A DNA stretch of 55,564 nucleotides from positions 1 to 55,564 of IMG/VR virus record IMGVR_UViG_3300034251_000009; one strand, written 5' to 3'. Under the pieces are notes generated by a model. That model saw only the letters and a program-made list of their open reading frames with translations. It was not told where the DNA came from and made no database searches. This stretch comes from a virus (lineage: Duplodnaviria > Caudoviricetes). Below, piece by piece: positions 1-55,564 of this stretch. The stretch's first letter is position 1. The number at the start of each line of letters is the position of its first letter. A program made the position numbers and the translations under genes.

Positions 1-127
1 ACCGTGCAGGCAGTCCATCATCCAACACCGTTGTGCCTGGTCAAGGCCCTTTCGGGGTGGCGTTGTCACCACGCGGCAGGTGACCCCTCTATTCGGTGGG
101 GTCCTTCACCTCGGTTGCGGTGTCACC
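1..127 (+). repeat. Terminal direct repeat, left copy (circular contig overlap)
   Basis: 1..127 is identical to 55438..55564. Confidence 0.97.
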
Positions 128-682
128 GCCCCAGGATGCGAACATCCGGAAGATGTCGCGGCTGTCCTTCAGCACCGACTGCCAGTCCGGGCGCAGGGGC
201 TCGACGTCGAGTTGCGTGATGCAGAAGATCAGCACCTCTTCGACCGACATCCGCCGGCCGGGCAGGTGATGCTTCTTGCTGATCACGCCCTTGTCGCTGA
301 GCTGAGTGGTGCCAAGGTGCATGTGCGGGTCCTTCACCGGCCCACCATCGGGGTGCCAGTGAAAGCCGATCACCTCGGCCTCGTCAACGCGCTGCAGCGT
401 GTGCATGTAGCCGCGGGTCGAGACCTTGTACGGCCCCTTGATCTTGTCCTCCGGGATGTGGACAATTTCGTACTGGATGCCCAGGTCAAGCGTGTAGATG
501 TCGCCGTCGCGGCGTTGCACGGGCACCGGTTCGCCGCCACTCCAGGCCAGCGAATGAACACGGCCCAGCTCTTTCCAGCCCCCATTGCTGATGATGAACG
601 GGGTCAGCGTCATGCAGGATGCGGCCCGCTGGAGGGGCTCCAGGAAGTTCGCGACCGCCTGTGATGGGCTCTTACCGGGCAA
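89..682 (-). CDS. Putative toxin, TumE-like His-rich protein
   Basis: TTG start overlapping upstream gene; FHWHP..PHMH..HHLP motifs; paired with small antitoxin-like gene. Confidence 0.55.
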   Translation of the reverse strand: MPGKSPSQAVANFLEPLQRAASCMTLTPFIISNGGWKELGRVHSLAWSGGEPVPVQRRDGDIYTLDLGIQYEIVHIPEDKIKGPYKVSTRGYMHTLQRVDEAEVIGFHWHPDGGPVKDPHMHLGTTQLSDKGVISKKHHLPGRRMSVEEVLIFCITQLDVEPLRPDWQSVLKDSRDIFRMFASWGGDTATEVKDPTE

Positions 683-881
683 ACGGGATGAGCATGGCGA
701 CCTTCGTCACGGCCATGTTCTCTCGCTCGTCCTCGTACACACCGGCGTCCCAGCGGGTGAGGAACTCCTCGCCGGAGATGCTCAGCAGCCGGCGAGCGGT
801 CTTGTCGAACAGGGCCTTGCCCTCGGCGGCGCTGAGTTCGTGGACCTCGGGAACAACGTCCCCGGATGTCTTCGTCGTCAC
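672..881 (-). CDS. Putative antitoxin, TumA-like (69 aa)
   Basis: GTG start after GAGGAGGGG; SGEEFLTRWDAG motif; 11-nt overlap with downstream gene. Confidence 0.55.
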   Translation of the reverse strand: MTTKTSGDVVPEVHELSAAEGKALFDKTARRLLSISGEEFLTRWDAGVYEDERENMAVTKVAMLIPFAR

Positions 882-1166
882 GCTTCCCCTCCTCTCAGTC
901 AGCATCGTGGCACGGACTGCCGTCGACAGGAAACCAACACTAGGCCCGACCTACGACATTTTCTGCCCCACGCCCCAGCGGGCCTGTCAGGCGGGTCCCA
1001 CGACTGCCAGGGCCAACGAGTCAGACCAGGCCGGATGATTGCTGCGACCGATAGCCGACAGCTGCCGCCGAAGACCAAGGTGACCTCGGTGGAGTACGTG
1101 TCCTCCGGCACCCCGCTGACCTGGCAGGTACGGTGAAGTAGACAGCAGGCCCAGATACAGCGAAGC

Positions 1167-1195
1167 GGCCCCGCACTCCTGATGGAGGCGGGGCC
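1167..1195 (-). terminator. Hairpin terminator of the XRE-CYTH-barrel operon
   Basis: GGCCCCGC(A)CTCC-TGAT-GGAGGCGGGGCC stem-loop just past the stop at 1210. Confidence 0.6.
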
Positions 1196-1209
1196 ATCTT
1201 GTGTCTGGG

Positions 1210-1578
1210 CTAGTCGATAAGTCCGAGGTCCCACCGGCCCGTATTGATCGTCTCGTGCTTGCCGAAACCGACCCACCTGCCGGCCAGGCGACGGCCGTCC
1301 GGGTCCGCGAGGAACTGCAACGCGCCGTGGAACCGGGCGCCGGCGTAGTGACCGCCCGGATCGGTGATCTCGGACCAGGTGCCCGTGATCACCCGGCCGT
1401 CGATCACCAGCGACATAGTCAGGGACGACGGAGCGCTGGGGACGGACCGGACCGTGAGCCGGTCGCCGTCCTGCTCGATCCGCACCTGATGCACGCCGGT
1501 GAACTTCGCATCACGACTGGTCGAGTGGTACTCGTAGACGCTGGCCCAGAGGCCTGCGTAGTTCTGGCCGGGTTCCAC
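1210..1578 (-). CDS. Stand-alone beta-barrel domain (type usually fused to actinobacterial XRE regulators; Cap15/streptavidin-like barrel by resemblance)
   Basis: GTG after AGGAGG; GLWASVYEY..TGTWSE..G.Y.GARFHGALQF..GRW.G..NTGRW all-beta pattern. Confidence 0.65.
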   Translation of the reverse strand: MEPGQNYAGLWASVYEYHSTSRDAKFTGVHQVRIEQDGDRLTVRSVPSAPSSLTMSLVIDGRVITGTWSEITDPGGHYAGARFHGALQFLADPDGRRLAGRWVGFGKHETINTGRWDLGLID

Positions 1579-1591
1579 GATGACCTCCTGG

Positions 1592-2152
1592 CTACGACCG
1601 CTGGCGGGCCGCGCGGACCGCGTCGGTGTACAGCTCGTTGGTGAGCTCGCCGTCGGCGACACCCAACTGGTGAAGCACCGACCGGACCGCCTTCAGCGCC
1701 TCGGCTACCTGGTCCTCCTCGGCCATGGTCTCGACCTCGAGGAACGTGCCGTCGATCTCCGGCACGCGGACGAGGGTGGCCAGGAAGTGCCGGCCGTCGC
1801 CGGTGAGCTGGTAGTTCTCGCAGTCCTTGGTGAGCTCGACGACCGGCGCGTACCCGAGGGCCTGGACCATGTGCGTGACGGCGTCGGGCGTGGCCACGGT
1901 GGTCTCGTGCTCGGGCTTCGACCCGGACGCCTCGTCGACGACAGGCTCCTTGAAGGTCAGCAGGTGCCGCACCGTGTCCGGGGTCTCGACGGTTCGAAGG
2001 CGCAGCTCCCGGCCTGCCGCTTCGAGGGCGCCGTCGGGGGTGTCGAAGTAGGTGTCGTGGTAGACGGCCTTCTCCGGGTCGGCGCGCTGGTCGAGGGCTG
2101 CGCGGACAGCGTCGGGGTTCTCCAGACGGGCCTTCAGCTCGGCTTCGATCAC
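1592..2152 (-). CDS. CYTH-domain protein (class IV adenylate cyclase / triphosphate tunnel metalloenzyme)
   Basis: N-terminal ExExK (IEAELKA), DTYFD, LRLR, LTFK, EHET, FLEVE and terminal LY motifs. Confidence 0.9.
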   Translation of the reverse strand: MIEAELKARLENPDAVRAALDQRADPEKAVYHDTYFDTPDGALEAAGRELRLRTVETPDTVRHLLTFKEPVVDEASGSKPEHETTVATPDAVTHMVQALGYAPVVELTKDCENYQLTGDGRHFLATLVRVPEIDGTFLEVETMAEEDQVAEALKAVRSVLHQLGVADGELTNELYTDAVRAARQRS

Positions 2153-2162
2153 GACTGTCTCC

Positions 2163-3008
2163 TCAGATGACGCGGCGGGCGTGGTCGTGCAGGTCTTCGA
2201 ACTGGCGCCGGTAGCCGGCCCAGAACGCACCGCGGGGCGTGTGCGGGATCTCGTAGATCGTGGACTCGTGGCCTTCCCACTTCGCGTCGAAGGACGACAC
2301 CCAGGCCAGGTCGTCGATCCGGAAGTACCGCCACACGGGCACGCGGTCGTAGAGGCTCACCTCCAGGTCGACGTTCGGGGCGAGCTCGCGGACCTCTTCG
2401 AGCCGGGCCAGCGCCAGTTGGATGCCTGCGGCGAACGAGGCTGGCGATTCGCCAATCTCCGATGCGCGTCGCCGGGCGGCGTCGCTCTCCGGTTCGAGCA
2501 GCAGGACGCGTACTTGCAAGGGCTTTTTGCGGGCGAGCAGCGACGGGCGTAGCAGGCTGTCGTTCAGCCCGATGATGCCGAGGGCGCGTACGGCCAGGAT
2601 GTCTAGCTGGCTGGCGTCGCTGGCACGCCGTCGGATCTCAGCGACGACTGGCCCCTGGTGGGGATAGTGCCGGGTGATCTCGGTAGTGCCGCTGGCGTAC
2701 TTGCTGTTGGGGTTACGAGGCGAGAGCCCGAGGGCCATTCTGCACAGGTCCGGCATGTTGAGTCCGTCAGCGATTCTCGTGAGGACGTCGAGCTGGGTTA
2801 CGGCCTTTTTCCCGTTGATGATCTCGCTGATTCGACCTTGGGTGATGCCGGTTGCCCCGGCTATCCGCAGCTGGCTCGCGCCGCCGTACTGCTGAGCGAA
2901 CTTCAGCAGGCCAGACACGTCGCGGTTGCGGATGATCTCAGCGGTCTCGGGTCTTTGCCACGCCCAGTCGGCGATGCGTATCTGGTCGTGGAGCGACGCT
3001 ACGGACAA
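2163..3008 (-). CDS. XRE-family HTH regulator with C-terminal DUF5919-like domain
   Basis: SQLRIAGATGITQGRISEIING HTH; VRVLLLEP..RASE, LYDRVPVWRYFRIDD C-terminal pattern. Confidence 0.8.
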   Translation of the reverse strand: MSVASLHDQIRIADWAWQRPETAEIIRNRDVSGLLKFAQQYGGASQLRIAGATGITQGRISEIINGKKAVTQLDVLTRIADGLNMPDLCRMALGLSPRNPNSKYASGTTEITRHYPHQGPVVAEIRRRASDASQLDILAVRALGIIGLNDSLLRPSLLARKKPLQVRVLLLEPESDAARRRASEIGESPASFAAGIQLALARLEEVRELAPNVDLEVSLYDRVPVWRYFRIDDLAWVSSFDAKWEGHESTIYEIPHTPRGAFWAGYRRQFEDLHDHARRVI

Positions 3009-3037
3009 GACGAACCCCCACTCAATCCACTGCCGAG

Positions 3038-3054
3038 TATCTCACCTTGAGATA
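3038..3054. promoter_or_regulatory. Palindromic operator candidate upstream of the XRE gene
   Basis: TATCTCA-CCT-TGAGATA perfect 7-bp inverted repeat. Confidence 0.55.
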
Positions 3055-3110
3055 GCCAGCGGGGGATCGAATGAGGACTGTTCGTTCACGACCGTGGAGG
3101 CATGGATCTC

Positions 3111-3566
3111 TTAGGCCACCACGTCGGGTCGCATACCCAGCTTTCGGTGGGCAGCGTCCATCTGCTCCGTCGTCGGCCGAGCGGGCAATTTGGCGCCCGG
3201 CTCGCGAAGGAACCACCCCAAGAACTGGCGCAGAACGTCTGTTCGCGTCAGGCCCATGGCCGCAGCCGCAGCCCCGAACTCGTCCCAGAGGGCATTGCTC
3301 ACCCGCAGCGATCTGATAGGCGTCTTCCCGCGCTTCTGTACGTTGCGCAGCGCCCCCTCGGTTCGGATGGCCTCGGTTTCCTCTGCGTCGGCAGTGGCTC
3401 GACTCTCGTGCCAGACGACCTCGATACGGGCCTGCTTGCTCCACCAGTCGGCATTCTTCTCGTGGTATCGCCAGCGAGTCATCAGATCCACAGTGATGCC
3501 GACGTAGATCAGGTTGTCCCCGGCGTCGAAGAAGCGGTAGACCGCTGTCCTCTCGTTCTCCGTCAT
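3111..3566 (-). CDS. GIY-YIG-like domain fused to ribbon-helix-helix DNA-binding domain
   Basis: AVYRFFD..LIYVGIT..R..H..E..AI..E..N, then TPIRSLRVSNALWDEF..RTDVLRQFL. Confidence 0.75.
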   Translation of the reverse strand: MTENERTAVYRFFDAGDNLIYVGITVDLMTRWRYHEKNADWWSKQARIEVVWHESRATADAEETEAIRTEGALRNVQKRGKTPIRSLRVSNALWDEFGAAAAAMGLTRTDVLRQFLGWFLREPGAKLPARPTTEQMDAAHRKLGMRPDVVA

Positions 3567-3817
3567 GCCTCTGACACCTTCTCGTCGCCTGCCCGGCTAC
3601 CCAGCTTGCGGTTCAGGGTGGCGCGATTCAGCCCCGTGATCCGGCAGAGCTGGGTGTCAGGCACACCGGCCTCACGGGCCTTGCGCGCCTTCTCCCAGAT
3701 AGCCTGTTCGGCTGCCTGGCTGACCTGGTGGGCGTGCTCGATCGCTGCGTTCACCTCGTCGAGCAACTTGCGCTGCTCATCGGTACCTCGCCAGGTCGGC
3801 CGGATCACGGTTGGCAC
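3563..3817 (-). CDS. Small HTH DNA-binding protein, candidate repressor (Kor-like) of the divergent transfer operon
   Basis: GTG after GGGGAG; AREAGVPDTQLCRITGLNRATLNRKL helix-turn-helix. Confidence 0.7.
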   Translation of the reverse strand: MPTVIRPTWRGTDEQRKLLDEVNAAIEHAHQVSQAAEQAIWEKARKAREAGVPDTQLCRITGLNRATLNRKLGSRAGDEKVSEA

Positions 3818-3829
3818 GTTATCACTCCC

Positions 3830-3905
3830 CTGTCTCGCGGTCTGTCTTCTGTTGACACACTCTCTGTCGGGGGTTACTGTCTCATCAGTAGACATTAACC
3901 GTCAA
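3830..3905 (+). promoter_or_regulatory. Sigma70/HrdB-type promoter of the transfer operon with overlapping divergent promoter and CTGTC repeats
   Basis: TTGACA(3852)-17 nt-TACTGT(3875); minus-strand TTGACG at 3905-3900; CTGTC at 3830, 3842, 3864, 3877. Confidence 0.7.
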
Positions 3906-4003
3906 GGTCAGTGGAACGAAGAACGACCGGAAACGAAGGCGGGCCCGGCAGGTGTGTCAGCACCTGTTACCCGGACCCTTGATCGCCCCATGGAGGCGAC
4001 CCG

Positions 4004-4297
4004 ATGAACATTCTTGCAGTAGATACCTGCCCCCGGTGGTGTTCGGGCGCCCATCTTCCGTCGCCCGACGGCCCCGTCCACATCAGCGTCGACCAGACCC
4101 TGGTTGCCACTTCCCCGTGCGGGATGGAGTCGACGGAGGTTTACGTCGCCGTCGAGCAGGTCGGTAGCGGCCCGGCTGCGGTCCGCCTCGAAGGTGCGGG
4201 TTCCGCGCCGATGACGCCGGCGCAGGCGATGCAGTTGGCCGCGACGTTGCAGGCAGTCGCGTTCGCCGCGGTGGCCGGGGAGCGGGTGACCCGATGA
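4004..4297 (+). CDS. DUF6907-like hypothetical protein
   Basis: CPRWC..H..H N-terminus and MTPAQAMQLAATL C-terminus; RBS GGAGG. Confidence 0.65.
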   Translation: MNILAVDTCPRWCSGAHLPSPDGPVHISVDQTLVATSPCGMESTEVYVAVEQVGSGPAAVRLEGAGSAPMTPAQAMQLAATLQAVAFAAVAGERVTR

Positions 4298-4590
4298 CCG
4301 CGACGCTGACCGAGACGCTGTACACCCGGCCGATCCCGTTCGTCCGGGAGGCGGCCCAGCCGGGTGACTGGATCAACGTGGCGAACGACGACCGTCCGCC
4401 GTACTGGCAGACCCTGATCGCCGTGGTGGCCTGCGAGGACTCCCCGGTCGACGAGGGTGACTGCGAGGGTGACTGCGCGTTCGTGCTGCACCTGGAGGCG
4501 GACCCGGGCGAATACGACGTCGAGTGGTGGCACGTGTCCTGGAGCGAGTTCGACGGCATCCAGACCAGCCTCCCGGCGGTGGCCCGATGA
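4294..4590 (+). CDS. Hypothetical acidic protein
   Basis: ATGA-coupled on both sides, phage-like codon usage. Confidence 0.7.
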   Translation: MTATLTETLYTRPIPFVREAAQPGDWINVANDDRPPYWQTLIAVVACEDSPVDEGDCEGDCAFVLHLEADPGEYDVEWWHVSWSEFDGIQTSLPAVAR

Positions 4591-4736
4591 TCGCCACGTT
4601 CCTGCTGAATTTCCTGCTCGCCGCGGTCGGCCTGACCGTGATCGTGGCCCCTCTCGCGGTGTACGCGCTGCGGGAGCTGGCGCCGGCGTCGCAGCCCCGC
4701 CGCTCGTTCGCCCTGGCCGGGGGTGGGCGGCGATGA
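4587..4736 (+). CDS. Small single-TM membrane protein (49 aa)
   Basis: ATGA coupling; hydrophobic N-terminal helix. Confidence 0.7.
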   Translation: MIATFLLNFLLAAVGLTVIVAPLAVYALRELAPASQPRRSFALAGGGRR

Positions 4737-4981
4737 GGGCCCGTACCCGCAACATCTTGACCGTGGTCTCGCTGGTCTACATCTCGGCGGTCGCCTACCT
4801 GTTCACCGTGCTGTCGTTGCGGACGTTCAACGCGCTGCTGGCGACGGTGGTGGTGCCGCTGGTGTGGCTGGTGTGGTCGTTCTGCCGCTGGTCGGCGCAC
4901 CAGCATTCGGAGCGGTGGGCTCGTGACATCGAGAAGGTCCACGGCAGCCGGCCGGTGCGTCAGGGGGTGACTGCCCGATGA
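4733..4981 (+). CDS. Small two-TM membrane protein (82 aa), Spd-like context
   Basis: ATGA coupling; two hydrophobic segments. Confidence 0.7.
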   Translation: MRARTRNILTVVSLVYISAVAYLFTVLSLRTFNALLATVVVPLVWLVWSFCRWSAHQHSERWARDIEKVHGSRPVRQGVTAR

Positions 4982-6213
4982 CGATCACCGACAGCGGGCG
5001 CCTGTCCGAGCAGGAGATGGCCAAGGCGCGGGAGTTGTACGCCAGCGGGGTCAGGTCGAAGGACGGTCTGCGCAAGGGCCTGGGCGTCGCGTGGGCCAAG
5101 GCAGTCGAGGCTCACACCCGGCTGACCGCCGAGGACGACGAGCGCCGGCGGCAGCAGGTCGAGGAGCGCCGGTCGCGGCTCGTGAAGTTGCGACCACGGA
5201 AGAGCCGGGCGTCGCGTCTGCCGGTCCGTCGCACACCTCTTCCGGAGGCCCCGGTCTCTCCTGCTGTCGAGGCGGTCCCTGAGCTGTTGTCTCCGACCGC
5301 CGAGATGGTTCCGGTAGAGGTGCCGACTCCGGATTCGGTAGCCGTTCCGGCCTCTACTGGAGGCGCTGGTTCGGTGAAGCCGACGACGATCGTGGCGTTG
5401 GTCCTGTCGATCTCTGCAGCTGCGGTCATTGGCGTGTCCGCCCCGGCTTTGCTGGCCCTTTCCGGGCGGGCCGCGGTCGCTGCCGCAGCCGTGGCGGTGC
5501 TCGCTTTGGTCGGCGCGGTCTGGTCGACGGCGACCTTGGCCCGGGCGCTGGTCGCCGGTCGCACGGCGCGGGACGTGGCGCTGGACCTGGCGTCGTGGGC
5601 CGTGGCGGCCGTGGCGGGGTTCCTGGCCGCGTATGGGCAGGTCAAGTTCGCTGAATGGGCGGGCGTGACCGGCTGGGAGAAGTGGCTTGTTCCCGGCATC
5701 CTCGAGCCGGCCGTGGTCGTGCTGTTGCTGCTGGCGAACCGGCGGGTGAAGCGGCGCCGGGCCGGGTTCCCGGCCAAGCCGATCGGCAAGTTGCTGGCCC
5801 TGGCGGCTCTTCTGGGCGGGTTCGCCGTCTACACCAATGTGGTTCACACCGGTGGCAAGGCCGGGCTGGTGTTCGGCGCCGCGACGGTCGTGGGTCTGAT
5901 CCTGTGGTGGGTCAAACTCCAGGACGATGCGGCCCCTGACGACTGGGATGACGCCCCGCAGTCCAAGCGGCTCTCCCGGAAGACCTCCCGGTACCGGCTT
6001 CTGCGCTGGTTGATCCTCTTCCCGCAGACCCGCCGGGCGTGGCTGATCAGCCTTGATCACTCCATCTCCGACGCGGAGGTGGGTTTGGATCTGGCGCGCC
6101 GCTGGCGGCGGTCTTTCGACGAGTCCCGAGACGCCGGTGAGAGTCGCCGTAAAGCTCGCCGGGACGCATCCGTGCAGGTCGACAAGTACCTGCTCAACGA
6201 GAAGGAGAGCTGA
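4978..6213 (+). CDS. DUF2637/Spd-like multi-pass membrane protein with N-terminal HTH-like segment
   Basis: AYGQVKFAEWAGVTGWEKWLVPGILE..YTNVVH pattern of DUF2637 spread proteins; 6-7 TM helices. Confidence 0.75.
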   Translation: MTITDSGRLSEQEMAKARELYASGVRSKDGLRKGLGVAWAKAVEAHTRLTAEDDERRRQQVEERRSRLVKLRPRKSRASRLPVRRTPLPEAPVSPAVEAVPELLSPTAEMVPVEVPTPDSVAVPASTGGAGSVKPTTIVALVLSISAAAVIGVSAPALLALSGRAAVAAAAVAVLALVGAVWSTATLARALVAGRTARDVALDLASWAVAAVAGFLAAYGQVKFAEWAGVTGWEKWLVPGILEPAVVVLLLLANRRVKRRRAGFPAKPIGKLLALAALLGGFAVYTNVVHTGGKAGLVFGAATVVGLILWWVKLQDDAAPDDWDDAPQSKRLSRKTSRYRLLRWLILFPQTRRAWLISLDHSISDAEVGLDLARRWRRSFDESRDAGESRRKARRDASVQVDKYLLNEKES

Positions 6214-6214
6214 G

Positions 6215-6346
6215 GTGGCCTACTGCAACAGGTGTTGTGCCCCGATTGCGTCGACGGGTTGGTGTTTGGACTGCCTGGAGGATCTCGACAAGTTGATGAC
6301 CAAGCGGCGCAAGAACAAGAAGCAGAGAACGACGAGGGAGAACTGA
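6215..6346 (+). CDS. Microprotein 1 (43 aa, CxxC..WCxxC zinc-ribbon-like, basic tail)
   Basis: GTG 1 nt after upstream TGA, RBS AAGGAG; MAYCNRCCAPIASTGWCLDC. Confidence 0.7.
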   Translation: MAYCNRCCAPIASTGWCLDCLEDLDKLMTKRRKNKKQRTTREN

Positions 6347-6347
6347 G

Positions 6348-6494
6348 ATGGCTCTGTCGAAGAGTGCCGCCGAGAAGGTGGCCAAGGAGAAGGAGCGGGC
6401 GTCGCTCGGGATGGGCGATTCGCCGGCGAAGGCGGCCCGGTACGCGCAGGAGGTGCGGGCGTACGCCCGCCGCGAGCGCGAGAAGGGCAACTGA
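6348..6494 (+). CDS. Microprotein 2 (48 aa, helical)
   Basis: TGAgATG junction, RBS GAGGGAG; MALSKSAAEKVAKEKERASLGMG..EREKGN (absent from ORF track). Confidence 0.75.
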   Translation: MALSKSAAEKVAKEKERASLGMGDSPAKAARYAQEVRAYARREREKGN

Positions 6495-6495
6495 G

Positions 6496-6678
6496 ATGGC
6501 ACGCACGACCGGCTGGGACGGCAAGCCGCTGTCCGAGGCGGACAAGAAGTTCTTCGCCCTGCGTCGATCGGGCTACGAGGGCCCGATCGACCAGGACGGC
6601 AACAAGGCGACCAAGGGTGAAGCCGCGGACATCCTGCGGAGCATGGCCCGGCGCCGCGGTGAGAAGACCGACTGGTAA
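6496..6678 (+). CDS. Microprotein 3 (60 aa)
   Basis: TGAgATG junction; MARTTGWDGKPLSEADKKFFALRRSGYEGPIDQDG. Confidence 0.75.
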   Translation: MARTTGWDGKPLSEADKKFFALRRSGYEGPIDQDGNKATKGEAADILRSMARRRGEKTDW

Positions 6679-6683
6679 CCGGC

Positions 6684-6713
6684 GACGGGCCGGGAGTGGA
6701 GTCCCGGCCCGTC
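6684..6713 (+). promoter_or_regulatory. 12-bp perfect hairpin inside the microprotein array
   Basis: GACGGGCCGGGA-GTGGAG-TCCCGGCCCGTC. Confidence 0.65.
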
Positions 6714-6767
6714 TCTATCAACCCCGAGGCCGCGTGGCGGCGGCCCGAACTACAGGAGGAACCAATC

Positions 6768-6890
6768 ATGTCGCAGCAGGCGCTGGATCGCCAGCACGAC
6801 GAGATCAAGGAGCGGAACCGTCAGCGGCGGCTGGCGACGATGCAGGAGGCGGCGAAGCAGGCCGAGGCCCGTGCGGCCAAGCGCCGGTGA
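6768..6890 (+). CDS. Microprotein 4 (40 aa, helical, basic)
   Basis: RBS AGGAGG; MSQQALDRQHDEIKERNRQRRLATMQEAAKQAEARAAKRR. Confidence 0.75.
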   Translation: MSQQALDRQHDEIKERNRQRRLATMQEAAKQAEARAAKRR

Positions 6891-6991
6891 GCCCGTCGCT
6901 GGCGCGCCGCCTGGAGGCCAAGGAGGCCGCACGGCGCGCGGAGCACGAGAAGGCGCAGAAGCGGATCGAGGCTCGGGCGAAGGCCGCCTGA
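6887..6991 (+). CDS. Microprotein 5 (34 aa, helical, basic)
   Basis: GTGA overlap; MSPSLARRLEAKEAARRAEHEKAQKRIEARAKAA. Confidence 0.65.
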   Translation: MSPSLARRLEAKEAARRAEHEKAQKRIEARAKAA

Positions 6992-7019
6992 GCAGGCAGA
7001 ACGGAGTGAGTGAGATGGC
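6976..7019 (+). repeat. 44-bp direct repeat copy 1 (stop + RBS + start junction)
   Basis: GGCGAAGGCCGCCTGAGCAGGCAGAACGGAGTGAGTGAGATGGC identical to 7249..7292. Confidence 0.95.
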
Positions 7020-7194
7020 AGGCAAGAAGTACACGGTCGAGATGACCAACAACAACGGTCAGAAGGTTCCCATCACGCAGGTTCCGTTGGAGGGAGGCGT
7101 CGCCCGGGACCTCGCCGAGAAGATGCGCAAGCAGCTGCCGGCGGGATCGAGCGCCTACTTCGAGGTGCACGACGCCAAGGGCGGCAAGCGCTGA
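7015..7194 (+). CDS. Microprotein 6 (59 aa, ends KGGKR)
   Basis: ATG within repeat copy 1; MAGKKYTVEMTNNNGQKVP. Confidence 0.75.
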   Translation: MAGKKYTVEMTNNNGQKVPITQVPLEGGVARDLAEKMRKQLPAGSSAYFEVHDAKGGKR

Positions 7195-7248
7195 CGGTTT
7201 CCGTGGGTGCCCGGATCGAGCGGGTTCGGGCACCGGTGGTAACCGCCA

Positions 7249-7292
7249 GGCGAAGGCCGCCTGAGCAGGCAGAACGGAGTGAGTGAGATGGC
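7249..7292 (+). repeat. 44-bp direct repeat copy 2
   Basis: Identical to 6976..7019. Confidence 0.95.
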
Positions 7293-7428
7293 GAAGGACG
7301 CACAGAAGGCCACCGGCAAGACCACCTCCGAGAAGGGGACGTCCGGGCCCGAGGAGGTCCGTCGGCTGCACCCGGGACAGCGGTGCGGTACCGGGTGCTT
7401 CCCCCAGCAGAAGGGCGGCAAGCGCTGA
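7288..7428 (+). CDS. Microprotein 7 (46 aa, ends KGGKR)
   Basis: ATG within repeat copy 2; MAKDAQKATGKTTSEKG..CGTGCFPQQKGGKR (absent from ORF track). Confidence 0.7.
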   Translation: MAKDAQKATGKTTSEKGTSGPEEVRRLHPGQRCGTGCFPQQKGGKR

Positions 7429-7580
7429 TGGGCAAGACGACGACGGAGCTCGGCGACGACGGCCGGCCGGTGACGTACAAGTCGACCAGGGCGCGCCGTA
7501 AGAGCGAGTCGCGGCTGATCCCGCTCACGCCGGGCCCGCAGACACGCCTGCAGAGGATCGTCCGGGCGGCGGTCGGCTGA
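7428..7580 (+). CDS. Microprotein 8 (50 aa, basic)
   Basis: TGATG overlap; MGKTTTELGDDGRPVTYKSTRARRKSE. Confidence 0.7.
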   Translation: MGKTTTELGDDGRPVTYKSTRARRKSESRLIPLTPGPQTRLQRIVRAAVG

Positions 7581-7741
7581 TGGGCGCGCAGAACTGCCGG
7601 GTGTGCGCGCGGAGCACGGCCTGGTGCGAGTGCTCGAAGGCCGTCAGGGCCTCACAGGGTCAGCCGACGCAGGGTCCTTCCGAGAACTTCCTGCTCAAGG
7701 AGCTGAAGCGGAGCAAGACCGAGAAGAGGGGAAAGCGCTGA
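7580..7741 (+). CDS. Microprotein 9 (53 aa, CxxC..WCxC, ends KRGKR)
   Basis: TGATG overlap; MGAQNCRVCARSTAWCECSK (absent from ORF track). Confidence 0.7.
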   Translation: MGAQNCRVCARSTAWCECSKAVRASQGQPTQGPSENFLLKELKRSKTEKRGKR

Positions 7742-7875
7742 TGGGGCCGATAGGGCTGTTGTGCTGGCTGTTCGGCCACAAGGACCGGCCGCACTACGCG
7801 GCGACACCCCGGCGGCGGCTGCTCGGAGTTCAGTGCGACCGCTGCCTGCGGGTCGATCGCACGGAGGAGAAGTGA
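7741..7875 (+). CDS. Microprotein 10 (44 aa, DUF1660-like LCxLFGHK..CxRC)
   Basis: TGATG overlap; LLCWLFGHK..CDRC. Confidence 0.7.
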   Translation: MGPIGLLCWLFGHKDRPHYAATPRRRLLGVQCDRCLRVDRTEEK

Positions 7876-8036
7876 TGGGACGCAAGGAAGACGTCAAGGC
7901 GTTCAAGGACGCCAAGGCCAAGCAGGACGCGTACGTCGAGGGTCTGCCGAAGGGCAGCCCGGAGACCGCGAAGTACCTGGAGCTGAACCGCAAGACCAGC
8001 GCGGCGCTGGAGAAGCTGCCCTGGTACCGCCGGTGA
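7875..8036 (+). CDS. Microprotein 11 (53 aa)
   Basis: TGATG overlap, RBS GGAGG; MGRKEDVKAFKDAKAKQDAY..LPWYRR. Confidence 0.75.
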   Translation: MGRKEDVKAFKDAKAKQDAYVEGLPKGSPETAKYLELNRKTSAALEKLPWYRR

Positions 8037-8051
8037 TCCGGTAACACCGGC

Positions 8052-8084
8052 GGGCGCGACCGAGATAGCAGCTCGGTCGCGCCC
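8052..8084 (+). promoter_or_regulatory. 13-bp perfect hairpin upstream of the TraB-like gene
   Basis: GGGCGCGACCGAG-ATAGCAG-CTCGGTCGCGCCC. Confidence 0.65.
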
Positions 8085-8114
8085 CTTCCCCTTGCACACA
8101 GAGGAGCACCCAGC

Positions 8115-9854
8115 ATGGCAGAGCAGAAGGACGAGCACAGCCTCGGTGAAGTGTTGTGGCGTTACGTCGCAGGGCGCCCCCTGGATGGCCGCGACGGATA
8201 CCCGTACCTGCGCGCGGGGGCCGGCCTCGTGGCAGGCTGGCAGCGGCAGGCGTGGCGTCTTGTCGTCCCGACGGCGGGTGTTGCGACTGCCATGGACCCT
8301 GACTTCCAGCACGTCACCGGCGTTGGCGGTCTCGCTCTGCTCGCGGCGGTTAGGGGCCGCCAGCAGGTCGTCCGGCGGCGGTTCCACCGTGAGTACATCG
8401 CCCCGACGTTGGCTGCGATACAGCCGCCGCTGGGGATGCAGGGCGATGGCGTGACCCTGTACGTGGATGCGTCCCTGGGCAACCTGACCCCTCGGCTGGC
8501 CAAGCCGTTGTCGCCGGCGGAGGAGCGTCTGCGCGTCCTCTACGGCGAGCGGATCGAGCCGGTCGTGCGGTGGTTGCCGGAGCAGATACAGCGTGGTCTG
8601 TGGGCGGTGCAGCGTGCGGCACGGCCGGCGACATCGCGCATGGAGGTGTTCCGGCGTCCGGGTGAGCAGTTGGGTCCGCGTATCGAGCTGGTCGCGCGGA
8701 CGCCGTATCTGACCAGTGAGCAGCGGCTGCTCGTGTCGTCGATCATCAACAGCAAGATTCCGGTGTCTGACCTGGTGGAGTCGTGGCATCAGGTCGGCCC
8801 GAAGGTGACCGCCCGGTGGGTCGTGCGTAAGCGGCCGCCGTCGACCGTCGGGTACGACCTGGTTCTGGAGCACATGGCCCATCTGAAGGAGTGGGAGTTC
8901 TACATCGGCCAAGGTGCCGGGAACCGGCCGGTGGTCATCTCGCTGAAGGACGACTCTCCGCACATCGCCGTCAGCGCAGGTACCGGCGCCGGGAAGAGCG
9001 TGCTGGCCATGCTCATCGCGGTGCAGATCCTGGCTCGCGGTGGCGAGGTGCTGATCCTGGACCGCAAGGGCTCTCATCGATGGGCACTCGGCATGGAGGG
9101 CGTGGACTACTGCACGAAGGCCCACCAGATGCACGAGGCGCTGATCAAGTCGGCCGCGGAGGCAGATCAGCGCAACGACGATGCCCTGCACGAGGAGGAG
9201 GACTGGGATCCGGGCAAGCGCAAGCTGGTGATCTGCGAGGAGCTGAACGCGACGATCGGTCAGCTGAACAACTACTGGGCGGAGATCCGGGAGAAGAGCG
9301 ACCCGAAGAAGTCGCCGGCGGTGTCGGCCCTGGCTGATCTGCTGTTCATGGGTCGTTCGGCGAAGTACAACGTTCTGGCGATCGCTCAGATGCTGACGGC
9401 CCGGGCGATCGGCGGGCCGGAGGCGCGGGAGAACTTCGGGGTGCGGTGTCTGGCCCGGTACACCTCGAACAACTGGAAGATGCTGGTGCCGGAGGCTGCG
9501 ATGCCCCGGTCGTCACGGACGCTGGGCCGGTGGCAGGTAGTAATCGGTGGGCAGGCTACTGAAGTTCAGGTGGCCTTCCTGACGAACGCGCAGGCTCGCG
9601 CCCTCGGAAATCCGCGAAAAGACCCTGATAGCGCCCTGGGCAGCAATGTCCCTGGGGACGGGGACATGATGACCTTGCGGGACGCGATCGATGCCGGTGT
9701 TTTGCCCTGGTCGTACGAGGCGGCCAAGAAGCGGCTGCAGCGCGATGTCGGTAACCCACCGTCATCGCGCGGGAAGCGGGCCAACGCGGATCTGTACGCG
9801 CGCGCCGACCTGGCGGCGTGGGTGGTCCGGTCCCGGCAGGAGGTTCCGTCGTGA
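8115..9854 (+). CDS. traB: TraB-like FtsK/SpoIIIE-family conjugative DNA translocase
   Basis: N-terminal hydrophobic segment; Walker A AGTGAGKS, Walker B LVICEE, MGRS..AIAQ motif, ARENF; C-terminal wHTH-like domain; Spd-like neighbours. Confidence 0.8.
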   Translation: MAEQKDEHSLGEVLWRYVAGRPLDGRDGYPYLRAGAGLVAGWQRQAWRLVVPTAGVATAMDPDFQHVTGVGGLALLAAVRGRQQVVRRRFHREYIAPTLAAIQPPLGMQGDGVTLYVDASLGNLTPRLAKPLSPAEERLRVLYGERIEPVVRWLPEQIQRGLWAVQRAARPATSRMEVFRRPGEQLGPRIELVARTPYLTSEQRLLVSSIINSKIPVSDLVESWHQVGPKVTARWVVRKRPPSTVGYDLVLEHMAHLKEWEFYIGQGAGNRPVVISLKDDSPHIAVSAGTGAGKSVLAMLIAVQILARGGEVLILDRKGSHRWALGMEGVDYCTKAHQMHEALIKSAAEADQRNDDALHEEEDWDPGKRKLVICEELNATIGQLNNYWAEIREKSDPKKSPAVSALADLLFMGRSAKYNVLAIAQMLTARAIGGPEARENFGVRCLARYTSNNWKMLVPEAAMPRSSRTLGRWQVVIGGQATEVQVAFLTNAQARALGNPRKDPDSALGSNVPGDGDMMTLRDAIDAGVLPWSYEAAKKRLQRDVGNPPSSRGKRANADLYARADLAAWVVRSRQEVPS

Positions 9855-10102
9855 GTGGCGGCGACCTGTCGGGGTTCTTGATCGGCTTCGTGTCCGGTGC
9901 GGTCGTGTTCTGGCAACTGTCGCGGGTGTCCGAGCGGTTCCGTCGGGCCCGGCGGGACCTACGCGCGGCGCGTAAGGGCATCCGGACGCTGATCGAGATG
10001 GTCATCAGCCGTGGGTGGCAGGCCGTGAAGCTGTGGCTGTTGGTCACCGCCGTCCTAGGCGTCGTTGTCGCCGCCTGGCTCGGCAGCCGATCCGGCAAGT
10101 AA
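9851..10102 (+). CDS. Two-TM membrane protein coupled to TraB
   Basis: GTGA overlap; two hydrophobic helices around a basic loop. Confidence 0.75.
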   Translation: MSGGDLSGFLIGFVSGAVVFWQLSRVSERFRRARRDLRAARKGIRTLIEMVISRGWQAVKLWLLVTAVLGVVVAAWLGSRSGK

Positions 10103-10131
10103 GAGAAGGTCGAGAAGCGCTGACCCACGAC

Positions 10132-10176
10132 AAAAGGGCCCCGCCCCACGCCGGAGAAGGCATAGGGCGGGGCTTT
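10132..10176 (-). terminator. Intrinsic terminator between converging late and transfer operons
   Basis: Minus strand GCCCCGCCCTATGCC-TTCTCC-GGCGTGGGGCGGGGC then CCTTTT; T-run on the plus side too. Confidence 0.8.
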
Positions 10177-10258
10177 GATCTCTATCTCTGCTGGTCAGAT
10201 AGGCAAAGCCGCTGAGAGCGCCGCTGAGCCAAGATCTGGGCAGGCCTGGGGTGATGGG

Positions 10259-10612
10259 CTACGCCCGATCGGCGGTGAAGGCCCGCTGAGCGGCCGCCGA
10301 GGCGCCGACGGGCTTCCACAGCCCGAAGTGCACGACGGCCGCGATCGCGAAGTTGACGGCGATGCTGATGGCCACCGGTACGAGCGCGAAGTCCACCGCG
10401 GTGTTCTCGGCCTGGAGCCACGCCTCGAGGAAACTCTTGATCGCGGCGGCGGCGAGCAGCAGCACGGCCTTGACGCCGGGGCTGGTCGTCCGGGTGGTGA
10501 CGATCCCGACGAGCAGCGGGAGCAGCACGGTGACGGCGAGGCTGAGCAGGCCGCTGATGCTGGACGGGTCGAAGCCGTAGACGGGCAGAGCGGGGATGTC
10601 GGACTCGGTCAT
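10259..10612 (-). CDS. Putative holin
   Basis: 117 aa, three TM helices, LPLLVGIVT..HFGLWKP pattern of actinophage holins. Confidence 0.7.
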   Translation of the reverse strand: MTESDIPALPVYGFDPSSISGLLSLAVTVLLPLLVGIVTTRTTSPGVKAVLLLAAAAIKSFLEAWLQAENTAVDFALVPVAISIAVNFAIAAVVHFGLWKPVGASAAAQRAFTADRA

Positions 10613-10698
10613 GACGGTGCTCCGATCTTGGAATTCAAGGGGACGGCCCGAAACCTGAATTCGGAGCCGGACGGTTCAGGCCGACGTACATTCGCCGG

Positions 10699-11028
10699 AT
10701 GGACCGGATCGACCTGACGCACGAGTTCGGCGTCGACCGGCAGCGGGCCTGGCGGGACCGGCCCACCGCGGCGTCAAACCTGCAGCGGGTGGTGTTCGGC
10801 CGGCTGGCTGACGGCCGCTGGTTCGCCGATGCCGGCGACCGCGAGGGCGCGTACGTGTTCAACGCCGACGAGCGTGGCGAGCAGCTGGCGTTGCGGCTGG
10901 CGTACCGGTGGATGCGCGAGTCGGGCCGGCGGTGGTTCGCGACGCCGGCGGCGTACGACAACCGGTCGGAGCCGGTCGACGGGTTGCCCTGGGTGCGCCG
11001 CGGCGGTGAGTGGTTCCTCGAGGACTGA
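10699..11028 (+). CDS. Hypothetical moron protein (probably leaderless)
   Basis: TACATT -10 box 6 nt before ATG; antisense to late operon. Confidence 0.7.
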   Translation: MDRIDLTHEFGVDRQRAWRDRPTAASNLQRVVFGRLADGRWFADAGDREGAYVFNADERGEQLALRLAYRWMRESGRRWFATPAAYDNRSEPVDGLPWVRRGGEWFLED

Positions 11029-11068
11029 GAAGCCCGAGTCGGCGTACGAGGGGTGGAACACTGTGCGG

Positions 11069-11332
11069 ATGACCGATGCGGCCGCCAGTAGTGAACTGCC
11101 CAGCCCGATGTACGTCACCCTGCGCTGGGACCGCTACCCGACCTGGCCATCAGCAGCCATCGGGTCGATCGTCGACAACCTCGACGAGGCGACTGCAGGC
11201 GCTCAGCTGGAGACGGAGAGGGCTCAGGCCCGCGGTTCTTCCGCGCGGTTCACGGTTCACGCAGTGCAGTGGCCCCCGTTGCACGACACTGCCGAACGGC
11301 ACGCCCGAGAATTACACAGGGGTAGTTCGTGA
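11069..11332 (+). CDS. Hypothetical protein
   Basis: 87-aa ORF in the same moron block. Confidence 0.5.
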   Translation: MTDAAASSELPSPMYVTLRWDRYPTWPSAAIGSIVDNLDEATAGAQLETERAQARGSSARFTVHAVQWPPLHDTAERHARELHRGSS

Positions 11333-11365
11333 TCTTCGGCCCGGGTCGCAGGTAGCGTCGCCGGG

Positions 11366-12221
11366 GTGGAGCCCGTGGTGGAGAGCGCGCTGCAGACCCC
11401 CGGCAGACGCTGCCATCAGCCGTCTAACTTATCCTTGCGGTACCTTTCACGCTTGGCGGCTCTCATGCACTCGCGACAACGCTTGCCTTTGCTGTCGCGA
11501 TAGGTGTTTTCAGCATCGAACCTATGCCCGCGCTTACACTCCGTCTTGAATCGGGATCGCTTCCCGAACTTTTCTTCTTGCTTTTCTCTTTCGCGATCGG
11601 CGTGGCACTTTCGGCAGCTTCTAACGTATCCGCGCCGCGAGCCTGGTCGAGGCTGGCGATAGGTGTTCTCCTCATCCCACGGGTGACCCCTCCTGCAGGT
11701 TCTGGCAGGCTCCGGCAGGGCCGGTCGCTTCTCCCACCGACGTCTGCGCAGGTTCTCCTCGCGGCTCACATCCTCAAGATGCGCCGGTGATGCGCATGCA
11801 GGCTTACGGCACAGGTGATCTACCTCGCCAGCGGGCGGCCCCACGAAAATCTCGTACATCGTTCGGTGCACGAATTTGGTGGTCCCGTTGTACCAACTCC
11901 TGCCGTACCCGTGCAAATGCGGACCGGTCCATATTAGGCAAGGTCCGATCAGCGGCCGTCCGAGCACGTCGTGAGCTGTCGGTGCCGGATGAATGATAAG
12001 TCTTGCCGACAGCCGCTCAGCGGGGGATGGTCTATGTGTAGAGATACCAATAGTCTATCAGTTGAATGCGCTATACGAATTGACTTGATGACTACCTACA
12101 AAGACTCAACGCAGGCTTCCTGAACGGCACGACGGTGGTGCACGACCGGGCGGTCATCGCCGTCGTGCAGCGGGTCCTCGGCGACGCGATGGCGACCCTG
12201 GAGCCGGCCGACGCTGCCTAG
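11366..12221 (+). pseudogene. Small gene apparently split by the antisense HNH insertion
   Basis: N-part MEPVVESALQTPG (11366, after TAGCGT -10) and C-part LNGTTVVHDRAVIAVVQRVLGDAMATLEPADAA-stop (12120-12221) flank a lower-GC HNH block. Confidence 0.45.
11416..11967 (-). CDS. HNH homing endonuclease with two CxRGH..NTY..CRxC repeats
   Basis: CLIWTG..GYG..HR..DHLCRKPACASPAHLE..EN; lower GC; true start may be upstream. Confidence 0.85.
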   Translation of the reverse strand: MLGRPLIGPCLIWTGPHLHGYGRSWYNGTTKFVHRTMYEIFVGPPAGEVDHLCRKPACASPAHLEDVSREENLRRRRWEKRPALPEPARTCRRGHPWDEENTYRQPRPGSRRGYVRSCRKCHADREREKQEEKFGKRSRFKTECKRGHRFDAENTYRDSKGKRCRECMRAAKRERYRKDKLDG

Positions 12222-12460
12222 GGTGTTGAATCCGGCAGGGCCAGGCCGTCGGCCCGTTCGCGGACCAGTGCCGAGATCACGCTCGGGGGCAGCGGGAACG
12301 ACGGACCGCGGTCGATCTCATCAGCCATCATCCGCAGTGCCGCGGCGACCCCCGCTCCGACGATCTCGTCGCGGTGGACAGTGCCGAGATCTCGACCGAT
12401 CCGCGAAATGGCAACGTCTTCGATCGCCTCAGCGGCGGCCGTGATCATATCGTCGGCCAT
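12218..12460 (-). CDS. Hypothetical protein
   Basis: 80 aa, RBS GAGGGG. Confidence 0.6.
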   Translation of the reverse strand: MADDMITAAAEAIEDVAISRIGRDLGTVHRDEIVGAGVAAALRMMADEIDRGPSFPLPPSVISALVRERADGLALPDSTP

Positions 12461-12477
12461 GGAACCCCTCGATTGAT

Positions 12478-12494
12478 AGATGAACTGTTCATCT
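12478..12494. promoter_or_regulatory. Palindromic operator candidate
   Basis: AGATGAAC-T-GTTCATCT. Confidence 0.5.
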
Positions 12495-12533
12495 GGTCAC
12501 GGATTTGTGGTCGTTGACGCAGCCTGACGGTGG

Positions 12534-12656
12534 GACGCCCCGGGGCCTGTCACGAGACGCCGCGAAGAGCTCGTGAGTCCGGCACCCGCCCTGCTACCTG
12601 TGGGGGCACCTGTGGCGGGGCGGGACCGGTTGCCGGACGGCAGGCCCCGGGGCGTC
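12534..12656 (+). ncRNA. Candidate structured RNA (three-way junction)
   Basis: 16-bp closing stem plus two internal hairpins; G-U wobbles work only on the plus strand. Confidence 0.5.
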
Positions 12657-12666
12657 GTCTGTGGGA

Positions 12667-13149
12667 TCAGCAGGTCTGTGACGGTGGCGGCGGCACCGGG
12701 TTGCGCTGACGGTCCGCCTCGATGCCCGCCCGTTCCTGGCGGATCCGGTCCCGCTGCGCCTCGTTGGCGTCGAGGACCTTGGACGTTTCCGTCGACACCT
12801 TCAGCAGGTTCGCGAACTCCGCCTCCCGCCGGTCACGGTCACCGTCCGGGTTGCCGAGGCTGGCCAGCAGCCGCGCCATGGCGGCCTGATCGGCGCGGTA
12901 CCGTGCCCGGTCGGAGTCGTCGATACGCCCCTCGGCGTCGTTGAGCCGGCGGTCTTCGGCGGCCGCGTTGGCCCGGGCCGCGGTCGATACCGCGGACTGG
13001 TCGGCGTAGGCGGCCAGGCAACCGGACACCCGCGCGTAGCCGTAGGTGAGCCCACCGAGGACGAGCAGGTAGACCAGCATGCCGACGCTGATGATCCGTA
13101 CGGCTTTCGGGGTGCCGAGGGCCCCCCAGAATCCGGTCTTGTCGGGCAT
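12667..13149 (-). CDS. Membrane-anchored coiled-coil protein of the lysis cassette
   Basis: N-terminal TM, Cys after TM and C-terminal PPPPSQTC. Confidence 0.75.
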   Translation of the reverse strand: MPDKTGFWGALGTPKAVRIISVGMLVYLLVLGGLTYGYARVSGCLAAYADQSAVSTAARANAAAEDRRLNDAEGRIDDSDRARYRADQAAMARLLASLGNPDGDRDRREAEFANLLKVSTETSKVLDANEAQRDRIRQERAGIEADRQRNPVPPPPSQTC

Positions 13150-13281
13150 TCAGCGTCGCCTTCCGTGGTGTTGTCGTGTTGCCCATTCCCAGGCTTTGCG
13201 GCCGCCCCAGCCGAGGGCCGCCCAGCCGCCGACCATCAGCGCGGACAGGGCCACGTAGGTGAGCGCGTCGGTGCCGCTCAT
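13150..13281 (-). CDS. Small single-TM protein (43 aa)
   Basis: ATGA overlap; hydrophobic helix. Confidence 0.6.
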   Translation of the reverse strand: MSGTDALTYVALSALMVGGWAALGWGGRKAWEWATRQHHGRRR

Positions 13282-13556
13282 CGGCCCGCTCCCGGGGCGG
13301 TCGGCGCGACAGGAGGGTCGGGTGGGGTGTCGCCACCGGGCGCCGCGGCGACGGTCTTCCAGGGCGCGTACAGAGCGGTGTACGGGGCGAGCGGGATTCC
13401 CCAGAAGTAGAACGGCGGCAGAGATTCGAGGACCTTGGCGCCGGTGGTGAACAGCTGGATGACAGCGGCGCCGCCGTAGACGATCCAGAAGCCCATCACA
13501 CACAGCATGATCAGATCCCGGACCTGCTCGGCCCTGGTGCGAGTGGTTGGGGCCAA
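13278..13556 (-). CDS. Two-TM lysis-cassette membrane protein (holin-like)
   Basis: Directly follows the endolysin; two hydrophobic segments; start uncertain. Confidence 0.65.
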   Translation of the reverse strand: MAPTTRTRAEQVRDLIMLCVMGFWIVYGGAAVIQLFTTGAKVLESLPPFYFWGIPLAPYTALYAPWKTVAAAPGGDTPPDPPVAPTAPGAGR

Positions 13557-13558
13557 AG

Positions 13559-14350
13559 CTAGGACTGCAGCCGGGCGACGAGCTCGTCGGCGACCTGCTG
13601 GGCCAGATCGGCCGGGATCGCCGCCGCGATCGCCTGCGGGTCGAGGCCGGCCAGCACCCCGGCGACGATCGAGGCCTCGTCGGTGAAGTCCTTGCCGGTC
13701 AGGGCCTTGAGCTGGGCGAGGACCTGGTCGAGTTTGGTGCTGACCTCGGCGGCCTTGACGCTGGCGTTGTGGGCCTGGTTCCAGACGTCGGCGATGGCGA
13801 ACTTGGCCTGCACCGTCTTGTTGGTCTTCGCGTCCGCCCGCCAGGCGGGGTTGGCGATGACGTCGTCGTTCCAGTCCATGTCGTCCTCCTCGGGGAGCAG
13901 GCCCCACGGCCTGGTGTCGGCTTCCTGCGCGCTGGTGTAGCGGGCGCTGAAGTGAGCGTGGTGGTCGTGCGGGTTGGAGCCGGTGTAGGCCCGGGCGGTC
14001 CAGCCCCAGGAGCGGGACCAGATGCGCCGGTTGAAGATGACGTTCTGCAGCCGGTCGTCCTGGCCGGCACGGTGCCGCAGGACGATCCGCTGAACGGCCT
14101 TCTCCATGGAGAAGCCGGCCGGCCAGGGCCCGGAGTTGTCGACGTCGATCGCGTGGACCTCGTTGCGGCTGTCCGGGTCCTTGGCGCGCATCGCGGCTGT
14201 CGTCTCGTCGCCGATGTGATCGGAGGTGCCACCGGCCACATGCGCTGCGTCGGCGATGGACCCGTCGGAGGCCTTGTCGCGGCCGGCCGCGAGGGTGTTG
14301 AACTCGCCGCGCAGAGCCACCAGGCACGGCACCAGCACCCAGTCAGCCAT
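13559..14350 (-). CDS. Endolysin, LAS/M15-like zinc peptidase
   Basis: SDG.I.D.AH..SDH..HAIDVD..VIFNRRIWS..YTGSNPH.HHAHFS; position after tail genes. Confidence 0.8.
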   Translation of the reverse strand: MADWVLVPCLVALRGEFNTLAAGRDKASDGSIADAAHVAGGTSDHIGDETTAAMRAKDPDSRNEVHAIDVDNSGPWPAGFSMEKAVQRIVLRHRAGQDDRLQNVIFNRRIWSRSWGWTARAYTGSNPHDHHAHFSARYTSAQEADTRPWGLLPEEDDMDWNDDVIANPAWRADAKTNKTVQAKFAIADVWNQAHNASVKAAEVSTKLDQVLAQLKALTGKDFTDEASIVAGVLAGLDPQAIAAAIPADLAQQVADELVARLQS

Positions 14351-14495
14351 CGGCCCGGTCCCGGTCGTGAGCGTCCAGGGCGCGGTCGTAGTCGCCGCCG
14401 TCGCCCTCGTCGATCCCGATGTCCCAGCCGTCATCCACCGGCTCGCCAGCCAGAGCCTCCGGGTTGGATTCCTCGTCAGTACAGGGCTGTGTCAT
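14343..14495 (-). CDS. Very acidic 50-aa peptide overlapping the endolysin start
   Basis: RBS AAGGGAG; MTQPCTDEESNPEALAGEPVDDGWDIGIDEGDGGDYDRALDAHDRDRADG. Confidence 0.55.
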   Translation of the reverse strand: MTQPCTDEESNPEALAGEPVDDGWDIGIDEGDGGDYDRALDAHDRDRADG

Positions 14496-14508
14496 CACCG
14501 GGCTCCCT

Positions 14509-14994
14509 TCAAGATGCTGGCCCCAGGCGGAAGTAGCCCTGGAACCAGAAGTTGCCGTTGACCGCGGCGACGCCGGCCGGGTTCAGCGACGCCCCGCCCG
14601 CCGTGCCGGAGAACAGGAAGATGTTCGAGTAGTTGAATCCGGCGGACACGCCCGCCCGGATCGCCTGCTGCGAGTAGGTCTCGTCCGGGGTGACCTGGGC
14701 GGTGATGACCCGCAGGGCGCCGACGTTGTGCTGAAGCTCGATCCGGTCGGCGTGCTGGATCAGGCCGGTGCAGTTGGACGGGGTGTGGCCGGTGTTGTCG
14801 AGGATGTACCAGCCCGACCCGGTGTTGCGGATCGTGCAGCCGACCAGCGCGATCCGGCCCCCGTCCTCGGTCACGATGACGTCCGGCGAGGCGACGCGGG
14901 CCGCGGCGGGAGCCGCAAGCGCGACGACGGGCCGGGCGCAGCCGGCAGTGAGCGTGAGCGCTGCGACGGCGGCGGCGAGCAGACGACGGCCCAT
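14509..14994 (-). CDS. Putative lipoprotein
   Basis: MGRRLLAAAVAALTLTAG-C lipobox signal followed by beta-rich domain. Confidence 0.7.
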   Translation of the reverse strand: MGRRLLAAAVAALTLTAGCARPVVALAAPAAARVASPDVIVTEDGGRIALVGCTIRNTGSGWYILDNTGHTPSNCTGLIQHADRIELQHNVGALRVITAQVTPDETYSQQAIRAGVSAGFNYSNIFLFSGTAGGASLNPAGVAAVNGNFWFQGYFRLGPAS

Positions 14995-15017
14995 GGGCCC
15001 TCCAGGTGGGTAAGCCG

Positions 15018-16652
15018 CTACCTGCGGCGGGTGATGGGGCGGCGGGCCAGTGCCGCCACCGCTCGCGCCATCGACGGCGCGTAAGAGTCCAGTTCGAGCG
15101 TTGCCGCCGCCTCGGCGGCGGAGTACGTCGTCCCGGCGACGCGGAACACCGTCACACCGTCACGGCCGGACTGGTTGAGCGAGTCCGGGTAGGGCTGCAC
15201 GCCCCGGACCCGGATCAGGTTCCCGGCGCGGATCTGCCACGGCATCGCCATGCGGCCGGTCAGGTGGTCGACGATCGGCCGGCGGATGGTGATGCGGCCG
15301 GCGTTGACCGGCTGCCGGTGCTCGGCGAGGAACTGGTCACCGGCCTGGATGGCGTTCGCCGAGCTGGCCGCGTCGTCGCCGAGGTCGATGAACGAGGTGC
15401 GGGTGAGCCCGGCGGCGGTCAGCGCGGGAACGGTCGCGGTGCGGGTCGTAATGCGGATCTTGTTGTTCGTGTCGCGCCACCGCACCACGACCTTGTTGAA
15501 CAGGGTGTTGCCGGACTCCTGCGTCGAGAAGCCGTCGATGACGTCGGCCTCGTACCGCACGTCGCTCGGCCAGGGCAGCCACTCGAAGCGGAACTTGCTG
15601 TTGGCCGGGTTCGACTCCCACAGGTGCCAGGTGTAGCCCGGCTCGAAGACCTGCAGATCCTCGAGGACTTTCGCCGGGGTGACGCCGTCGGAGTAGGCCA
15701 GCTGCTCGATCGCGTACGAGGTCGCCACGATCGTGGCGTTCGCGCCGTCCACAGTCGCCGTGAGGATCCGGCCGAGCAGGTCGGCGACGACGGTCGACGC
15801 GAGGATCGTCTGATCGCCCGTGGTGTAGCCGGAGGTCTTCTTCGTGCCGTCGGCGCCGTAGGTGATCGCCCGGACGACGATGTTCTTGAAACCCGCCCAG
15901 ACGGTGCCGCCGGTGCCGGTCGACGACGCGCCGCCCGCCCACCGGAGCTGCAACAGTGGCCGGGCATCGCCGAGGGGGAAGCTGGTGCCGACCAGGGCGA
16001 CGCTGCCGCCGCCGCCCGCGGTGTTCGCGTTGTTCGCCCGGACCTGGGTCGCGCCGGACGAGTAGCCGATCAGGTCCCAGAGGGCGTTGGTCAGGCCCGC
16101 ATCCCAGCTGTAGTCGAAGACGGCCAGCTCCTGGCCGGCCTCCTCCAGGCCGTAGTAGCCCGCCGTACATGCCGCCCCGAGCGTCACGTCCATCGTCGGG
16201 AACGAGCAGACCAGCGCCGGGGAGGCGTCCGACGGCGCCTCGCCGGCGTTGACCGTCGCAATCTGCCGCTCGCCGGTCGCCGTCCTGGCTTTGACCCACG
16301 GGTCGAAACGCCGGTCGATGTAGACCAGCAGCCGGGTGTCGTCCTGCAGGTGCGCGGAGCCGCCGACCGCGGCGAGCTGGTAGACCTCCCCTTCGCTGCC
16401 GGCGCTGCGGCCGGGGTCCTGCAGCCTGCCCTCCCACACCGTCTCGGCGGTGCGGCCGTCGTAGACGTACACCCGGCCGAACTGGGCGACCTCGCGGGGC
16501 GTGAAGCTGATCGGCCGGTGCAGGGTCAACGTGCAGGTGGTGAACCCGCCCGGGGACGCCGAGCCGAAATCCAGGTCGCTGCACTCGTCGGTGATGTACA
16601 CGTCACGCGCCGACGTCTTGAGCCGCACCGACAGCGGCACCAGGATGCTCAC
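15018..16652 (-). CDS. Minor tail protein (hub/Tal-like)
   Basis: Second gene after tape measure; PGGF..WEGRL..IRAGNLIRV pattern. Confidence 0.8.
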   Translation of the reverse strand: MSILVPLSVRLKTSARDVYITDECSDLDFGSASPGGFTTCTLTLHRPISFTPREVAQFGRVYVYDGRTAETVWEGRLQDPGRSAGSEGEVYQLAAVGGSAHLQDDTRLLVYIDRRFDPWVKARTATGERQIATVNAGEAPSDASPALVCSFPTMDVTLGAACTAGYYGLEEAGQELAVFDYSWDAGLTNALWDLIGYSSGATQVRANNANTAGGGGSVALVGTSFPLGDARPLLQLRWAGGASSTGTGGTVWAGFKNIVVRAITYGADGTKKTSGYTTGDQTILASTVVADLLGRILTATVDGANATIVATSYAIEQLAYSDGVTPAKVLEDLQVFEPGYTWHLWESNPANSKFRFEWLPWPSDVRYEADVIDGFSTQESGNTLFNKVVVRWRDTNNKIRITTRTATVPALTAAGLTRTSFIDLGDDAASSANAIQAGDQFLAEHRQPVNAGRITIRRPIVDHLTGRMAMPWQIRAGNLIRVRGVQPYPDSLNQSGRDGVTVFRVAGTTYSAAEAAATLELDSYAPSMARAVAALARRPITRRR

Positions 16653-18085
16653 GTCGTCGCCGGCCGGAAGCCGCCGATGTACCGGGGGTAGTAGGACGGT
16701 GTCAGCGTGGTCGTGGCGGTGACCGAATCACCCGCGCCAGCCACCGAGGTGCCGGTGCCGACGTCGCGGTGGAAGAACACCCGGTTGGTGACACCCGGGG
16801 TGATCATCAGGCCGGAGCCGGCGATCTCCGGCGCCTGCGTCGAGGTCACCTGCGCGCTCGCGTTGCGGGCGTACACGCTCGGCGAGACGCCGCCCCGGAC
16901 GACGAAGTCCGTCACCGTCGCGGCGGCCGGCCAATCCACGAACATGCAGCGGTCGTCGGCCGGCAGCACCATCAGGTAGTCGACGTCCAGCGTCCCGGAG
17001 CCCGACGTGCGGCCCGCGTCGACGGCCAGGAACACGCCCTCGGTGACGAGCTCGACGCCGGACATGCCGCGCTCTACCGGGTCGTAGCCGGCCGGGATCT
17101 GTATCAGGCCCAGGTCGATCAGCTTGCGGGTAGGCGCGCTGGGCCCGGTGTCGACCGGAAGCGTCACCGTGTCGTTGGTGATCTGCACGTCCGCGCCGCC
17201 CCAGCGCAGCCGCATCGTGTGCACGTCCGCGCCCGTGTTCTGCCTGATCCTCGCGAACGCCCGATAGGTGCCGCGGGCGTCGACCGACGCAGTGGTCGGG
17301 AAGCGGGTCGCCGTCGACAGTCGCTGCGTCAGCGCGGTGGTGCCGGTGTACGCGATCCGGGCGTAGTTCGAGCCGGCTCCGGACATGGTCGCGTCGACAC
17401 CCGGCAGGGTCACGTTGGCGGCCAGGGTCATGCTCTCGGCCTGCAGGAACAACGGGGTGGCGCTGGGCGTGCCGCGGCGGCGGACCGAGAGGGCCGACCG
17501 GCGCCGGCCGGTGGCGACGACACCGTTCGAGACGGTGAGGAAAAGCGGGGTCTCGACGTCGCCCTTCGGCGAGGTGATGTCGAGGAACAGCCCGTTGCTG
17601 CCGGCCGCCGGGTCGTTGGTGACCGAGACGCCGGACAGTACCTCCTCCAGGCCGAGGGCGAACGGCTCGGCGAGCAGCTGCACCCGGTAGCGGCGCTGCA
17701 GAGGATCCCAGTCGATCGCCTCCGGGCCGGAGCGGAAGGTGCGGAAGAACACCGGGGCGCTGGTGTCCGGCCGGTAGCGCAGGATGTTCCCGCCCGGCCG
17801 GTCGATCTCCCGCGACAGCGCCTGCACCAGCAGCGCGGCGACGTCCGGGTCGAGGTTCATCGGCAGTTCAAGGGACAGGGCAATCTGCCGGTTGCGGTAT
17901 GCGGCCGACGGCACCGTGTCGCCGTCGGCGAGCATCGACTTGGCGGTGACCCGTTCCAGTTCGGGCGGCGGGAACGCGGTGCCCTCGGCCAGGCACGACC
18001 AGCCGGTCCCCATGGTGTGCAGGTCCAGCCGCACACCCGGCGCGGCCACGATCGAGTCGACGAACGCGACGTCGTAAATTGGCAT
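16649..18085 (-). CDS. Minor tail protein (distal tail-like with carbohydrate-binding-like insert)
   Basis: Follows tape measure; AEPFALG, GDVETP, LDVDYL motifs. Confidence 0.75.
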   Translation of the reverse strand: MPIYDVAFVDSIVAAPGVRLDLHTMGTGWSCLAEGTAFPPPELERVTAKSMLADGDTVPSAAYRNRQIALSLELPMNLDPDVAALLVQALSREIDRPGGNILRYRPDTSAPVFFRTFRSGPEAIDWDPLQRRYRVQLLAEPFALGLEEVLSGVSVTNDPAAGSNGLFLDITSPKGDVETPLFLTVSNGVVATGRRRSALSVRRRGTPSATPLFLQAESMTLAANVTLPGVDATMSGAGSNYARIAYTGTTALTQRLSTATRFPTTASVDARGTYRAFARIRQNTGADVHTMRLRWGGADVQITNDTVTLPVDTGPSAPTRKLIDLGLIQIPAGYDPVERGMSGVELVTEGVFLAVDAGRTSGSGTLDVDYLMVLPADDRCMFVDWPAAATVTDFVVRGGVSPSVYARNASAQVTSTQAPEIAGSGLMITPGVTNRVFFHRDVGTGTSVAGAGDSVTATTTLTPSYYPRYIGGFRPATT

Positions 18086-20808
18086 CAGCCCACCCTGGAG
18101 AACAGTTCGGCGGTGGCGCCGACCTTGCGGTCGACCTCGGCGGCGATCTCCCGGGCGGACATGCCGGACCCGTTGACGATGAAGGTGAACGGGCCGACGG
18201 TGACCCCGCCGCTGGCGGCGGTCTGGCCGGCGGACAGCACCCGCTCCGGGCCGCGCTCGGCGAACTCATACGTCCGGCCGGACCGGCCGACCCCGACGAC
18301 GTGCTCGGGGATGACGCCGCCGTTCGCCATCGCGATGTGGATGTGGTTCTTGTGAGCGTTCATCAGGCCCTGGCTGAACGAGCCCATGTTGCGGCCACGG
18401 GTGTAGGCGTAGTCCCGGCTGCGGGTGCGGTGGATCAGCTCCAGCGGGCGCTTCGCGGCGAGGTACCTGGCCAGGGCGTCCATGTTGTAGCCCATCCAGT
18501 CCACCGCACGTCCTGAACCGTGCCATTTCGGGTCACCGGGGCGATACGAGTTTCCGAAGCTGCCCTGGTTCGGGCCGGACTTGATCAGCTGCACGACCTT
18601 GCGCCACACACCGGAGTCGCCGCGCTGCGCGCTGGGCGAGCGCGGCCAGTTGCCGAACGACGGCGCCACCTTGGACAGCGCCTGGGCCATGCTGATGACC
18701 TTGGTCATTGAGGCGTTGACCTGGAACGGCATGTCGAGGACCCGACCGCCCGCGGCGTACCCAGGTAGCTGACCTGTGGCCAGCACCTCGTCGATGAGGC
18801 CCGGGGCCTGCCGGTCGATCTTCTTGGTGGTGGCCGCGCTGAAGACGACTTCCTTGCCGTGCACGATGCCCGCTGGTTCGTGCTCACCGACGTTCGCCGT
18901 ACGACCACCGTCGTGGTATCCCTTGGCGTTCTTGTTGAACGCCGAGTTGGCCGCGGAGACGCTGATGCCCTTGCTGGCGGCCTGCTGGGCGACGAGCAGC
19001 CGCTTCAGCTTGGCGTACGCCGCGTCGTCACCCTTAACCGTCACCGACGTGTTGATCTTCCGGGTGACCTTGTCGAGCTGGGCGTGGTACTTCTTCGTTT
19101 CCGCCTGCGACTGCTTCATCCCGGGCTGGTTGATGCCGGTGGTGACGTTCTTCGGCGTCGCAAGGTACTGGTTGGCCAGGCGCTTGGCCTCGGCGCGGGT
19201 GTAACCCATCCGGATCGCGGTCTCGACGAGCTTCTTACGGTTCGTCTCGTGCGCCCGGGTCGCCTCGCCGACGGTGCGGCCCTGCTCGTCCAGGGTCTTG
19301 GTGGTCGAGTTCGCTGCCCGGGCCATCGCAATGAGTGCCGACGACTCCTTGTCGGAGACCTTGCTCTTCTTGTCCACGGCGTTCGCCGCGTTCTCCGTCG
19401 CCTCACGGAGCTGGATCTGCGACTCGGCCGCCGACAGGTTCCGGTCAACGATCGCCGCGACCTGCTCGTTCAGGGCGATGAACTTGTGGCTGGCGATCTC
19501 AACCTTCTTGCCGGTCTCCTCAATCTTGATCCCGAGGATCCCGGCCGACGCGCCGGCGCCGGACGCCGAACCTTTCAACGCGTCGGTCCTGGCCACGAGC
19601 GCCCCGGTGGCGTCCGCGGAGCGGATCTCGGAATCGGTCATCCCGGCCAGCCGTAACGCGGTCACATCCGCGGTGGTGCCGACGCCGGTCACCATCCGCT
19701 GGTAGGCGTCGGCCTCCTTGGTGCCCCGGGCGAAGCCGTCCGCGGTCAGATCCATCTGGCCGGCGAAGCCGGCGTGCTGCTCCAGCCAGTACCGGCCCTT
19801 GTCGATGCCGATGTCCAGTTGATCGGTGTAGCCCTTGATGACGGCGCCGGCGTGGACGACCCCGGCGGTCACGGTGATCAGGTTCGCGATGGACTGGGTG
19901 AGCTGGTCGATCGCGTCGGCGCCCTCGTCGGCGTCCTGCGACAGCGTCGTGAAGGCGGCGCCGGTGGCGGTACCGATCCGGTCGAAGCCGTCAGCGAACG
20001 ACTGGATGACCGGGTCGGCCTCTTCGACCATGTCGGCGATCCCGCTGATGATGGACCGGGCGCCGCTGATGGCGCCTGTCGTCAGCGGTTCGACGAACCG
20101 CGAGGACGCGAAGATCCGGTCGAGGTCCTGGCCCATGCCGGACCATCCGGACCGGACCTGGCTGATGCCGGACAGCATCGGGGCGACGAACTGGCCCGCC
20201 TTGCTGTTCAGGTCGTTCATGACCCCGTCGCCGAGGTCCTTGGCCGCGGCCTTCACCCGCGCGTCCCGCGACGCGATGATGATGCCGCCGACCACGCCGC
20301 CGACGCCGGCTCCACCGACGATCGCACCCGCGATCGCGGCAGCGGCGGTCGGGCCCATCGCCAGGCCCAGCGCCGCGCCCACGGCTGCGGGGGCGGGGCC
20401 TGAGGCGATCAGCGGGCCCAGGCGTTGCGAGAACGACAGCGCGAATTCCGGGGCGGCTTCTGCACCGAGGTCAGCGAACAGTTTCCGGCTGCGCGTCAGC
20501 CGCCGGATCTGGGTTTCCTGCTGGCGGATCTGCTTGTCGAAGTCGCCGGTGCCGGACAGCGCCTGGGCGATCGCCATCTGCTTGAGCGACCCGGTCAGCT
20601 TCTCGATCTCCCGATCGAGTGCGGCCGCGGCGTGGGCAGCCTCGGACATCTCGCCGCCGGTGTCGTCGACGGCCTTGCCGGCCCGCGCGCCCTCTTTGGC
20701 GGTGTCCTTGAAGCTGTCGGCGACACCGTCGGTGGCCTTGGACAGATCCTTGGCGCCACGAACAGCTCGCAGGGTGTCGAGGATCAGCTCGACGCGTTGA
20801 GACCGCAC
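18085..20808 (-). CDS. Tape measure protein with C-terminal LAS/M15-like peptidoglycan peptidase domain
   Basis: 907 aa Ala-rich helical; GYHDGG..PAGIVHGKE; RPGDPKWHGSGRAVD..HKNHIHIA. Confidence 0.9.
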   Translation of the reverse strand: MRSQRVELILDTLRAVRGAKDLSKATDGVADSFKDTAKEGARAGKAVDDTGGEMSEAAHAAAALDREIEKLTGSLKQMAIAQALSGTGDFDKQIRQQETQIRRLTRSRKLFADLGAEAAPEFALSFSQRLGPLIASGPAPAAVGAALGLAMGPTAAAAIAGAIVGGAGVGGVVGGIIIASRDARVKAAAKDLGDGVMNDLNSKAGQFVAPMLSGISQVRSGWSGMGQDLDRIFASSRFVEPLTTGAISGARSIISGIADMVEEADPVIQSFADGFDRIGTATGAAFTTLSQDADEGADAIDQLTQSIANLITVTAGVVHAGAVIKGYTDQLDIGIDKGRYWLEQHAGFAGQMDLTADGFARGTKEADAYQRMVTGVGTTADVTALRLAGMTDSEIRSADATGALVARTDALKGSASGAGASAGILGIKIEETGKKVEIASHKFIALNEQVAAIVDRNLSAAESQIQLREATENAANAVDKKSKVSDKESSALIAMARAANSTTKTLDEQGRTVGEATRAHETNRKKLVETAIRMGYTRAEAKRLANQYLATPKNVTTGINQPGMKQSQAETKKYHAQLDKVTRKINTSVTVKGDDAAYAKLKRLLVAQQAASKGISVSAANSAFNKNAKGYHDGGRTANVGEHEPAGIVHGKEVVFSAATTKKIDRQAPGLIDEVLATGQLPGYAAGGRVLDMPFQVNASMTKVISMAQALSKVAPSFGNWPRSPSAQRGDSGVWRKVVQLIKSGPNQGSFGNSYRPGDPKWHGSGRAVDWMGYNMDALARYLAAKRPLELIHRTRSRDYAYTRGRNMGSFSQGLMNAHKNHIHIAMANGGVIPEHVVGVGRSGRTYEFAERGPERVLSAGQTAASGGVTVGPFTFIVNGSGMSAREIAAEVDRKVGATAELFSRVG

Positions 20809-20815
20809 GACCGTG

Positions 20816-21220
20816 TCACCTCACCTTCTCTGTCCACCACAGGCGTGCATCGGGCAGGTCTTCCGGCTTGTCCGAGGCCCCTTGCTGGGCGCGGACCATC
20901 GCGGCCCGGGCGTGGCACCGGACCCGGCGCACTTTCCATTCGTGCAGGCCCTCGCGGGCCGTCGTGTCGTCGGCGTTGTGGCCGCAGCCGCACGGGCAGC
21001 GCGACGCGCGATACTCGGCCAGCGCGAGCATCCAGCCGCGCTGTGCCGCATCCCATTCCGTCTCCGGCCGGGACGCGACCAGCCGGCCGGCGTCGTCGTG
21101 CTCATAGACGGTGGTGGGCTCCCAGCCCTCGAACCGCTTCTTCGAGACGCCGAGGCGTTCGGCCGTCTCGACGACGACCCTTAGTCCGGGCTCACGTTCG
21201 AGGCGGCGGGCGAGAAAGGG
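20816..21220 (-). CDS. Tail assembly chaperone, frameshifted C-terminal part (gpT-like)
   Basis: -1 frame open from the slippery site to stop at 20816; EGWEP..ETEWD..CPCGCGH..CHA. Confidence 0.8.
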   Translation of the reverse strand, partial: PFLARRLEREPGLRVVVETAERLGVSKKRFEGWEPTTVYEHDDAGRLVASRPETEWDAAQRGWMLALAEYRASRCPCGCGHNADDTTAREGLHEWKVRRVRCHARAAMVRAQQGASDKPEDLPDARLWWTEKVR

Positions 21221-21714
21221 ACGTCCACCTCACGGCCGTTGACCTCCAGCGCGGCCTCCCGCAGCTTGAGCATCTGCCCAGGACTGAGCGCGGTGTCGGG
21301 GTTGTCGAACAGCAGCGCCCAGTCCTCACCATCCAGCGTCGGCTCGGCGACGCACGCCCGAATCAGTGCCGGGTAGAACGTCGACCGGTCGAAACCGTGC
21401 GCGGCGTCGCGATCGTTCACCTCATCGCCATCACGGCGCGGCGGGTGATCGTCGATCAGCTTCTGGAAGTCGGCGTCAGGCAGCGCGTGCAGCACGAACG
21501 GCACGGTCCCGGCCTGCATCTCGGCACGCACCCGGTCCATCTCGGCGGCGATGCGCTGCCGCTCCGGGTCGCCGCCGAGCTTGTTGTTCGCCGGCAACTG
21601 GGCGAGCTGACGTTCGAGGCGGTCGTACTCGTGGGCCAGATCGCCGCGAAGGCACACGTCCTCGGTGTGCTGGCGCCGCTTCGCCAGCTTGAGCAGGCCC
21701 TTGATGTCAGTCAT
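21181..21714 (-). CDS. Tail assembly chaperone (gpG-like)
   Basis: Between major tail and tape measure; HPPR motif; ends VPFS. Confidence 0.85.
   Translation of the reverse strand: MTDIKGLLKLAKRRQHTEDVCLRGDLAHEYDRLERQLAQLPANNKLGGDPERQRIAAEMDRVRAEMQAGTVPFVLHALPDADFQKLIDDHPPRRDGDEVNDRDAAHGFDRSTFYPALIRACVAEPTLDGEDWALLFDNPDTALSPGQMLKLREAALEVNGREVDVPFSPAASNVSPD
21214..21220 (-). other. Programmed -1 ribosomal frameshift site C CCT TTC
   Basis: XXXYYYZ heptamer in the right phase near the chaperone end; -1 frame continuous. Confidence 0.8.
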
Positions 21715-22004
21715 GCCTCGACCGCCTCGTACGTCGCGGCGAAGATGTCCGGCTTGCAGGGGTAGAACTCGCCCTGGACGCCCCGGATGATCCAGTCGCC
21801 AGCCGTCGCGCTCATCGTGCCTTCGGGCGTCGGGATGGCAATGGTGTGATCGTCTTCGCGCTCGGAGCAACGCTCAGGGTCGGAGCACCGGTACCCGGCG
21901 GTCGATCCATGACTCAAGGTCCAGTCGATGATCGGGGTCGCGCCGTTGGCGGTTCCGTCCCACTGCATGGCTTCAATGACGACGGGCTTCTTGCGGAACT
22001 TCAC
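21711..22004 (-). CDS. Conserved phage protein (KKPVVIEA..GDWII..GEFYPCKPDIF)
   Basis: Recognisable widespread phage motif; function unknown. Confidence 0.8.
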   Translation of the reverse strand: MKFRKKPVVIEAMQWDGTANGATPIIDWTLSHGSTAGYRCSDPERCSEREDDHTIAIPTPEGTMSATAGDWIIRGVQGEFYPCKPDIFAATYEAVEA

Positions 22005-22064
22005 AACTACTCCACCCCAGGTCCCAGGAGTGCCCGGCCGATCCTGGGGGCTCGGCCGGGCACG

Positions 22065-22089
22065 AAAAAGCCGCCCAGCGTGGGGCGGC
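22065..22089 (-). terminator. Intrinsic terminator after the major tail gene
   Basis: GCCGCCC-CACGCT-GGGCGGC-TTTTT on the minus strand. Confidence 0.8.
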
Positions 22090-22106
22090 GGATGAGAAGG
22101 GTTGGA

Positions 22107-22589
22107 TCAGGCGACCACGGCGTCGAACGCCGGCTCGTCGGTGATTTTGAACGGCATCCGCCACCGCTCGTTGGTGTTCTCCTCGACGCCCATCCAGGTC
22201 CGCTGCCCACACCGCACCGGGTACACGCCCTGCAGCAGCTGCGACGCCGCGAACGGGGTGGCGGCCGCGATCGAGCGGCGGATCACGACGAACCCGACGG
22301 CCAGCTTCACCAGCGTCGTGTAGATCGTGTCCGTGCCGGACTGCTTGAAGAACTCCATCGTCGACTCGTCGATCGAGATCGAGCCGACGTCGGAGGAGTT
22401 GAACGTCGACGACAGCTTGCGGTTGTTCACGCTCGCGGTCTCCGGTTCCCAGCCGATCAGGCCGGCCGCCGACGCCACCGCGTCGAGGCGAAGGCCCCCG
22501 TTGCACTCGGCGGCGGTCGGCGCGGCCTTGTTCGCGATGGACACCACGAAGGCGACCCTGATGTTGCCGTCAGATCCGATGTCGGGCAC
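22107..22589 (-). CDS. Major tail (tube) protein
   Basis: DGNIRVAFV.SIANKAAPTAAE..GFVVIRR..VYPVRCG pattern. Confidence 0.85.
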   Translation of the reverse strand: MPDIGSDGNIRVAFVVSIANKAAPTAAECNGGLRLDAVASAAGLIGWEPETASVNNRKLSSTFNSSDVGSISIDESTMEFFKQSGTDTIYTTLVKLAVGFVVIRRSIAAATPFAASQLLQGVYPVRCGQRTWMGVEENTNERWRMPFKITDEPAFDAVVA

Positions 22590-22592
22590 GGC

Positions 22593-23048
22593 CTACTCCT
22601 TGTTTTCGTGTGCGGGCGGTGCCGCGCTCATCTGCTGTTCCAGCGCGCCGACCAGGGACACCCGTGGCGTCTCCCGTGCGCGCTCGGCCTTCAGTGCGGC
22701 CTCGGCGCGGACCGGGTCGCCGCCTACCCAGGACTTGACGACGTCAACCGTGCCGTCCGGCGGCTCGGTATCCCGGGCGTCGGTGAGCACCGGGTCGACG
22801 GCCGGGTTGACCGGCTCCGGCGGGGCCGCCGGCTGCCAGCCGATGCCCTGCCAGTAGGCCCGCGCGGCCCACGCGACGAGGCCCGGCTTCGCGATGTCGT
22901 CGTCCGGGTGGGCCATCCAGACGAAGTCGCCGTCGGCCGGCTCGGTCGCCTCCGACCAGCCGTGCAGGAGGGTGAAGCGGTCACGCTCTTCGGCGCCCTC
23001 GACCACGGCCTTCGCGGTACCGCTCTGGATCCAGAACAGGTCGGCCAT
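22593..23048 (-). CDS. Hypothetical virion-region protein
   Basis: TGATG coupling; C-terminal TVDVVKSWVGGD..E..PRVSL small helical domain. Confidence 0.75.
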   Translation of the reverse strand: MADLFWIQSGTAKAVVEGAEERDRFTLLHGWSEATEPADGDFVWMAHPDDDIAKPGLVAWAARAYWQGIGWQPAAPPEPVNPAVDPVLTDARDTEPPDGTVDVVKSWVGGDPVRAEAALKAERARETPRVSLVGALEQQMSAAPPAHENKE

Positions 23049-23374
23049 CAGACACGCACCAGGGCGCAGGAAACGGACGCGGTCTGCGAGTGGGTGACGG
23101 TGATCAGACCGGTGGTCGGGTCGGCGAGCGCCGGAACCATCGGGCCGATCCACCGCTCGCCGGTGGTGATCGGCACGACGGTCGTAACGTCCGGGTTGTT
23201 CTGCCCGTAGGTGGTGCCGGGCACGACGACCACGGCGTTGTCGACAGTGCCGGAGGCGTTCTTCACGATGAGGAACGCCCGCTCGTCGGGAACGATGGTG
23301 TCGGACGCGGCCACCGCCCCATAGCTGGGTGTCGTACCGGTGATCAACACCTGCTGGCTGGATAGAAGCGCCAT
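23048..23374 (-). CDS. Hypothetical virion protein
   Basis: 108 aa beta-rich, RBS AAAGGGG. Confidence 0.75.
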   Translation of the reverse strand: MALLSSQQVLITGTTPSYGAVAASDTIVPDERAFLIVKNASGTVDNAVVVVPGTTYGQNNPDVTTVVPITTGERWIGPMVPALADPTTGLITVTHSQTASVSCALVRV

Positions 23375-23395
23375 CCGGCGCACCCCTTTCTCGGG

Positions 23396-23830
23396 TCAGG
23401 CTGGCTGAGACTGGAAGCGGTAGGTGTCGGACACCTGCTCGACCGGCACACCCATGGCCTCGTTCGGGTCGAGGGTCACGGACTCGATCTGCTTGAGCCG
23501 TCCGCACGACCGGTTCGCGACCGTCGGTGCCCAGTTCAGGAACTGTGTCCGCACGCGGCCCTTCACGGCACGGGTCGATCGAGAGTCGGTGCCGACGCAG
23601 TGCGTCTGCACGTCGACCTGCCACGTCACCGAGTCGAACGACAGCGACGTCGTAGCCGGGGACTCCGTCGCCGTCAGCTGGCGAAACACGAACCGCACCA
23701 GCACGTACGGCGGCACCGAGCCGGGATCTGGGGACTCGGGGACCTTGCCGTCGTGTACGACCATCGCCGGGGTGCCGGGCGCGGCCCGCAGGCGGTCGAG
23801 GATCGCTGCGGCGTGCAGCTGCTCGCTCAC
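23396..23830 (-). CDS. Tail terminator-like protein
   Basis: VHDG.VP..PPYVLV pattern and position. Confidence 0.7.
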   Translation of the reverse strand: MSEQLHAAAILDRLRAAPGTPAMVVHDGKVPESPDPGSVPPYVLVRFVFRQLTATESPATTSLSFDSVTWQVDVQTHCVGTDSRSTRAVKGRVRTQFLNWAPTVANRSCGRLKQIESVTLDPNEAMGVPVEQVSDTYRFQSQPA

Positions 23831-24216
23831 CGGATCAGCCTCGCGAGGTAGTCCTCGGCGTAGCGCTCGAACCGCGGCAGCTCGGCGTCGAACGCCCTCG
23901 TCCAGTGCGCATTGGCCGGGGTGTGCGCGGTGCCGTTTTCCACGTAGATATCGAGGCGACCTTGGAGCTTCTCCATATCCGCCCCGGCCACACCACGGAT
24001 GACCCGATCGTTACGGGTGACGTCGTAGGAGAACGACCGGGCCAGGTGCGGCAGGTGCGCCCACCGCTCGACGCGGACCCGGTCCTGCGCGCCCTTCTTG
24101 ATATTTAGTAGGCCTTTGCCGACAATCCGCTCGCCCTCATCGAGGATCTTGTCGGGCAGCGCGGCGAGTTCGCGACGGATCTCGTCCAGGCCGTCGGCGT
24201 TCTGCGAGTACGGCAT
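23827..24216 (-). CDS. HK97 gp10-like neck protein
   Basis: YVENGTAHTPA motif and position. Confidence 0.7.
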   Translation of the reverse strand: MPYSQNADGLDEIRRELAALPDKILDEGERIVGKGLLNIKKGAQDRVRVERWAHLPHLARSFSYDVTRNDRVIRGVAGADMEKLQGRLDIYVENGTAHTPANAHWTRAFDAELPRFERYAEDYLARLIR

Positions 24217-24617
24217 CAGCCCGTCCTCTCAATGACGCCATACCGGCGGGCCGTCGCGTTCGCGTGCGCCGGGACCGCCCGGACCCGGAAGATCCGGCCG
24301 ACCGAAGCGGCATCCGACGCCGAGGCGGTGATGGTGATCTCATCGCCCGGCTTCAGCAGGTCGGCACTCATCGGTAGGTGGATCTCAGGTGATTGCAGCA
24401 GCACGTCGGCCTCGCCCGCGGTGGCGGCGCCAGCCGAGGCGCGCGGCTGCCGCATCCGGCACGGGCCGGCGTAGAGGTCCTCGTACGGCTGGACGGTGTT
24501 GCCGGTCTCATCGTCGTACACCGGCAACCCGTCCTTGCGGCGTGCCGTGCACGTGTCGCGCAACTGCAGCGCCTCGGTACGGGCCCGCGCCCGGACGATC
24601 GCGCCCTCGAGAGACAT
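24216..24617 (-). CDS. Head-to-tail stopper/adaptor (DUF6093-like)
   Basis: DTCT..YAGPCR..IHLP..GDEITIT..TARR. Confidence 0.75.
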   Translation of the reverse strand: MSLEGAIVRARARTEALQLRDTCTARRKDGLPVYDDETGNTVQPYEDLYAGPCRMRQPRASAGAATAGEADVLLQSPEIHLPMSADLLKPGDEITITASASDAASVGRIFRVRAVPAHANATARRYGVIERTG

Positions 24618-24641
24618 GTCAGGTCACCCCCGCCCCGTTGG

Positions 24642-25607
24642 TCACTTCAGCTTGGTGGCCTCGACGTTGTGCGAGCCGCAGTCCAGGCAAATCATGACTA
24701 CGCCGCGACCGTGTTGGCCTTGCCGTAGCTGGAGGTTCTCCAGGCGGTTGTCCGTACGGTCACCGTTGATGTGATGCACCGACTCGCGGCGGGTGAGCGG
24801 TCGGCCAAGCGCACGAGCCATGACGAGACGGTGCTCAAGGACGTAGCCGCCTGAGATCGTTCGGCCGGCCAGCTTCACATCGATGTCGTCAGCGACAAGC
24901 ACGCGAACGTAGCCGCTGCCATCGACGACTCGGCCGCCCTTCCATGAGCCGTGATCCTGGCCCTTGGCCTTGGGCGTCGGGCGCAGGATTCCAAGGTCCC
25001 GCAGCTTCCGACCGACTGCTGTCTGCGAAAGCCCGATCTCTTGCGCGATGCTGCCCTGGCTGCGACCGGTCTCGTGTTGCTCCCGCATCCAGGCGACTCG
25101 CTCGTCGGTCCAGAACTTCCGCGTGCCTTTGGCTCGTCGCTCGACGCCGGCCCGCGCGAGTGCCTTCGCGACCACCTGGGGTGATCCGCCGTGTCGGCGC
25201 GCCAGCCTGGCGAGGGACGCACCAGCCCGGTACTCGGACGCGATGGTCTCGACCTGCTCGGGCTTGAAGCGGCGGTTCTGCCCACCGTATCGAGCCTGGA
25301 TACCCTCCTCGCGCAGAACACGTGAGACGGTGTCGTTCCCCGTTCCGGCCTGGCGGGCGATACGCGGGACGCTCAGGCCCTCATTGAAGAGCCTGACCAG
25401 CTCGGCCCGATTCTCCGGTGTCGCCTGCCAGGCGTAGTCACTCTTGGAGCGACGGTCCAGGCCGCACCTTCGAAGCGCTGCAGCGACCGGCTGGTACGAA
25501 ACGCCGTACGTCGCGGCGATCGCCCGCAGCGTCTCGCCTGCGGCGTATCGGCGAGCGATCTGGTCGTCTTGCTCGGGCGTGAAGTGGGGCTTAGCTCCTC
25601 GGGGCAT
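24642..25607 (-). CDS. HNH endonuclease with four tandem N-terminal HTH repeats
   Basis: Four G.S/T..IA helix-turn-helix units; WKGGR..GYV..EHRLVM..VHHINGDRTDNRLENL. Confidence 0.85.
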   Translation of the reverse strand: MPRGAKPHFTPEQDDQIARRYAAGETLRAIAATYGVSYQPVAAALRRCGLDRRSKSDYAWQATPENRAELVRLFNEGLSVPRIARQAGTGNDTVSRVLREEGIQARYGGQNRRFKPEQVETIASEYRAGASLARLARRHGGSPQVVAKALARAGVERRAKGTRKFWTDERVAWMREQHETGRSQGSIAQEIGLSQTAVGRKLRDLGILRPTPKAKGQDHGSWKGGRVVDGSGYVRVLVADDIDVKLAGRTISGGYVLEHRLVMARALGRPLTRRESVHHINGDRTDNRLENLQLRQGQHGRGVVMICLDCGSHNVEATKLK

Positions 25608-25639
25608 GCTTCAGTGTGACATCCCGAAAAACCGTGAAT

Positions 25640-26068
25640 CTACTGGAGGCCGATGGAGATGCCGCCGACCGCGATGGTGAAGGTGTTGCCGTTCGCGATC
25701 GACACCGGCGCACCGTTGAAGTCACCGAACCACGACCGGGCCGCGGCCGAGTCAGTCAGGTCGAACGACTGGATCGACCAGGTGCCACCGGAGCCGTTCG
25801 TCCACGACAGCGCCGAGGTCGCCGGGAGGGTGACGTTGCTGCCCGAGGACGAGGCGGTCGACGCGGCCGGCACGGCGGTGCCGCCGGCGGTGTAGCCGGT
25901 ACCGGTCAGCTGGGTGCCCTGCGCGGACGCCGTCGAGCTGGTCGAGTTGAGGCGTACCTTCATCGCCGAACCCGCAAACGCGGTGAACGTGCCGGGCGCA
26001 CCAGATGTGCCCGTCGGGGTGGTCGCGTTGAGGACGTTCGACGCCATCGTCTGCGGGATACCGGCCAT
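25640..26068 (-). CDS. Virion structural protein (fibre-associated, 142 aa)
   Basis: GTGYTAGG..V.IANGNTFTI pattern; RBS AGGAG. Confidence 0.7.
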   Translation of the reverse strand: MAGIPQTMASNVLNATTPTGTSGAPGTFTAFAGSAMKVRLNSTSSTASAQGTQLTGTGYTAGGTAVPAASTASSSGSNVTLPATSALSWTNGSGGTWSIQSFDLTDSAAARSWFGDFNGAPVSIANGNTFTIAVGGISIGLQ

Positions 26069-26229
26069 TACTCCTGCTCTCCTTCGTTCCTGGTGGCCTC
26101 GGCGAGCATCTCGCCGACCCACACAGTTGCCTTGGCCTCGGTGACGGGGCCGAAGTCGACAACGTTGCCGTCCGGGTCGGTGACGACCCATCCGACCTGG
26201 ATCGCTTCGGGCTGCGGTTCGTCGGTCAT
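26068..26229 (-). CDS. Small hypothetical protein (53 aa)
   Basis: RBS GAGGAG, TAATG coupling; MTDEPQPEAIQVGWVVTDPDGNVVDFGP. Confidence 0.65.
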   Translation of the reverse strand: MTDEPQPEAIQVGWVVTDPDGNVVDFGPVTEAKATVWVGEMLAEATRNEGEQE

Positions 26230-26237
26230 GGCGCTCC

Positions 26238-27668
26238 TCACGGCCTCGAGGTCGTTCCTGCGGACGGGCGAATAGTGCGGCCCGAGTCGGGGCGCGCGGT
26301 CGTACCGGCGAATGGCCGCGGGGTGATGCGAGAACCCGCGACGGCGGTGACCAGGCCCTGCCCGATGACGGTGGCGGTGCCGGAGAGGACCGAACCGGCC
26401 GAGGCGGTGACCGAGCCTGTGCCGGTGACCGACGCGCCGGCCTGCGTACGGGACAGCGCAGTGACCGCGCCAGCGCCGGTGACGGCGGCCGTGCCGAGGA
26501 CGGAGCCGGTCGCCGCCCGTGTGCCGGTGCCGGTGACGGTGGAGCCCGCGCGCAGGGTGGCCAGTGCGCTGGCGGAGCCGGTACCGGCGACCGTGGACCC
26601 GGCGGTCTGGGCAGCCAGGGCCGATCTTGCGCCCGCGCCGGTGACGGATGCCCCGGCCCGGATGGTGGCCGCGGTCGACACGGAGCCGACGCCCACGGCC
26701 GACGCGGTTGCGACGACAGTGACCTGCGCGGTGACCGAACCGGCGCCAGCGACGGTGGCCGAGCCGGACCCGGTGGCACCGGAGTTCGCCGTGACCGCGC
26801 CGGCACCAGCGACGGTGACGCCGGCCCGCGTCGTCGCGACGGCGGCCGGCGTGCCCGCACCGGTCGCTGTGGCGCCTGCCGACTTGGCCGACACTGCGGT
26901 GACGGTTCCCGCGCCCGTGACGGACGCCATTGCGGTGATCGTGATCCCGGCGGTGACCGATCCTGTGCCGGTGACGGCTCTACCGGCCGCCTGGGTGGCG
27001 GTCGCCGATGCGGTGCCTGCGCCGGTGACGGCGGCTGTGCCGTTGACGGTGCTGCCCGCAGAGGCGTTGATGTAGGCGGTGATGATCGCGCCGCGGTCGG
27101 GCATTGCCGCGCTGAGCGTGGCCGTGCTGCCGTAGCTGGACACCCCGTCAGCGGTCAGGTCCCGATCGGCGCCGCCGGAAAATGTGAGGTCGCCGCCGGT
27201 GGCGTGGCCGCCACCAAATCCGGTGAACGAGTTCGACCAGCCGGTTACCGATTTCGTCGGCGCGTTGTTGCCGCCGGCCACGGCCAGGAAATGCCGGTCG
27301 CCGGCCGTCGGTGTCAGGTTGGGCGTGGCGATCGTGTTGATCGTCGGGCTCTGCGCCTGAACACCCTGGCCGGCCAGGAAGGTGGACCCGGCCGACAGCT
27401 CCCAGACGTACCACTCGCCCGCGCCGGCGGAGCTGCACGTGAAATTGATCGACGACTCGCCCGCGCCGGCCTTGTCGAAGGCGTACAGGCCGAGGAAGTT
27501 GACCGAGCTCACCCGCTGGGCCCAGCCGCCCGGGGTGGTGAAGACCGTGTTCGAGAACAGTGCGACCACGATGACCGTGCCGGTGCCGAACGACCCGGAC
27601 GAGCGGGTCACGGTCCAGGTAGTCGACGGCGTACTCACCACGCCCGAGTTGCGATCGAGGATCGTCAC
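26238..27668 (-). CDS. Putative head/neck fibre with 13 x ~18-aa Ala/Thr/Gly repeats
   Basis: N-terminal beta domain then periodic (S/T/A)VxGxGxVxA units. Confidence 0.7.
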   Translation of the reverse strand: MTILDRNSGVVSTPSTTWTVTRSSGSFGTGTVIVVALFSNTVFTTPGGWAQRVSSVNFLGLYAFDKAGAGESSINFTCSSAGAGEWYVWELSAGSTFLAGQGVQAQSPTINTIATPNLTPTAGDRHFLAVAGGNNAPTKSVTGWSNSFTGFGGGHATGGDLTFSGGADRDLTADGVSSYGSTATLSAAMPDRGAIITAYINASAGSTVNGTAAVTGAGTASATATQAAGRAVTGTGSVTAGITITAMASVTGAGTVTAVSAKSAGATATGAGTPAAVATTRAGVTVAGAGAVTANSGATGSGSATVAGAGSVTAQVTVVATASAVGVGSVSTAATIRAGASVTGAGARSALAAQTAGSTVAGTGSASALATLRAGSTVTGTGTRAATGSVLGTAAVTGAGAVTALSRTQAGASVTGTGSVTASAGSVLSGTATVIGQGLVTAVAGSRITPRPFAGTTARPDSGRTIRPSAGTTSRP

Positions 27669-27733
27669 TACAGCCCCGATCTAGTAGGCGCTGGCCCTAC
27701 AGGTCCAGGGCCTGTACTGCTGCTTCAGCTCCG

Positions 27734-28153
27734 TCAGGCGAGGTACGGCCACGCCCGCCGCCCGCAGGGGCCCACGAACGGTTGGGCGGCCGGGCGGATG
27801 GTGAACGCGCCGCCCGAGCGGCCCAGGATCCGGTCGATGCGCGACTGCTCCGAGGTGGTCAGCTCAACTCCCCCGAACGTCTCCTTCGCGTAGGTCAGCG
27901 CCTCGGAGTAGTCGTCGATGGTAAAGCTGACCTGGCGCACACCCTCGGGGTTCAGCAGAGTCCGCTTGACGGCCTCCAGCGCGATGCCCTTGAACCGCAG
28001 GCGGCCGGCGTCGCTCATGGCGTCGTAGGTGGACTCGCCGACGTAATCGCGGATCTCGACGATGACCAGGACCTGCAACAGGTCGGTGGTCGCGTTGTCG
28101 ACGTCGCGCTGCGCGTAAGAGGCCAACTCCTCGCGCGTGAACAGGTCAGCCAC
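27734..28153 (-). CDS. Head-to-tail connector
   Basis: VKRTLLNPEG.RQ..IDDYS pattern. Confidence 0.8.
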   Translation of the reverse strand: MADLFTREELASYAQRDVDNATTDLLQVLVIVEIRDYVGESTYDAMSDAGRLRFKGIALEAVKRTLLNPEGVRQVSFTIDDYSEALTYAKETFGGVELTTSEQSRIDRILGRSGGAFTIRPAAQPFVGPCGRRAWPYLA

Positions 28154-28216
28154 AGCCGCCTCCTGCCGAAGATGCCGAGCGCCGGCCGAGATGGACTCCC
28201 GGCCGGCACGCGAGGA

Positions 28217-28456
28217 TTACTTGGCGGGGTTCGCCAGCTTGCCCGGAGCGCGGCGCACAGGCTCCGGCCGGGCGGTGGCAGGCTCGTCGTCCTCGCCGTC
28301 AGCCCAGACACCCGGGTTGGAGATGGCCTTCTCCACCCAGGCGTTCTCGGGCTTCGACAGGTCGTCGTCGGGGCCGACCGTGCGGGACTCGCCCGTCAGC
28401 TGGCCGTCGTCGTCGCGGCGGTGGACGGTGACGAAGGTGTTCAGCTTGCGTGCCAT
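28217..28456 (-). CDS. Small capsid-adjacent protein
   Basis: GPDD..W..ISNPGVW pattern after the capsid gene. Confidence 0.75.
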   Translation of the reverse strand: MARKLNTFVTVHRRDDDGQLTGESRTVGPDDDLSKPENAWVEKAISNPGVWADGEDDEPATARPEPVRRAPGKLANPAK

Positions 28457-28470
28457 GTCAGTTCCTCCGG

Positions 28471-29502
28471 TCAGGCCACATCGGCGGCGAGGGTGAGGTC
28501 CGGGTTGGCCAGGACCGGCAGGCCGATCGCGGCCGCCTTCGTCCAGACCGCCACCGGGTCCTTGGTCGAATAGGCACCCGAGACGATGCCCGGCTCGACG
28601 CCGGACAGGCCGTACTCGGGCTCCAGGGACTCGGCGGTGGTGCCGAGCAGGGTAGCGCCCAGGTCGGAGCTCGCGGCGTTGTCCGGGCTACCCGGGGCCG
28701 GAACGTAGATGAACCGGTCCGCGGGGATGACCCGGGTGGCGGCACCGTTGACGCGGACCTGCGCGTCATAGATGTACATCGGCGGCAGCCCGAACGCCTG
28801 CAGGACCTGGTTGACGGTGGCGACGCTGACGATCGCGGGCGCGCCGGTGACCGACGACGCCAGCTGCCGGAACTCAGCGTTGCGCTGCAGGTAACCCAGC
28901 ACCGTAGTCGATGTGATCGACGCGCCGGGCGCCTCGCCGTTGGTGGCGATGTACGTGTCCCGCCAGGTGATCATGTCGGCGACCGGGGTGGCCGTGGCCA
29001 CCGTCGACCACAGGACGCCCGGGGCGACGGTGTGGCCGGCGGCCCGGCCGAAGTCGACCGTGGCGATGACGCCGTTCTCGGAGATCTGCAGCGAGCCCCG
29101 GTACAGGGCCTCGCCGCGGAACATCTCCAGCCGGGCGGCGACCGCCCGGGCCATCCGCTCGGCGTCGGACAGGATCGCGGTGCGGATGGCGGAGTTGTCA
29201 CGGCGCTGACGCAGCCGCTCGTACTCCCCGAGACGGATCTTGCGGGAGATCGGCGGCAGCTCGCCGGTGACCCGGGTGACGCCCGGCCGGGAGCCGATCG
29301 GCGACTCCGCGTCGTAGGCGCGCACCGTCGCGGCATCGGTGAGGCCCTCACCACCGCGGGTGAACCGGTAGACGAGGTCGTCGACCTCCACCCGGGGCAG
29401 CCACTGGGAGAGGATGAACCGGTTACGGTCCAGATCCGCCTGGGCTGCCCGGACGTATCCGGTGAGTTCGGCGGGAGAGATGTAGTCCTGGTTGAGCAGC
29501 AT
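28471..29502 (-). CDS. Major capsid protein (lambda E-like family)
   Basis: RAYDAESPIG..ELPPISRK..E..R..LP.LANP; position. Confidence 0.9.
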   Translation of the reverse strand: MLLNQDYISPAELTGYVRAAQADLDRNRFILSQWLPRVEVDDLVYRFTRGGEGLTDAATVRAYDAESPIGSRPGVTRVTGELPPISRKIRLGEYERLRQRRDNSAIRTAILSDAERMARAVAARLEMFRGEALYRGSLQISENGVIATVDFGRAAGHTVAPGVLWSTVATATPVADMITWRDTYIATNGEAPGASITSTTVLGYLQRNAEFRQLASSVTGAPAIVSVATVNQVLQAFGLPPMYIYDAQVRVNGAATRVIPADRFIYVPAPGSPDNAASSDLGATLLGTTAESLEPEYGLSGVEPGIVSGAYSTKDPVAVWTKAAAIGLPVLANPDLTLAADVA

Positions 29503-29518
29503 GTCTCAGTCCCCGGCC

Positions 29519-29932
29519 TCAGGCGTCGAATCGGATCTGCGGGAGGTCGGCCTTGTACGCGCCGCCGGCGTCGGGGCCACCGTTGGTGGCCTGCGCGATC
29601 GGCAGCTTCGACACCAGCACCCGGCCGTGCCACAGCAGGGCGCCCTGGGGGTCCTGGGTGGTCAGAGACGGGGCGTCGACGGCGCACAACAGCAGACCAG
29701 CGGCAACCTCGGAGCCGTCGGACGCGGCGTTGTTGTACGGCCCGTACAGCCCGGTCGCGGTGATGCGGCCCAGGATGATGCCGGACTTCAAGTAACCGTC
29801 CGGGTAGTGCGTGGCCGGGACGAACGCGCTGGTGTCCAGCGTGATCGACATGGCCCTACTGGTTCCCTCGGCAGATCCCAGCCAGGACTGATCGTCCTGG
29901 CCGAACGTCTCAGTCACAGGGCTGAGAAACAT
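29519..29932 (-). CDS. Head decoration protein
   Basis: YPDGYLKSG..GLYGPY..A.DG.E..AGLL..HG.V..LP. Confidence 0.85.
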   Translation of the reverse strand: MFLSPVTETFGQDDQSWLGSAEGTSRAMSITLDTSAFVPATHYPDGYLKSGIILGRITATGLYGPYNNAASDGSEVAAGLLLCAVDAPSLTTQDPQGALLWHGRVLVSKLPIAQATNGGPDAGGAYKADLPQIRFDA

Positions 29933-29943
29933 GGCTGTGCTCC

Positions 29944-30480
29944 TTATGTCACGGTCGTCTTCTGGTGTTTCTGCGCGTAGAGCGCGGCGCCGGTGGCAAC
30001 GGAGCCGTTCTTCGCGTCATCGCCGCCGCGGCTGCCCTGAGAGGGGTCGGCCTTCGGTGTCTTGGGCGGCGCGGGTGAGACCGGGAAGTCCCGCAGGATC
30101 TCGTCCGCGTCGGCCACCAGCTCCTCGCGAGTGGAGCCGACCAGGCGCTTGGCCTGCGCCGCCGTCAGGCCCTTCTCGGCGGCGACCTCGAACTTGGTCG
30201 CCTTCAACTCGGCGGCCTCGGCGCGCCGTTCGGCGGCGGCGTGGGACTCGGTCAGCTTCTGCTGCTCGGTCTTGTCCCGGTCCTCGATTTCAGCTAGCCG
30301 TTGAGCAGCTGAGCTGTGCGCTTTTGCCGTGTCTTCGTGCTTACGAGCCAGGGCCTTCCACTTCTCGGCCTCAGCTCTCCAGTCCTTCTCCGGGGCCGAG
30401 GAGGTCGAAGAGGAGCCTGTCGGCTCGCTGATCTCTCCAAGGGCCGACGATGAGGGCTGCGGGGCGTCCGTGTCGGACAT
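29944..30480 (-). CDS. Scaffolding protein
   Basis: EAEKWKALARKHE..KTEQQK..AKRLVG.TREE..ADAD..PKADPSQG. Confidence 0.85.
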   Translation of the reverse strand: MSDTDAPQPSSSALGEISEPTGSSSTSSAPEKDWRAEAEKWKALARKHEDTAKAHSSAAQRLAEIEDRDKTEQQKLTESHAAAERRAEAAELKATKFEVAAEKGLTAAQAKRLVGSTREELVADADEILRDFPVSPAPPKTPKADPSQGSRGGDDAKNGSVATGAALYAQKHQKTTVT

Positions 30481-30528
30481 GAACTTCTCCCTGTCGGGTT
30501 GCCTGTCGCCCGGCCCCCTATCGGCGAC

Positions 30529-31098
30529 CTAGGCAGATCTCGCCATGAGGTAGGCAAGAAGACTTTTTTCTTTCTTCGCGGCGTTGCATGACCTGCAAGA
30601 CGGAGCAATGTTGATCCAGTCTCCCGATCCGCCGCTGATCATCGGAACGATATGATCTATCTCCGTAGAAGGCTCTCCGCAATACACGCACGGATCGTCT
30701 TTGATGATCTGGATGTAGCGCTTCGCCTCTGCAGAAAAGGGTGAACCCCTGCGACGCGCTCGATCAGCAAGGGCGATCAGCCTTCCACGTTCCGTTTTGG
30801 CATAACGCCGGTTCCACTCCGCATATTTTTCACGGTTGGCTTCAAGATACTTTCTACTGTAATCCCGGTACCGGTCTGGGTTCTCTGCGCGATGCTTGCG
30901 GACACGGGCGTGCCGCTGTGTCGCGTGAGCCTGACCGTACGACCGATCGTAGTCACGTCTATCTTCGAGATTCGACGCCCGCCAAGCCTTCTTGTAAATC
31001 TGATTGGCCTGCTTGCACTCGGCGCATCGGCACTTGTAATACACGTACCCGGATCTCGTGCCGTGCTTATCCTCAGGAATGTTGTTACCATCGGGCAC
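30529..31098 (-). CDS. HNH endonuclease (free-standing, low GC)
   Basis: HGT.SGY..CRCAEC; CVYCG..DHIVP..GG..N..SCRSCN..K. Confidence 0.85.
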   Translation of the reverse strand: MPDGNNIPEDKHGTRSGYVYYKCRCAECKQANQIYKKAWRASNLEDRRDYDRSYGQAHATQRHARVRKHRAENPDRYRDYSRKYLEANREKYAEWNRRYAKTERGRLIALADRARRRGSPFSAEAKRYIQIIKDDPCVYCGEPSTEIDHIVPMISGGSGDWINIAPSCRSCNAAKKEKSLLAYLMARSA

Positions 31099-31154
31099 GT
31101 CGACTCCTAATCAGTCGGCCATAGCCCGGGGGTGTTAGCGCACCCGCCGGGCCC
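31099..31154 (-). promoter_or_regulatory. Two-hairpin leader of the HNH gene, second hairpin covering the RBS
   Basis: GCCCGG..GGTG-CGCTAA-CACC..CCGGGC then CGACT-GATTAGG-AGTCG just before GTG. Confidence 0.45.
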
Positions 31155-31181
31155 TTATTTTCTCATTCAGAGACGGATAAC

Positions 31182-32093
31182 TCAATTTGTCAGGTAGCCG
31201 AAGCGGCGCAGCAGCCGCAGCGCCTCGTCGCGGTCACCCGCGGCTTCGCGGATGATCTGCCCGGGCATGAGCCGCACCCCGCGCTGCCCGCGCGCCCGGA
31301 CGGCAACCCTGGTAAGCAGGCGATCACCGGCCGAATACATGCCGCTGCGGGCGTTGACCACCTGGGCTATGTCGGCGCCGGTACGGATCGCCTCGGCGCC
31401 GGCCCTGGTGAACTGCCGGTCCTGCTCGGCCGCGGTGAGCGAGTCGAAGTAACGGCGGGGGTCGGTGCGCAGGTCGTCGGCGGTGTCTTCGCGAGCAGGC
31501 ACCGCGGTGCAGTCACAGCGAGGATGCCGTTTGAAGTCGGCCTGCCAGGTGTAGCGGCGGCCGGCCAGGATCGCGCAGCGCGCGCACGATCGGCCGACCA
31601 GCAGCCGGACGTACCCGGTGGCCTGCGGCCTGGCCACCATGGCCACCTGGTCGGCGATCCGGCCGGCGTCGGCGACCTGCGTCCGCACGATCATGTCCAG
31701 CAAAGCCTGACCGCCGGCCAGGGACCGGGCCGGGGTGGCGCCGCGCTGGATCCCGGTCAGTGCGGTCACCACCGGCCGGTACAGGAGGTCTTCGAGGTCG
31801 CGTCCGTCCGAGGCGATGCCTGACAGCCCCGCCACCTGCACGGACCCGGACCGGGCGGGGCTGATGCGCTGCGCGGAAAGGATCGCGTCCAGGTAGCTGT
31901 CGGCCTGACCGGCGGCGGCCCGCTGGGCGCCCGTGAGCAGCACCAGCATCCGAGCTATCGACGTCAGCCACGACTGGCGGATCCGCCCCGGGTCGACCTG
32001 CGACCACAGCCGCTGAGATTCCCCGGCGACCGCCAGGGCGAGCCGGCGGCGGAAACCCGCATGGTCGGCGGCGACCTCAGCCGGTGACGGCAT
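31182..32093 (-). CDS. Capsid morphogenesis protein (MuF/VG15-like)
   Basis: GYVR..SCARCAILAG..FKRHPRCDC; after portal. Confidence 0.8.
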   Translation of the reverse strand: MPSPAEVAADHAGFRRRLALAVAGESQRLWSQVDPGRIRQSWLTSIARMLVLLTGAQRAAAGQADSYLDAILSAQRISPARSGSVQVAGLSGIASDGRDLEDLLYRPVVTALTGIQRGATPARSLAGGQALLDMIVRTQVADAGRIADQVAMVARPQATGYVRLLVGRSCARCAILAGRRYTWQADFKRHPRCDCTAVPAREDTADDLRTDPRRYFDSLTAAEQDRQFTRAGAEAIRTGADIAQVVNARSGMYSAGDRLLTRVAVRARGQRGVRLMPGQIIREAAGDRDEALRLLRRFGYLTN

Positions 32094-33489
32094 CGGCGGC
32101 GGCCGGTTCGTTGGCCGTCTCCGGCGGGACCAGGCCCGCGGCGATCTCCCGGACCGGGTCGCGGGCCAGTTCGGCGTCGCGCATCTCGGCCAGCTTCAGC
32201 CGGCGGATCGCCGAGTAGCCCAGGTCCTCCCAGGCGGCCTCGACCGGCAGGATCCCGGCCTGGACCAGCTTCACCGCCGCGTCGGCGGCCTGCGCCCGCG
32301 TCGGGGTAGCCGGGTCACGCCACAGCGTCTCCAGCTGGGCCAGGTCCGGGTTCCAGTCGCCGTCGACGATCCGCCGGACCAGGCGCATCACCCGCTCCCA
32401 GGAGCCCCCCGCGGACTTCTGGAACCGCTCACACGTCTTGATCAGCCGGGACTCGTCCGCGCGGATACCCTCGGCCGACGGCGGGTTCGTCGTCGACTGG
32501 CCCAGATACCGCATCGGCAGCCCGGTCACGCCGGCTACCAGGCTGGCGTAGTGATCGACGATGGTCTTGAAGTTCGCCAGGTCCGCCGCGGTCAGCTGAC
32601 CCACCTTCGCGTCGCCGTTCTTCAGCGCCCAGATCGCACCGAAGTACACCTCCCAGGCGGGCAGGACGTTGCCGTCCTTGTCCTTGAAGTCACCCTGCGA
32701 CGCCCCGACGACATACCGCTGCGGCACCGCCAGGGCCTCCGTGGCGATCTGCGCGTTCGTCAGCGCCCGCGCGGCCGCGTCGGTCAGGCTGATGACCCGC
32801 TGCATCTGTGAGACCCCGTCACGCCGGGACAGGCGCGGCCGGTTGACCAGCGGCACCACCGGCACCACGCCCAGCTCGTGCTCGTCACGGTCGAGCTCCG
32901 CCCAGGTGGCGTTGCGCCGCTCCAGCCAGACCGTCCGGTCCGGCAGGTACAGCGTCGCCCGCTGGGTCAGACCGTCGCGGTAGACCTTCACCGCGGCCGC
33001 CACCCGCCGGGTGCGCGGGGACAGCTCCACCGCGACCTCGTCGGAGGACTCCACCGTCACCAGCGGCATCGCCGGATCCCGGTCCTCGTCACCGCCGCCC
33101 GCTGACGGGGCGTCCGGGGTGTCGGAATCACCGGCGCCGACGATCACGAACGACTGCTTACGGACCAACGAGTCCAGGTGGGCGAGCTGGGATTCTTCGT
33201 CCAGGCCGTTGGCCTGCCAGATCCGCCACAGGTCCGTGTCGGCCTCGCTCGCACCGGGAAGCTGGAACCCCTCGAGGTCGATGCGCTCCTCGATCGCGTC
33301 CACGTAAGTTCCCGGCCACGCCACGATCGTCAGGAACTGCCGCAGTTCCGGCGGCACCGCCAGGCCCAGCTGCTCCACCCGCTGCCGGCCGTCGTAGTAG
33401 GCGTCCGCGGTCTGATTACGCCGGTACGTGCGCGGCAACGTCGCCGACAAGCGGCCCAAGGTGTCGCGTTCGGCCTCGGAGAGGGCCAC
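32077..33489 (-). CDS. Portal protein (SPP1 gp6-like)
   Basis: YYDG.Q..W.ANGLD..H.LG.VPVV..N..G.S..PQR..NPPSAE..WRDP.TPT. Confidence 0.92.
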   Translation of the reverse strand: MALSEAERDTLGRLSATLPRTYRRNQTADAYYDGRQRVEQLGLAVPPELRQFLTIVAWPGTYVDAIEERIDLEGFQLPGASEADTDLWRIWQANGLDEESQLAHLDSLVRKQSFVIVGAGDSDTPDAPSAGGGDEDRDPAMPLVTVESSDEVAVELSPRTRRVAAAVKVYRDGLTQRATLYLPDRTVWLERRNATWAELDRDEHELGVVPVVPLVNRPRLSRRDGVSQMQRVISLTDAAARALTNAQIATEALAVPQRYVVGASQGDFKDKDGNVLPAWEVYFGAIWALKNGDAKVGQLTAADLANFKTIVDHYASLVAGVTGLPMRYLGQSTTNPPSAEGIRADESRLIKTCERFQKSAGGSWERVMRLVRRIVDGDWNPDLAQLETLWRDPATPTRAQAADAAVKLVQAGILPVEAAWEDLGYSAIRRLKLAEMRDAELARDPVREIAAGLVPPETANEPAAADAVTG

Positions 33490-33508
33490 GGCGAGTCCCT
33501 CCTCGAGG

Positions 33509-35146
33509 TCAGCGAAGCACGAGAATGCTGTGATCTTGCTCGGGTTCGGGCTCCCAGGAGCCCTTGGCCATGGCGTCGAGGCGCGCCTGCCACGACAGGG
33601 CTCCGGCCATGGCCAGGTCGATCTTTCGGGGCGAGTCCGGCCGTTCCTTGGTCATCACCCAGAGGAACTTGCCCTCGTCGTCCTGCATGTTCGTGTTGCG
33701 CTTCTGCGCGGCGCCGATGTGCAGCAGGAAGTCGTCGTCACCATCGTTGGTGACCTCACCGGCCTTGATGGCCTGGGCGTAGGAGCGGCACATCAGCGCC
33801 GTGCGGCGCAGGTTGCGCGAGTCGGTGTAGAACTCGGCAACGACCTTGGGCCCGTGCCGGCCCGAATAGTCGGCCAGGCGGGCGTCCCAACCACGCGCCG
33901 GGTCGCCGTAGAAGCGGACCACGTGCCAATAGTCGAACATCTCGGCGACGGCCTGGTCGACCTCGACGACCGGGACCTCGCCATCGGGCAGGTCCTCGGG
34001 CACCCACAGGCCGAAGCGCTGCTGGAACCCGGTCTCGATCTCCGTGACGACCAGCGCGGTGGTGTCCTTCCACCGGCTGCCGTCCAGCCCAGCCGTCACC
34101 GGCGCGCCCCGCGGGATCCGGTAGCCGGGACGGCTCAGTTCGCGCCATCGTTTGGCGTCGAAAGCCTGCGCGTCGGTCTGGGTCCACCGGTTGAGCCAGA
34201 CCCGCTCGAGGTAGGACAGGTCGGCGCCGACCCGATCCCACTGCTTGGCGATACCGCGCAGGTCCGACCAGGCCGCGGCGGGGCCGGATGCCTCGCGGAC
34301 CGCTTCGATCCGGCCGGCCAAGGTGTTCAGGTCGTGTCCGTCCGACGCCTGGCGGTGGAAGTAGAAGAGCTCGGGCTCCTCGACCTTGCCCTTGGCGATC
34401 AGCTCGGCCTCGTCCTTGTCCTGCTCGGCCACCGACCCGCCGCCGGGCTCGCCGGCGGTGGTGATGCCCATCGACCAGGGGTCGTCGAGCGGGCGCTTCG
34501 GGAGGTTGGCCTCCATCGTCTCGTAGGCGGCCAGGTGCCGGGCCATGTTGAGCCGGTGGGTCTCGTCGTAACCCTGGAACGTCGTCCGGGCGCCGTCACG
34601 GGCATTCGGCGACTGCGCCAGCGGCACCGCCTTACCGTCGGCGCGGCCGCGCTCGTCCAGCCGGATGATGCGCTCCAGGCCGGAGTCGAACAGGTCGGCG
34701 TCCGGACCGTCGGTGCAGACCACGTACAGGACGTTGTAGGCCAGCTCCTCGACCTGGTCAGCGGTGTAGGCCAGCAACGGGATGTACGGGTCGCGGACCG
34801 GTCGGCCGACCGGGTTGCCATAGGCGTCCCAGCCGTCGAAGCGGACCTCAGCCTCCGGGTGCAGCTCGGCGTAGGCGATCCAGCCGAGCAGCTCCGTCTT
34901 CGCGGTGCCCTTGCGCCAGGAGATCCGCACCCGGCGGAACCGGCGGCGGCCGGCCTGCTCGTGTCCGCGGGGGTAGACCTCGTACGCCTTGTAGATCACG
35001 GCGCGTTTCTCGTCGTCCAGCCTGGCCGGCTGGCCCTTCAGCGAGCCGGGACCGAAGACCGCGCGTTCCTCGATGAGCTGGCAGACCTGCCGGCCGAGCG
35101 TCGGCCACGGCGCCTCGTCCAGCGGCGGGGTGACGAACGTACTCAC
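33509..35146 (-). CDS. terL: Terminase large subunit
   Basis: RKGTAKTE Walker A, GYDETH Walker B, TTAG coupling motif, GLDGS..D nuclease, KIDLAMA. Confidence 0.93.
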   Translation of the reverse strand: MSTFVTPPLDEAPWPTLGRQVCQLIEERAVFGPGSLKGQPARLDDEKRAVIYKAYEVYPRGHEQAGRRRFRRVRISWRKGTAKTELLGWIAYAELHPEAEVRFDGWDAYGNPVGRPVRDPYIPLLAYTADQVEELAYNVLYVVCTDGPDADLFDSGLERIIRLDERGRADGKAVPLAQSPNARDGARTTFQGYDETHRLNMARHLAAYETMEANLPKRPLDDPWSMGITTAGEPGGGSVAEQDKDEAELIAKGKVEEPELFYFHRQASDGHDLNTLAGRIEAVREASGPAAAWSDLRGIAKQWDRVGADLSYLERVWLNRWTQTDAQAFDAKRWRELSRPGYRIPRGAPVTAGLDGSRWKDTTALVVTEIETGFQQRFGLWVPEDLPDGEVPVVEVDQAVAEMFDYWHVVRFYGDPARGWDARLADYSGRHGPKVVAEFYTDSRNLRRTALMCRSYAQAIKAGEVTNDGDDDFLLHIGAAQKRNTNMQDDEGKFLWVMTKERPDSPRKIDLAMAGALSWQARLDAMAKGSWEPEPEQDHSILVLR

Positions 35147-35598
35147 ACCGCACGCAGCGCGGAACGCGGATCCGTCGCGCCGGCGACCGGAGCCACCGGC
35201 GGGGTCGTGCCGCGGCGACGCTGCCCGCGGTCCTGTGCGTCCTCGCTGCGCTCGATCTCCCACTGCAATCTACGGCGATCGATGGGGGTCAAGCCGAAGC
35301 ACTGCCGCTGCTGGCGGATCTCGGCAGCGATCGCCGTCCGCAGCTTCGCCTCACCGCAGTGCCAAAAGTCGTCGACCAGGACGGCCAGGGAGAACAGGCC
35401 GTGCCGGTCGGAGTCGTCGTACTCGGGCGCCATCGGCGAGGTCCAGATGTCGCGCCACCAGGCCCGGGTCTGCTCGTGCCAGAGCCGCGTCGGAAGCGGC
35501 GGGGCCTCGAGGGTGGGGTCGGCCGAGAGGGTCGACGCGGTGCTGGCCCGGTTCCGGCGAGCGCGGGCCGACGGGTGCTTGGGAGCAGGTCCTGGCAT
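35143..35598 (-). CDS. terS: Terminase small subunit
   Basis: MPGPAPK..RRN; W..IW.SPMA; AEIR..FGLTP.DRRRL. Confidence 0.88.
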   Translation of the reverse strand: MPGPAPKHPSARARRNRASTASTLSADPTLEAPPLPTRLWHEQTRAWWRDIWTSPMAPEYDDSDRHGLFSLAVLVDDFWHCGEAKLRTAIAAEIRQQRQCFGLTPIDRRRLQWEIERSEDAQDRGQRRRGTTPPVAPVAGATDPRSALRAV

Positions 35599-35625
35599 CG
35601 GGTCACCGCCTCCACAGAAAGTCAC

Positions 35626-35715
35626 AGAGAGTTAGGGAATCTCGTACGCCGGAAAGTCGCCCTCCCCAGCGGTCCCGGTGACCAGGTCTTCTTTGGGGTA
35701 ATCCCCCACCCCTTG
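35626..35715 (-). other. Candidate cos/packaging region
   Basis: Non-coding gap upstream of terS with GGGGTGGGGG..ACCCC..GACCGCTGGGGAGGG; usual place for cos in HNH-terS-terL phages. Confidence 0.4.
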
Positions 35716-35976
35716 TCACTCCGCGTTACGAATGGCGGTGGTGACCTGCTCGGCTCGATGGATGTCGAGTGCGTGCTGAAGCAGGCCAACTGAATCCCAT
35801 GCCATAACGCCATCGCTGGCCATGGTCCAGATGCCTCGATCACCTTCGGGTCCAAGGGTCTCGACGATGGCGACCCACTTGGTGACCATGCCGCCTTCAT
35901 GTTTGGCAACCGTGGTGCCGATCGCATCGCCGAGCTCAAGCTCGATGGCTCGGCCGACCTCATGCGGCTCTGCCAC
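35716..35976 (-). CDS. Hypothetical protein
   Basis: GTG after GGGGAG; VTKWV..ET..W..GLL. Confidence 0.7.
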   Translation of the reverse strand: MAEPHEVGRAIELELGDAIGTTVAKHEGGMVTKWVAIVETLGPEGDRGIWTMASDGVMAWDSVGLLQHALDIHRAEQVTTAIRNAE

Positions 35977-35978
35977 TG

Positions 35979-36323
35979 TCAGCTCCCCATGTGTGCTGCC
36001 TTGCCACCTGCACTGAGGTTGCACAGTGCATGAGCTGGGCCGCGATATCCGGTCCGGTCGTCATCGTGGTCAAGGTGCCACTCCTGCCCAGCCAGGATCA
36101 AGCGGGCCGGCATCAGGCAGACCGTGGCGTGGCAGTGCACACCACCGCGCTCGACCATCGGCGCCCACCGCGCGCGCAGCCTGTCGTGCTCGGTGTTGTA
36201 ACCGCGCTGCTGCCTGGTCCCTCGTGCCCTGTCCACCTCGCGCGCATGGGTCCGGCATCGGCCGCTGGGCACCAGCTCCGGACAACCCGGCTGTGTGCAC
36301 ACCCGCAGTGCGCGCCTGGTCAT
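35979..36323 (-). CDS. Terminase-associated HNH endonuclease
   Basis: C..PGC..C..H..RGY..WHLDH..H..CN; upstream of terS. Confidence 0.8.
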   Translation of the reverse strand: MTRRALRVCTQPGCPELVPSGRCRTHAREVDRARGTRQQRGYNTEHDRLRARWAPMVERGGVHCHATVCLMPARLILAGQEWHLDHDDDRTGYRGPAHALCNLSAGGKAAHMGS

Positions 36324-36460
36324 CAGTGGAAGCGGACCCAGACGGTGAACAGCCAGAGGCCGAGGGCGAGCACCACACCGATAGCCCCGCCGATGGCCGC
36401 GTCGGCCAGACGCTCGCCGATGCTGAACCGTGGCGGGTGGCGGTACGTCTTGCCGGCCAT
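36323..36460 (-). CDS. Small single-TM protein (45 aa)
   Basis: TGATG coupling to the HNH gene; hydrophobic C-half. Confidence 0.55.
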   Translation of the reverse strand: MAGKTYRHPPRFSIGERLADAAIGGAIGVVLALGLWLFTVWVRFH

Positions 36461-36481
36461 GCCCCACCCCCGGACAGCAGA

Positions 36482-36569
36482 ACGCCCACCTCAGCGTGGC
36501 TGGGTGGGCGAGTGCGAAGACAGTGGTGTTCCCTGCCCGCGATCGTAGGTGATCGCCTACGAATGTCAA
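36482..36569 (-). promoter_or_regulatory. Late promoter candidate with internal palindrome and downstream hairpin
   Basis: TTGACA-16 nt-TACGAT; TCGTAGG/CCTACGA inverted repeat; hairpin CGCCCACC..GGTGGGCG at 36483-36510. Confidence 0.65.
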
Positions 36570-36570
36570 G

Positions 36571-36783
36571 TCAGTGCAGGTCAGGTGGTAGGTCGCCACG
36601 TGCTGCTGCTCGTCGTGCTCTGAGGTCGAAGCCGTAGAAGAACGGACGGTCGCTGAAGACCAGCAGGGTTCCGCACCGGGTGCAGTTGCGCTGCCACCGC
36701 ACGAAGCCGAGTCTGCTGCTCTTGGGCCACGGCGTGTTGATGCCCCAGCGGTGCATGTGCCACCAGCAGTGACGCCGCTTCAC
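36571..36783 (-). CDS. Small Cys/His-rich hypothetical protein
   Basis: CWWHMHRW..CTRCG. Confidence 0.55.
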   Translation of the reverse strand: MKRRHCWWHMHRWGINTPWPKSSRLGFVRWQRNCTRCGTLLVFSDRPFFYGFDLRARRAAARGDLPPDLH

Positions 36784-36787
36784 GCGC

Positions 36788-37414
36788 TCATCCTCTCACT
36801 CGGTCGCCGCTGGTCGCGGCCTGAATGTAGCCCGCCAAGATCCCGATGGTGCCGTCGTCCTCGGACCAGGTAGTGCCGCAGGCCTGGCACATGGCGGTCT
36901 TCGCGGTCAGGTTGATCCGCAGTGTGTTGGTACGGCCGCAGTCGACGACCGGGCACGGGACACGTGCTGGCCGGTAGAGCGATTCCCAGCCAGTGAGGAC
37001 GGCGCACCAGCGGCGCCACTGCCGCATCTCCGACAGCAGCACCCGGGCATCGGCGTCGTCGAAGGACTGGGCGCGGGCGGCGAGTCGGCGGACGTTCGAC
37101 TCGACGGACACCTGAGTGCGCAGGTTCAGGCTGGTGCACCAGCGCAGCACGGCCATGGCGATCTCGTCGTGCCGGGACAGCGCCTCGACGGCCAGGGGTG
37201 GCCGGCTGCCGGGGACCCCGCCGGCGTGCGGCTCAAAGCTGGAGCTGGCGGGCATGACGGACTGGTAGAGCTGAGCGATCAGGCCCGGCTGGACGGTGAT
37301 GTGCCGCCGGAACTTGCGGTTGCGGTTGTTGTCCCAAAACGGCACGGGCTCCGAGTGCATGTGAGGCTCGGTCAATTCGTCGGCAAGGTCGCGGATGGTG
37401 TCGTGCAGGCTCAC
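36788..37414 (-). CDS. Zinc-ribbon protein, candidate late-gene regulator
   Basis: PGLI.QL..PGSRPP..; C-terminal CPVVDC..CQACG.TW; near the end of the early operon, before the late promoter. Confidence 0.65.
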   Translation of the reverse strand: MSLHDTIRDLADELTEPHMHSEPVPFWDNNRNRKFRRHITVQPGLIAQLYQSVMPASSSFEPHAGGVPGSRPPLAVEALSRHDEIAMAVLRWCTSLNLRTQVSVESNVRRLAARAQSFDDADARVLLSEMRQWRRWCAVLTGWESLYRPARVPCPVVDCGRTNTLRINLTAKTAMCQACGTTWSEDDGTIGILAGYIQAATSGDRVRG

Positions 37415-37659
37415 AGTGGATCTCCATCCGTGCGGGCGAAGTCGTGGGTCTCGGGCGGGAAGGTCTGGCAGCGCACCCCGGCGTTGTTGCCGGCGACCTG
37501 AACCGAGGTGTGGCCACTGGCGGGGTCGCGGTGGACGGTGACCCGGTGCAGGTAGGCGTACATCAGCGGGTCGTTGACGGGCGTGATGTGGATGTAGACG
37601 CCGCCGACCTCCATCCACAGGTCCGGTGGCATCGTGACGACCACGGCCATGTCACTCAC
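37411..37659 (-). CDS. Hypothetical protein
   Basis: GTGA coupling on both sides. Confidence 0.65.
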   Translation of the reverse strand: MSDMAVVVTMPPDLWMEVGGVYIHITPVNDPLMYAYLHRVTVHRDPASGHTSVQVAGNNAGVRCQTFPPETHDFARTDGDPL

Positions 37660-37862
37660 CGACCTGGGCCTTGGCCGTGTGCGGTGTACTCCTGGAGCAC
37701 CTGCATCAGCTCCGACAGCGGGAACGGGTACTCCCCGCCTTCGCCGACGCGCAGCACGACGGTGTCCTGGTGCGGGAAGGTCTCGATCTCCAGCGCAACG
37801 GTGCAGCCAGGATTCCTGCAGGCGCAGCTGAGCCGACGGCTGCCGGAGCGGTCGGCACTCAT
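37656..37862 (-). CDS. Hypothetical protein
   Basis: ATGA coupling. Confidence 0.6.
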   Translation of the reverse strand: MSADRSGSRRLSCACRNPGCTVALEIETFPHQDTVVLRVGEGGEYPFPLSELMQVLQEYTAHGQGPGR

Positions 37863-38161
37863 TCGCCCGGGTCCGGGGCGCGGCGGGCGGCGTGCTCGGC
37901 GAACGGTGGCGGCAGGGTCAGCACCGGCCGCGGCGGCACGACCGGGCCGCGCCGGGGCGGGTCGCCGAGCTCCACCAGGTGCGACCGCGGTCCCGGGTTG
38001 GTCAGCAGCTCCTGGAGCCGGTCGGCCACCTCGGCGGCGGTCAGCTCCGTCGGGCGGATGCCCTCGATGAACTCCAGCAGTCGCTCGACGAGATCACCGT
38101 TGTTGCCCCACCACAGGACGCCGATGTCGTCGGTGGGGAGCTGTCCGCGGCGCAGCGGCAT
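37859..38161 (-). CDS. Hypothetical protein
   Basis: TGATG coupling. Confidence 0.65.
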   Translation of the reverse strand: MPLRRGQLPTDDIGVLWWGNNGDLVERLLEFIEGIRPTELTAAEVADRLQELLTNPGPRSHLVELGDPPRRGPVVPPRPVLTLPPPFAEHAARRAPDPGE

Positions 38162-38619
38162 CAGACGCCTCCCGTCGCGGCCCACGCCTCGCGGCTCGGA
38201 GGCCCCTGAAACGCCTCCGGAGCGTCTGGGCCCTCCGGGACTACCTCAAGGCCGGTCTCGGCGCTCCCAGGGGCGCTGAGCGGGTTTCCGTAGCCTGCCT
38301 GGCGCAGCAACGACCGCAGTTGGCCGAAGGTGACGAACGCCGGCCACTCGTCGATGTTGGACGGGCCACCGCCGGTCGGGCGCATCACCACCGCCGGGAT
38401 GTCGCCGGCGGCGTTGGTGACGGCCTGGCGCAGATTCGCCATCGGCTCGAACTTCGCCCGCGCCTTCACCTCGACGGCCACCCCGGGCACGCCCTTGATG
38501 TCACGGCCGGGTGAGCCGGCCCCGGTTGCCTCGGCGAACGGCCACCCGTCGGCGGCGAAAGCCCTGGCGACGAGGTGCTCGGTCTCGCGGCCGCGCTCCT
38601 TGCGGTAGTTGCGGGCCAT
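38161..38619 (-). CDS. Holliday junction resolvase-like PD-(D/E)xK nuclease
   Basis: RG.ETE..VA..G.D..GV.VEVKA. Confidence 0.75.
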   Translation of the reverse strand: MARNYRKERGRETEHLVARAFAADGWPFAEATGAGSPGRDIKGVPGVAVEVKARAKFEPMANLRQAVTNAAGDIPAVVMRPTGGGPSNIDEWPAFVTFGQLRSLLRQAGYGNPLSAPGSAETGLEVVPEGPDAPEAFQGPPSREAWAATGGV

Positions 38620-38978
38620 CAGGCGGCGTCCAACTGGCGCAACGCCTCGGCCAGCTTCGCCGCACTGGCTTCCTCCGCGGCCGGCGTCGACTCCAGCAGT
38701 GCCCGGGCGGCGTCGATGGCGGCGTGCAGCTTGTCGAGGTAGACGGGCCAGATCTCCATGGCGAGGCTGGCTGCCTTCAGGTGCAACTGGGCGGATTTGT
38801 GCAGCCGGGCTGCCTCGGCCAGGTTGTAGCCGTTGCTGTCGGCGTCGGCGAGCGCCCCGCACGCGGCGGCGTAGTGCTCGGCGGCGGACGGCAGCGTCGG
38901 GCGGGCGAGCGGTTCCGGGTCGTAGGTGTCGAAGTGCGCGCCGACGGGTGACGGCTCTGCGGTGGCGGTCATGGTCAT
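38619..38978 (-). CDS. Hypothetical helical protein
   Basis: RBS AGGGAG; TGATG coupling. Confidence 0.65.
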   Translation of the reverse strand: MTMTATAEPSPVGAHFDTYDPEPLARPTLPSAAEHYAAACGALADADSNGYNLAEAARLHKSAQLHLKAASLAMEIWPVYLDKLHAAIDAARALLESTPAAEEASAAKLAEALRQLDAA

Positions 38979-39040
38979 CTCCCTGAGGTGGACGAAGTGG
39001 CGGGTTGCGACGGCGGCGAAGTGCTCCGGTCCGGGTGGTT

Positions 39041-39862
39041 TCACGGCGAACAGTTGCCTTGCGGAGCGCCCCATCGGCGGTTGAGCAGGCAGCGCTTGTA
39101 GTACGCCAGGTCGACGGGCTTGGCCGATCGCGGCGACACCTCGTGTCCGGTCCACATCCAGGTGTTGCACGGGTCGCACAACGGGGCACGGACGAAGCCG
39201 TGAACGTGGCAGTGGTCCCAGACCTCTGCACGGTTGGTCAGGCAGGACAGGCAGTCGAACTCGGCAGCGCGAGGCCAGTTGCCCAGCCGTCGCTCCTTGA
39301 AGCTGGTCGTGTACTGCGCCCCGTCCAGCTCACCGGTGTACGGGCGGGTCGGCGCGGTGATCACGACGGGGGTGAGCCGCCGGTACATCCGCTGATGCCC
39401 CAGCTCCGTCACGCCGGGAAGCAGGCCGGTCATGGTCACGGCGAACCAGCCGGCCGCGCCTCCGTGGTTCTCCCCCAGGCACCCGCACACGCAGTCGAAG
39501 CCCTCGGCGTTCATGCACCGCGGGTCACACTCGCGCAGTTCCTCCGCGATGTCCTGGTACAGGCCGACCACGCCGAACTCATCGAGGCTGGCCGCGACGA
39601 CCTTGTTGAGCGCCGACGGTGGCAGCTTCCACCGCCCGTCCTGGATCAGCTTCTGCGGAGATCTGACTCGGCAGGTCTTGCGCAGCCACTGCTCCTGTTC
39701 CTCGGCCGGTGGGAAGAGCGACTCCAGCTTCTGGCGGGCGTCACCCGGGTTCGTGGGCCGAGCTGAGAGCCACAGGAGGGCGCCGCCGGCCCCCAGAACC
39801 TCGGCCGAGAGCGGGCGCTCCGCCTCCTGTCGTTCCCTCAGCCGTTCGGGGTCTGTAGTCAC
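39041..39862 (-). CDS. Protein with Cys-cluster domain and C-terminal endonuclease VII-like motif
   Basis: CDPRCMNA.G.DC.CGC.G.NHG and CLSC..WDHCH.HGFVR..LC..CN; RBS AAAGGAG. Confidence 0.7.
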   Translation of the reverse strand: MTTDPERLRERQEAERPLSAEVLGAGGALLWLSARPTNPGDARQKLESLFPPAEEQEQWLRKTCRVRSPQKLIQDGRWKLPPSALNKVVAASLDEFGVVGLYQDIAEELRECDPRCMNAEGFDCVCGCLGENHGGAAGWFAVTMTGLLPGVTELGHQRMYRRLTPVVITAPTRPYTGELDGAQYTTSFKERRLGNWPRAAEFDCLSCLTNRAEVWDHCHVHGFVRAPLCDPCNTWMWTGHEVSPRSAKPVDLAYYKRCLLNRRWGAPQGNCSP

Positions 39863-39899
39863 GGTGCCGATCTCCTTTCTCCGCAGCGTCGTTTGGGCG

Positions 39900-40045
39900 A
39901 TTTCTTGATCTTGTGGTTTTGGTTCCGCTGGAACCAGTTGCAACCAAAACCCCTACGGGGTTGGTTTTGGTTGCAACCCGCACTGGCGAGTAACAATTGG
40001 TTCCGTATGGTTTTTCCGGTTTTGATTGAGCAGTCAAGGAGTCCG
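39900..40045. other. Candidate replication origin
   Basis: AT-rich gap after primase-helicase; perfect 15-bp inverted repeat 39937-39951/39963-39977; several TGGTT/GGTTTT repeats. Confidence 0.6.
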
Positions 40046-40047
40046 GT

Positions 40048-42735
40048 TTAAGTAGGTTCAAGAGCCGTCTCGACGACGAAGTACATGTGGTTGTGTGCTG
40101 ACCCCCGGTTCTCGATCCGGCGGTCGTCGATCGCCTGCTTCTTGGCCTTCTGGAACTCGCTGGTGTTGCCGGCGAACGCCTCCTGGAGCGCGTTGGCGCC
40201 CACACCCGGGGTGTTGCTGACCAGCTTCACGACCTTGTCGGCGTTCGCCTGGATCCGTCGGGCGACCTTCTCCTTCTTGCTCACCCGCGCGGACATCGGC
40301 ATCCCGCCGACGTTCGGGATGGTCAGCCTGCGGGTTTCCGGGTCGAACTCGACCACGCTCTTGGTCAGGTCCACCTCACGACCGACCGCCGAGAGGTAGC
40401 GCGGAGCGCCCGGCTTCCGGACCGGTCCGAGCATCTCGTCGGCCTCGTCCTGCTCGTCGTCCTCCGACGGGTCGTCCATCGTGTAGGTCCACAAGGCGTC
40501 CGGCGCGTCCATGAACTTGCTGGAGCCGCGCCCGCGTTCGCCGGAGTGGCCGAAGTGGTGCACGAGCATGACCTCGGTGACGCCGGTGCGCTCCTTGATG
40601 TCAGCCAGCGCGTTGAACCACTTCGCCACGTCGGTCGAGCTGTTCTCCTCCACCCCGGAGCTGCTCAGCAGCGGGTTGAGAGGGTCCAGGATGAGTACCT
40701 TGATCTCGTTCTCGACGATTAGCTCGACGAGCAGGTCGCGGCGCGTGGGGTCGAGGATGTCGCCGTACGACGGGCCTGCGTCACGCACGTGGAAGGCCAG
40801 CACGCGGTCCCGGTTCTCGATGCCCGCGTCGAAGAGCCAGCGGTTGAACTGTCGACGGGTCATCTCCGCGTTGACGATGAGGATCTTGCCCTCGGTCACC
40901 GGCTCGACGTCGAACTGGCCGAGGAACTTGCCGCCATCGGCCAGGCAGCGGACCACGTTGGTGACCATCGTGGTCTTGCCGGCCTTCCACTTCGCGGAAA
41001 GCATGATCGTCTGGTCCTGCATCCACAGGCCCTGGATGCGCCAGAGATCCTCCTCGTCGTCTTCCTCGACGTCGGAGAGCAGGTCGATGCTCAGCCGCAG
41101 CTTGGTGCGGGTCTCCTCGACGGTCCCCCGGCCCTTCAGCCGGCGGTACTCCTCGCGCGCCCACTCCCGCTCCGCCTCCTCACGGATGCGGTGGGTGAGT
41201 GCCGGCGGTAGACCGGACGCAGCCGCCGCCAGGGCGATCTGACGCAGCTCCTCGGGGTAGTCCTCCCGCAGCTTCGGGGGCGCCACCGGCTGCGTGTCCT
41301 CGGCGACCTGGTCCACCGGGTAGTCAGCGAACTTCTCGTCGGCGCCCTGGTCGTCGAACAGAACTGGCTCATCGAAACCAGCAGAACTCACCGCATTGTG
41401 GACAGCCTGGTCGCGATCGGCTGCGCGCGCCTGCCGCTCCCGCTCTGCTCGGTCGGCTGCGTCCAGGTCCGGGGCCAGGCTGTGCTGCGCGGCTTTCTCC
41501 GGAGTGGCCGATTCCTCGCCACCGGCCATCGTCCACAGGTCGCCATGCGGGTCGTCGACCAGCCGCCGCAGCCCGAGCGCCCGCATGGCGTCGCCCTGAT
41601 CACCGCCGTGGTCCCGCTCGGCCACGTACTGGAGCTTGGTGATCGCCCGGGTACCTCGCGCGGTGATGTACGCCTGAAGCCAATCCGGGGCGTTGTCGGT
41701 CCACACGTACAGCGGACCGTGGCCGCGGCTGGTGTCGTAGCCCTGGGTGCAGCCGGGCTGATGGGCGGTGGCCGACTTCGCGTTGGAGTGGTCACCGCCG
41801 GGACGGGTGAACTCCGGGCAGGTGCAGGCGTCGAGTTGGCCGGGGTTGCCCCAGTCGTCGCGCTCCAGGATCTCCGCCCACGGGGTCGTCGCGGCCCAGT
41901 GGTCGATCGGGTCGTTCTCGAAGACAGTGCGCGCCTTCTCGGCCTTCTCCGCACGGTGTGCCGCCACCCGGGAGCCCTCGCCGGTGATGAACTCCAGCAG
42001 CCAGTCCGGGATCATCTCCAGCTGCCCGACGAGCCGGTACGGACCCTCGGCCCGCACCGACGGCGGCACGAGCACGTGGAAGCCGGTGCCGAACATGGCG
42101 ACCCAGCCGCCCTCGCCGGCCAGCTTCTGCATGGGCAGCCCGGACAGGTCGACGCCCTCCGGGAGCAGGAACCAGTGGTGCCCGCCGTTCTTGTGAACCC
42201 ACTCGCCCGAGTCGTTGACCTTGCCGGGCGAGAGCACGGTCGGTCCCTTGTCGCCGGCCACGTCGTAACCCGCGGCCGCTGACCAGGCTGCGTAGAACGC
42301 TTCCCTCTCCGCCGTGGTGTCGAAGTCGACGGCGACCAGGCGGTGCTTGCCCTGCACCAGCGAGGCCCCCGGCACGACGCCGAAGTTGATCCGGCCGTGC
42401 CGCTTCACGAGGCGGGCGGTGACGGTGCGGGACCTGGCCGCGCCCTCCTTCGAGAAGTCGGTGAAGGCGTGACGGGCTGCGCACTTGTGGCGCCGCTTGT
42501 CCCAGCCGGGGTCGCCGGCGGCCAGCGCCGCGTCTCGGACAACCCGGTCGACCGCCTTGGTCTCGGCCGCGGTGAGCGTGCAGAGCGCCTTCTTGTGCTC
42601 GTTCGGGTCGACCAGCGTGAGCGCGAAGCCCGCCTCGACCGCGGCCTTGGTGATCGCGCCGGGTACGTCGACCTCGCCCGCGACGACCGCGCCGAAGACG
42701 GCGCCGAAGTAGTCGTTGGAGATGATCGCAATCAC
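40048..42735 (-). CDS. Bifunctional primase-polymerase / RepA-like AAA helicase
   Basis: LVAVDFD..TVLSPG..GGHHWF..VLVPPS prim-pol; AKWKAGKTT Walker A, LILDP Walker B, VHH..RGSS..D. Confidence 0.88.
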   Translation of the reverse strand: MIAIISNDYFGAVFGAVVAGEVDVPGAITKAAVEAGFALTLVDPNEHKKALCTLTAAETKAVDRVVRDAALAAGDPGWDKRRHKCAARHAFTDFSKEGAARSRTVTARLVKRHGRINFGVVPGASLVQGKHRLVAVDFDTTAEREAFYAAWSAAAGYDVAGDKGPTVLSPGKVNDSGEWVHKNGGHHWFLLPEGVDLSGLPMQKLAGEGGWVAMFGTGFHVLVPPSVRAEGPYRLVGQLEMIPDWLLEFITGEGSRVAAHRAEKAEKARTVFENDPIDHWAATTPWAEILERDDWGNPGQLDACTCPEFTRPGGDHSNAKSATAHQPGCTQGYDTSRGHGPLYVWTDNAPDWLQAYITARGTRAITKLQYVAERDHGGDQGDAMRALGLRRLVDDPHGDLWTMAGGEESATPEKAAQHSLAPDLDAADRAERERQARAADRDQAVHNAVSSAGFDEPVLFDDQGADEKFADYPVDQVAEDTQPVAPPKLREDYPEELRQIALAAAASGLPPALTHRIREEAEREWAREEYRRLKGRGTVEETRTKLRLSIDLLSDVEEDDEEDLWRIQGLWMQDQTIMLSAKWKAGKTTMVTNVVRCLADGGKFLGQFDVEPVTEGKILIVNAEMTRRQFNRWLFDAGIENRDRVLAFHVRDAGPSYGDILDPTRRDLLVELIVENEIKVLILDPLNPLLSSSGVEENSSTDVAKWFNALADIKERTGVTEVMLVHHFGHSGERGRGSSKFMDAPDALWTYTMDDPSEDDEQDEADEMLGPVRKPGAPRYLSAVGREVDLTKSVVEFDPETRRLTIPNVGGMPMSARVSKKEKVARRIQANADKVVKLVSNTPGVGANALQEAFAGNTSEFQKAKKQAIDDRRIENRGSAHNHMYFVVETALEPT

Positions 42736-43253
42736 CCGGCCTTTCGTGCCGCGCGGTATTCGCGGTGGTAGCGGATACGGGCAGCGACCAGATCGGGGTT
42801 GTTTTCGTAGCGTCTGCGGCTGTTGTCCCGACGGCAGACGCGGCAGTGACGAATGCCTCGCCAGGTGTAGACGTTGGCTTCGATGAGCAGGCTGTGACCG
42901 TTCACGCAGCAGTTCGTCCGCAGCGCTACAGCCGACTTGGCGGTACCGCGCCGTACGTTCTCGATGCCGTCTACCGGTTCGAGATGCTTGAACCGAGCAC
43001 AAGCAGGCGTGCGACAAAGATGGTCAAGTTCCAGCGGTGCGGGGTCGTACCCGGCCTGTGCCACCCAGAGAACCCGGTGCACGTAGAAGACGCTGCCGTC
43101 GAACGCCGCCCGGCCGTGACCTCGCGATCCCTTGGCGCCGGTCCATAGCAGGCAGGCGCCATCGCTGTCGTCGCTTGGCACAAGGCGAGCGGTCCACCGC
43201 GACGCCACCAGCCGAGCCTTCTCAACGTCGATCGCCTTCACGCGTTGGCCCAA
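42732..43253 (-). CDS. HNH homing endonuclease (paralogue of 11416 HNH)
   Basis: CLLWTG..GHG..HR..DHLCRTPACA..HLE.V..EN.RR; C.NGH..N.Y..CRVC. Confidence 0.85.
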   Translation of the reverse strand: MGQRVKAIDVEKARLVASRWTARLVPSDDSDGACLLWTGAKGSRGHGRAAFDGSVFYVHRVLWVAQAGYDPAPLELDHLCRTPACARFKHLEPVDGIENVRRGTAKSAVALRTNCCVNGHSLLIEANVYTWRGIRHCRVCRRDNSRRRYENNPDLVAARIRYHREYRAARKAG

Positions 43254-45127
43254 CGATCGCCGAGATCCAGGGAGTCACAGCGCAGGATCGGTGTACGGCC
43301 CGCCATCTTGATCAGCCGCTCGGGCGGTGCGGTCATGATCTTCTCGATGTCCCGGGCCGCTGCGGTGGAGACGACCAGCTCGTCGTGAACGGCCATGTAG
43401 AGCGCGTCGCCGAGCCCCGCTTCCTCTACGCGGACGAGGGCTTCCGCGAGGACGTCGTACGCCGAGCCCTGTACGAAGTAATTCACGGCCTTGTGCTTCT
43501 GCACCGATCGCTGGCCGTCGTACTCGCCCATCGGGACCGGGACGATCCGGCCGGACACGGTGAAGATCATGCGGTGCTGCCCGCCCAGCTCACGCAACCT
43601 CTTGAGCAGGCGCTCCACCTTCGGCATGGGGCGGAAGACCGCGCGCCGCAGCTCCCACCCTTGCTCCTCGGTGATGCCGAGCTTGCCGGCCAGCGCCTTC
43701 ATGCCCTCGCCGTACATCTGCGCAAGCAGGATGACCTTGGCCTTCTTGCGGTCGACGCCGGCCTTCTGGGCGATGGTCGTGTAGAGGTCGGAGGTGCCGG
43801 CCTCGTATCCCTCCAGTACGCCGTGGTCGCGGGCGATGTTGGCGGCCACGACGGGTTCGATCTGCGACCAGTCGATGGAGGTCATCGAGTCGCCGACGTC
43901 CGCCATGAGCGTGCCCCGCGCGCCCATCTTGAGCACGGCGCCGGTGTCCTCGTCGACCCTGTCGCCGGGGAACTGCTGCAGCGGAGGGTCGGAGACCGAC
44001 ATGCGCCCGGTGACCGCGGCGAGCAGCGAGGTGGTCGGGTGGATCCGGTTGTCGTTGTCCGAGAGGTCGACCACCTTGGCGAGGTAGTCCTTGTCGATCT
44101 TCTCGTTCTTCTTGAGCTGGCTGAACGCCTGGGCGACCGGGTGGTGCAGCGTTTCCAGGTGGCCGGCCTGGCCCGACGGTTTGCCGGTCTTCGGGGTGCG
44201 GGGGTAGTCGTCGGGTACCAGCTCGTTGGCCTCCAGGTAGGTGATCAGCGAGTTGTTGTTGCCCTCCGCTATCCCTACCTCGGCGAGCAGGTCCCGGTAG
44301 CCGGTGTTCTCCTCCCCCACGGTGTCCCGGTAGCGGTCCAGATAGTCCAGGTCGACGCGGATGCCGGCGGATGCCCGCCGCAGGAACATGCGGTTGAGCA
44401 CCTGCTCGCGCTCGATCAGTCGTTCCGCCTCGGTACCGGTGACAGCCCATCCGAACGGCCCGCCGTTGTCGGTGTGTGCGTCCTGGGTCCGGGACAACGC
44501 CGCGGCCCGGCACAGCGGGAGTAGCCGGGCGGTGGAGATGACGTCGATCGCCACGCCCATGACGTACACCGGCCGGTCGAGGTCGAACTCCAGCCAGCCG
44601 TCGCTTTGCTTCTTCACGCCGGCTGCCTTGAACGCCGTGGCGAGGATGTCCTTGCCGGTGCCGCCGAGGTATCGGGCGGAGGCGGCGAGCAGGCCCTTGC
44701 TGGTGCGCTCGTCGGGCTCGGCCAGGCGGCAGTAGATGAGGGTGTCGACGACCTTGTTGATGTCCGCGTGGCGCATGTAGCCGTTGCGGACCAGCAGCGG
44801 GACGTCGAACGGGGCGTTGTGCAGCACGATCACCCGGGCGTCGGACAGAGCCTGCACGAGGATGCCGCGCTGGTAAGGGTCGCGGGGGTCGAGAACCACG
44901 GCGTGCCGGGAGTTGCCGATGGCCACGGCCTTGATCCGCATGGCGAGCACGCCGAGGCCGTCGGTCTCGATGTCGACCGAGAGCGGCTCGGGAGAGTTGA
45001 CGACCTGCTCGACGGCAGCTGCGACGTGGTCTCGGCCGATGGTGTAGACGGCATCGAGCTGTGGCAGCGAGAACGTGCCGGAACTGCCGGGGCGGACGTC
45101 CGTCCGCATTTCCCGGGTGATCGTCAT
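43238..45127 (-). CDS. Family A DNA polymerase with 3'-5' exonuclease
   Basis: DIET, HNAPFD exonuclease motifs; TGRMS..PPLQQ, DWSQIE, RKKAKVILLAQMYG, NYFVQGSA, VHDE. Confidence 0.95.
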   Translation of the reverse strand: MTITREMRTDVRPGSSGTFSLPQLDAVYTIGRDHVAAAVEQVVNSPEPLSVDIETDGLGVLAMRIKAVAIGNSRHAVVLDPRDPYQRGILVQALSDARVIVLHNAPFDVPLLVRNGYMRHADINKVVDTLIYCRLAEPDERTSKGLLAASARYLGGTGKDILATAFKAAGVKKQSDGWLEFDLDRPVYVMGVAIDVISTARLLPLCRAAALSRTQDAHTDNGGPFGWAVTGTEAERLIEREQVLNRMFLRRASAGIRVDLDYLDRYRDTVGEENTGYRDLLAEVGIAEGNNNSLITYLEANELVPDDYPRTPKTGKPSGQAGHLETLHHPVAQAFSQLKKNEKIDKDYLAKVVDLSDNDNRIHPTTSLLAAVTGRMSVSDPPLQQFPGDRVDEDTGAVLKMGARGTLMADVGDSMTSIDWSQIEPVVAANIARDHGVLEGYEAGTSDLYTTIAQKAGVDRKKAKVILLAQMYGEGMKALAGKLGITEEQGWELRRAVFRPMPKVERLLKRLRELGGQHRMIFTVSGRIVPVPMGEYDGQRSVQKHKAVNYFVQGSAYDVLAEALVRVEEAGLGDALYMAVHDELVVSTAAARDIEKIMTAPPERLIKMAGRTPILRCDSLDLGDRWANA

Positions 45128-45238
45128 GGCGTTTCTCCTTGTCCAGCTATTTCTGAAGGTGCGAGGTGGGCGGGGCTGGATCGGGGAAGGACCCAGCCCC
45201 GCCCGGTTACCGGTGGGACCCAGAACCGCTGGCAGGGA

Positions 45239-45961
45239 CTAGAACGGCGGAGGATCGTCATCCGCCGGCGCCGGCCGGCCGTTGAGCACCGTCGAGCTGG
45301 CGTGGTTGGCCAGGCCGGGGATGGGCTGAGCCGCGGGGGCCGCCGGCGGGACGAACGCCTGAGCCACGGCCGTGCCGGCGTTGCGCGCGGCCTCCCACTT
45401 GCCGAGCTCGGCCTGCTTGTCGTAGCGCTGCCCACCGACCAGCCACGGCATCTCGTCGACCGGCTTGCCGGTCCCGGGGCCGCCGGCCGGCGGGGTGTAC
45501 TCGGCCGTCCAGGTGTTGGTCTTCGGGCCGTTGCCGTCGCGGACTTGCTCCCCGGAGATCAGGAAGAAGGTCCCGCCGATCTCCAGGCCGACCCGGTGGG
45601 CCTTGGCCTTCTTCAGCGCGATCGCGACGGCGTCGCCGCCGCGCTTGCCCTCGAGCAGGGTGTTGCGGCGTCCCTTGCGCGGGTCGACGAAGATCCGGCG
45701 CTCGGTGTCGCCGTTCTCGTCCTCCACCCCGGTGTCGACGGTGATCTCCCACTGGGTGATGGGGTCATTGGGCTTGCCGTCGGGGCCGAACGGGGCGTAG
45801 GACTTCTTCCACTTGCCGTCGTCACCCTGCTCCAGGTACAGCGGGCGCTTGTCGTCGTAGTCGATGGTCTGCACGATCCGGAAGTCGACGATCTCGCCGC
45901 CGTGCCGGTCGCCCGGGTTGACGAACTTGGCGTACGGGGCACTGCTGACGCCGATGGGCAT
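45239..45961 (-). CDS. Putative single-stranded DNA-binding protein
   Basis: KF..PGD..G.I N-terminus, acidic DDDPPPF C-terminus, replication context. Confidence 0.65.
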   Translation of the reverse strand: MPIGVSSAPYAKFVNPGDRHGGEIVDFRIVQTIDYDDKRPLYLEQGDDGKWKKSYAPFGPDGKPNDPITQWEITVDTGVEDENGDTERRIFVDPRKGRRNTLLEGKRGGDAVAIALKKAKAHRVGLEIGGTFFLISGEQVRDGNGPKTNTWTAEYTPPAGGPGTGKPVDEMPWLVGGQRYDKQAELGKWEAARNAGTAVAQAFVPPAAPAAQPIPGLANHASSTVLNGRPAPADDDPPPF

Positions 45962-46107
45962 CTCGTTCTCCTTGAATCAGGGGGGGTGTCAGGTGTTCAG
46001 GCCGACAGAGGGGTGTGGTTGGTGTTGCCGCCAGAGCCACCCTCGGGCGACCTCCGGCCCTTCGCGATGTAGCCCATGAGGGCCTCCTTCTGAGGAGCGG
46101 ATGGATG

Positions 46108-47130
46108 TCAGTTGGTGCTGATCAGCTCGGCCTTACGGGCCCGAGCGGCTTCGGTGTGCTCCGGGGTCCACAGCCCGCGCCCGTGCAGGTCGCGCCAGAG
46201 CGCGGTGAGGGCGTCGGGGTGGCCGGCGGAGCGGATGAGCTGGATGGCGTGAGTGGTGGGCGCCGCGGGCCGTGCCACGTGCGGCCAGCCCAGGGCCTTG
46301 CTGCGCGCCCGCAGCCGCCGCACCTCGGCGGCGGTCTGGGCGGCTTCCCAGCCCACCCGCAGGTCGATCTCGTAGAGGTCGCAGCGGGCGGCGCCGACCG
46401 GGACGTGCATGACCAGCCCGGTGGACCGGTCGAGGTCGGCCGGCAGCGGCTCGAGCACGCCGGAGTCGGGGTCGACGATGCCGTCGGCGTTGGCGTACTG
46501 GGCCAGCTGGCAGCAGATCTCCAGCCAGCCGAAGTCCACCGACTGCTGGCTCTTCACGTCGGCGACGACCAGCCGGCCGTCGGCCAGCCGGACGATCCGG
46601 TCGAAGGTGCCGGCGGACTCGGTGACCGAGTTGACGACCACCCTTTCGATCCACGCGGCCGGCCGGAGGATCCCGGCGGCGTCCATGGTGGTGGTGTAGG
46701 CGGCCAGGTCGGCGAGCTCGGCCTCGGTGGCCAGGTGGCGCACCTCGTCGAGCCGGCCGGCGTCGGCGTACTCGGTGAGCGTGTGGGCCTCGGTGCCGGC
46801 CTCACTGCCAGCGTCGGCCCCGGCCTCGTGCGCCGCCTCGTCGCAGAGTGCGTCGAGCAGGGCCTTGGCCTCGCGGGCGGCCCGCCAGTCCGGCGCCGCC
46901 TCGATGGCCGCTGCTAGCTCCGGGATCCGCTCGAGCAGCGCGGGCGCCAGCGCCAGTCCCTCGGCGACCTTGCGCCGCTTCCACCCGATCAGCCCGTTGA
47001 GGTCCTTGAGCGCGCCGACCACGGTGGTCGCCCGGGTCCAGGACACCTTCCGGCCGTTGGCGTCGGGCAGGACGTATCGGCCGTAGCGGTCCCGGTCCGG
47101 TTCCGGACGCATCGACGGGATCTTGTTCAT
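46108..47130 (-). CDS. PD-(D/E)xK exonuclease (RecE/Cas4-like)
   Basis: RDRYGRY..RATT..GT.AH..E..AGTFDR..ADVKS..QLAQYA. Confidence 0.85.
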   Translation of the reverse strand: MNKIPSMRPEPDRDRYGRYVLPDANGRKVSWTRATTVVGALKDLNGLIGWKRRKVAEGLALAPALLERIPELAAAIEAAPDWRAAREAKALLDALCDEAAHEAGADAGSEAGTEAHTLTEYADAGRLDEVRHLATEAELADLAAYTTTMDAAGILRPAAWIERVVVNSVTESAGTFDRIVRLADGRLVVADVKSQQSVDFGWLEICCQLAQYANADGIVDPDSGVLEPLPADLDRSTGLVMHVPVGAARCDLYEIDLRVGWEAAQTAAEVRRLRARSKALGWPHVARPAAPTTHAIQLIRSAGHPDALTALWRDLHGRGLWTPEHTEAARARKAELISTN

Positions 47131-47702
47131 GCGCCCACCAGCTCGTGGTCGACGCGGCGGCCGCCCGGCCCGTAGAGGGTGGGCAGGCCGAGCCGTTTGC
47201 GGATGCGGACGATGGCACCGGGGTGCAGGCCGACGCGCAGCGCGATGACCGCGTCAGGCAGCTCCCTGGCCCACAGCTCACGGATCTCGGTGTCGATGCG
47301 CACCTTCTCGGCCGCGGCGGCTGCGTCGCGTGCGGACCGCTGCTCGGCCTTGCGCTCGGCGGCGGGCCTGACCCGCTCGGTGGTTCTGGCGGCGGGCCGG
47401 CCGTATTCGGCGACGGCGCGTTCGTAGTCCTCGGCGCCACCGATGACGTAGCCGGCCCACACCCCGCCGCTCTCGTGGGCGACGGCCCAGGTGCCGCAGG
47501 CCCGCCGTACGGGGCAGAAACCGCAGATCTGCTTGGCGCGGTTCTGCTCGCCGCGGTTCTCGCTGACGAACAGCCAGGAGTTGCCGGGGTTGCAGGCGCG
47601 GCGGGGGTCGTCGGCGAAGGCGGGTGCGTCGGCGAGTTCGAGTCCGCCGCCGGTGGGGCCGGCGAGGCGGTGGCCGCTTAGCCGCAGGGGTCGAGTGCTC
47701 AT
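47127..47702 (-). CDS. whiB: WhiB-family transcription factor with C-terminal HTH
   Basis: C..LF..AKQICGFCPVRRAC..A..GVWAG. Confidence 0.9.
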   Translation of the reverse strand: MSTRPLRLSGHRLAGPTGGGLELADAPAFADDPRRACNPGNSWLFVSENRGEQNRAKQICGFCPVRRACGTWAVAHESGGVWAGYVIGGAEDYERAVAEYGRPAARTTERVRPAAERKAEQRSARDAAAAAEKVRIDTEIRELWARELPDAVIALRVGLHPGAIVRIRKRLGLPTLYGPGGRRVDHELVGA

Positions 47703-48379
47703 CGGGCCACCGCCTCGGCGGCGCGGCGCGCCTTGTTGGCGGCCCTGGTGGCGGCGGAGATACGCCCCCGCATCCGTTCCATGAGGTTCGGCTCACCGAT
47801 GAGCTCGAGCTCCGGTGCCTTGACGACCACCTCGCCGGGTGAGCCGTCGTTCATCTTGCGGACCCGGGCGATTCGATCAGCGTCGTCGCGGTGGTAGCGG
47901 CCGGCGCACATCATGTCGGTCGTATAGCCGCGCTCGTCCGGCTTCCACCAGGCGTCGTGGAACCGAGACCAGATCAGCCAGCCGTCACTGCGGATGACGG
48001 CGCGGCTGACCGCTTCCAGGTCCCGGCCGTACAGCGGTGCCCCGCCGGTGACGTCGTAGAGACCGTCGCCGAACTCGGTGACGTACGCACGGATCCGCTC
48101 TGCGGCGCGCGTGGCGTCCGGGATGGTGCGGTCGTCCAGCTCGGCGATGCCGTCCGGCTGGTGCGGGACCGGCTCGACGTGGGTCAGAGCGACGCAGGAC
48201 GCTTCGCCGGTGACCCAGACGACAGGCGTGTGCCCGCTGAGTAGCGCGGCCGCGGATCGGGTCGTGCTGAACTTTCCGCGACCCTCGCGGACGCCGGTCC
48301 AGTACTGAACGTGGGCGCCGATCATGTTGTCGCGGTTGAAGGCGTCGACCGCGTCGGCGGTCCTCTTGGTGGTGCTCAT
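47699..48379 (-). CDS. Hypothetical multi-domain phage protein
   Basis: TRSAA.LLSGHTPVVWV..CVALTHV and WLIWS..WW..GYT..AGRY modules. Confidence 0.75.
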   Translation of the reverse strand: MSTTKRTADAVDAFNRDNMIGAHVQYWTGVREGRGKFSTTRSAAALLSGHTPVVWVTGEASCVALTHVEPVPHQPDGIAELDDRTIPDATRAAERIRAYVTEFGDGLYDVTGGAPLYGRDLEAVSRAVIRSDGWLIWSRFHDAWWKPDERGYTTDMMCAGRYHRDDADRIARVRKMNDGSPGEVVVKAPELELIGEPNLMERMRGRISAATRAANKARRAAEAVAR

Positions 48380-48705
48380 CGGGTCCTCCCGTTGCGGGTG
48401 GTGGGTTCGGGGGATTTGCGGGGCTGCGGGATCCGGGCCGGTCCGGCGTTGGTCGGCCGGCGGCGGGGCAGGGCGGCAGCGGCGGGCATGCTTTCGAGGC
48501 GCAGCCCGGCGGTGATGACGTAGATGGTTCGGTGGTCGACGGCGTGGTCGCGGTCGTCGAGCTCGTAGCCGACGAGGTGGCTGCCTGCGCCGACGACCTC
48601 ATCGACGTGGGCGAGCCGGAACCGGATGGGCCGGAAGCCGTGGGGTACGCCGCAGGCGGCGCCGACCCGGTAGATGGCGCCGGGGATCAGCTCGGGGGCG
48701 GTCAT
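48376..48705 (-). CDS. Hypothetical protein of a Micromonosporaceae-type family
   Basis: RPIRFRL..L.GYELD..AVDHRTIYV..AGL. Confidence 0.7.
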   Translation of the reverse strand: MTAPELIPGAIYRVGAACGVPHGFRPIRFRLAHVDEVVGAGSHLVGYELDDRDHAVDHRTIYVITAGLRLESMPAAAALPRRRPTNAGPARIPQPRKSPEPTTRNGRTR

Positions 48706-49073
48706 CGGCCCTCCCCGTTGGCGTGCCGTTCGAGGGCTTCGAGGACTTCGGCGACGGTGTCCGCGGGCAGCCCGGGCTGAGCCGGCAGGAACTCGGTCCA
48801 GCGGGGCAGCCGGACAGTGTCGTCCTGGCCGCTGAGGAGTTCGTTGACGGCGTGGATGGCGGTGTCGCGCTGCTGGGCGATCTGGCTCAGGTCGTGGTCG
48901 GCCTGGGCCCGGGCCGCCCGGGCGTCGTGCAACTTGCACGTGGCCACGTCGCGTTCCTTGCGGGCTTCGTCGCGCTGCCAGATGAGGTCGCCGCGGGCGA
49001 GGACCAGGATCAGGACGGCGACCCCGAGGGTGATGATGAGCATGGCCGCGACGCCGAAGATGACGACGGTCAT
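48702..49073 (-). CDS. TM-anchored coiled-coil protein
   Basis: N-terminal TM then xRDxA heptads. Confidence 0.7.
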   Translation of the reverse strand: MTVVIFGVAAMLIITLGVAVLILVLARGDLIWQRDEARKERDVATCKLHDARAARAQADHDLSQIAQQRDTAIHAVNELLSGQDDTVRLPRWTEFLPAQPGLPADTVAEVLEALERHANGEGR

Positions 49074-49753
49074 GCCGTCACCTCGCTCGCTGCCAGGTGA
49101 CGGAGGAGCTGGGCGCCGATGAACTGGGTGTAGACCGGCGGGATGGATTCGCGGGCCCCGTCGCGGTTCATCCAGGTCACGCCCATGTCGCGCTTGACGT
49201 AGCCTTCGCCGCCGTTGAAGTTGCCGACGGCGTGGTACCAGTCGCCGTCGCGGACGGGGCGGCCCATCTTCACCGTCGGGTGCAGGTGCCGCGGGTGCAG
49301 CGGCACGGTGAGTGGCATGCTGGATTCGAAGAGGCGGTGCCGGTAGGTGTGCAGGCCGAACATGGCCCCGCACAGCTTCACGGGGTCAATGAGCGGGTCG
49401 TCGTCGATGCCCTCGGCGGGGACGTTCTCGATGACGTAGGCGACGCCGGACGCGATCATCAGCTCGCGGGTGGGGGCGATCAGCTTCGGGTGCTCGCGGC
49501 CGCGGATCTTCTGCGCCTTGGTGCGCCGCTGGCACGGCGGTGAGCCTGCAACCAGGCGGACCGGCCGGCCACGCCAGGTCATCCCGGCGCCGATCAGGTC
49601 GGAGAGGAACACCAGTGCGTCGGCCTGGACAAACTCGTACGGGTAAAGCGGCTGCGGGTCCTTGTCGACGCCGAGCAGGTCGAATCCGGCCAGGTCGAAG
49701 CCGCGGGATGCGCCGCCCTGGCAGCAGTAGAGGTCGACGGCAAGGGGCCTCAT
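49070..49753 (-). CDS. Orphan C5 cytosine DNA methyltransferase-like protein
   Basis: DLYCCQGG (motif I variant), GSPPCQ (IV), VIENV (VI), RHRLFE, ESIPP. Confidence 0.85.
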   Translation of the reverse strand: MRPLAVDLYCCQGGASRGFDLAGFDLLGVDKDPQPLYPYEFVQADALVFLSDLIGAGMTWRGRPVRLVAGSPPCQRRTKAQKIRGREHPKLIAPTRELMIASGVAYVIENVPAEGIDDDPLIDPVKLCGAMFGLHTYRHRLFESSMPLTVPLHPRHLHPTVKMGRPVRDGDWYHAVGNFNGGEGYVKRDMGVTWMNRDGARESIPPVYTQFIGAQLLRHLAASEVTA

Positions 49754-49995
49754 GCGGTCACCTGCCACTGGCCGATGGCCAGCGCGGTCCAGACGGCTTC
49801 GGCGGCCGCGAGCCGGTACCGGTCGTTGTCGGTGGCCCGGCCGGCGGCGGTGGCCTCGCGGTACCGGTCGCCGGCCTGTTGGAGTTCGACGGCGGCCTGG
49901 TAGCGGGGCCCGCCGGCGGCGAGGAGTTCAGCGACGGCGGTTTGGCTGCGGGTTTTGTGGCGGACGGCGGTGTGGAGGCTGATGGGCTGGGTCAC
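49750..49995 (-). CDS. Hypothetical protein
   Basis: Coupled within early operon. Confidence 0.65.
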   Translation of the reverse strand: MTQPISLHTAVRHKTRSQTAVAELLAAGGPRYQAAVELQQAGDRYREATAAGRATDNDRYRLAAAEAVWTALAIGQWQVTA

Positions 49996-50336
49996 GACGC
50001 ACCGTCCTCAACCAGGACACAGCAGACCCGGCACGAGCACTCGTGGTTCATTGCTCCCGGCACGAACGGCAGGGAGCACGGCGTCGTGCCGTGGCAGAAG
50101 GATCCGCAGGCGCCGAACTGGACAGGCGTGAAGTCGTCCTTCTCGCTGGCGCAGGTGATGCACTGGCGGAGCACCCATGGGCGTTCGCCGCCGACGCCGT
50201 CGTCCCCTGGGAAACCGACGTGCCGCAGGTAGCGGTGGCCGGGCTGGATGACCGGCACAGCGTCCTCGCTGGAGTGCATCTGACAGAAGGAGCAGAAGTG
50301 CGCGATGCGGGCGGTGATGCCCTTCGTGCTGCTCAC
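49992..50336 (-). CDS. Cys-rich hypothetical protein
   Basis: HFCSFC..IQPGHRY..CITC..CRVC. Confidence 0.65.
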   Translation of the reverse strand: MSSTKGITARIAHFCSFCQMHSSEDAVPVIQPGHRYLRHVGFPGDDGVGGERPWVLRQCITCASEKDDFTPVQFGACGSFCHGTTPCSLPFVPGAMNHECSCRVCCVLVEDGAS

Positions 50337-50542
50337 CGCGCACCGCCGATCCCGGCCGTGACCGTGCGGCGGGCCCGCTCGTAGTCGACGAGTTCCCGTT
50401 CCCGGGCGCCGAGGTCGGTGGCGTAGTTGCCTTCGGCGCGGGCGGCGAGGTGCTCGAACTGCAGGTCGTCGGCGGTGCGCAGCTGCCGCTCGAAGTTGGC
50501 GAGGACGGTGTTGGTGAGTGCGGTCATCTGCTCGGGGCTCAT
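50333..50542 (-). CDS. Hypothetical protein
   Basis: ATGA coupling, RBS AGGAGG. Confidence 0.65.
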   Translation of the reverse strand: MSPEQMTALTNTVLANFERQLRTADDLQFEHLAARAEGNYATDLGARERELVDYERARRTVTAGIGGAR

Positions 50543-50700
50543 CGCTGCCTCCTGAACCATGCGTCCAGCGCCTGGTCCTCGGCTTTCATCCCAGCGCGGA
50601 ACCAGTCCTTGTCCCCTCGCGTCTTGGCGTCTGCGATCGCTTTGGCCTTCGCCGCCTCGGCGAGCTCGAGGGGGTTCTCGTCTGCAGGTTGACGGCTCAT
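50539..50700 (-). CDS. Hypothetical protein (53 aa)
   Basis: ATGA coupling on both sides. Confidence 0.6.
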   Translation of the reverse strand: MSRQPADENPLELAEAAKAKAIADAKTRGDKDWFRAGMKAEDQALDAWFRRQR

Positions 50701-51053
50701 CGGGTGCCGCCCGACTTCGCGGTGGACCCGATGAGCAGCTCGGAGAAGCCGCCCTCGTCGAACCGCTCGATGAACTCCTCGACCGCGTCCGGCGTGCGGA
50801 CCAGGCAGGTGTAGGCGCCGCCGTGGCCGAACCGCAGGGTGGCGATGTTGCCGCTGACCGCGACGGAGTGCAGGCCCAGGTCGGAGCGCATCAGGTAGGT
50901 GGCGATGGGGCAGGTGCCCTCGTTGCAGCGGTCCCCGCGGATCCCGGCGTCGACCAGGGTCCGGGCGATCGCGGCGGGGGTGTCGCCGAGGGCTGCGAGC
51001 AGCCGTGCGGCGCGGTCGCGGGTGGTGTCCGTGGTGGACACGACGGGGTTCAC
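50697..51053 (-). CDS. Hypothetical protein
   Basis: LG.T..IA..L..GIRG..CPIA.YL..P.AV..FI..FD.G. Confidence 0.75.
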   Translation of the reverse strand: MNPVVSTTDTTRDRAARLLAALGDTPAAIARTLVDAGIRGDRCNEGTCPIATYLMRSDLGLHSVAVSGNIATLRFGHGGAYTCLVRTPDAVEEFIERFDEGGFSELLIGSTAKSGGTR

Positions 51054-51415
51054 GCGTCATCACCGGCCTCACGGACGGCGCCGTGCACCACGTAGGTGAC
51101 GTGATAGGAGCCGAGGTCGGCGTCGTATCCGTGGGTCAGCTGGTAGCGCGCAGAGGCGGAGTTCGGGTCGAAGCGCATGTAGGAGGTCGCGCCCAGCTCC
51201 CCTTCGGTCAGTTCGAGCTTCTCGCCGACCGATCGGATGAGGTCGCGTCCCGCGTCGTCCAGGTCGCCGTAGATGGAGTGCTGGGCGTGGATGCTGTTCG
51301 GGACCGGCAGGTCCGGGTTGCTTTCGAGGAAGTCGGCGAGGGCGCGGATGCCGGCGACGACGTCGGCGCGGCGCTGCTCGGCGGACTCGGTGGGTGTGGT
51401 GGGCTGATCGGTCAT
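51050..51415 (-). CDS. Hypothetical protein
   Basis: GIRALADFLE.NPDLP motif. Confidence 0.75.
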   Translation of the reverse strand: MTDQPTTPTESAEQRRADVVAGIRALADFLESNPDLPVPNSIHAQHSIYGDLDDAGRDLIRSVGEKLELTEGELGATSYMRFDPNSASARYQLTHGYDADLGSYHVTYVVHGAVREAGDDA

Positions 51416-51573
51416 GGGATACTGCCCTTCGGTTGGTGCCCTCAGCGCTGCTTCGTGGCTGGTGCTGAGGGCATTGCTGTGTGGTGCGGGGGTTTGCGCC
51501 GCCCGGGCCGGACGGCGTCTCGCCGGCGCGGTAGGGACGGGCCGGAACGGGCACGGCCGACCCGGGCGGAGTT

Positions 51574-52338
51574 CTAGGTGACCGGGGCGCGCAACGCCTG
51601 CCAGGCCTGGTCGAACAGGGGGCGGTCGGCCTCGGTGTAGCCGTAGACCGAGCGCAGGGCGCCGTCGACGAACCGGTCCACCTTCTGCGGGTCGCGGCCG
51701 TGGGCGCCGACGTACAGGCCCTTGACGCGGACGCCGAGCTTGGTCGACACCGACCGCAGTTCGGAGCCCTTGATCCCCTTGTCCTGCAGGTATTCGCCGA
51801 CGGTCAGCGGACGGGACGCCGGGTCGATCTCGGGCTCTTCGCCCAGGGCGCGGGCCGCGACGTGCCGGGCCTTGGCCTCGAGCCAGGCGCCGTCGACCAG
51901 GCCGCGCAGCGACTGGAGCACGCGGGCCTGCCCCTCGGCCCGGTTGATGAGGTCGGCCAGCTGGTCCTCGGTGGCGCGGGAGTTGATCGCGCCGCCTTTG
52001 GTCCAGTACGCCTCGATGGCGTCCGCGACCTCGGACTGGTAGGCGATGAGGATCGGACGCGCCTCGTCGGAGACGCGCTTCTCGTCGATGGTGGCGAGGA
52101 GCATCAGGAAGGTCCGGACGTCAACGGTGGCGTGCTCGCGGGCCTGGATGTCGCCGGGGACCTGCGTAGTCACCGTGACTACGCGGCCCCAGGACCTGCC
52201 TTTGAGCTTGCGCAGCTGGTTGGAGTAGTTGATCCCCAGAGGCTCGACGGCTGGCCGCAGGAAGATCTGGGGTTTGCCGTCGACGTCGGTCGCGAGGACC
52301 TCGCCGCCGTTGAAAGGGATGCGAACGATGTCGGTCAT
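51574..52338 (-). CDS. Phage antirepressor (P22 Ant N-terminal-like)
   Basis: IPFNG..LRP.VE.LGI.Y.NQ.RKLK..LATI..V..YQ.E..YW..G.AIN. Confidence 0.85.
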   Translation of the reverse strand: MTDIVRIPFNGGEVLATDVDGKPQIFLRPAVEPLGINYSNQLRKLKGRSWGRVVTVTTQVPGDIQAREHATVDVRTFLMLLATIDEKRVSDEARPILIAYQSEVADAIEAYWTKGGAINSRATEDQLADLINRAEGQARVLQSLRGLVDGAWLEAKARHVAARALGEEPEIDPASRPLTVGEYLQDKGIKGSELRSVSTKLGVRVKGLYVGAHGRDPQKVDRFVDGALRSVYGYTEADRPLFDQAWQALRAPVT

Positions 52339-52502
52339 GCTGCTGTCCTCTGCGGGTCAGCCGGGTCCGACTGGGAGCACGTGGTCGCGGCCTTGCGGGC
52401 GGCGATGGCGACGCGGATCCGGGCGAGGGTGGCGCTGAGTCGCTCGGTGACCTCGCGGCCCTTGTCGCTGTCGGGGTCCAGCGGTGTGACCTGGGCGGGC
52501 AT
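52335..52502 (-). CDS. Small hypothetical protein (55 aa)
   Basis: TGATG and ATGA coupling between cro and antirepressor. Confidence 0.6.
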   Translation of the reverse strand: MPAQVTPLDPDSDKGREVTERLSATLARIRVAIAARKAATTCSQSDPADPQRTAA

Positions 52503-52768
52503 CAGAGGTCGCTCCCCTGGAAGTCGAAGAACCTGAGGGCGGTCTCCGGGCCGACGGCCTGGTAGACGGCGGCGATGAAGTGGGGTCCGGGGTTCTGCTT
52601 GCCGGCGCGGACGCGGCTCATGGTGGCGATGCCGCAGCCGATGAGGCGGGCCTTCTTGACGTTGCTGTCGTAGCCGCGCGGCTCGGTGTAGGCGTCGAAC
52701 TCGCTGGTCAGAAACCTGACGACGCGCTTCGGCGCGGCCGGGGGGCTCGGCGTCGCTGTTCCGTTCAT
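52502..52768 (-). CDS. Cro-like HTH regulator (probably leaderless)
   Basis: KARLIGCGIATMSRVRAGKQNPG HTH; TAGCGT -10 box 7 nt before ATG; divergent from repressor. Confidence 0.8.
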   Translation of the reverse strand: MNGTATPSPPAAPKRVVRFLTSEFDAYTEPRGYDSNVKKARLIGCGIATMSRVRAGKQNPGPHFIAAVYQAVGPETALRFFDFQGSDL

Positions 52769-52982
52769 GGGAGGAACGCTAGACCTATCCGTCCGTGGAT
52801 AGCAACAGAACATGCGTCATCTGAAGGGGTGGTTTCCGGGGACGGATCGGACTAGTTAGCCTTCCGTTCATGGAAGACATGACCATGAGTGGATACGCCC
52901 GTCACCGAGGGACGGCGGTGGTGATCCCCCGTCCGCGACCCGCCGGGGACGACCTACGCCTAGACTCCTTCCACATGCGGAA
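52759..52982. promoter_or_regulatory. Immunity region with five 14-bp operators WTCCR-N4-YGGAW
   Basis: Sites at 52759 (one mismatch), 52787, 52834, 52862, 52969; sixth at 53462. Confidence 0.8.
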
Positions 52983-53400
52983 AGGGTCGGACGAGCCAAC
53001 GGAGTTCGGATACTTCGTCATGGCCAAGATGGCGGAGCACGACCCGCCTCTGAGCCAGGCCGAGCTGGCCCGGCGTACCGGCGTGGGTCAGGCCACCATC
53101 TCGCGGTGGATCTTCTCCCCCGGCCGGCCGAACTCGGAGAAGCTGCGCCTGCTCGCCAATACCCTCGGCGTGGACTACACCCAGCTGCTGACCATCGCCG
53201 GGTACGGGGCGCCCTCCGAGGACATCACCGACGCGCTGTCCGAGCTCCGCCCGGAGGTCGACCCGCTGTCCGGGGAGCTGTCGGCGATGCTCGCGCCGGG
53301 CTCCGCACTGAGCGATGAGGACCGCGCGTTTCTGCGCCATACGGTCGACCGGTTGATCGACCCTTATCGAAGGACCATGCGCCGTCGCCGTTCAGCGTGA
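52975..53400 (+). CDS. CI-like XRE repressor
   Basis: LSQAELARRTGVGQATISRW..P..L..LA.TLGV; TAGACT -10 box 8 nt before this ATG (alternative start 52870). Confidence 0.88.
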   Translation: MRKGSDEPTEFGYFVMAKMAEHDPPLSQAELARRTGVGQATISRWIFSPGRPNSEKLRLLANTLGVDYTQLLTIAGYGAPSEDITDALSELRPEVDPLSGELSAMLAPGSALSDEDRAFLRHTVDRLIDPYRRTMRRRRSA

Positions 53401-53461
53401 ATATTCGGTTACCCCGAAGGGTTGATCGCATCCGGACGGTGATCCACGATGGTGCATTGCC

Positions 53462-53475
53462 TTCCATCTACGGAT
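53462..53475. promoter_or_regulatory. Sixth operator, upstream of the membrane protein-integrase operon
   Basis: TTCCATCTACGGAT fits the consensus. Confidence 0.65.
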
Positions 53476-53547
53476 AGTCCGGACCGCGCTACGCGTAGTG
53501 ATCTTGGAGGGTGTCACCTGGGGGGATCATCGTCCGAAGGGGAGGAC

Positions 53548-53955
53548 ATGCACAAGCTACGTATCGTCGGCATCGGGGCCGCCATCACGTCCGCCCTCTG
53601 TGCCATCGCAGCCATCTGCGCCCACCACTACGAACTGCCGTTGGCCAGGGCATATCTGGTCGTGACCGCTGCCGGTGCGGGGTTCTCGGTCATGCCGATC
53701 TACTGCACGACGGTCGCCGTACGTGCCTTGCGGGGAGCCCGCGAAGAGGTCCACGACATCGTCACCGCGGAGACCCGGGCCCTGCATCGGGCCATGGTCG
53801 TCACCATGGAGCAATACGGTGACAGGAGGGCCGTAGACGCGGTCATTGCCGCCGAACGGCGCCACGCGCTGAACGAACGGGGCGTGGAAACCACCGATTT
53901 GCAGTACGTCGGACGGGTGAACACCGGCAACGTGACGCCCATACGTAAACCCTGA
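53548..53955 (+). CDS. Two-TM membrane protein coupled to the integrase
   Basis: RBS GGAGG; two hydrophobic helices; TGATG overlap with int. Confidence 0.75.
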   Translation: MHKLRIVGIGAAITSALCAIAAICAHHYELPLARAYLVVTAAGAGFSVMPIYCTTVAVRALRGAREEVHDIVTAETRALHRAMVVTMEQYGDRRAVDAVIAAERRHALNERGVETTDLQYVGRVNTGNVTPIRKP

Positions 53956-55415
53956 TGGCCGGTAGTCGTGCACGGCTGGCCGCGGTGCCGCAACGGCCGC
54001 TGCGGGTGGTGCTCTACGTGCGGGTCAGCGCGCTGATGGGCCGCGGGGGACGCGAGAACTTCCACAGCCCGGACGTGCAGATCGGTGCGATGCGCCGGCT
54101 GACCGAGAAGATGCGCGAGATCGCCGTCGTCCAGGACCTCGACCGCGGCGGTCGCAACTTCGACCGTGAGGGCATCATCCGGATCCGCCGTATGGCCGAG
54201 CGCGGTGAGGTGGACGCCCTGGCCGTCTATGACGTCAGCCGTCTCGGCCGCAACGTGCGCGAGTCCCTGGAGTTCCTCGCCGACCTCGCCGACCGCGGGG
54301 TGGTCATCCTCAGCGCCAGCGAGCACGTCGACACCTCCGATCCCGCAGGCCGGCTGATGCTGACCAACATGCTGGCCATCGCCGAGTACCGCTCGGATGA
54401 GATCGGCCGGTCCTGGTCGGCGGCGATCGCCCGGCGCGCCGAGAAGGGCGTGCACCACGGCAACCCGATCGGCTACACCCGCGTGGACGGCAAGCTGCGC
54501 CCCGACCCGATCCTGGGCCCGGCCGTGGCAAAGATGTGGGCCGACTACGCCGCCGGGCTGCCCATTTCGCAGATCTGCCGCGAGCTCGCCGCGGTGCGGG
54601 GCGGGAAGATGCAGGCCAGCATCGTCAAGAAGGCGTTCCGCCGGCCCGTCTACCTCGGCCATGTGGTCGCCGACGGGCAGGTCGTCGTCCGTGACGCGCA
54701 CCCCGCGCTGGTCGACCAGGCCACCTGGGAGATCGTGCAGTTGCGTCTGGCCGCCGACCGGACCACCCCGCCCCGGGCGCTGCAGGTGACCTGGGCGCTG
54801 GTCGGTATCGCCTTCTGCCCCTGCGGTGCCCGCCTGCAGCGCAACCCACGCCTGCGCAAGGGTGTGCTCGAGCAGCGGCTCAAGTGCGGCAAGGGCCCGT
54901 CGCGGGGCATCGTCGGCGAGCACTGCCCGGGTATCGGGTTCCCGATGATGGACCGGATCCAGGACGAGGTGCTGCGCCAGGTCGCCGAGTACGTCCGGCA
55001 GTTGCGTACCGACGACGTGGCCCGCTCCGAGCAGCTGCTGCGCCGCACCAACGCGATGGCCGACGGCCGGGCGCTGCGCCGCCGCCTGTCCCACGTCCAG
55101 GAGGCTGTCGCCAAGCTGGCCCGGTCCTGGGCCCTGGGCGACCTGACCGACGACGAGTTCCGCCCGGCGACCGCGCAGCTGCGCTCGGAGGCGGAGGCGT
55201 TGCGGGCCCGGCTGGGCGAGCTCGGTGATGTCGAGTCGCGGCCCACCCCGGAGGAGGCGGCCTCGGCGGCGGAGGCGCTGGTGGAGATGTGGCCGGACAT
55301 GCTGGTCTCGGAGCGGAACCTGGCGCTGCGGGCGTTGGTGGAGCGGGTGGTGGTCAGGCGCGCGGATCGGTGGCGTGAGCCGGAGGCCGACCGGGTCATG
55401 ATCACCTGGCGTTAG
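53955..55415 (+). CDS. int: Large serine integrase
   Basis: YVRVS catalytic Ser, DVSRLGRN, recombinase domain PIGY..HPALVD..W, zinc ribbon CPCG..C..C, coiled coil. Confidence 0.95.
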   Translation: MAGSRARLAAVPQRPLRVVLYVRVSALMGRGGRENFHSPDVQIGAMRRLTEKMREIAVVQDLDRGGRNFDREGIIRIRRMAERGEVDALAVYDVSRLGRNVRESLEFLADLADRGVVILSASEHVDTSDPAGRLMLTNMLAIAEYRSDEIGRSWSAAIARRAEKGVHHGNPIGYTRVDGKLRPDPILGPAVAKMWADYAAGLPISQICRELAAVRGGKMQASIVKKAFRRPVYLGHVVADGQVVVRDAHPALVDQATWEIVQLRLAADRTTPPRALQVTWALVGIAFCPCGARLQRNPRLRKGVLEQRLKCGKGPSRGIVGEHCPGIGFPMMDRIQDEVLRQVAEYVRQLRTDDVARSEQLLRRTNAMADGRALRRRLSHVQEAVAKLARSWALGDLTDDEFRPATAQLRSEAEALRARLGELGDVESRPTPEEAASAAEALVEMWPDMLVSERNLALRALVERVVVRRADRWREPEADRVMITWR

Positions 55416-55525
55416 TGCACGTCTGCGGGCTCTGACTACCGTGCAGGCAGTCCATCATCCAACACCGTTGTGCCTGGTCAAGGCCCTTTCGGGGTGGCGT
55501 TGTCACCACGCGGCAGGTGACCCCT
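55416..55525. other. Probable attP region
   Basis: Gap between converging int and toxin genes; imperfect inverted repeat GTCTGC..GCAGGC at 55421-55448. Confidence 0.5.
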
Positions 55526-55564
55526 CTATTCGGTGGGGTCCTTCACCTCGGTTGCGGTGTCACC
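55438..55564 (+). repeat. Terminal direct repeat, right copy
   Basis: Identical to 1..127. Confidence 0.97.

Follow-up and report, generated by a model that had tools for sequence, protein, structure and literature searches.

Here, we present an analysis of a three-gene locus in a temperate, tailed actinobacterial phage; the window (the whole 55,564-nt stretch of DNA that was analyzed) also contains genes for a portal protein, a tape measure protein, and a DNA polymerase. We found that the locus combines a conserved two-gene cassette, which encodes an XRE-family regulator and a CYTH enzyme with the signature of a triphosphatase, with a gene for a stand-alone beta-barrel that is absent from the related cassettes. 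As the best explanation of the locus as a whole, we favor an autoregulated, mobile triphosphatase cassette accompanied by an independent barrel of the sensor type, a reading to which we give about an even chance of being correct.

Gene layout of the locus

The three genes lie on the minus strand in the order regulator, CYTH, barrel (Table 1), with the CYTH gene starting 10 nt past the regulator stop codon and the barrel gene 13 nt past the CYTH stop codon. The three-gene minus-strand operon described in an earlier note on this DNA is present, with corrected gene starts. Longer open reading frames for CYTH (212 aa) and the barrel (150 aa) were rejected because they overlap the upstream genes and disagree with the N termini of the homologues, which give them no support; all 33 aligned CYTH homologues have the N terminus M-I/V-E-A-E-L-K.

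Table 1. Coordinates of the features of the locus in the window
Feature	Coordinates	Strand	Description
Regulator gene	3008..2166, stop 2165-2163	(-)	TTG start, 281 aa
CYTH gene	GTG 2152, stop 1594-1592	(-)	186 aa, GGAG ahead of start
Barrel gene	GTG 1578, stop 1212-1210	(-)	122 aa, AGGAGG ahead of start
Operator region (putative)	3016..3076	(-)	61-nt imperfect inverted repeat, core 3038-3054
Strong RNA hairpin	1142..1213	(-)	Putative factor-independent terminator, without T tail

A serine integrase is encoded at 53955-55412, and the phage record has a 127-nt direct terminal repeat; given these two features, the earlier placement of the locus near attP is plausible. The cassette is a neighbor of the serine integrase gene on the lysogeny side of the phage and, hence, is probably cargo that is expressed from the prophage.

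The operon also has the hairpin of its own that had been noticed earlier (GGCCCCGC/GCGGGGCC at 1167-1195, 14 nt past the barrel stop codon), with a core stem formed by 1167-1174 and 1188-1195. Folded as a 76-nt RNA, it reaches -45.2 kcal/mol (z = -5.47), and none of 200 shuffled sequences was equally stable. A simple terminator scan called no minus-strand terminator at the locus, and a promoter scan detected no sigma-70-like promoter on the operon.

A conserved palindrome precedes the regulator gene

The core of the inverted repeat upstream of the regulator gene is the perfect palindrome TATCTCA-CCT-TGAGATA, which is centered 39 nt upstream of the TTG start codon. The palindrome is beyond chance because the motif ATCTCA-N3-TGAGAT is located upstream of the regulator gene in 69 of 77 related loci, 46 of them with an exact copy, and nowhere else in those loci (0 in 436,920 nt). 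Moreover, inverted-repeat arms of at least 7 were present in 51 of 76 regions upstream of the regulator compared with 123 of 1520 shuffles. We infer that the palindrome is a conserved, putative operator of the XRE regulator, in agreement with its earlier description as a regulatory site. In the window, it has a single exact copy; therefore, there is no sign that the regulator steers promoters for lysis, lysogeny, or conjugation, as the earlier note had considered.

The conserved unit consists of the regulator and CYTH genes

In a survey of 91 related loci from genomes, viral contigs, and metagenomes, the CYTH gene was directly downstream of the regulator gene in 83. Seven of the other eight loci end at or inside the regulator gene, at a contig end, and one (L015) matches in the HTH only. 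In 69 of the 70 pairs that are full length, the two genes are separated by 11-43 nt. The barrel gene was found in 0 of the 91 regulator loci, arguing against the earlier proposal that the three genes form a module; as judged from these sequences, the conserved unit is the regulator and CYTH only. The closest relative (L016) has 87% identity over 1470 nt; this homology begins 64 nt ahead of the regulator start codon and breaks off 8 nt short of the CYTH stop codon. The DNA block that it has in common with the window begins at 3072, and both flanks are unrelated.

The cassette has a variable context. Each neighbor family was limited to 9 or fewer of about 80 loci, and the 145 neighboring ORFs of 64 loci fell into 63 Pfam families, the commonest of which occurred in 5; there was no enrichment for defense islands among these neighbors. 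Phage genes and genes of mobile elements are mixed with housekeeping genes, which in some loci include those for DHDPS, SodN, CorA, and RNase J. The cassette adjoins an integrase gene in three phages, i.e., the window phage, mu1/6 (gp1-gp2), and L016, and is present in 7 further viral contigs, and many copies are on multi-megabase chromosomal contigs. Among 401 genomes sampled across the class, a full-length match was found in one, the Kutzneria genome at the center of the sample, and a contig search with a single regulator protein returned two loci, in Kutzneria. An exact search of viral contigs with an 18-nt junction sequence gave 13 chance matches, none of which was accompanied by any of the three genes.

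The CYTH enzyme has a hydrolase-type signature

The CYTH protein matches Pfam family PF01928 with 75.2 bits (gathering score, 23.2; E value, 7.3e-21) and has the signature ExExK (residues 3-7), R51xR53, K68, E81/E83, K109, and E139xE141. Among 70 homologues, conservation reaches at least 98% for E3, E5, R51, R53, K68, E81, E83, K109, E139, and E141 and at least 90% for K7, and E3, E5, K7, R51, R53, K68, K109, E139, and E141 are invariant across 33 aligned sequences. [quoted passage not shown]

The determinants of class IV adenylate cyclases used here come from excerpts of a single paper and its network analysis (Vogt et al. 2021, PMC8233210). According to these excerpts, cyclases have HF four residues before ExExK, a small residue in place of the first arginine of xRxR, and alanine in place of the second glutamate of ExE. 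The window enzyme has none of the three: only two residues precede ExExK, so that HF is absent, and an in-frame extension of the ORF would place EE at that position; the first RxR arginine (R51) and the second ExE glutamate (E141) are both invariant. The NCBIfam equivalog model for cyaB (TIGR00318) is passed marginally, with 58.7 compared with a cutoff of 57.95. In a comparison of the family profile with PDB sequences, PH1819 (3.8e-23) and SaTTM (1.8e-15) were matched, while the class IV cyclase structures (1.5e-4 and 2.5e-4) were the weakest of 12 matches. The sequence E49-L-R51-L-R53 has no aromatic residue of the kind found in W/YxRxR of thiamine triphosphatase. SaTTM was experimentally shown to be a triphosphatase that makes no cyclic nucleotide, as stated in an excerpt of the same paper (PMC8233210). 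Based on its signature, the CYTH enzyme groups with SaTTM and is of the hydrolase type. This implies that the label "class IV adenylate cyclase", which is attached to the mu1/6 homologue, is misleading; going by the signature, this protein and its many actinobacterial relatives are triphosphatases.

The regulator combines an XRE-type HTH with a DUF5919-like domain

The regulator has an N-terminal XRE-type HTH (residues ~35-90) and a C-terminal DUF5919-like domain (residues ~120-281). Taken alone, its HTH scores below the Pfam cutoffs for HTH_31 (22.5; cutoff, 27) and HTH_3 (20.8; cutoff, 23); PF13560 is present in most of the 120 regulator relatives listed, and in the PDB the family profile matches the HTH domains of C.BclI and HipB. 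On this basis, the regulator is an XRE-family HTH protein. A search with PADLOC 2.0 returned generic HTH models only for this protein.

For the C-terminal domain, the score against PF19319 (DUF5919) was 23.4 at a Pfam cutoff of 23.5, while precomputed hits place PF19319 in three close relatives; in addition, the Atlas model of the regulator superimposes with a TM score of 0.82-0.86 on clusters whose aligned part is PF19319. These observations back the DUF5919-like assignment in the earlier note. The family profile had no PDB match for this domain. R141, R154, R167, R181, E184, E187, W226, R227, D232, H247, and Y252 are invariant in the regulator alignment, and the alignment contains no recognizable HKD motif. 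In one table entry of Anantharaman et al. 2013, the fusion partner in SAV_2148 is listed as "Phospholipase D nuclease", and going by that entry in the literature, DUF5919 would be PLD nuclease-like.

The barrel is related to the C-terminal domain of phage XRE regulators

The alignment-based model of the 122-aa barrel protein (pLDDT, 95.4), which replaced a discarded single-sequence fold (pLDDT, 49.6), is a stand-alone eight-stranded beta-barrel over its whole length without a transmembrane (TM) segment. The protein has no Pfam family match, and its profile matched no PDB sequence; 427 relatives were detected at E <= 0.001, with P0004 and P0005 being the closest (69% and 62% identity, respectively). 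By structure, the top PDB match is the CBASS effector Cap15 (7n34; E value, 6e-5; TM score, 0.62/0.68; 17% identity). Cap15 also ranks fifth in BFVD (TM score, 0.63) and is matched in the Atlas (TM score, 0.74/0.60); however, generic eight-stranded barrels (TbpB, NHBA, lipocalins, and designed barrels) score nearly level with it. Neither the barrel nor family members with hydrophobic N-terminal segments matched PF18153 or PADLOC at E <= 10. The Cap15-like fold that had been recognized earlier holds up in the sense that Cap15 is the best characterized fold match, without membership by sequence.

In all 31 other viral contigs with the barrel domain (47-59% identical), it forms the C terminus of an XRE regulator with a length of about 245-260 aa, and in the Atlas, the barrel superimposes on such HTH-barrel regulators with TM scores of 0.94-0.96. 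None of these 31 loci has a CYTH gene or the cassette regulator beside the barrel, while a DUF6907 gene is a neighbor in 10. The window phage has no HTH-barrel gene, and the barrel was absent from the Kutzneria genome in a search with the window barrel as the query. Outside phages, too, stand-alone barrels are frequent, with 51 of 151 representatives having this form. Members of the family are fused to two TM segments, to NB-ARC, or to an HTH, and the structural matches in the Atlas include a cluster with TIR/GNAT. We conclude that the barrel is a lineage-specific, sensor-type third gene, which accompanies the cassette only here among the loci examined. Nevertheless, because its gene has a strong ribosome-binding site and a transcript in common with CYTH, the two proteins may be functionally linked in the window phage.

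A model for the locus and its alternatives

Building on the observed gene order, the conservation of the pair and of its operator, the catalytic signature, and the folds, we propose the following model for repression, ligand, substrate, and biological role of the cassette. The regulator would repress the operon by binding to the ATCTCA-N3-TGAGAT site that precedes its gene. The CYTH enzyme would act as a hydrolase without making cAMP, and its triphosphate substrate would be PPPi, a nucleotide (NTP or dNTP), or a signal molecule or analogue that carries a triphosphate. We speculate that the Arg/His-rich pocket of DUF5919 is the sensor of a ligand rich in phosphate, in the simplest case the substrate or product of CYTH, and that ligand binding would relieve repression such that the output of the hydrolase tracks the ligand level. 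The free barrel, a stand-alone copy of the Cap15-fold domain that forms the C-terminal (sensor/dimerization) part of XRE regulators in other actinophages, would most likely act alone, binding a ligand or serving as a decoy for HTH-barrel regulators, rather than partnering CYTH.

The earlier note had proposed a nucleotide second-messenger module, in which CYTH is a cyclase and the writer, the barrel a reader or sponge, and the DUF5919 regulator a transcription factor that responds to the product. The narrow pass of TIGR00318, the RefSeq name of the mu1/6 homologue, the cyclic-dinucleotide receptor Cap15 as the best characterized fold match, and the sensor-like contexts of the barrel family (fusions to two TM segments, NB-ARC, and HTH; the TIR/GNAT cluster) all fit this idea. 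It is nevertheless highly improbable: the enzyme has EE in its upstream extension instead of HF, keeps the RxR arginines and the second ExE glutamate that, going by the excerpted determinants, cyclases replace, and matches the cyclase structures worst; moreover, the barrel is missing from all of the 91 other regulator-CYTH loci, and all 31 of its other viral occurrences are elsewhere. Two of the three findings that the note itself had named as speaking against its triad were, thus, obtained in silico, namely a triphosphatase-type CYTH and the lack of co-occurrence of the three genes. Inducible catabolic operons typically pair a repressor with an enzyme, and the cassette could be plain accessory metabolism, i.e., substrate-inducible detoxification of triphosphates or polyphosphates that phages carry passively, with the barrel as a hitchhiker. 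The housekeeping neighbors in some loci and the lack of a PADLOC defense model for CYTH or the barrel are compatible with this explanation; however, the location by integrases in three temperate phages, the occurrence in 7 further viral contigs, the sharp boundaries, and the patchy distribution are as expected of selected mobile cargo, and we regard it as unlikely. A toxin-antitoxin or abortive infection pair appears quite unlikely. Here, CYTH would be a growth-arresting NTP/ATP triphosphatase that the regulator restrains by repression and possibly by direct binding and that is set free when a phage attacks or the element is lost. While the regulator gene comes first, the spacing is very short, the palindromic operator is conserved, and the distribution is patchy (1 of 401 genomes) in a variable, partly mobile context, the regulator differs from typical small antitoxins in its size (281 aa) and its conserved pocket-like domain, no toxin-antitoxin or defense model matches CYTH, and many copies reside on multi-megabase chromosomal contigs. 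Also, to our knowledge, no TTM enzyme is a toxin.

For the barrel by itself, two specific roles, both independent of CYTH, are conceivable, although doubtful: it could be a decoy that heterodimerizes with the HTH-barrel regulators of rival actinophages, or it could sequester a cyclic-nucleotide signal of the host in the manner of a sponge. That phages use stand-alone receptor domains as sponges is an established principle, and both the identity of the domain with the C terminus of XRE regulators in the 31 other viral contigs, including its close superposition in the Atlas, and the Cap15-type fold point in this direction. By contrast, the lack of an HTH-barrel gene in the window phage, the nearly equal scores of generic eight-stranded barrels, and the abundance of stand-alone forms outside phages argue against it. 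Very unlikely, in our view, is the broader possibility that the locus is a lysogen-expressed counter-immunity island near attP, which would bring together Cap15-type barrels on XRE HTH domains, a free-barrel sponge, and a conflict cassette. If so, the barrel family would consist of nucleotide receptors distantly related to Cap15, and HTH-barrel proteins would be one-component regulators with which phages sense a cyclic-nucleotide signal of immunity or development. The free barrel of the window phage would soak up that signal like a sponge, and the cassette would either deplete NTPs on demand or detect and destroy a nucleotide with a triphosphate group, be it a signal or a chain terminator. Because the neighborhoods are mixed and not enriched for defense islands, and neither CYTH (no PADLOC 2.0 model at E <= 10) nor the barrel has a PADLOC match, a role of the cassette in phage-host conflict is only a guess from its location and mobility. 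Should the cassette or the barrel act in such conflict, actinophage biology would gain a triphosphate-hydrolyzing arm and a family of HTH regulators with the Cap15 fold. For the autoregulated triphosphatase cassette that we favor, the analysis defines a compact, widely conserved unit, and the predicted operator sequence makes its regulation directly testable. Our literature searches found no paper that mentions DUF5919, none that links CYTH with XRE in Streptomyces, and, by title, none on such a cassette in phage defense.

Comparison with known systems

The window CYTH has ExExK, RxR, and ExE in common with SaTTM (Saci_0718) and PH1819; these are archaeal-type enzymes, whereas the family described here is bacterial or phage-borne and paired with a dedicated regulator. 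With the class IV cyclase CyaB (YpAC-IV, 3n0y), it has the CYTH fold family in common but lacks HFxxxxExExK and keeps the first RxR arginine and the second ExE glutamate, in line with a profile match of 1.5e-4. Cap15 consists of two TM helices and a cyclic-dinucleotide receptor barrel and is encoded in an operon with a CD-NTase, whereas the window barrel has no TM segment and is adjoined by genes for CYTH, the XRE regulator, and two orphans; its relatives P0104 and P0122 resemble Cap15 in having two N-terminal hydrophobic segments. The DUF5919 part of the SAV_2148-type HEPN-DUF5919 cluster matches the C-terminal domain of the regulator (TM score, 0.86), with DUF5919 being fused to HEPN there and to an HTH here. 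CapW/BrxR-type wHTH-WYL proteins are repressors with a C-terminal sensor domain that are encoded upstream of defense operons and recognize a palindrome in their own promoter; the window regulator has another class of HTH and another sensor domain, and the likeness is in layout only.

Another close known system is the gp2-gp1 pair of Streptomyces phage mu1/6 (NC_007967), which is annotated in RefSeq as a helix-turn-helix protein and a "class IV adenylate cyclase" and for which we found no functional study in the literature. Unlike the window phage, mu1/6 has no barrel gene. It does encode both cassette proteins, 47.6% and 54.1% identical to their window counterparts, with the gene order conserved and, as in the window phage, a location at the genome end near the integrase gene; moreover, the palindrome ATCTCAC-N-GTGAGAT upstream of the pair in its IMG/VR copy (L012) resembles the putative operator in the window.

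Genomic setting of the operon

The 55,564-bp IMG/VR record has direct terminal repeats of 127 nt each. Its genes for a portal, a tape-measure-like protein, a DNA polymerase and a primase, together with those for a serine integrase, an HTH_3 protein and a P22-type antirepressor, and its G+C content of 0.65-0.73 mark it as a temperate tailed phage with a high-G+C host. Counted across the terminal repeat, the integrase gene lies ~1.3 kb from three consecutive minus-strand genes encoding an XRE/DUF5919 regulator, a CYTH enzyme and a small beta-barrel protein. The three-gene operon described in the earlier note, with its upstream palindrome and the hairpin after the last gene, is present in full.

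Features of the operon and its surroundings in the window
Feature	Position	Strand	Remarks
197-aa ORF	89-682	-	between hairpin and record end
77-aa ORF	672-905	-	between hairpin and record end
Hairpin	1167-1195		3' of barrel stop; -45.2 kcal/mol, z -5.47
Barrel gene	1578..1213	-	122 aa; AGGAGG upstream; 13 nt past CYTH stop
CYTH gene	2152..1595	-	186 aa; GGAG upstream; 10 nt past regulator stop
Regulator gene	3008..2166	-	281 aa
Perfect 7-3-7 palindrome	3038-3054		within 61-nt imperfect inverted repeat
GIY-YIG endonuclease fused to Arc-like repressor segment	3111-3566	-	phrog_16880 1.7e-17, phrog_6506 4.4e-10
Small Xre-like/HTH_7 protein	3563-3895	-
DUF2637 membrane protein	4978-6210	+
HerA/FtsK-like ATPase	8115-9851	+
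P22-type antirepressor	51577-52338
HTH_3 protein	52870-53397
Serine integrase	53955-55412

The 77-aa and 197-aa minus-strand ORFs share an 11-nt overlap and have no match in Pfam, NCBIfam, PADLOC or PHROGs; they are a second pair of orphan genes in the cargo region near the integrase. On the other side, the GIY-YIG/Arc-like fusion and the Xre-like/HTH_7 gene adjoin the operon directly upstream (3111-3895). Genes for DUF2637 and HerA/FtsK-like proteins typically belong to actinomycete integrative conjugative elements; here, they lie inside a tailed phage genome.

Regulator and CYTH form a two-gene cassette

We compared 91 regulator loci, i.e. Streptomyces phage mu1/6, two Kutzneria genomes, eight viral contigs and the best 80 of 119 metagenome contigs. 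A CYTH homologue lies directly 3' of the regulator in 83 of them, with a partial match in L017, L018 and L069; in seven of the remaining eight, the contig stops at or inside the regulator, and in the eighth (L015) the HTH alone matches. The gap between the two genes is 11-43 nt in 69 of 70 full-length pairs and 238 nt in L095. Neither tblastn nor a family HMM on six-frame ORFs detected the barrel in any of the 91 loci, and neither CYTH nor the regulator occurs near the barrel domain in the 31 other viral contigs that carry it, so that the three genes did not recur together in any of these loci. The closest relative, L016 (regulator 94%, CYTH 79%), shares with the window a single homology block of 1470 nt (87%) that begins 64 nt 5' of the regulator start, ends 8 nt short of the CYTH stop and has unrelated flanks on both sides; downstream of CYTH, L016 has a lipoprotein-like ORF and a serine recombinase in place of the barrel. 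Neighbours vary: the commonest flanking-gene family occurs in at most nine of about 80 loci, and 145 neighbour ORFs of at least 100 aa from 64 loci contain 63 Pfam families, the most frequent in five, including resolvase, antirepressor, amidase and relaxase-type ATPases as well as housekeeping enzymes. Thus, the unit is a two-gene regulator-CYTH cassette that moves between contexts.

The regulator and its putative operator

Besides an XRE-type HTH, the regulator shows a borderline sequence match to DUF5919 (23.4 bits, cut-off 23.5). The DUF5919-like assignment, previously made by resemblance, is backed by structure: the Atlas model of the C-terminal 160 residues aligns with DUF5919 clusters at TM 0.82-0.86, among them HEPN_SAV2148-DUF5919 proteins. 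Anantharaman et al. (2013) give the SAV_2148 fusion partner as 'Phospholipase D nuclease'; we found no paper naming DUF5919. In two loci (L006 and L007; genomes G302 and G370), the N-terminal 90-150 residues match open frames of 553 and 572 aa; in some actinobacteria, this HTH type is thus joined to different, longer C-terminal regions.

ATCTCAC-N-GTGAGAT, or a close variant of it, is in most loci the best inverted repeat 5' of the regulator, and arms of at least 7 nt were present in 51 of the 76 upstream regions compared with 123 of 1520 shuffles. Allowing at most one mismatch, ATCTCA-N3-TGAGAT is found no more than 150 nt 5' of the regulator in 69 of 77 loci (46 exact; the others are L026, L033, L038, L063, L065, L066, L067 and L088) and nowhere else in the 436,920 nt of these loci. 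This conservation points to the palindrome as the operator of the regulator's own promoter and, hence, to autoregulation. Eight loci (L048, L056, L058, L059, L083, L084, L085 and L087) have an adjacent double operator, reported as 14-nt arms, which suggests that two regulator dimers may bind cooperatively. The window holds one exact copy, arguing against control of other phage promoters through this site; a second site with two mismatches is within chance (expected 0.5).

CYTH is a predicted triphosphatase

CYTH matches PF01928 (7.3e-21) and scores just above the NCBIfam cyaB cut-off (58.7 versus 57.95). E3, E5, R51, R53, K68, E81, E83, K109, E139 and E141 are kept among 70 homologues. According to Vogt et al. 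(2021; PMC8233210), true class IV cyclases have HF four residues ahead of ExExK, a small residue replacing the first arginine of xRxR and alanine replacing the second glutamate of ExE; CYTH contradicts all three determinants. The aromatic residue of thiamine triphosphatases is also missing, with E49 at that place. The family profile matches PH1819 (3.8e-23) and SaTTM (1.8e-15), a triphosphatase proven biochemically, while the cyclases 3n0y and 2fjt lie far behind (1.5e-4 and 2.5e-4). From these comparisons, we conclude that CYTH is a predicted hydrolase-type triphosphate tunnel enzyme. By the same determinants, mu1/6 gp1 (NC_007967; L002, 325-885) is probably misannotated in RefSeq as 'class IV adenylate cyclase'.

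Proposed role of the cassette

The evidence fits best with a triphosphatase cassette that is self-repressed, ligand-gated and carried as cargo on the lysogeny side, to which a lineage-specific sensor-type barrel has been appended. The regulator would repress its own operon via the upstream palindrome, and an inferred ligand would gate the regulator and thereby triphosphatase output. The earlier note had instead proposed a signalling triad with CYTH as writer, the barrel as reader or sponge and the regulator as ligand-responsive transcription factor; the cyclase determinants and the missing barrel at regulator loci speak against it, and on sequence evidence we disfavour such a cyclase signalling triad. 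A toxin-antitoxin-like or abortive-infection system and plain accessory metabolism are rivals to the self-repressed triphosphatase cassette. Searches on CYTH and phage defence (among the matches listed), triphosphate tunnel metalloenzymes and anti-phage activity (reviews alone), and class IV adenylate cyclase and prophages gave nothing on a regulator-CYTH cassette, and we found no paper joining CYTH, XRE and Streptomyces. The literature drawn on includes PMC3710099, PMC10249747 and PMC8233210.

The barrel and its relation to Cap15

The barrel matches none of the families of Pfam, NCBIfam, PADLOC or PHROGs; at E <= 0.001, a search of 1.84 billion representatives gave 427 relatives. By regular-expression and hydropathy heuristics, 151 barrel representatives comprise 51 stand-alone proteins, 24 fragments, five tandem duplicates, 18 or more proteins with a recognisable HTH at the N-terminus, two with a pair of hydrophobic segments and 51 extended in other ways, including one NB-ARC fusion. 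In each of the 31 other viral contigs (L096-L126), the domain forms the C-terminal end of an actinophage XRE regulator about 245-260 aa long; a divergent DUF6907 gene lies upstream of this HTH-barrel regulator in 10. The domain also follows an NB-ARC STAND ATPase (P0124, 547 aa) and two hydrophobic segments (P0104 and P0122), and a TIR_2/GNAT protein cluster of ~451 aa matches it structurally; such architectures are typical of conflict-system sensor domains.

Membership of the barrel in the Cap15 family is unsupported, as it has neither a profile match, a transmembrane segment nor an adjacent CD-NTase. The AlphaFold model from an 89-relative alignment is an eight-stranded barrel (pLDDT 95.4). 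Among its PDB fold matches, the Cap15 cyclic-dinucleotide receptor ranks first (E 6e-5, TM 0.62/0.68, 17% identity), followed at similar TM by TbpB and NHBA handle domains, lipocalins and designed barrels. In BFVD, Mx8 p58 ranks first and a Cap15-type protein fifth; in Atlas, XRE regulators match at TM 0.94-0.96, the TIR/GNAT cluster at 0.79 and a Cap15_CD_rec cluster at 0.74/0.60. These matches back the earlier fold call and support, at the level of predicted structure, a Cap15-type fold that the barrel shares with Cap15.

What the first reader, a model, noticed from the sequence alone, without database searches (positions are those of the whole stretch)
6215..8036. Array of 11 translationally coupled microproteins between the Spd-like gene and traB
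Seen: 1.8 kb tiled by 11 ORFs of 34-60 aa (6215, 6348, 6496, 6768, 6887, 7015, 7288, 7428, 7580, 7741, 7875). Most are joined by TGAgATG, TGATG or GTGA junctions with the RBS embedded in the previous gene's last codons. Three are absent from the ORF track and the rest appear only with wrong starts. Most are Lys/Arg-rich; three carry Cys zinc-binding motifs. Inference: a co-expressed payload tied to transfer, for example anti-defence or host-modulating peptides needed on entering a new hypha, Kil/pock functions, or DNA-coating proteins.
Basis: partly seen in the sequence, partly recalled or inferred. Interest (0 to 1): 0.85.

Follow-up and report, generated by a model that had tools for sequence, protein, structure and literature searches.

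The report
Eleven tiny genes beside a phage's DNA-transfer motor
A soil phage that also carries an actinomycete-style DNA-transfer module holds eleven real but very small genes in front of its DNA-pumping gene; related elements hold fewer, different small genes at the same spot, and this looks like an enlarged version of the known 'spread' gene clusters.

Summary
All 11 ORFs (34-60 aa) sit at the stated coordinates. Each has third-codon-position GC of 0.82-0.94 in the claimed frame. Only 1 of 62 spurious small ORFs in the same genome reaches that pattern. No long ORF on either strand looks coding. Nine of 9 tested are called with the same starts in the public protein collection.

The window is a complete 55.6-kb temperate siphophage record, probably infecting Micromonosporaceae, with a DUF2637 (SpdB2-like) gene and a TraB-like gene.

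Six ORFs have relatives. ORF2, ORF3, ORF4 and ORF8 recur in the same slot of otherwise divergent elements. ORF10 just reaches Pfam DUF1660. ORF11 has relatives elsewhere. dN/dS is 0.24 for ORF3 and 0.39 for ORF8. ORF6 and ORF9 have no relative among 5.8 billion proteins.

Of 30 other scorable loci, 23 hold 0-1 small genes there and none more than 5. A 44-nt exact repeat and shared junctions point to cassette gain.

The closest known thing is the spd operon of Streptomyces plasmids and AICEs: small, diverse, translationally coupled genes. These proteins are all basic and soluble, not hydrophobic. Their function is untested. Verdict: new variant of a known kind, moderate interest. Two other first-reader notes of this scan overlap this stretch.

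The parts
4978..6213 (+). SpdB2-like membrane protein gene (DUF2637), upstream border of the slot
   Evidence: Pfam PF10935 E 4.6e-5, 23.8 bits against a cut-off of 22.8. GC3 is 0.84.
6215..6346 (+). ORF1, 43 aa, GTG start 1 nt after the spd stop; CxxC...CxxC, basic tail
   Evidence: GC3 0.82. 5 Cys, pI 9.2. Weak match to the C-terminal part of TIGR03826 (20.6 bits, far below the cut-off). Only 1 marginal hit in 151 genomes.
6348..6494 (+). ORF2, 48 aa
   Evidence: GC3 0.92. Exact gene call in the collection. A relative lies directly after the DUF2637 gene of L009: 24/45 identical, E 3e-14 pairwise.
6496..6678 (+). ORF3, 60 aa, member of a conserved small-protein family
   Evidence: 3 relatives among 5.8 bn proteins. 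L043 copy is 82% aa identical and sits in the same slot. Found in 7 of 151 Micromonosporaceae genomes. 15 invariant columns. dN/dS 0.24. AF2 model pLDDT 80, no PDB match.
6681..6716 (+). GC-rich hairpin in the ORF3-ORF4 gap (12-bp core stem 6684-6695/6702-6713)
   Evidence: Fold of 6676-6767: -46.2 kcal/mol, z -2.8, 0 of 200 shuffles as good. Palindrome also seen.
6768..6890 (+). ORF4, 40 aa, preceded by AGGAGG
   Evidence: GC3 0.90. Exact gene call. Its relative is the first small gene after the DUF2637-like gene of L059: 14/28 identical, E 2e-8 pairwise. 0 of 151 genomes.
6887..6991 (+). ORF5, 34 aa, GTG start overlapping the ORF4 stop (GTGA); the weakest of the eleven
   Evidence: GC3 0.91. 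No relative in 39 loci or 151 genomes. No family hit.
6976..7019 (+). 44-nt exact direct repeat, copy 1 (ORF5 end, RBS, ATGGC of ORF6)
   Evidence: family D2, 100% identity, spacing 273 nt.
7015..7194 (+). ORF6, 59 aa, orphan, bracketed by the 44-nt repeats; ends KGGKR
   Evidence: GC3 0.88. Exact gene call. Only itself among 5.8 bn proteins. None in phages, viral contigs or 151 genomes.
7206..7234 (+). GC-rich hairpin in the ORF6-ORF7 gap (12-bp stem)
   Evidence: Fold of 7192-7287: -49.3 kcal/mol, z -3.8, 0 of 200 shuffles as good.
7249..7292 (+). 44-nt exact direct repeat, copy 2 (relic of the ORF5 end, RBS, ATGGC of ORF7)
   Evidence: family D2.
7288..7428 (+). ORF7, 46 aa; ends KGGKR
   Evidence: GC3 0.89. 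Exact gene call. Only 9 marginal hits (20-23 bits, several with internal stops) in 151 genomes.
7428..7580 (+). ORF8, 50 aa, member of a family of about 50-aa proteins
   Evidence: 10 hits at E<=1e-3 in 1.84 bn representatives, 8 of them 46-61 aa. Alignment A3. L059 copy is 80% identical. L004 3830-3985 found at E 4e-8 by a profile built without it. dN/dS 0.39.
7580..7741 (+). ORF9, 53 aa, CxxC-x7-CxC, orphan; ends KRGKR
   Evidence: GC3 0.89. Exact gene call. Only itself among 5.8 bn proteins. None in viral contigs. 1 marginal hit in 151 genomes.
7741..7875 (+). ORF10, 44 aa, DUF1660-type Cys/His small prophage protein
   Evidence: Pfam PF07874 E 3.3e-4, 21.5 bits against a cut-off of 21.4. 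phrog_2670 E 0.0044.
7875..8036 (+). ORF11, 53 aa, ends PWYRR
   Evidence: GC3 0.93. A second member of its 90% cluster comes from another assembly (3 of 53 residues differ). A 53-aa relative with the same C-terminal PWYRR lies in L040: 17/53 identical, E 2e-8 pairwise. 0 of 151 genomes.
8052..8084 (+). 13-bp-stem hairpin about 30 nt before traB, conserved in position among relatives
   Evidence: Fold z -4.4. 89% identical in L005. A comparable hairpin is present in 12 of 15 loci folded. 4 of 8 consensus pairs show compensatory change.
8115..9854 (+). TraB-like FtsK/HerA-superfamily translocase gene, downstream border of the slot
   Evidence: Pfam DUF87 E 1.3e-9 and AAA_10. P-loop-region matches to conjugative ATPases. 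46-85% identical relatives in 7 viral and 32 genomic loci.

Best explanation
The segment is a run of eleven genuine, very small protein-coding genes. Their products are basic, hydrophilic and have no membrane segment. The genes fill the variable slot between the SpdB2-like (DUF2637) gene and the TraB-like DNA translocase gene, inside the plus-strand spd-tra-type operon of a temperate actinophage.

Shown:
- The genes are real and under purifying selection where this could be measured.
- They are packed with abutting or overlapping stop/start codons in three blocks (ORF1-3, ORF4-6, ORF7-11), each closed by a strong GC-rich hairpin.
- The slot is a hot spot of gene turnover in this family of elements: 23 of 30 other scorable loci hold 0-1 small genes and none more than 5, against 11 here.
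- At least four of the eleven (ORF2, 3, 4, 8) belong to small-protein families that recur in the same slot of otherwise divergent elements.
- Gene boundaries carry shared junction sequences: a 44-nt exact repeat, and the K(G/R)GKR-stop-ATG tail that precedes unrelated downstream genes.

Inferred:
- The array grew by recombination between related phages and AICEs at these junctions. In effect it concatenates the slot contents of about three elements, each block keeping the hairpin that normally precedes traB.
- The genes are translated by coupling or re-initiation as part of the transfer operon.
- Their products act as accessory Spd-type factors: small basic or zinc-ribbon proteins that bind DNA or the SpdB2/TraB complex while double-stranded DNA passes and spreads between hyphal compartments. 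This functional step is the weakest.
For: Coding:
- GC3 is 0.82-0.94 in 11 of 11 frames.
- 11 of 11 array ORFs pass the codon-position test against 1 of 62 spurious ORFs.
- 9 of 9 starts match independent gene calls.
- dN/dS is 0.24 for ORF3 and 0.39 for ORF8, at dS of about 0.42-0.47.

Operon context:
- DUF2637 gene and TraB-like gene flank the array.
- Gaps are listed; the three hairpins have z -2.8, -3.8 and -4.4.

Slot specificity:
- The ORF3 relative is 82% identical between a DUF2637 gene and a different 686-aa FtsK-like gene in L043.
- ORF8 and ORF4 relatives lie in a 5-6-gene run between a DUF2637-like gene and a 735-aa FtsK-like gene in L059.
- An ORF8 relative is the second small gene of L004.
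- The ORF2 relative follows directly after the DUF2637 gene of L009.
- ORF3-family genes lie next to a DUF2637 gene (L045 above the Pfam cut-off, L046 below it) or a sub-threshold FtsK-like match (L050).

Turnover:
- TraB is 46-85% identical in 39 loci, while only 2 of 11 peptides match any of them at E<=0.01 by tblastn.
- Slot census.

Junctions:
- 44-nt exact repeat and 24-nt and 19-nt junction families.
- A 19-nt exact junction is shared with L004.
- The tail before the ORF8 start is conserved in L059 although the upstream genes are unrelated.

The hairpin before traB is present in 12 of 15 loci folded.

[quoted passage not shown] They are diverse, and homologues are often not assignable. 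Spd proteins interact with SpdB2 and TraB. SpdB2 homologues occur on some actinophages.
Against: - No expression data of any kind: no RNA run holds the stretch.
- Spd proteins are described as 'small and often hydrophobic' (PMC2440964, passage), but none of the eleven has a hydrophobic segment.
- Five of the eleven (ORF1, 5, 6, 7, 9) have no convincing relative anywhere I searched. ORF6 and ORF9 have none among 5.8 bn proteins.
- Only ORF3 is found robustly in 151 sampled Micromonosporaceae genomes.
- The ORF11 relative in L040 lies about 3 kb upstream of traB, not in the slot.
- The hairpins could be terminators. In that case the three blocks and traB need not be co-expressed.
- The 'TraB' label rests on context and a P-loop match only. 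Pock formation or spreading is not known for Micromonosporaceae phages.
- The slot census uses my own crude GC3-based caller, which undercounts: it missed both L009 genes.
Confidence: 0.5

Rival explanations
1. Entry payload. The small proteins would be anti-defence or host-takeover factors, made as soon as the element's DNA arrives in a new hypha or cell. They would be kept in a fast-evolving cassette bay because host defences vary. Their place beside traB would then reflect timing of expression rather than a role in DNA translocation.
For: - Content turns over very fast next to a conserved TraB.
- Many are orphans.
- The products are small, basic and soluble, some with zinc-ribbon-like motifs, as is common for phage early proteins that bind host targets (general knowledge, not tested here).
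- The element is a phage.
- ORF10 falls in a 'prophage protein' family.
Against: - No similarity to any characterised anti-defence protein was found, though no anti-defence library was available (Pfam, PHROGs and NCBIfam).
- Several families recur specifically in the spd-traB slot, even with different translocases. This fits a role in the module at least as well.
- There is no evidence on the timing of expression.
Confidence: 0.25
2. Passenger genes in a permissive site. The slot tolerates insertions because translational coupling and the hairpin before traB keep traB expression intact. Small ORFan cassettes would then accumulate by recombination without any shared function, and some may be young genes with little or no function.
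For: - Most relatives hold few small genes in the slot: my crude caller found none in 13 of 30 loci (at least one of those 13, L009, was an undercount). So no slot gene appears essential for the module.
- Five of 11 have no relatives.
- Junction repeats show recent recombination.
- Composition is uniform, purine-rich and Lys/Arg/Glu-rich.
Against: - Purifying selection on ORF3 and ORF8.
- Strong codon-position bias in all 11, which takes time or selection to build.
- The same families recur in the same slot of distant elements.
Confidence: 0.18
3. Not coding. The ORFs would be chance frames in a GC-rich spacer, or the region would be explained by one long or frameshifted gene, or by an RNA element.
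For: - All are under 61 aa.
- High-GC DNA throws up many spurious ORFs (one search lists 61 ORFs of at least 30 aa in 5.5 kb).
- ORF5 (34 aa, GTG start, no SD, no relatives) is individually weak.
Against: - 11 of 11 array ORFs against 1 of 62 spurious ORFs pass the codon-position test.
- The frame of highest GC3 switches exactly at the claimed boundaries.
- Long alternative ORFs on both strands have GC3 of 0.62-0.77.
- Six ORFs have protein-level relatives.
- No Rfam family matches in 3000-12500.
Confidence: 0.04

Closest known systems
spd (spread) gene operons of Streptomyces conjugative plasmids and AICEs, for example spdB3-spd79-spdB2 of pSVH1 (PMC4447253; passages read)
   Same: - The genes lie in one operon with an SpdB2-type membrane protein and the FtsK-like TraB.
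- Several are very short.
- Stop and start codons overlap or abut.
- The sequences are so diverse that homologues are hard to assign.
- SpdB2 homologues are already known on actinophages.
   Different: - Eleven genes rather than the 3-7 quoted.
- All are 60 aa or less, basic and without hydrophobic segments, whereas Spd proteins are described as often hydrophobic (PMC2440964).
- The host family is Micromonosporaceae and the carrier is a tailed phage.
- No sequence similarity to a named Spd protein was shown here.
- Pock or spread function is untested.
Runs of small ORFan 'early/accessory' genes in temperate actinophage genomes (general knowledge, recalled; not looked up here)
   Same: - Tightly packed, translationally coupled tiny genes of unknown function.
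- Mosaic distribution between related phages.
- Recombination at gene boundaries.
   Different: - This run sits inside a conjugation-type module.
- Its families recur in that same slot in non-phage AICE-like loci and with different translocases.
- tblastn of ORF3, ORF6 and ORF11 against 50,697 phage records found nothing.
Streptomyces plasmid-phage pZL12 (Zhong et al. 2010; seen only as a citation and two sentences in PMC3583192)
   Same: A replicon that is both a phage and a conjugative element. Its transfer needs a major tra gene and adjacent genes.
   Different: - I did not read the pZL12 paper or compare sequences.
- No small-gene array is known to me there.
- pZL12 is a plasmid prophage, whereas this element has a serine integrase.
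Integron gene-cassette arrays
   Same: A row of small, promoterless, exchangeable genes in one orientation, whose content differs between related elements.
   Different: - 8 of 11 junctions leave 1 nt or less between genes, so there is no room for attC sites.
- Only three hairpins are present, and they do not flank single genes.
- No integron integrase lies beside the array.
- Exchange seems to use shared junction sequence.

Membership tests
spd (spread) genes of actinomycete conjugative elements | Located in an operon with, or next to, traB and an SpdB2-type membrane protein gene | tested here: met
   DUF2637 gene at 4978-6213 and TraB-like gene at 8115-9854, same strand, with the array between them.
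spd (spread) genes of actinomycete conjugative elements | Overlapping or abutting stop/start codons (translational coupling) | tested here: met
   8 of 11 upstream gaps are between -4 and +1 nt. This is also common elsewhere in this genome: 28 of 68 junctions.
spd (spread) genes of actinomycete conjugative elements | Small, sequence-diverse products without assignable homologues on other elements | tested here: met
   Only 2 of 11 peptides match any of 39 TraB-related loci at E<=0.01 by tblastn. Relatives of four more were found only by profile or wider searches.
spd (spread) genes of actinomycete conjugative elements | Products often hydrophobic or membrane-associated | tested here: not met
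   GRAVY is -0.57 to -1.69 and the highest 15-residue Kyte-Doolittle mean is 1.19. No TM-like segment in any of the 11.
spd (spread) genes of actinomycete conjugative elements | Required for pock formation or intramycelial spreading; interaction with SpdB2/TraB | not testable with these tools
   Needs genetics and two-hybrid tests. One complex prediction (TraB + ORF8) gave no verdict (see Tried and rejected).
Pfam DUF1660 (prophage protein), for ORF10 | Score at or above the Pfam gathering threshold | tested here: met
   21.5 bits against a cut-off of 21.4, E 3.3e-4, residues 6-39 on profile positions 3-31 of 63. This is marginal and partial.
Streptomyces TraB (FtsK-like conjugative dsDNA translocase), for the gene bordering the array | FtsK/SpoIIIE-type motor domain; C-terminal wHTH recognising clt repeats; N-terminal membrane part | tested here: inconclusive
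   Only P-loop-region matches were found: DUF87 at E 1.3e-9, AAA_10, and TraD/CedD/TrbE models far below their cut-offs. Pfam FtsK_SpoIIIE was not hit. No enriched 8-mer repeat that could serve as clt was found in 3000-12500. wHTH and TM parts were not examined.
Integron cassette array | attC recombination site after each cassette and an adjacent IntI integrase | tested here: not met
   There is no space between most genes. There are three hairpins only. The only integrase found is a serine integrase 46 kb away. No attC model was run.

The most novel reading that the evidence does not exclude
The slot between the SpdB2-like and TraB-like genes may be a dedicated, recombination-driven 'cassette bay' shared by phages and AICEs of mycelial actinomycetes. 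In this reading each cassette is a tiny gene that brings its own roughly 20-nt coupling leader, and that leader becomes the C-terminal tail and stop of whatever gene precedes it. Blocks are closed by the hairpin that normally guards traB. The bay would store a rapidly exchangeable repertoire of basic and zinc-ribbon microproteins that act on the recipient compartment at DNA entry, for counter-defence or growth arrest (pock-like). The eleven-gene array here would be the largest example yet of a previously unrecognised diversity-generating module of dsDNA conjugation systems.
Probability: 0.15. Interest if true: 0.75.

Novelty: new variant of a known kind. Interest (0 to 1): 0.45.

Why it matters
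Most Spd proteins, the partners of TraB in the unusual double-stranded-DNA conjugation of mycelial actinomycetes, have no known molecular function. The paper read here says they are too diverse to assign homologues (PMC4447253).

This locus and its relatives show three things. The position next to traB is a turnover hot spot. Recognisable microprotein families (ORF2, ORF3, ORF4, ORF8 types) travel between phages and integrative elements while keeping that position. Junction sequences are shared between cassettes.

That gives a concrete and cheap set of candidates for testing what accessory factors of TraB-type transfer do: 34-60-aa proteins, two of them with alignable families. It also bears on whether phages use this machinery to spread in hyphae.

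If the proteins turn out to be ordinary passenger ORFans, the locus is still a clean example of how tiny genes accumulate.

Tried and rejected
Single long ORF or antisense gene: rejected. All long alternatives have GC3 of 0.62-0.77.

RNA element: no Rfam match at E<=0.1 in 3000-12500.

Sigma-70-type promoters: 0 found in 3000-12500. This is uninformative for actinomycetes.

clt-like repeats: no enriched 7- or 8-mer apart from the start-context word GAGATGGC, which occurs 5 times in the region and once elsewhere. The recalled pSVH1-type 8-mer is not enriched near the module.

Homology searches that found nothing:
- DNA of 6000-8200 against plasmids gave one 58-nt chance-like hit, and against phages gave none.
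- tblastn of ORF11, ORF3 and ORF6 against phage records found none.
- Pattern scans of viral contigs for ORF11, ORF6 and ORF9 found none.
- A metagenome scan for ORF8 found none.
- ORF6 and ORF9 against 5.8 bn proteins found only themselves.
- Searches of 151 Micromonosporaceae genomes gave 0 hits for ORF2, 4, 5, 6 and 11.
- The same searches gave only marginal hits (19-23 bits) for ORF1, 7, 8, 9 and 10, which I treat as noise.
- A four-genome search with ORF11 missed the known weak relative in the genome of L040. This shows the limited sensitivity of that tool for such short queries.

Function of ORF3:
- PDB profile search found 0 hits.
- Foldseek of the pLDDT-80 model found nothing at E<=0.001.
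- Atlas look-alikes for ORF3 and ORF6 were all below usable scores.

Binding: one complex prediction of the TraB-like protein (alignment A1) with ORF8 (alignment A3) returned 'no answer' (score 0.00 against a mark of 0.32; controls not run). It is neither support nor evidence against.

Expression: no RNA holder is listed for the stretch. The two runs laid are DNA contigs.
- They show that the source run's contigs break at the 44-nt repeat and at the hairpin before traB.
- A second study holds identical 151-185-nt pieces, including 7788-7972.
- No joint skipping the ORF6 cassette was seen, which from contigs proves nothing.

Circularity caught: the first profile hit on L004 used an alignment that contained L004. 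It was repeated without that row.

Supplementary files of papers were not opened. The gene tables of pSVH1 and pWTY27 in supplements might list comparable tiny ORFs.

Full report
1. What the window is. The window is a whole IMG/VR virus record of 55,564 nt with direct terminal repeats. It encodes a serine integrase (53955-55415) and a family-A DNA polymerase. It also encodes a primase/helicase, large terminase, portal, major head protein and tape-measure protein, all on the minus strand between about 13 and 53 kb. It is therefore a temperate siphophage. Between about 4.0 and 10.1 kb a plus-strand gene chain holds a DUF2637 protein (4978-6213; Pfam 23.8 bits against a cut-off of 22.8). The chain also holds a 579-aa P-loop ATPase (8115-9854) with DUF87/AAA_10 matches and P-loop-region matches to conjugative ATPases. 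The ATPase has 68-85% identical relatives in 7 IMG/VR records. It has 46-77% identical relatives in 32 genome contigs: 31 from Micromonosporaceae genera (Micromonospora, Actinoplanes, Plantactinospora, Dactylosporangium, Krasilnikovia, Salinispora and others) and one Dormibacteraceae MAG. The likely host is thus Micromonosporaceae, not Streptomyces. Portal homologues occur in the records of L004, L008 and L043 (3 of 8 records searched), so phages carrying this module recur. I call the ATPase 'TraB-like' on context. Pfam FtsK_SpoIIIE itself was not hit.

2. The observation. GC3 is 0.82-0.94 in each claimed frame, and the frame of highest GC3 switches at each claimed boundary. As a null, I took 62 ORFs of 30-65 aa that lie out of frame or antisense inside 14 confident genes of the same genome. 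One of these 62 reaches GC3>=0.82 with GC2<=0.61, against 11 of 11 array ORFs. The six long minus-strand ORFs and seven long plus-strand ORFs that cover the region have GC3 of 0.62-0.77. The nine possible 5' extensions have GC3 of 0.53-0.79. So neither a single long gene nor longer starts fit. Nine of 9 ATG-started peptides are present letter for letter in the public protein collection, which means an independent gene caller chose the same starts. Eight are singleton clusters at 90% identity, and ORF11 has one further member from another assembly. ORF1 and ORF5 (GTG starts) were not looked up.

Gaps from the previous stop are 1, 1, 1, 89, -4, 23, 93, -1, -1, -1 and -1 nt, then 78 nt to traB. 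All eleven products are basic (pI 9.2-11.6, net +3 to +8) and hydrophilic, without a TM-like segment. ORF1, ORF9 and ORF10 carry Cys or Cys/His motifs. Coupled junctions are common in this genome: 28 of 68 same-strand junctions are 3 nt or less. Half of all candidate genes of 65 aa or less (11 of 22) lie in this 3% of the genome.

3. Substructure. The only three long gaps each hold a strong GC-rich hairpin: 6681-6716, 7206-7234 and 8052-8084. Their z-scores are -2.8, -3.8 and -4.4, and 0 of 200 shuffles fold as well in each case. They divide the run into ORF1-3, ORF4-6 and ORF7-11. The hairpin about 30 nt before traB is a conserved feature of the family. A comparable 12-13-bp stem stands at the same place in 12 of 15 loci folded, with different stem sequences. 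Four of 8 consensus pairs show compensatory changes, and the hairpin is 89% identical in L005. None has a T tract, which is usual for actinomycete terminators (recalled), so terminator, attenuator or stabiliser all remain open.

A 44-nt exact direct repeat (6976-7019 and 7249-7292) brackets ORF6 plus its hairpin. The first copy contains the end of ORF5, the RBS and ATGGC of ORF6. The second contains a now non-coding copy of the ORF5 end, the same RBS and ATGGC of ORF7. Two further junction families exist. A 19-nt family lies at the spd/ORF1, ORF1/2 and ORF2/3 boundaries. A 24-nt family lies at the ends of ORF6, ORF7 and ORF9, giving the tails KGGKR, KGGKR and KRGKR.

4. Relatives of the single genes. 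Family libraries gave little:
- ORF10 just reaches Pfam DUF1660 (21.5 against 21.4 bits).
- ORF1 weakly resembles the Cys-rich C-terminal part of TIGR03826, far below the cut-off.
- Otherwise nothing was found in Pfam, PHROGs or NCBIfam.
- tblastn of all eleven on the 39 TraB-related loci found only ORF2 in L009 and ORF11 in L040 and L041 at E<=0.01.

Wider searches changed the picture for some ORFs:
- ORF3 has three relatives among 5.8 billion proteins (68-74% identity). It has an 82%-identical copy in IMG/VR locus L043, with 93% nt identity over 114 nt. It has matches in 7 of 151 sampled Micromonosporaceae genomes (best E 1e-18).
- ORF3's alignment has 15 invariant columns.
- ORF8 has 10 hits at E<=1e-3 among 1.84 billion representatives, 8 of them proteins of 46-61 aa.
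- A profile built without the L004 row finds the second small gene of L004 at E 4e-8 among 755 small ORFs.
- IMG/VR locus L059 has an 80%-identical ORF8 copy.
- ORF4 matches the first small gene of L059 (14 of 28 identical).
- ORF2 matches the gene that overlaps the stop of the DUF2637 gene in L009 (24 of 45 identical).
- ORF11 matches a 53-aa protein of L040 with the same C-terminal PWYRR.
- dN/dS is 0.24 for ORF3 (window against L043) and 0.39 for ORF8 (window against L059), at dS of 0.42-0.47.

ORF6 and ORF9 have no relative among 5.8 billion proteins. ORF1, ORF5 and ORF7 gave nothing convincing.

5. The slot. In L043 the ORF3 copy is the third of four small genes between a DUF2637 gene (E 8e-10) and a different, 686-aa FtsK-like gene. 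In L059 the ORF4 and ORF8 copies lie in a run of five or six small genes between a DUF2637-like gene and a 735-aa FtsK-like gene. In L004 (TraB 85% identical) four small genes fill the slot and the second is the ORF8 type. In L009 the ORF2 type comes first. So four of the eleven families keep this position in elements whose flanking genes have diverged widely or been replaced.

ORF3-family genes in chromosomes also lie beside a DUF2637 gene in L045 (above the Pfam cut-off) and L046 (below it). In L050 one lies beside a gene with a sub-threshold FtsK_SpoIIIE match. A crude census with my own GC3-based caller covered 30 other loci where both border genes were called. It gives 0 small genes in 13 loci, 1 in 10, 2 in 2, 3 in 1, 4 in 2 and 5 in 2. 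The window has 11. The caller undercounts, since it missed both L009 genes. In L025, L026 and L034 the upstream border may not be the spd gene.

6. How the array probably arose. Before the ORF8 start, the last roughly 20 nt (the tail K(G/R)GKR, the stop, and the overlapping ATG) are conserved between the window and L059, although the upstream genes are unrelated. The 19 nt that span the end of ORF8 and the next start are identical in L004. A cassette therefore seems to travel with a short leader that becomes the C-terminal tail of whatever precedes it. ORF6 carries such a tail although no gene follows it directly, and it is bracketed by the 44-nt repeat. ORF4 opens block 2 as its relative opens the L059 slot. 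ORF7/ORF8 open block 3 as a small gene followed by the ORF8 type opens the L004 slot. Each block ends in a hairpin like the one that precedes traB elsewhere. I infer that the eleven-gene array is an accretion of about three 'slot contents', joined by recombination at junctions. This is inference from anatomy. No intermediate was seen, and the contigs laid on the region show no variant lacking ORF6 (which proves nothing).

7. What it most likely does. The nearest described system is the spd operon. The paper read (PMC4447253, passages) makes four relevant points:
[quoted passage not shown] - Spd proteins, SpdB2 and TraB interact in two-hybrid tests.
- SpdB2 homologues occur on some actinophages, where they might help phage DNA to spread.

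The array fits that description in position, coupling, size trend and diversity. It differs in number (11), in uniformly tiny size, and in being basic and soluble rather than 'often hydrophobic' (PMC2440964, passage). My best reading (0.5) is that these are accessory, exchangeable Spd-type microproteins of a phage-borne transfer module. One complex prediction of TraB with ORF8 gave no verdict. There are no RNA data.

8. Novelty and score. I searched the held literature for TraB/spd/translational coupling, AICE/prophage/TraB, phage/SpdB2/DUF2637, pZL12/plasmid-phage and AICE/small proteins. I found no description of a microprotein array or cassette turnover in the spd-traB slot. I did find the general statement that spd genes are small, coupled and diverse, and a phage that is also conjugative (pZL12, cited in PMC3583192). 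Supplements were closed, and subscription papers on pMR2 and other Micromonospora elements are not in the library. I therefore rate this a new variant of a known kind. A specialist would find the number, the uniform chemistry and the junction-borne cassette exchange noteworthy, but not the existence of small coupled genes next to traB. Two other first-reader notes of this scan cover the same stretch, one on the phage-AICE hybrid and one on repeated junction modules. My results agree with both.

Noticed in passing
window 8052-8084; L004, L005, L006, L007, L010, L011, L013, L014, L015, L035, L043 just upstream of their traB-like genes: A 12-13-bp GC-rich hairpin, followed by a pyrimidine-rich run and the RBS, stands about 25-35 nt before the translocase start in 12 of 15 related loci. 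The stem sequences differ (compensatory changes). It may be a conserved terminator/attenuator or a control site for the toxic translocase gene.
   Followed up: partly
window 1-55564; records of L004, L008, L043: Tailed-phage records that carry a DUF2637 plus TraB-like module recur. Portal homologues (28-42% identity) were found in 3 of 8 TraB-bearing viral records searched, so the module has joined several phage lineages.
   Followed up: partly
L048 1303-1656, L049 1429-1866 (-), L050 1117-1659 (-): The conserved core of the ORF3 family (W-D-G ... F-x-L-R-x-S-G-Y-x-G-x-I-D-x-D-G) also occurs as one part of longer proteins (117-180 aa) in Micromonosporaceae chromosomes. It therefore behaves as a small domain, not only as a stand-alone microprotein.
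   Followed up: no
L049 1970-2443 (-): A PycTM (Pycsar effector) domain protein (E 6e-12) lies directly upstream of an ORF3-domain gene. An ORF4-like 56-aa gene lies further upstream on the same strand, with a 78-aa gene between it and the PycTM gene. This hints at a defence-island or mobile-element context.
   Followed up: no
L004 6076-6351, L043 7670-7909, L035 6670-6858: Small Cys-rich proteins with repeated CxxCxGxG-like motifs lie just downstream (L004, L043) or upstream (L035) of the translocase gene in relatives. The window has instead a plain TM protein at 9818-10102.
   Followed up: no
window 7788-7972 and other pieces between 2168 and 8921: A second study (coded run X2, biocrust metagenome) holds low-depth contig pieces of 151-185 nt identical to the window. 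The same or a near-identical phage therefore occurs in another sample.
   Followed up: partly
window 4004-4297 and L059 1783-2091: The plus-strand operon opens with a DUF6907-like Cys-rich protein (E 4.6e-5, just below the cut-off), followed by small TM proteins. The same opening is seen in L059, so the operon layout upstream of the spd gene is conserved too.
   Followed up: no
window 11416-11967 (-): An HNH endonuclease gene (PF13392, E 1.5e-8) lies between the transfer module and the phage late region.
   Followed up: no
window 10138-10173: A 15-bp-stem hairpin with a T run on the minus strand lies between the end of the plus-strand operon (9818-10102) and the convergent gene 10259-10612. 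It is a likely bidirectional terminator closing the transfer operon.
   Followed up: no
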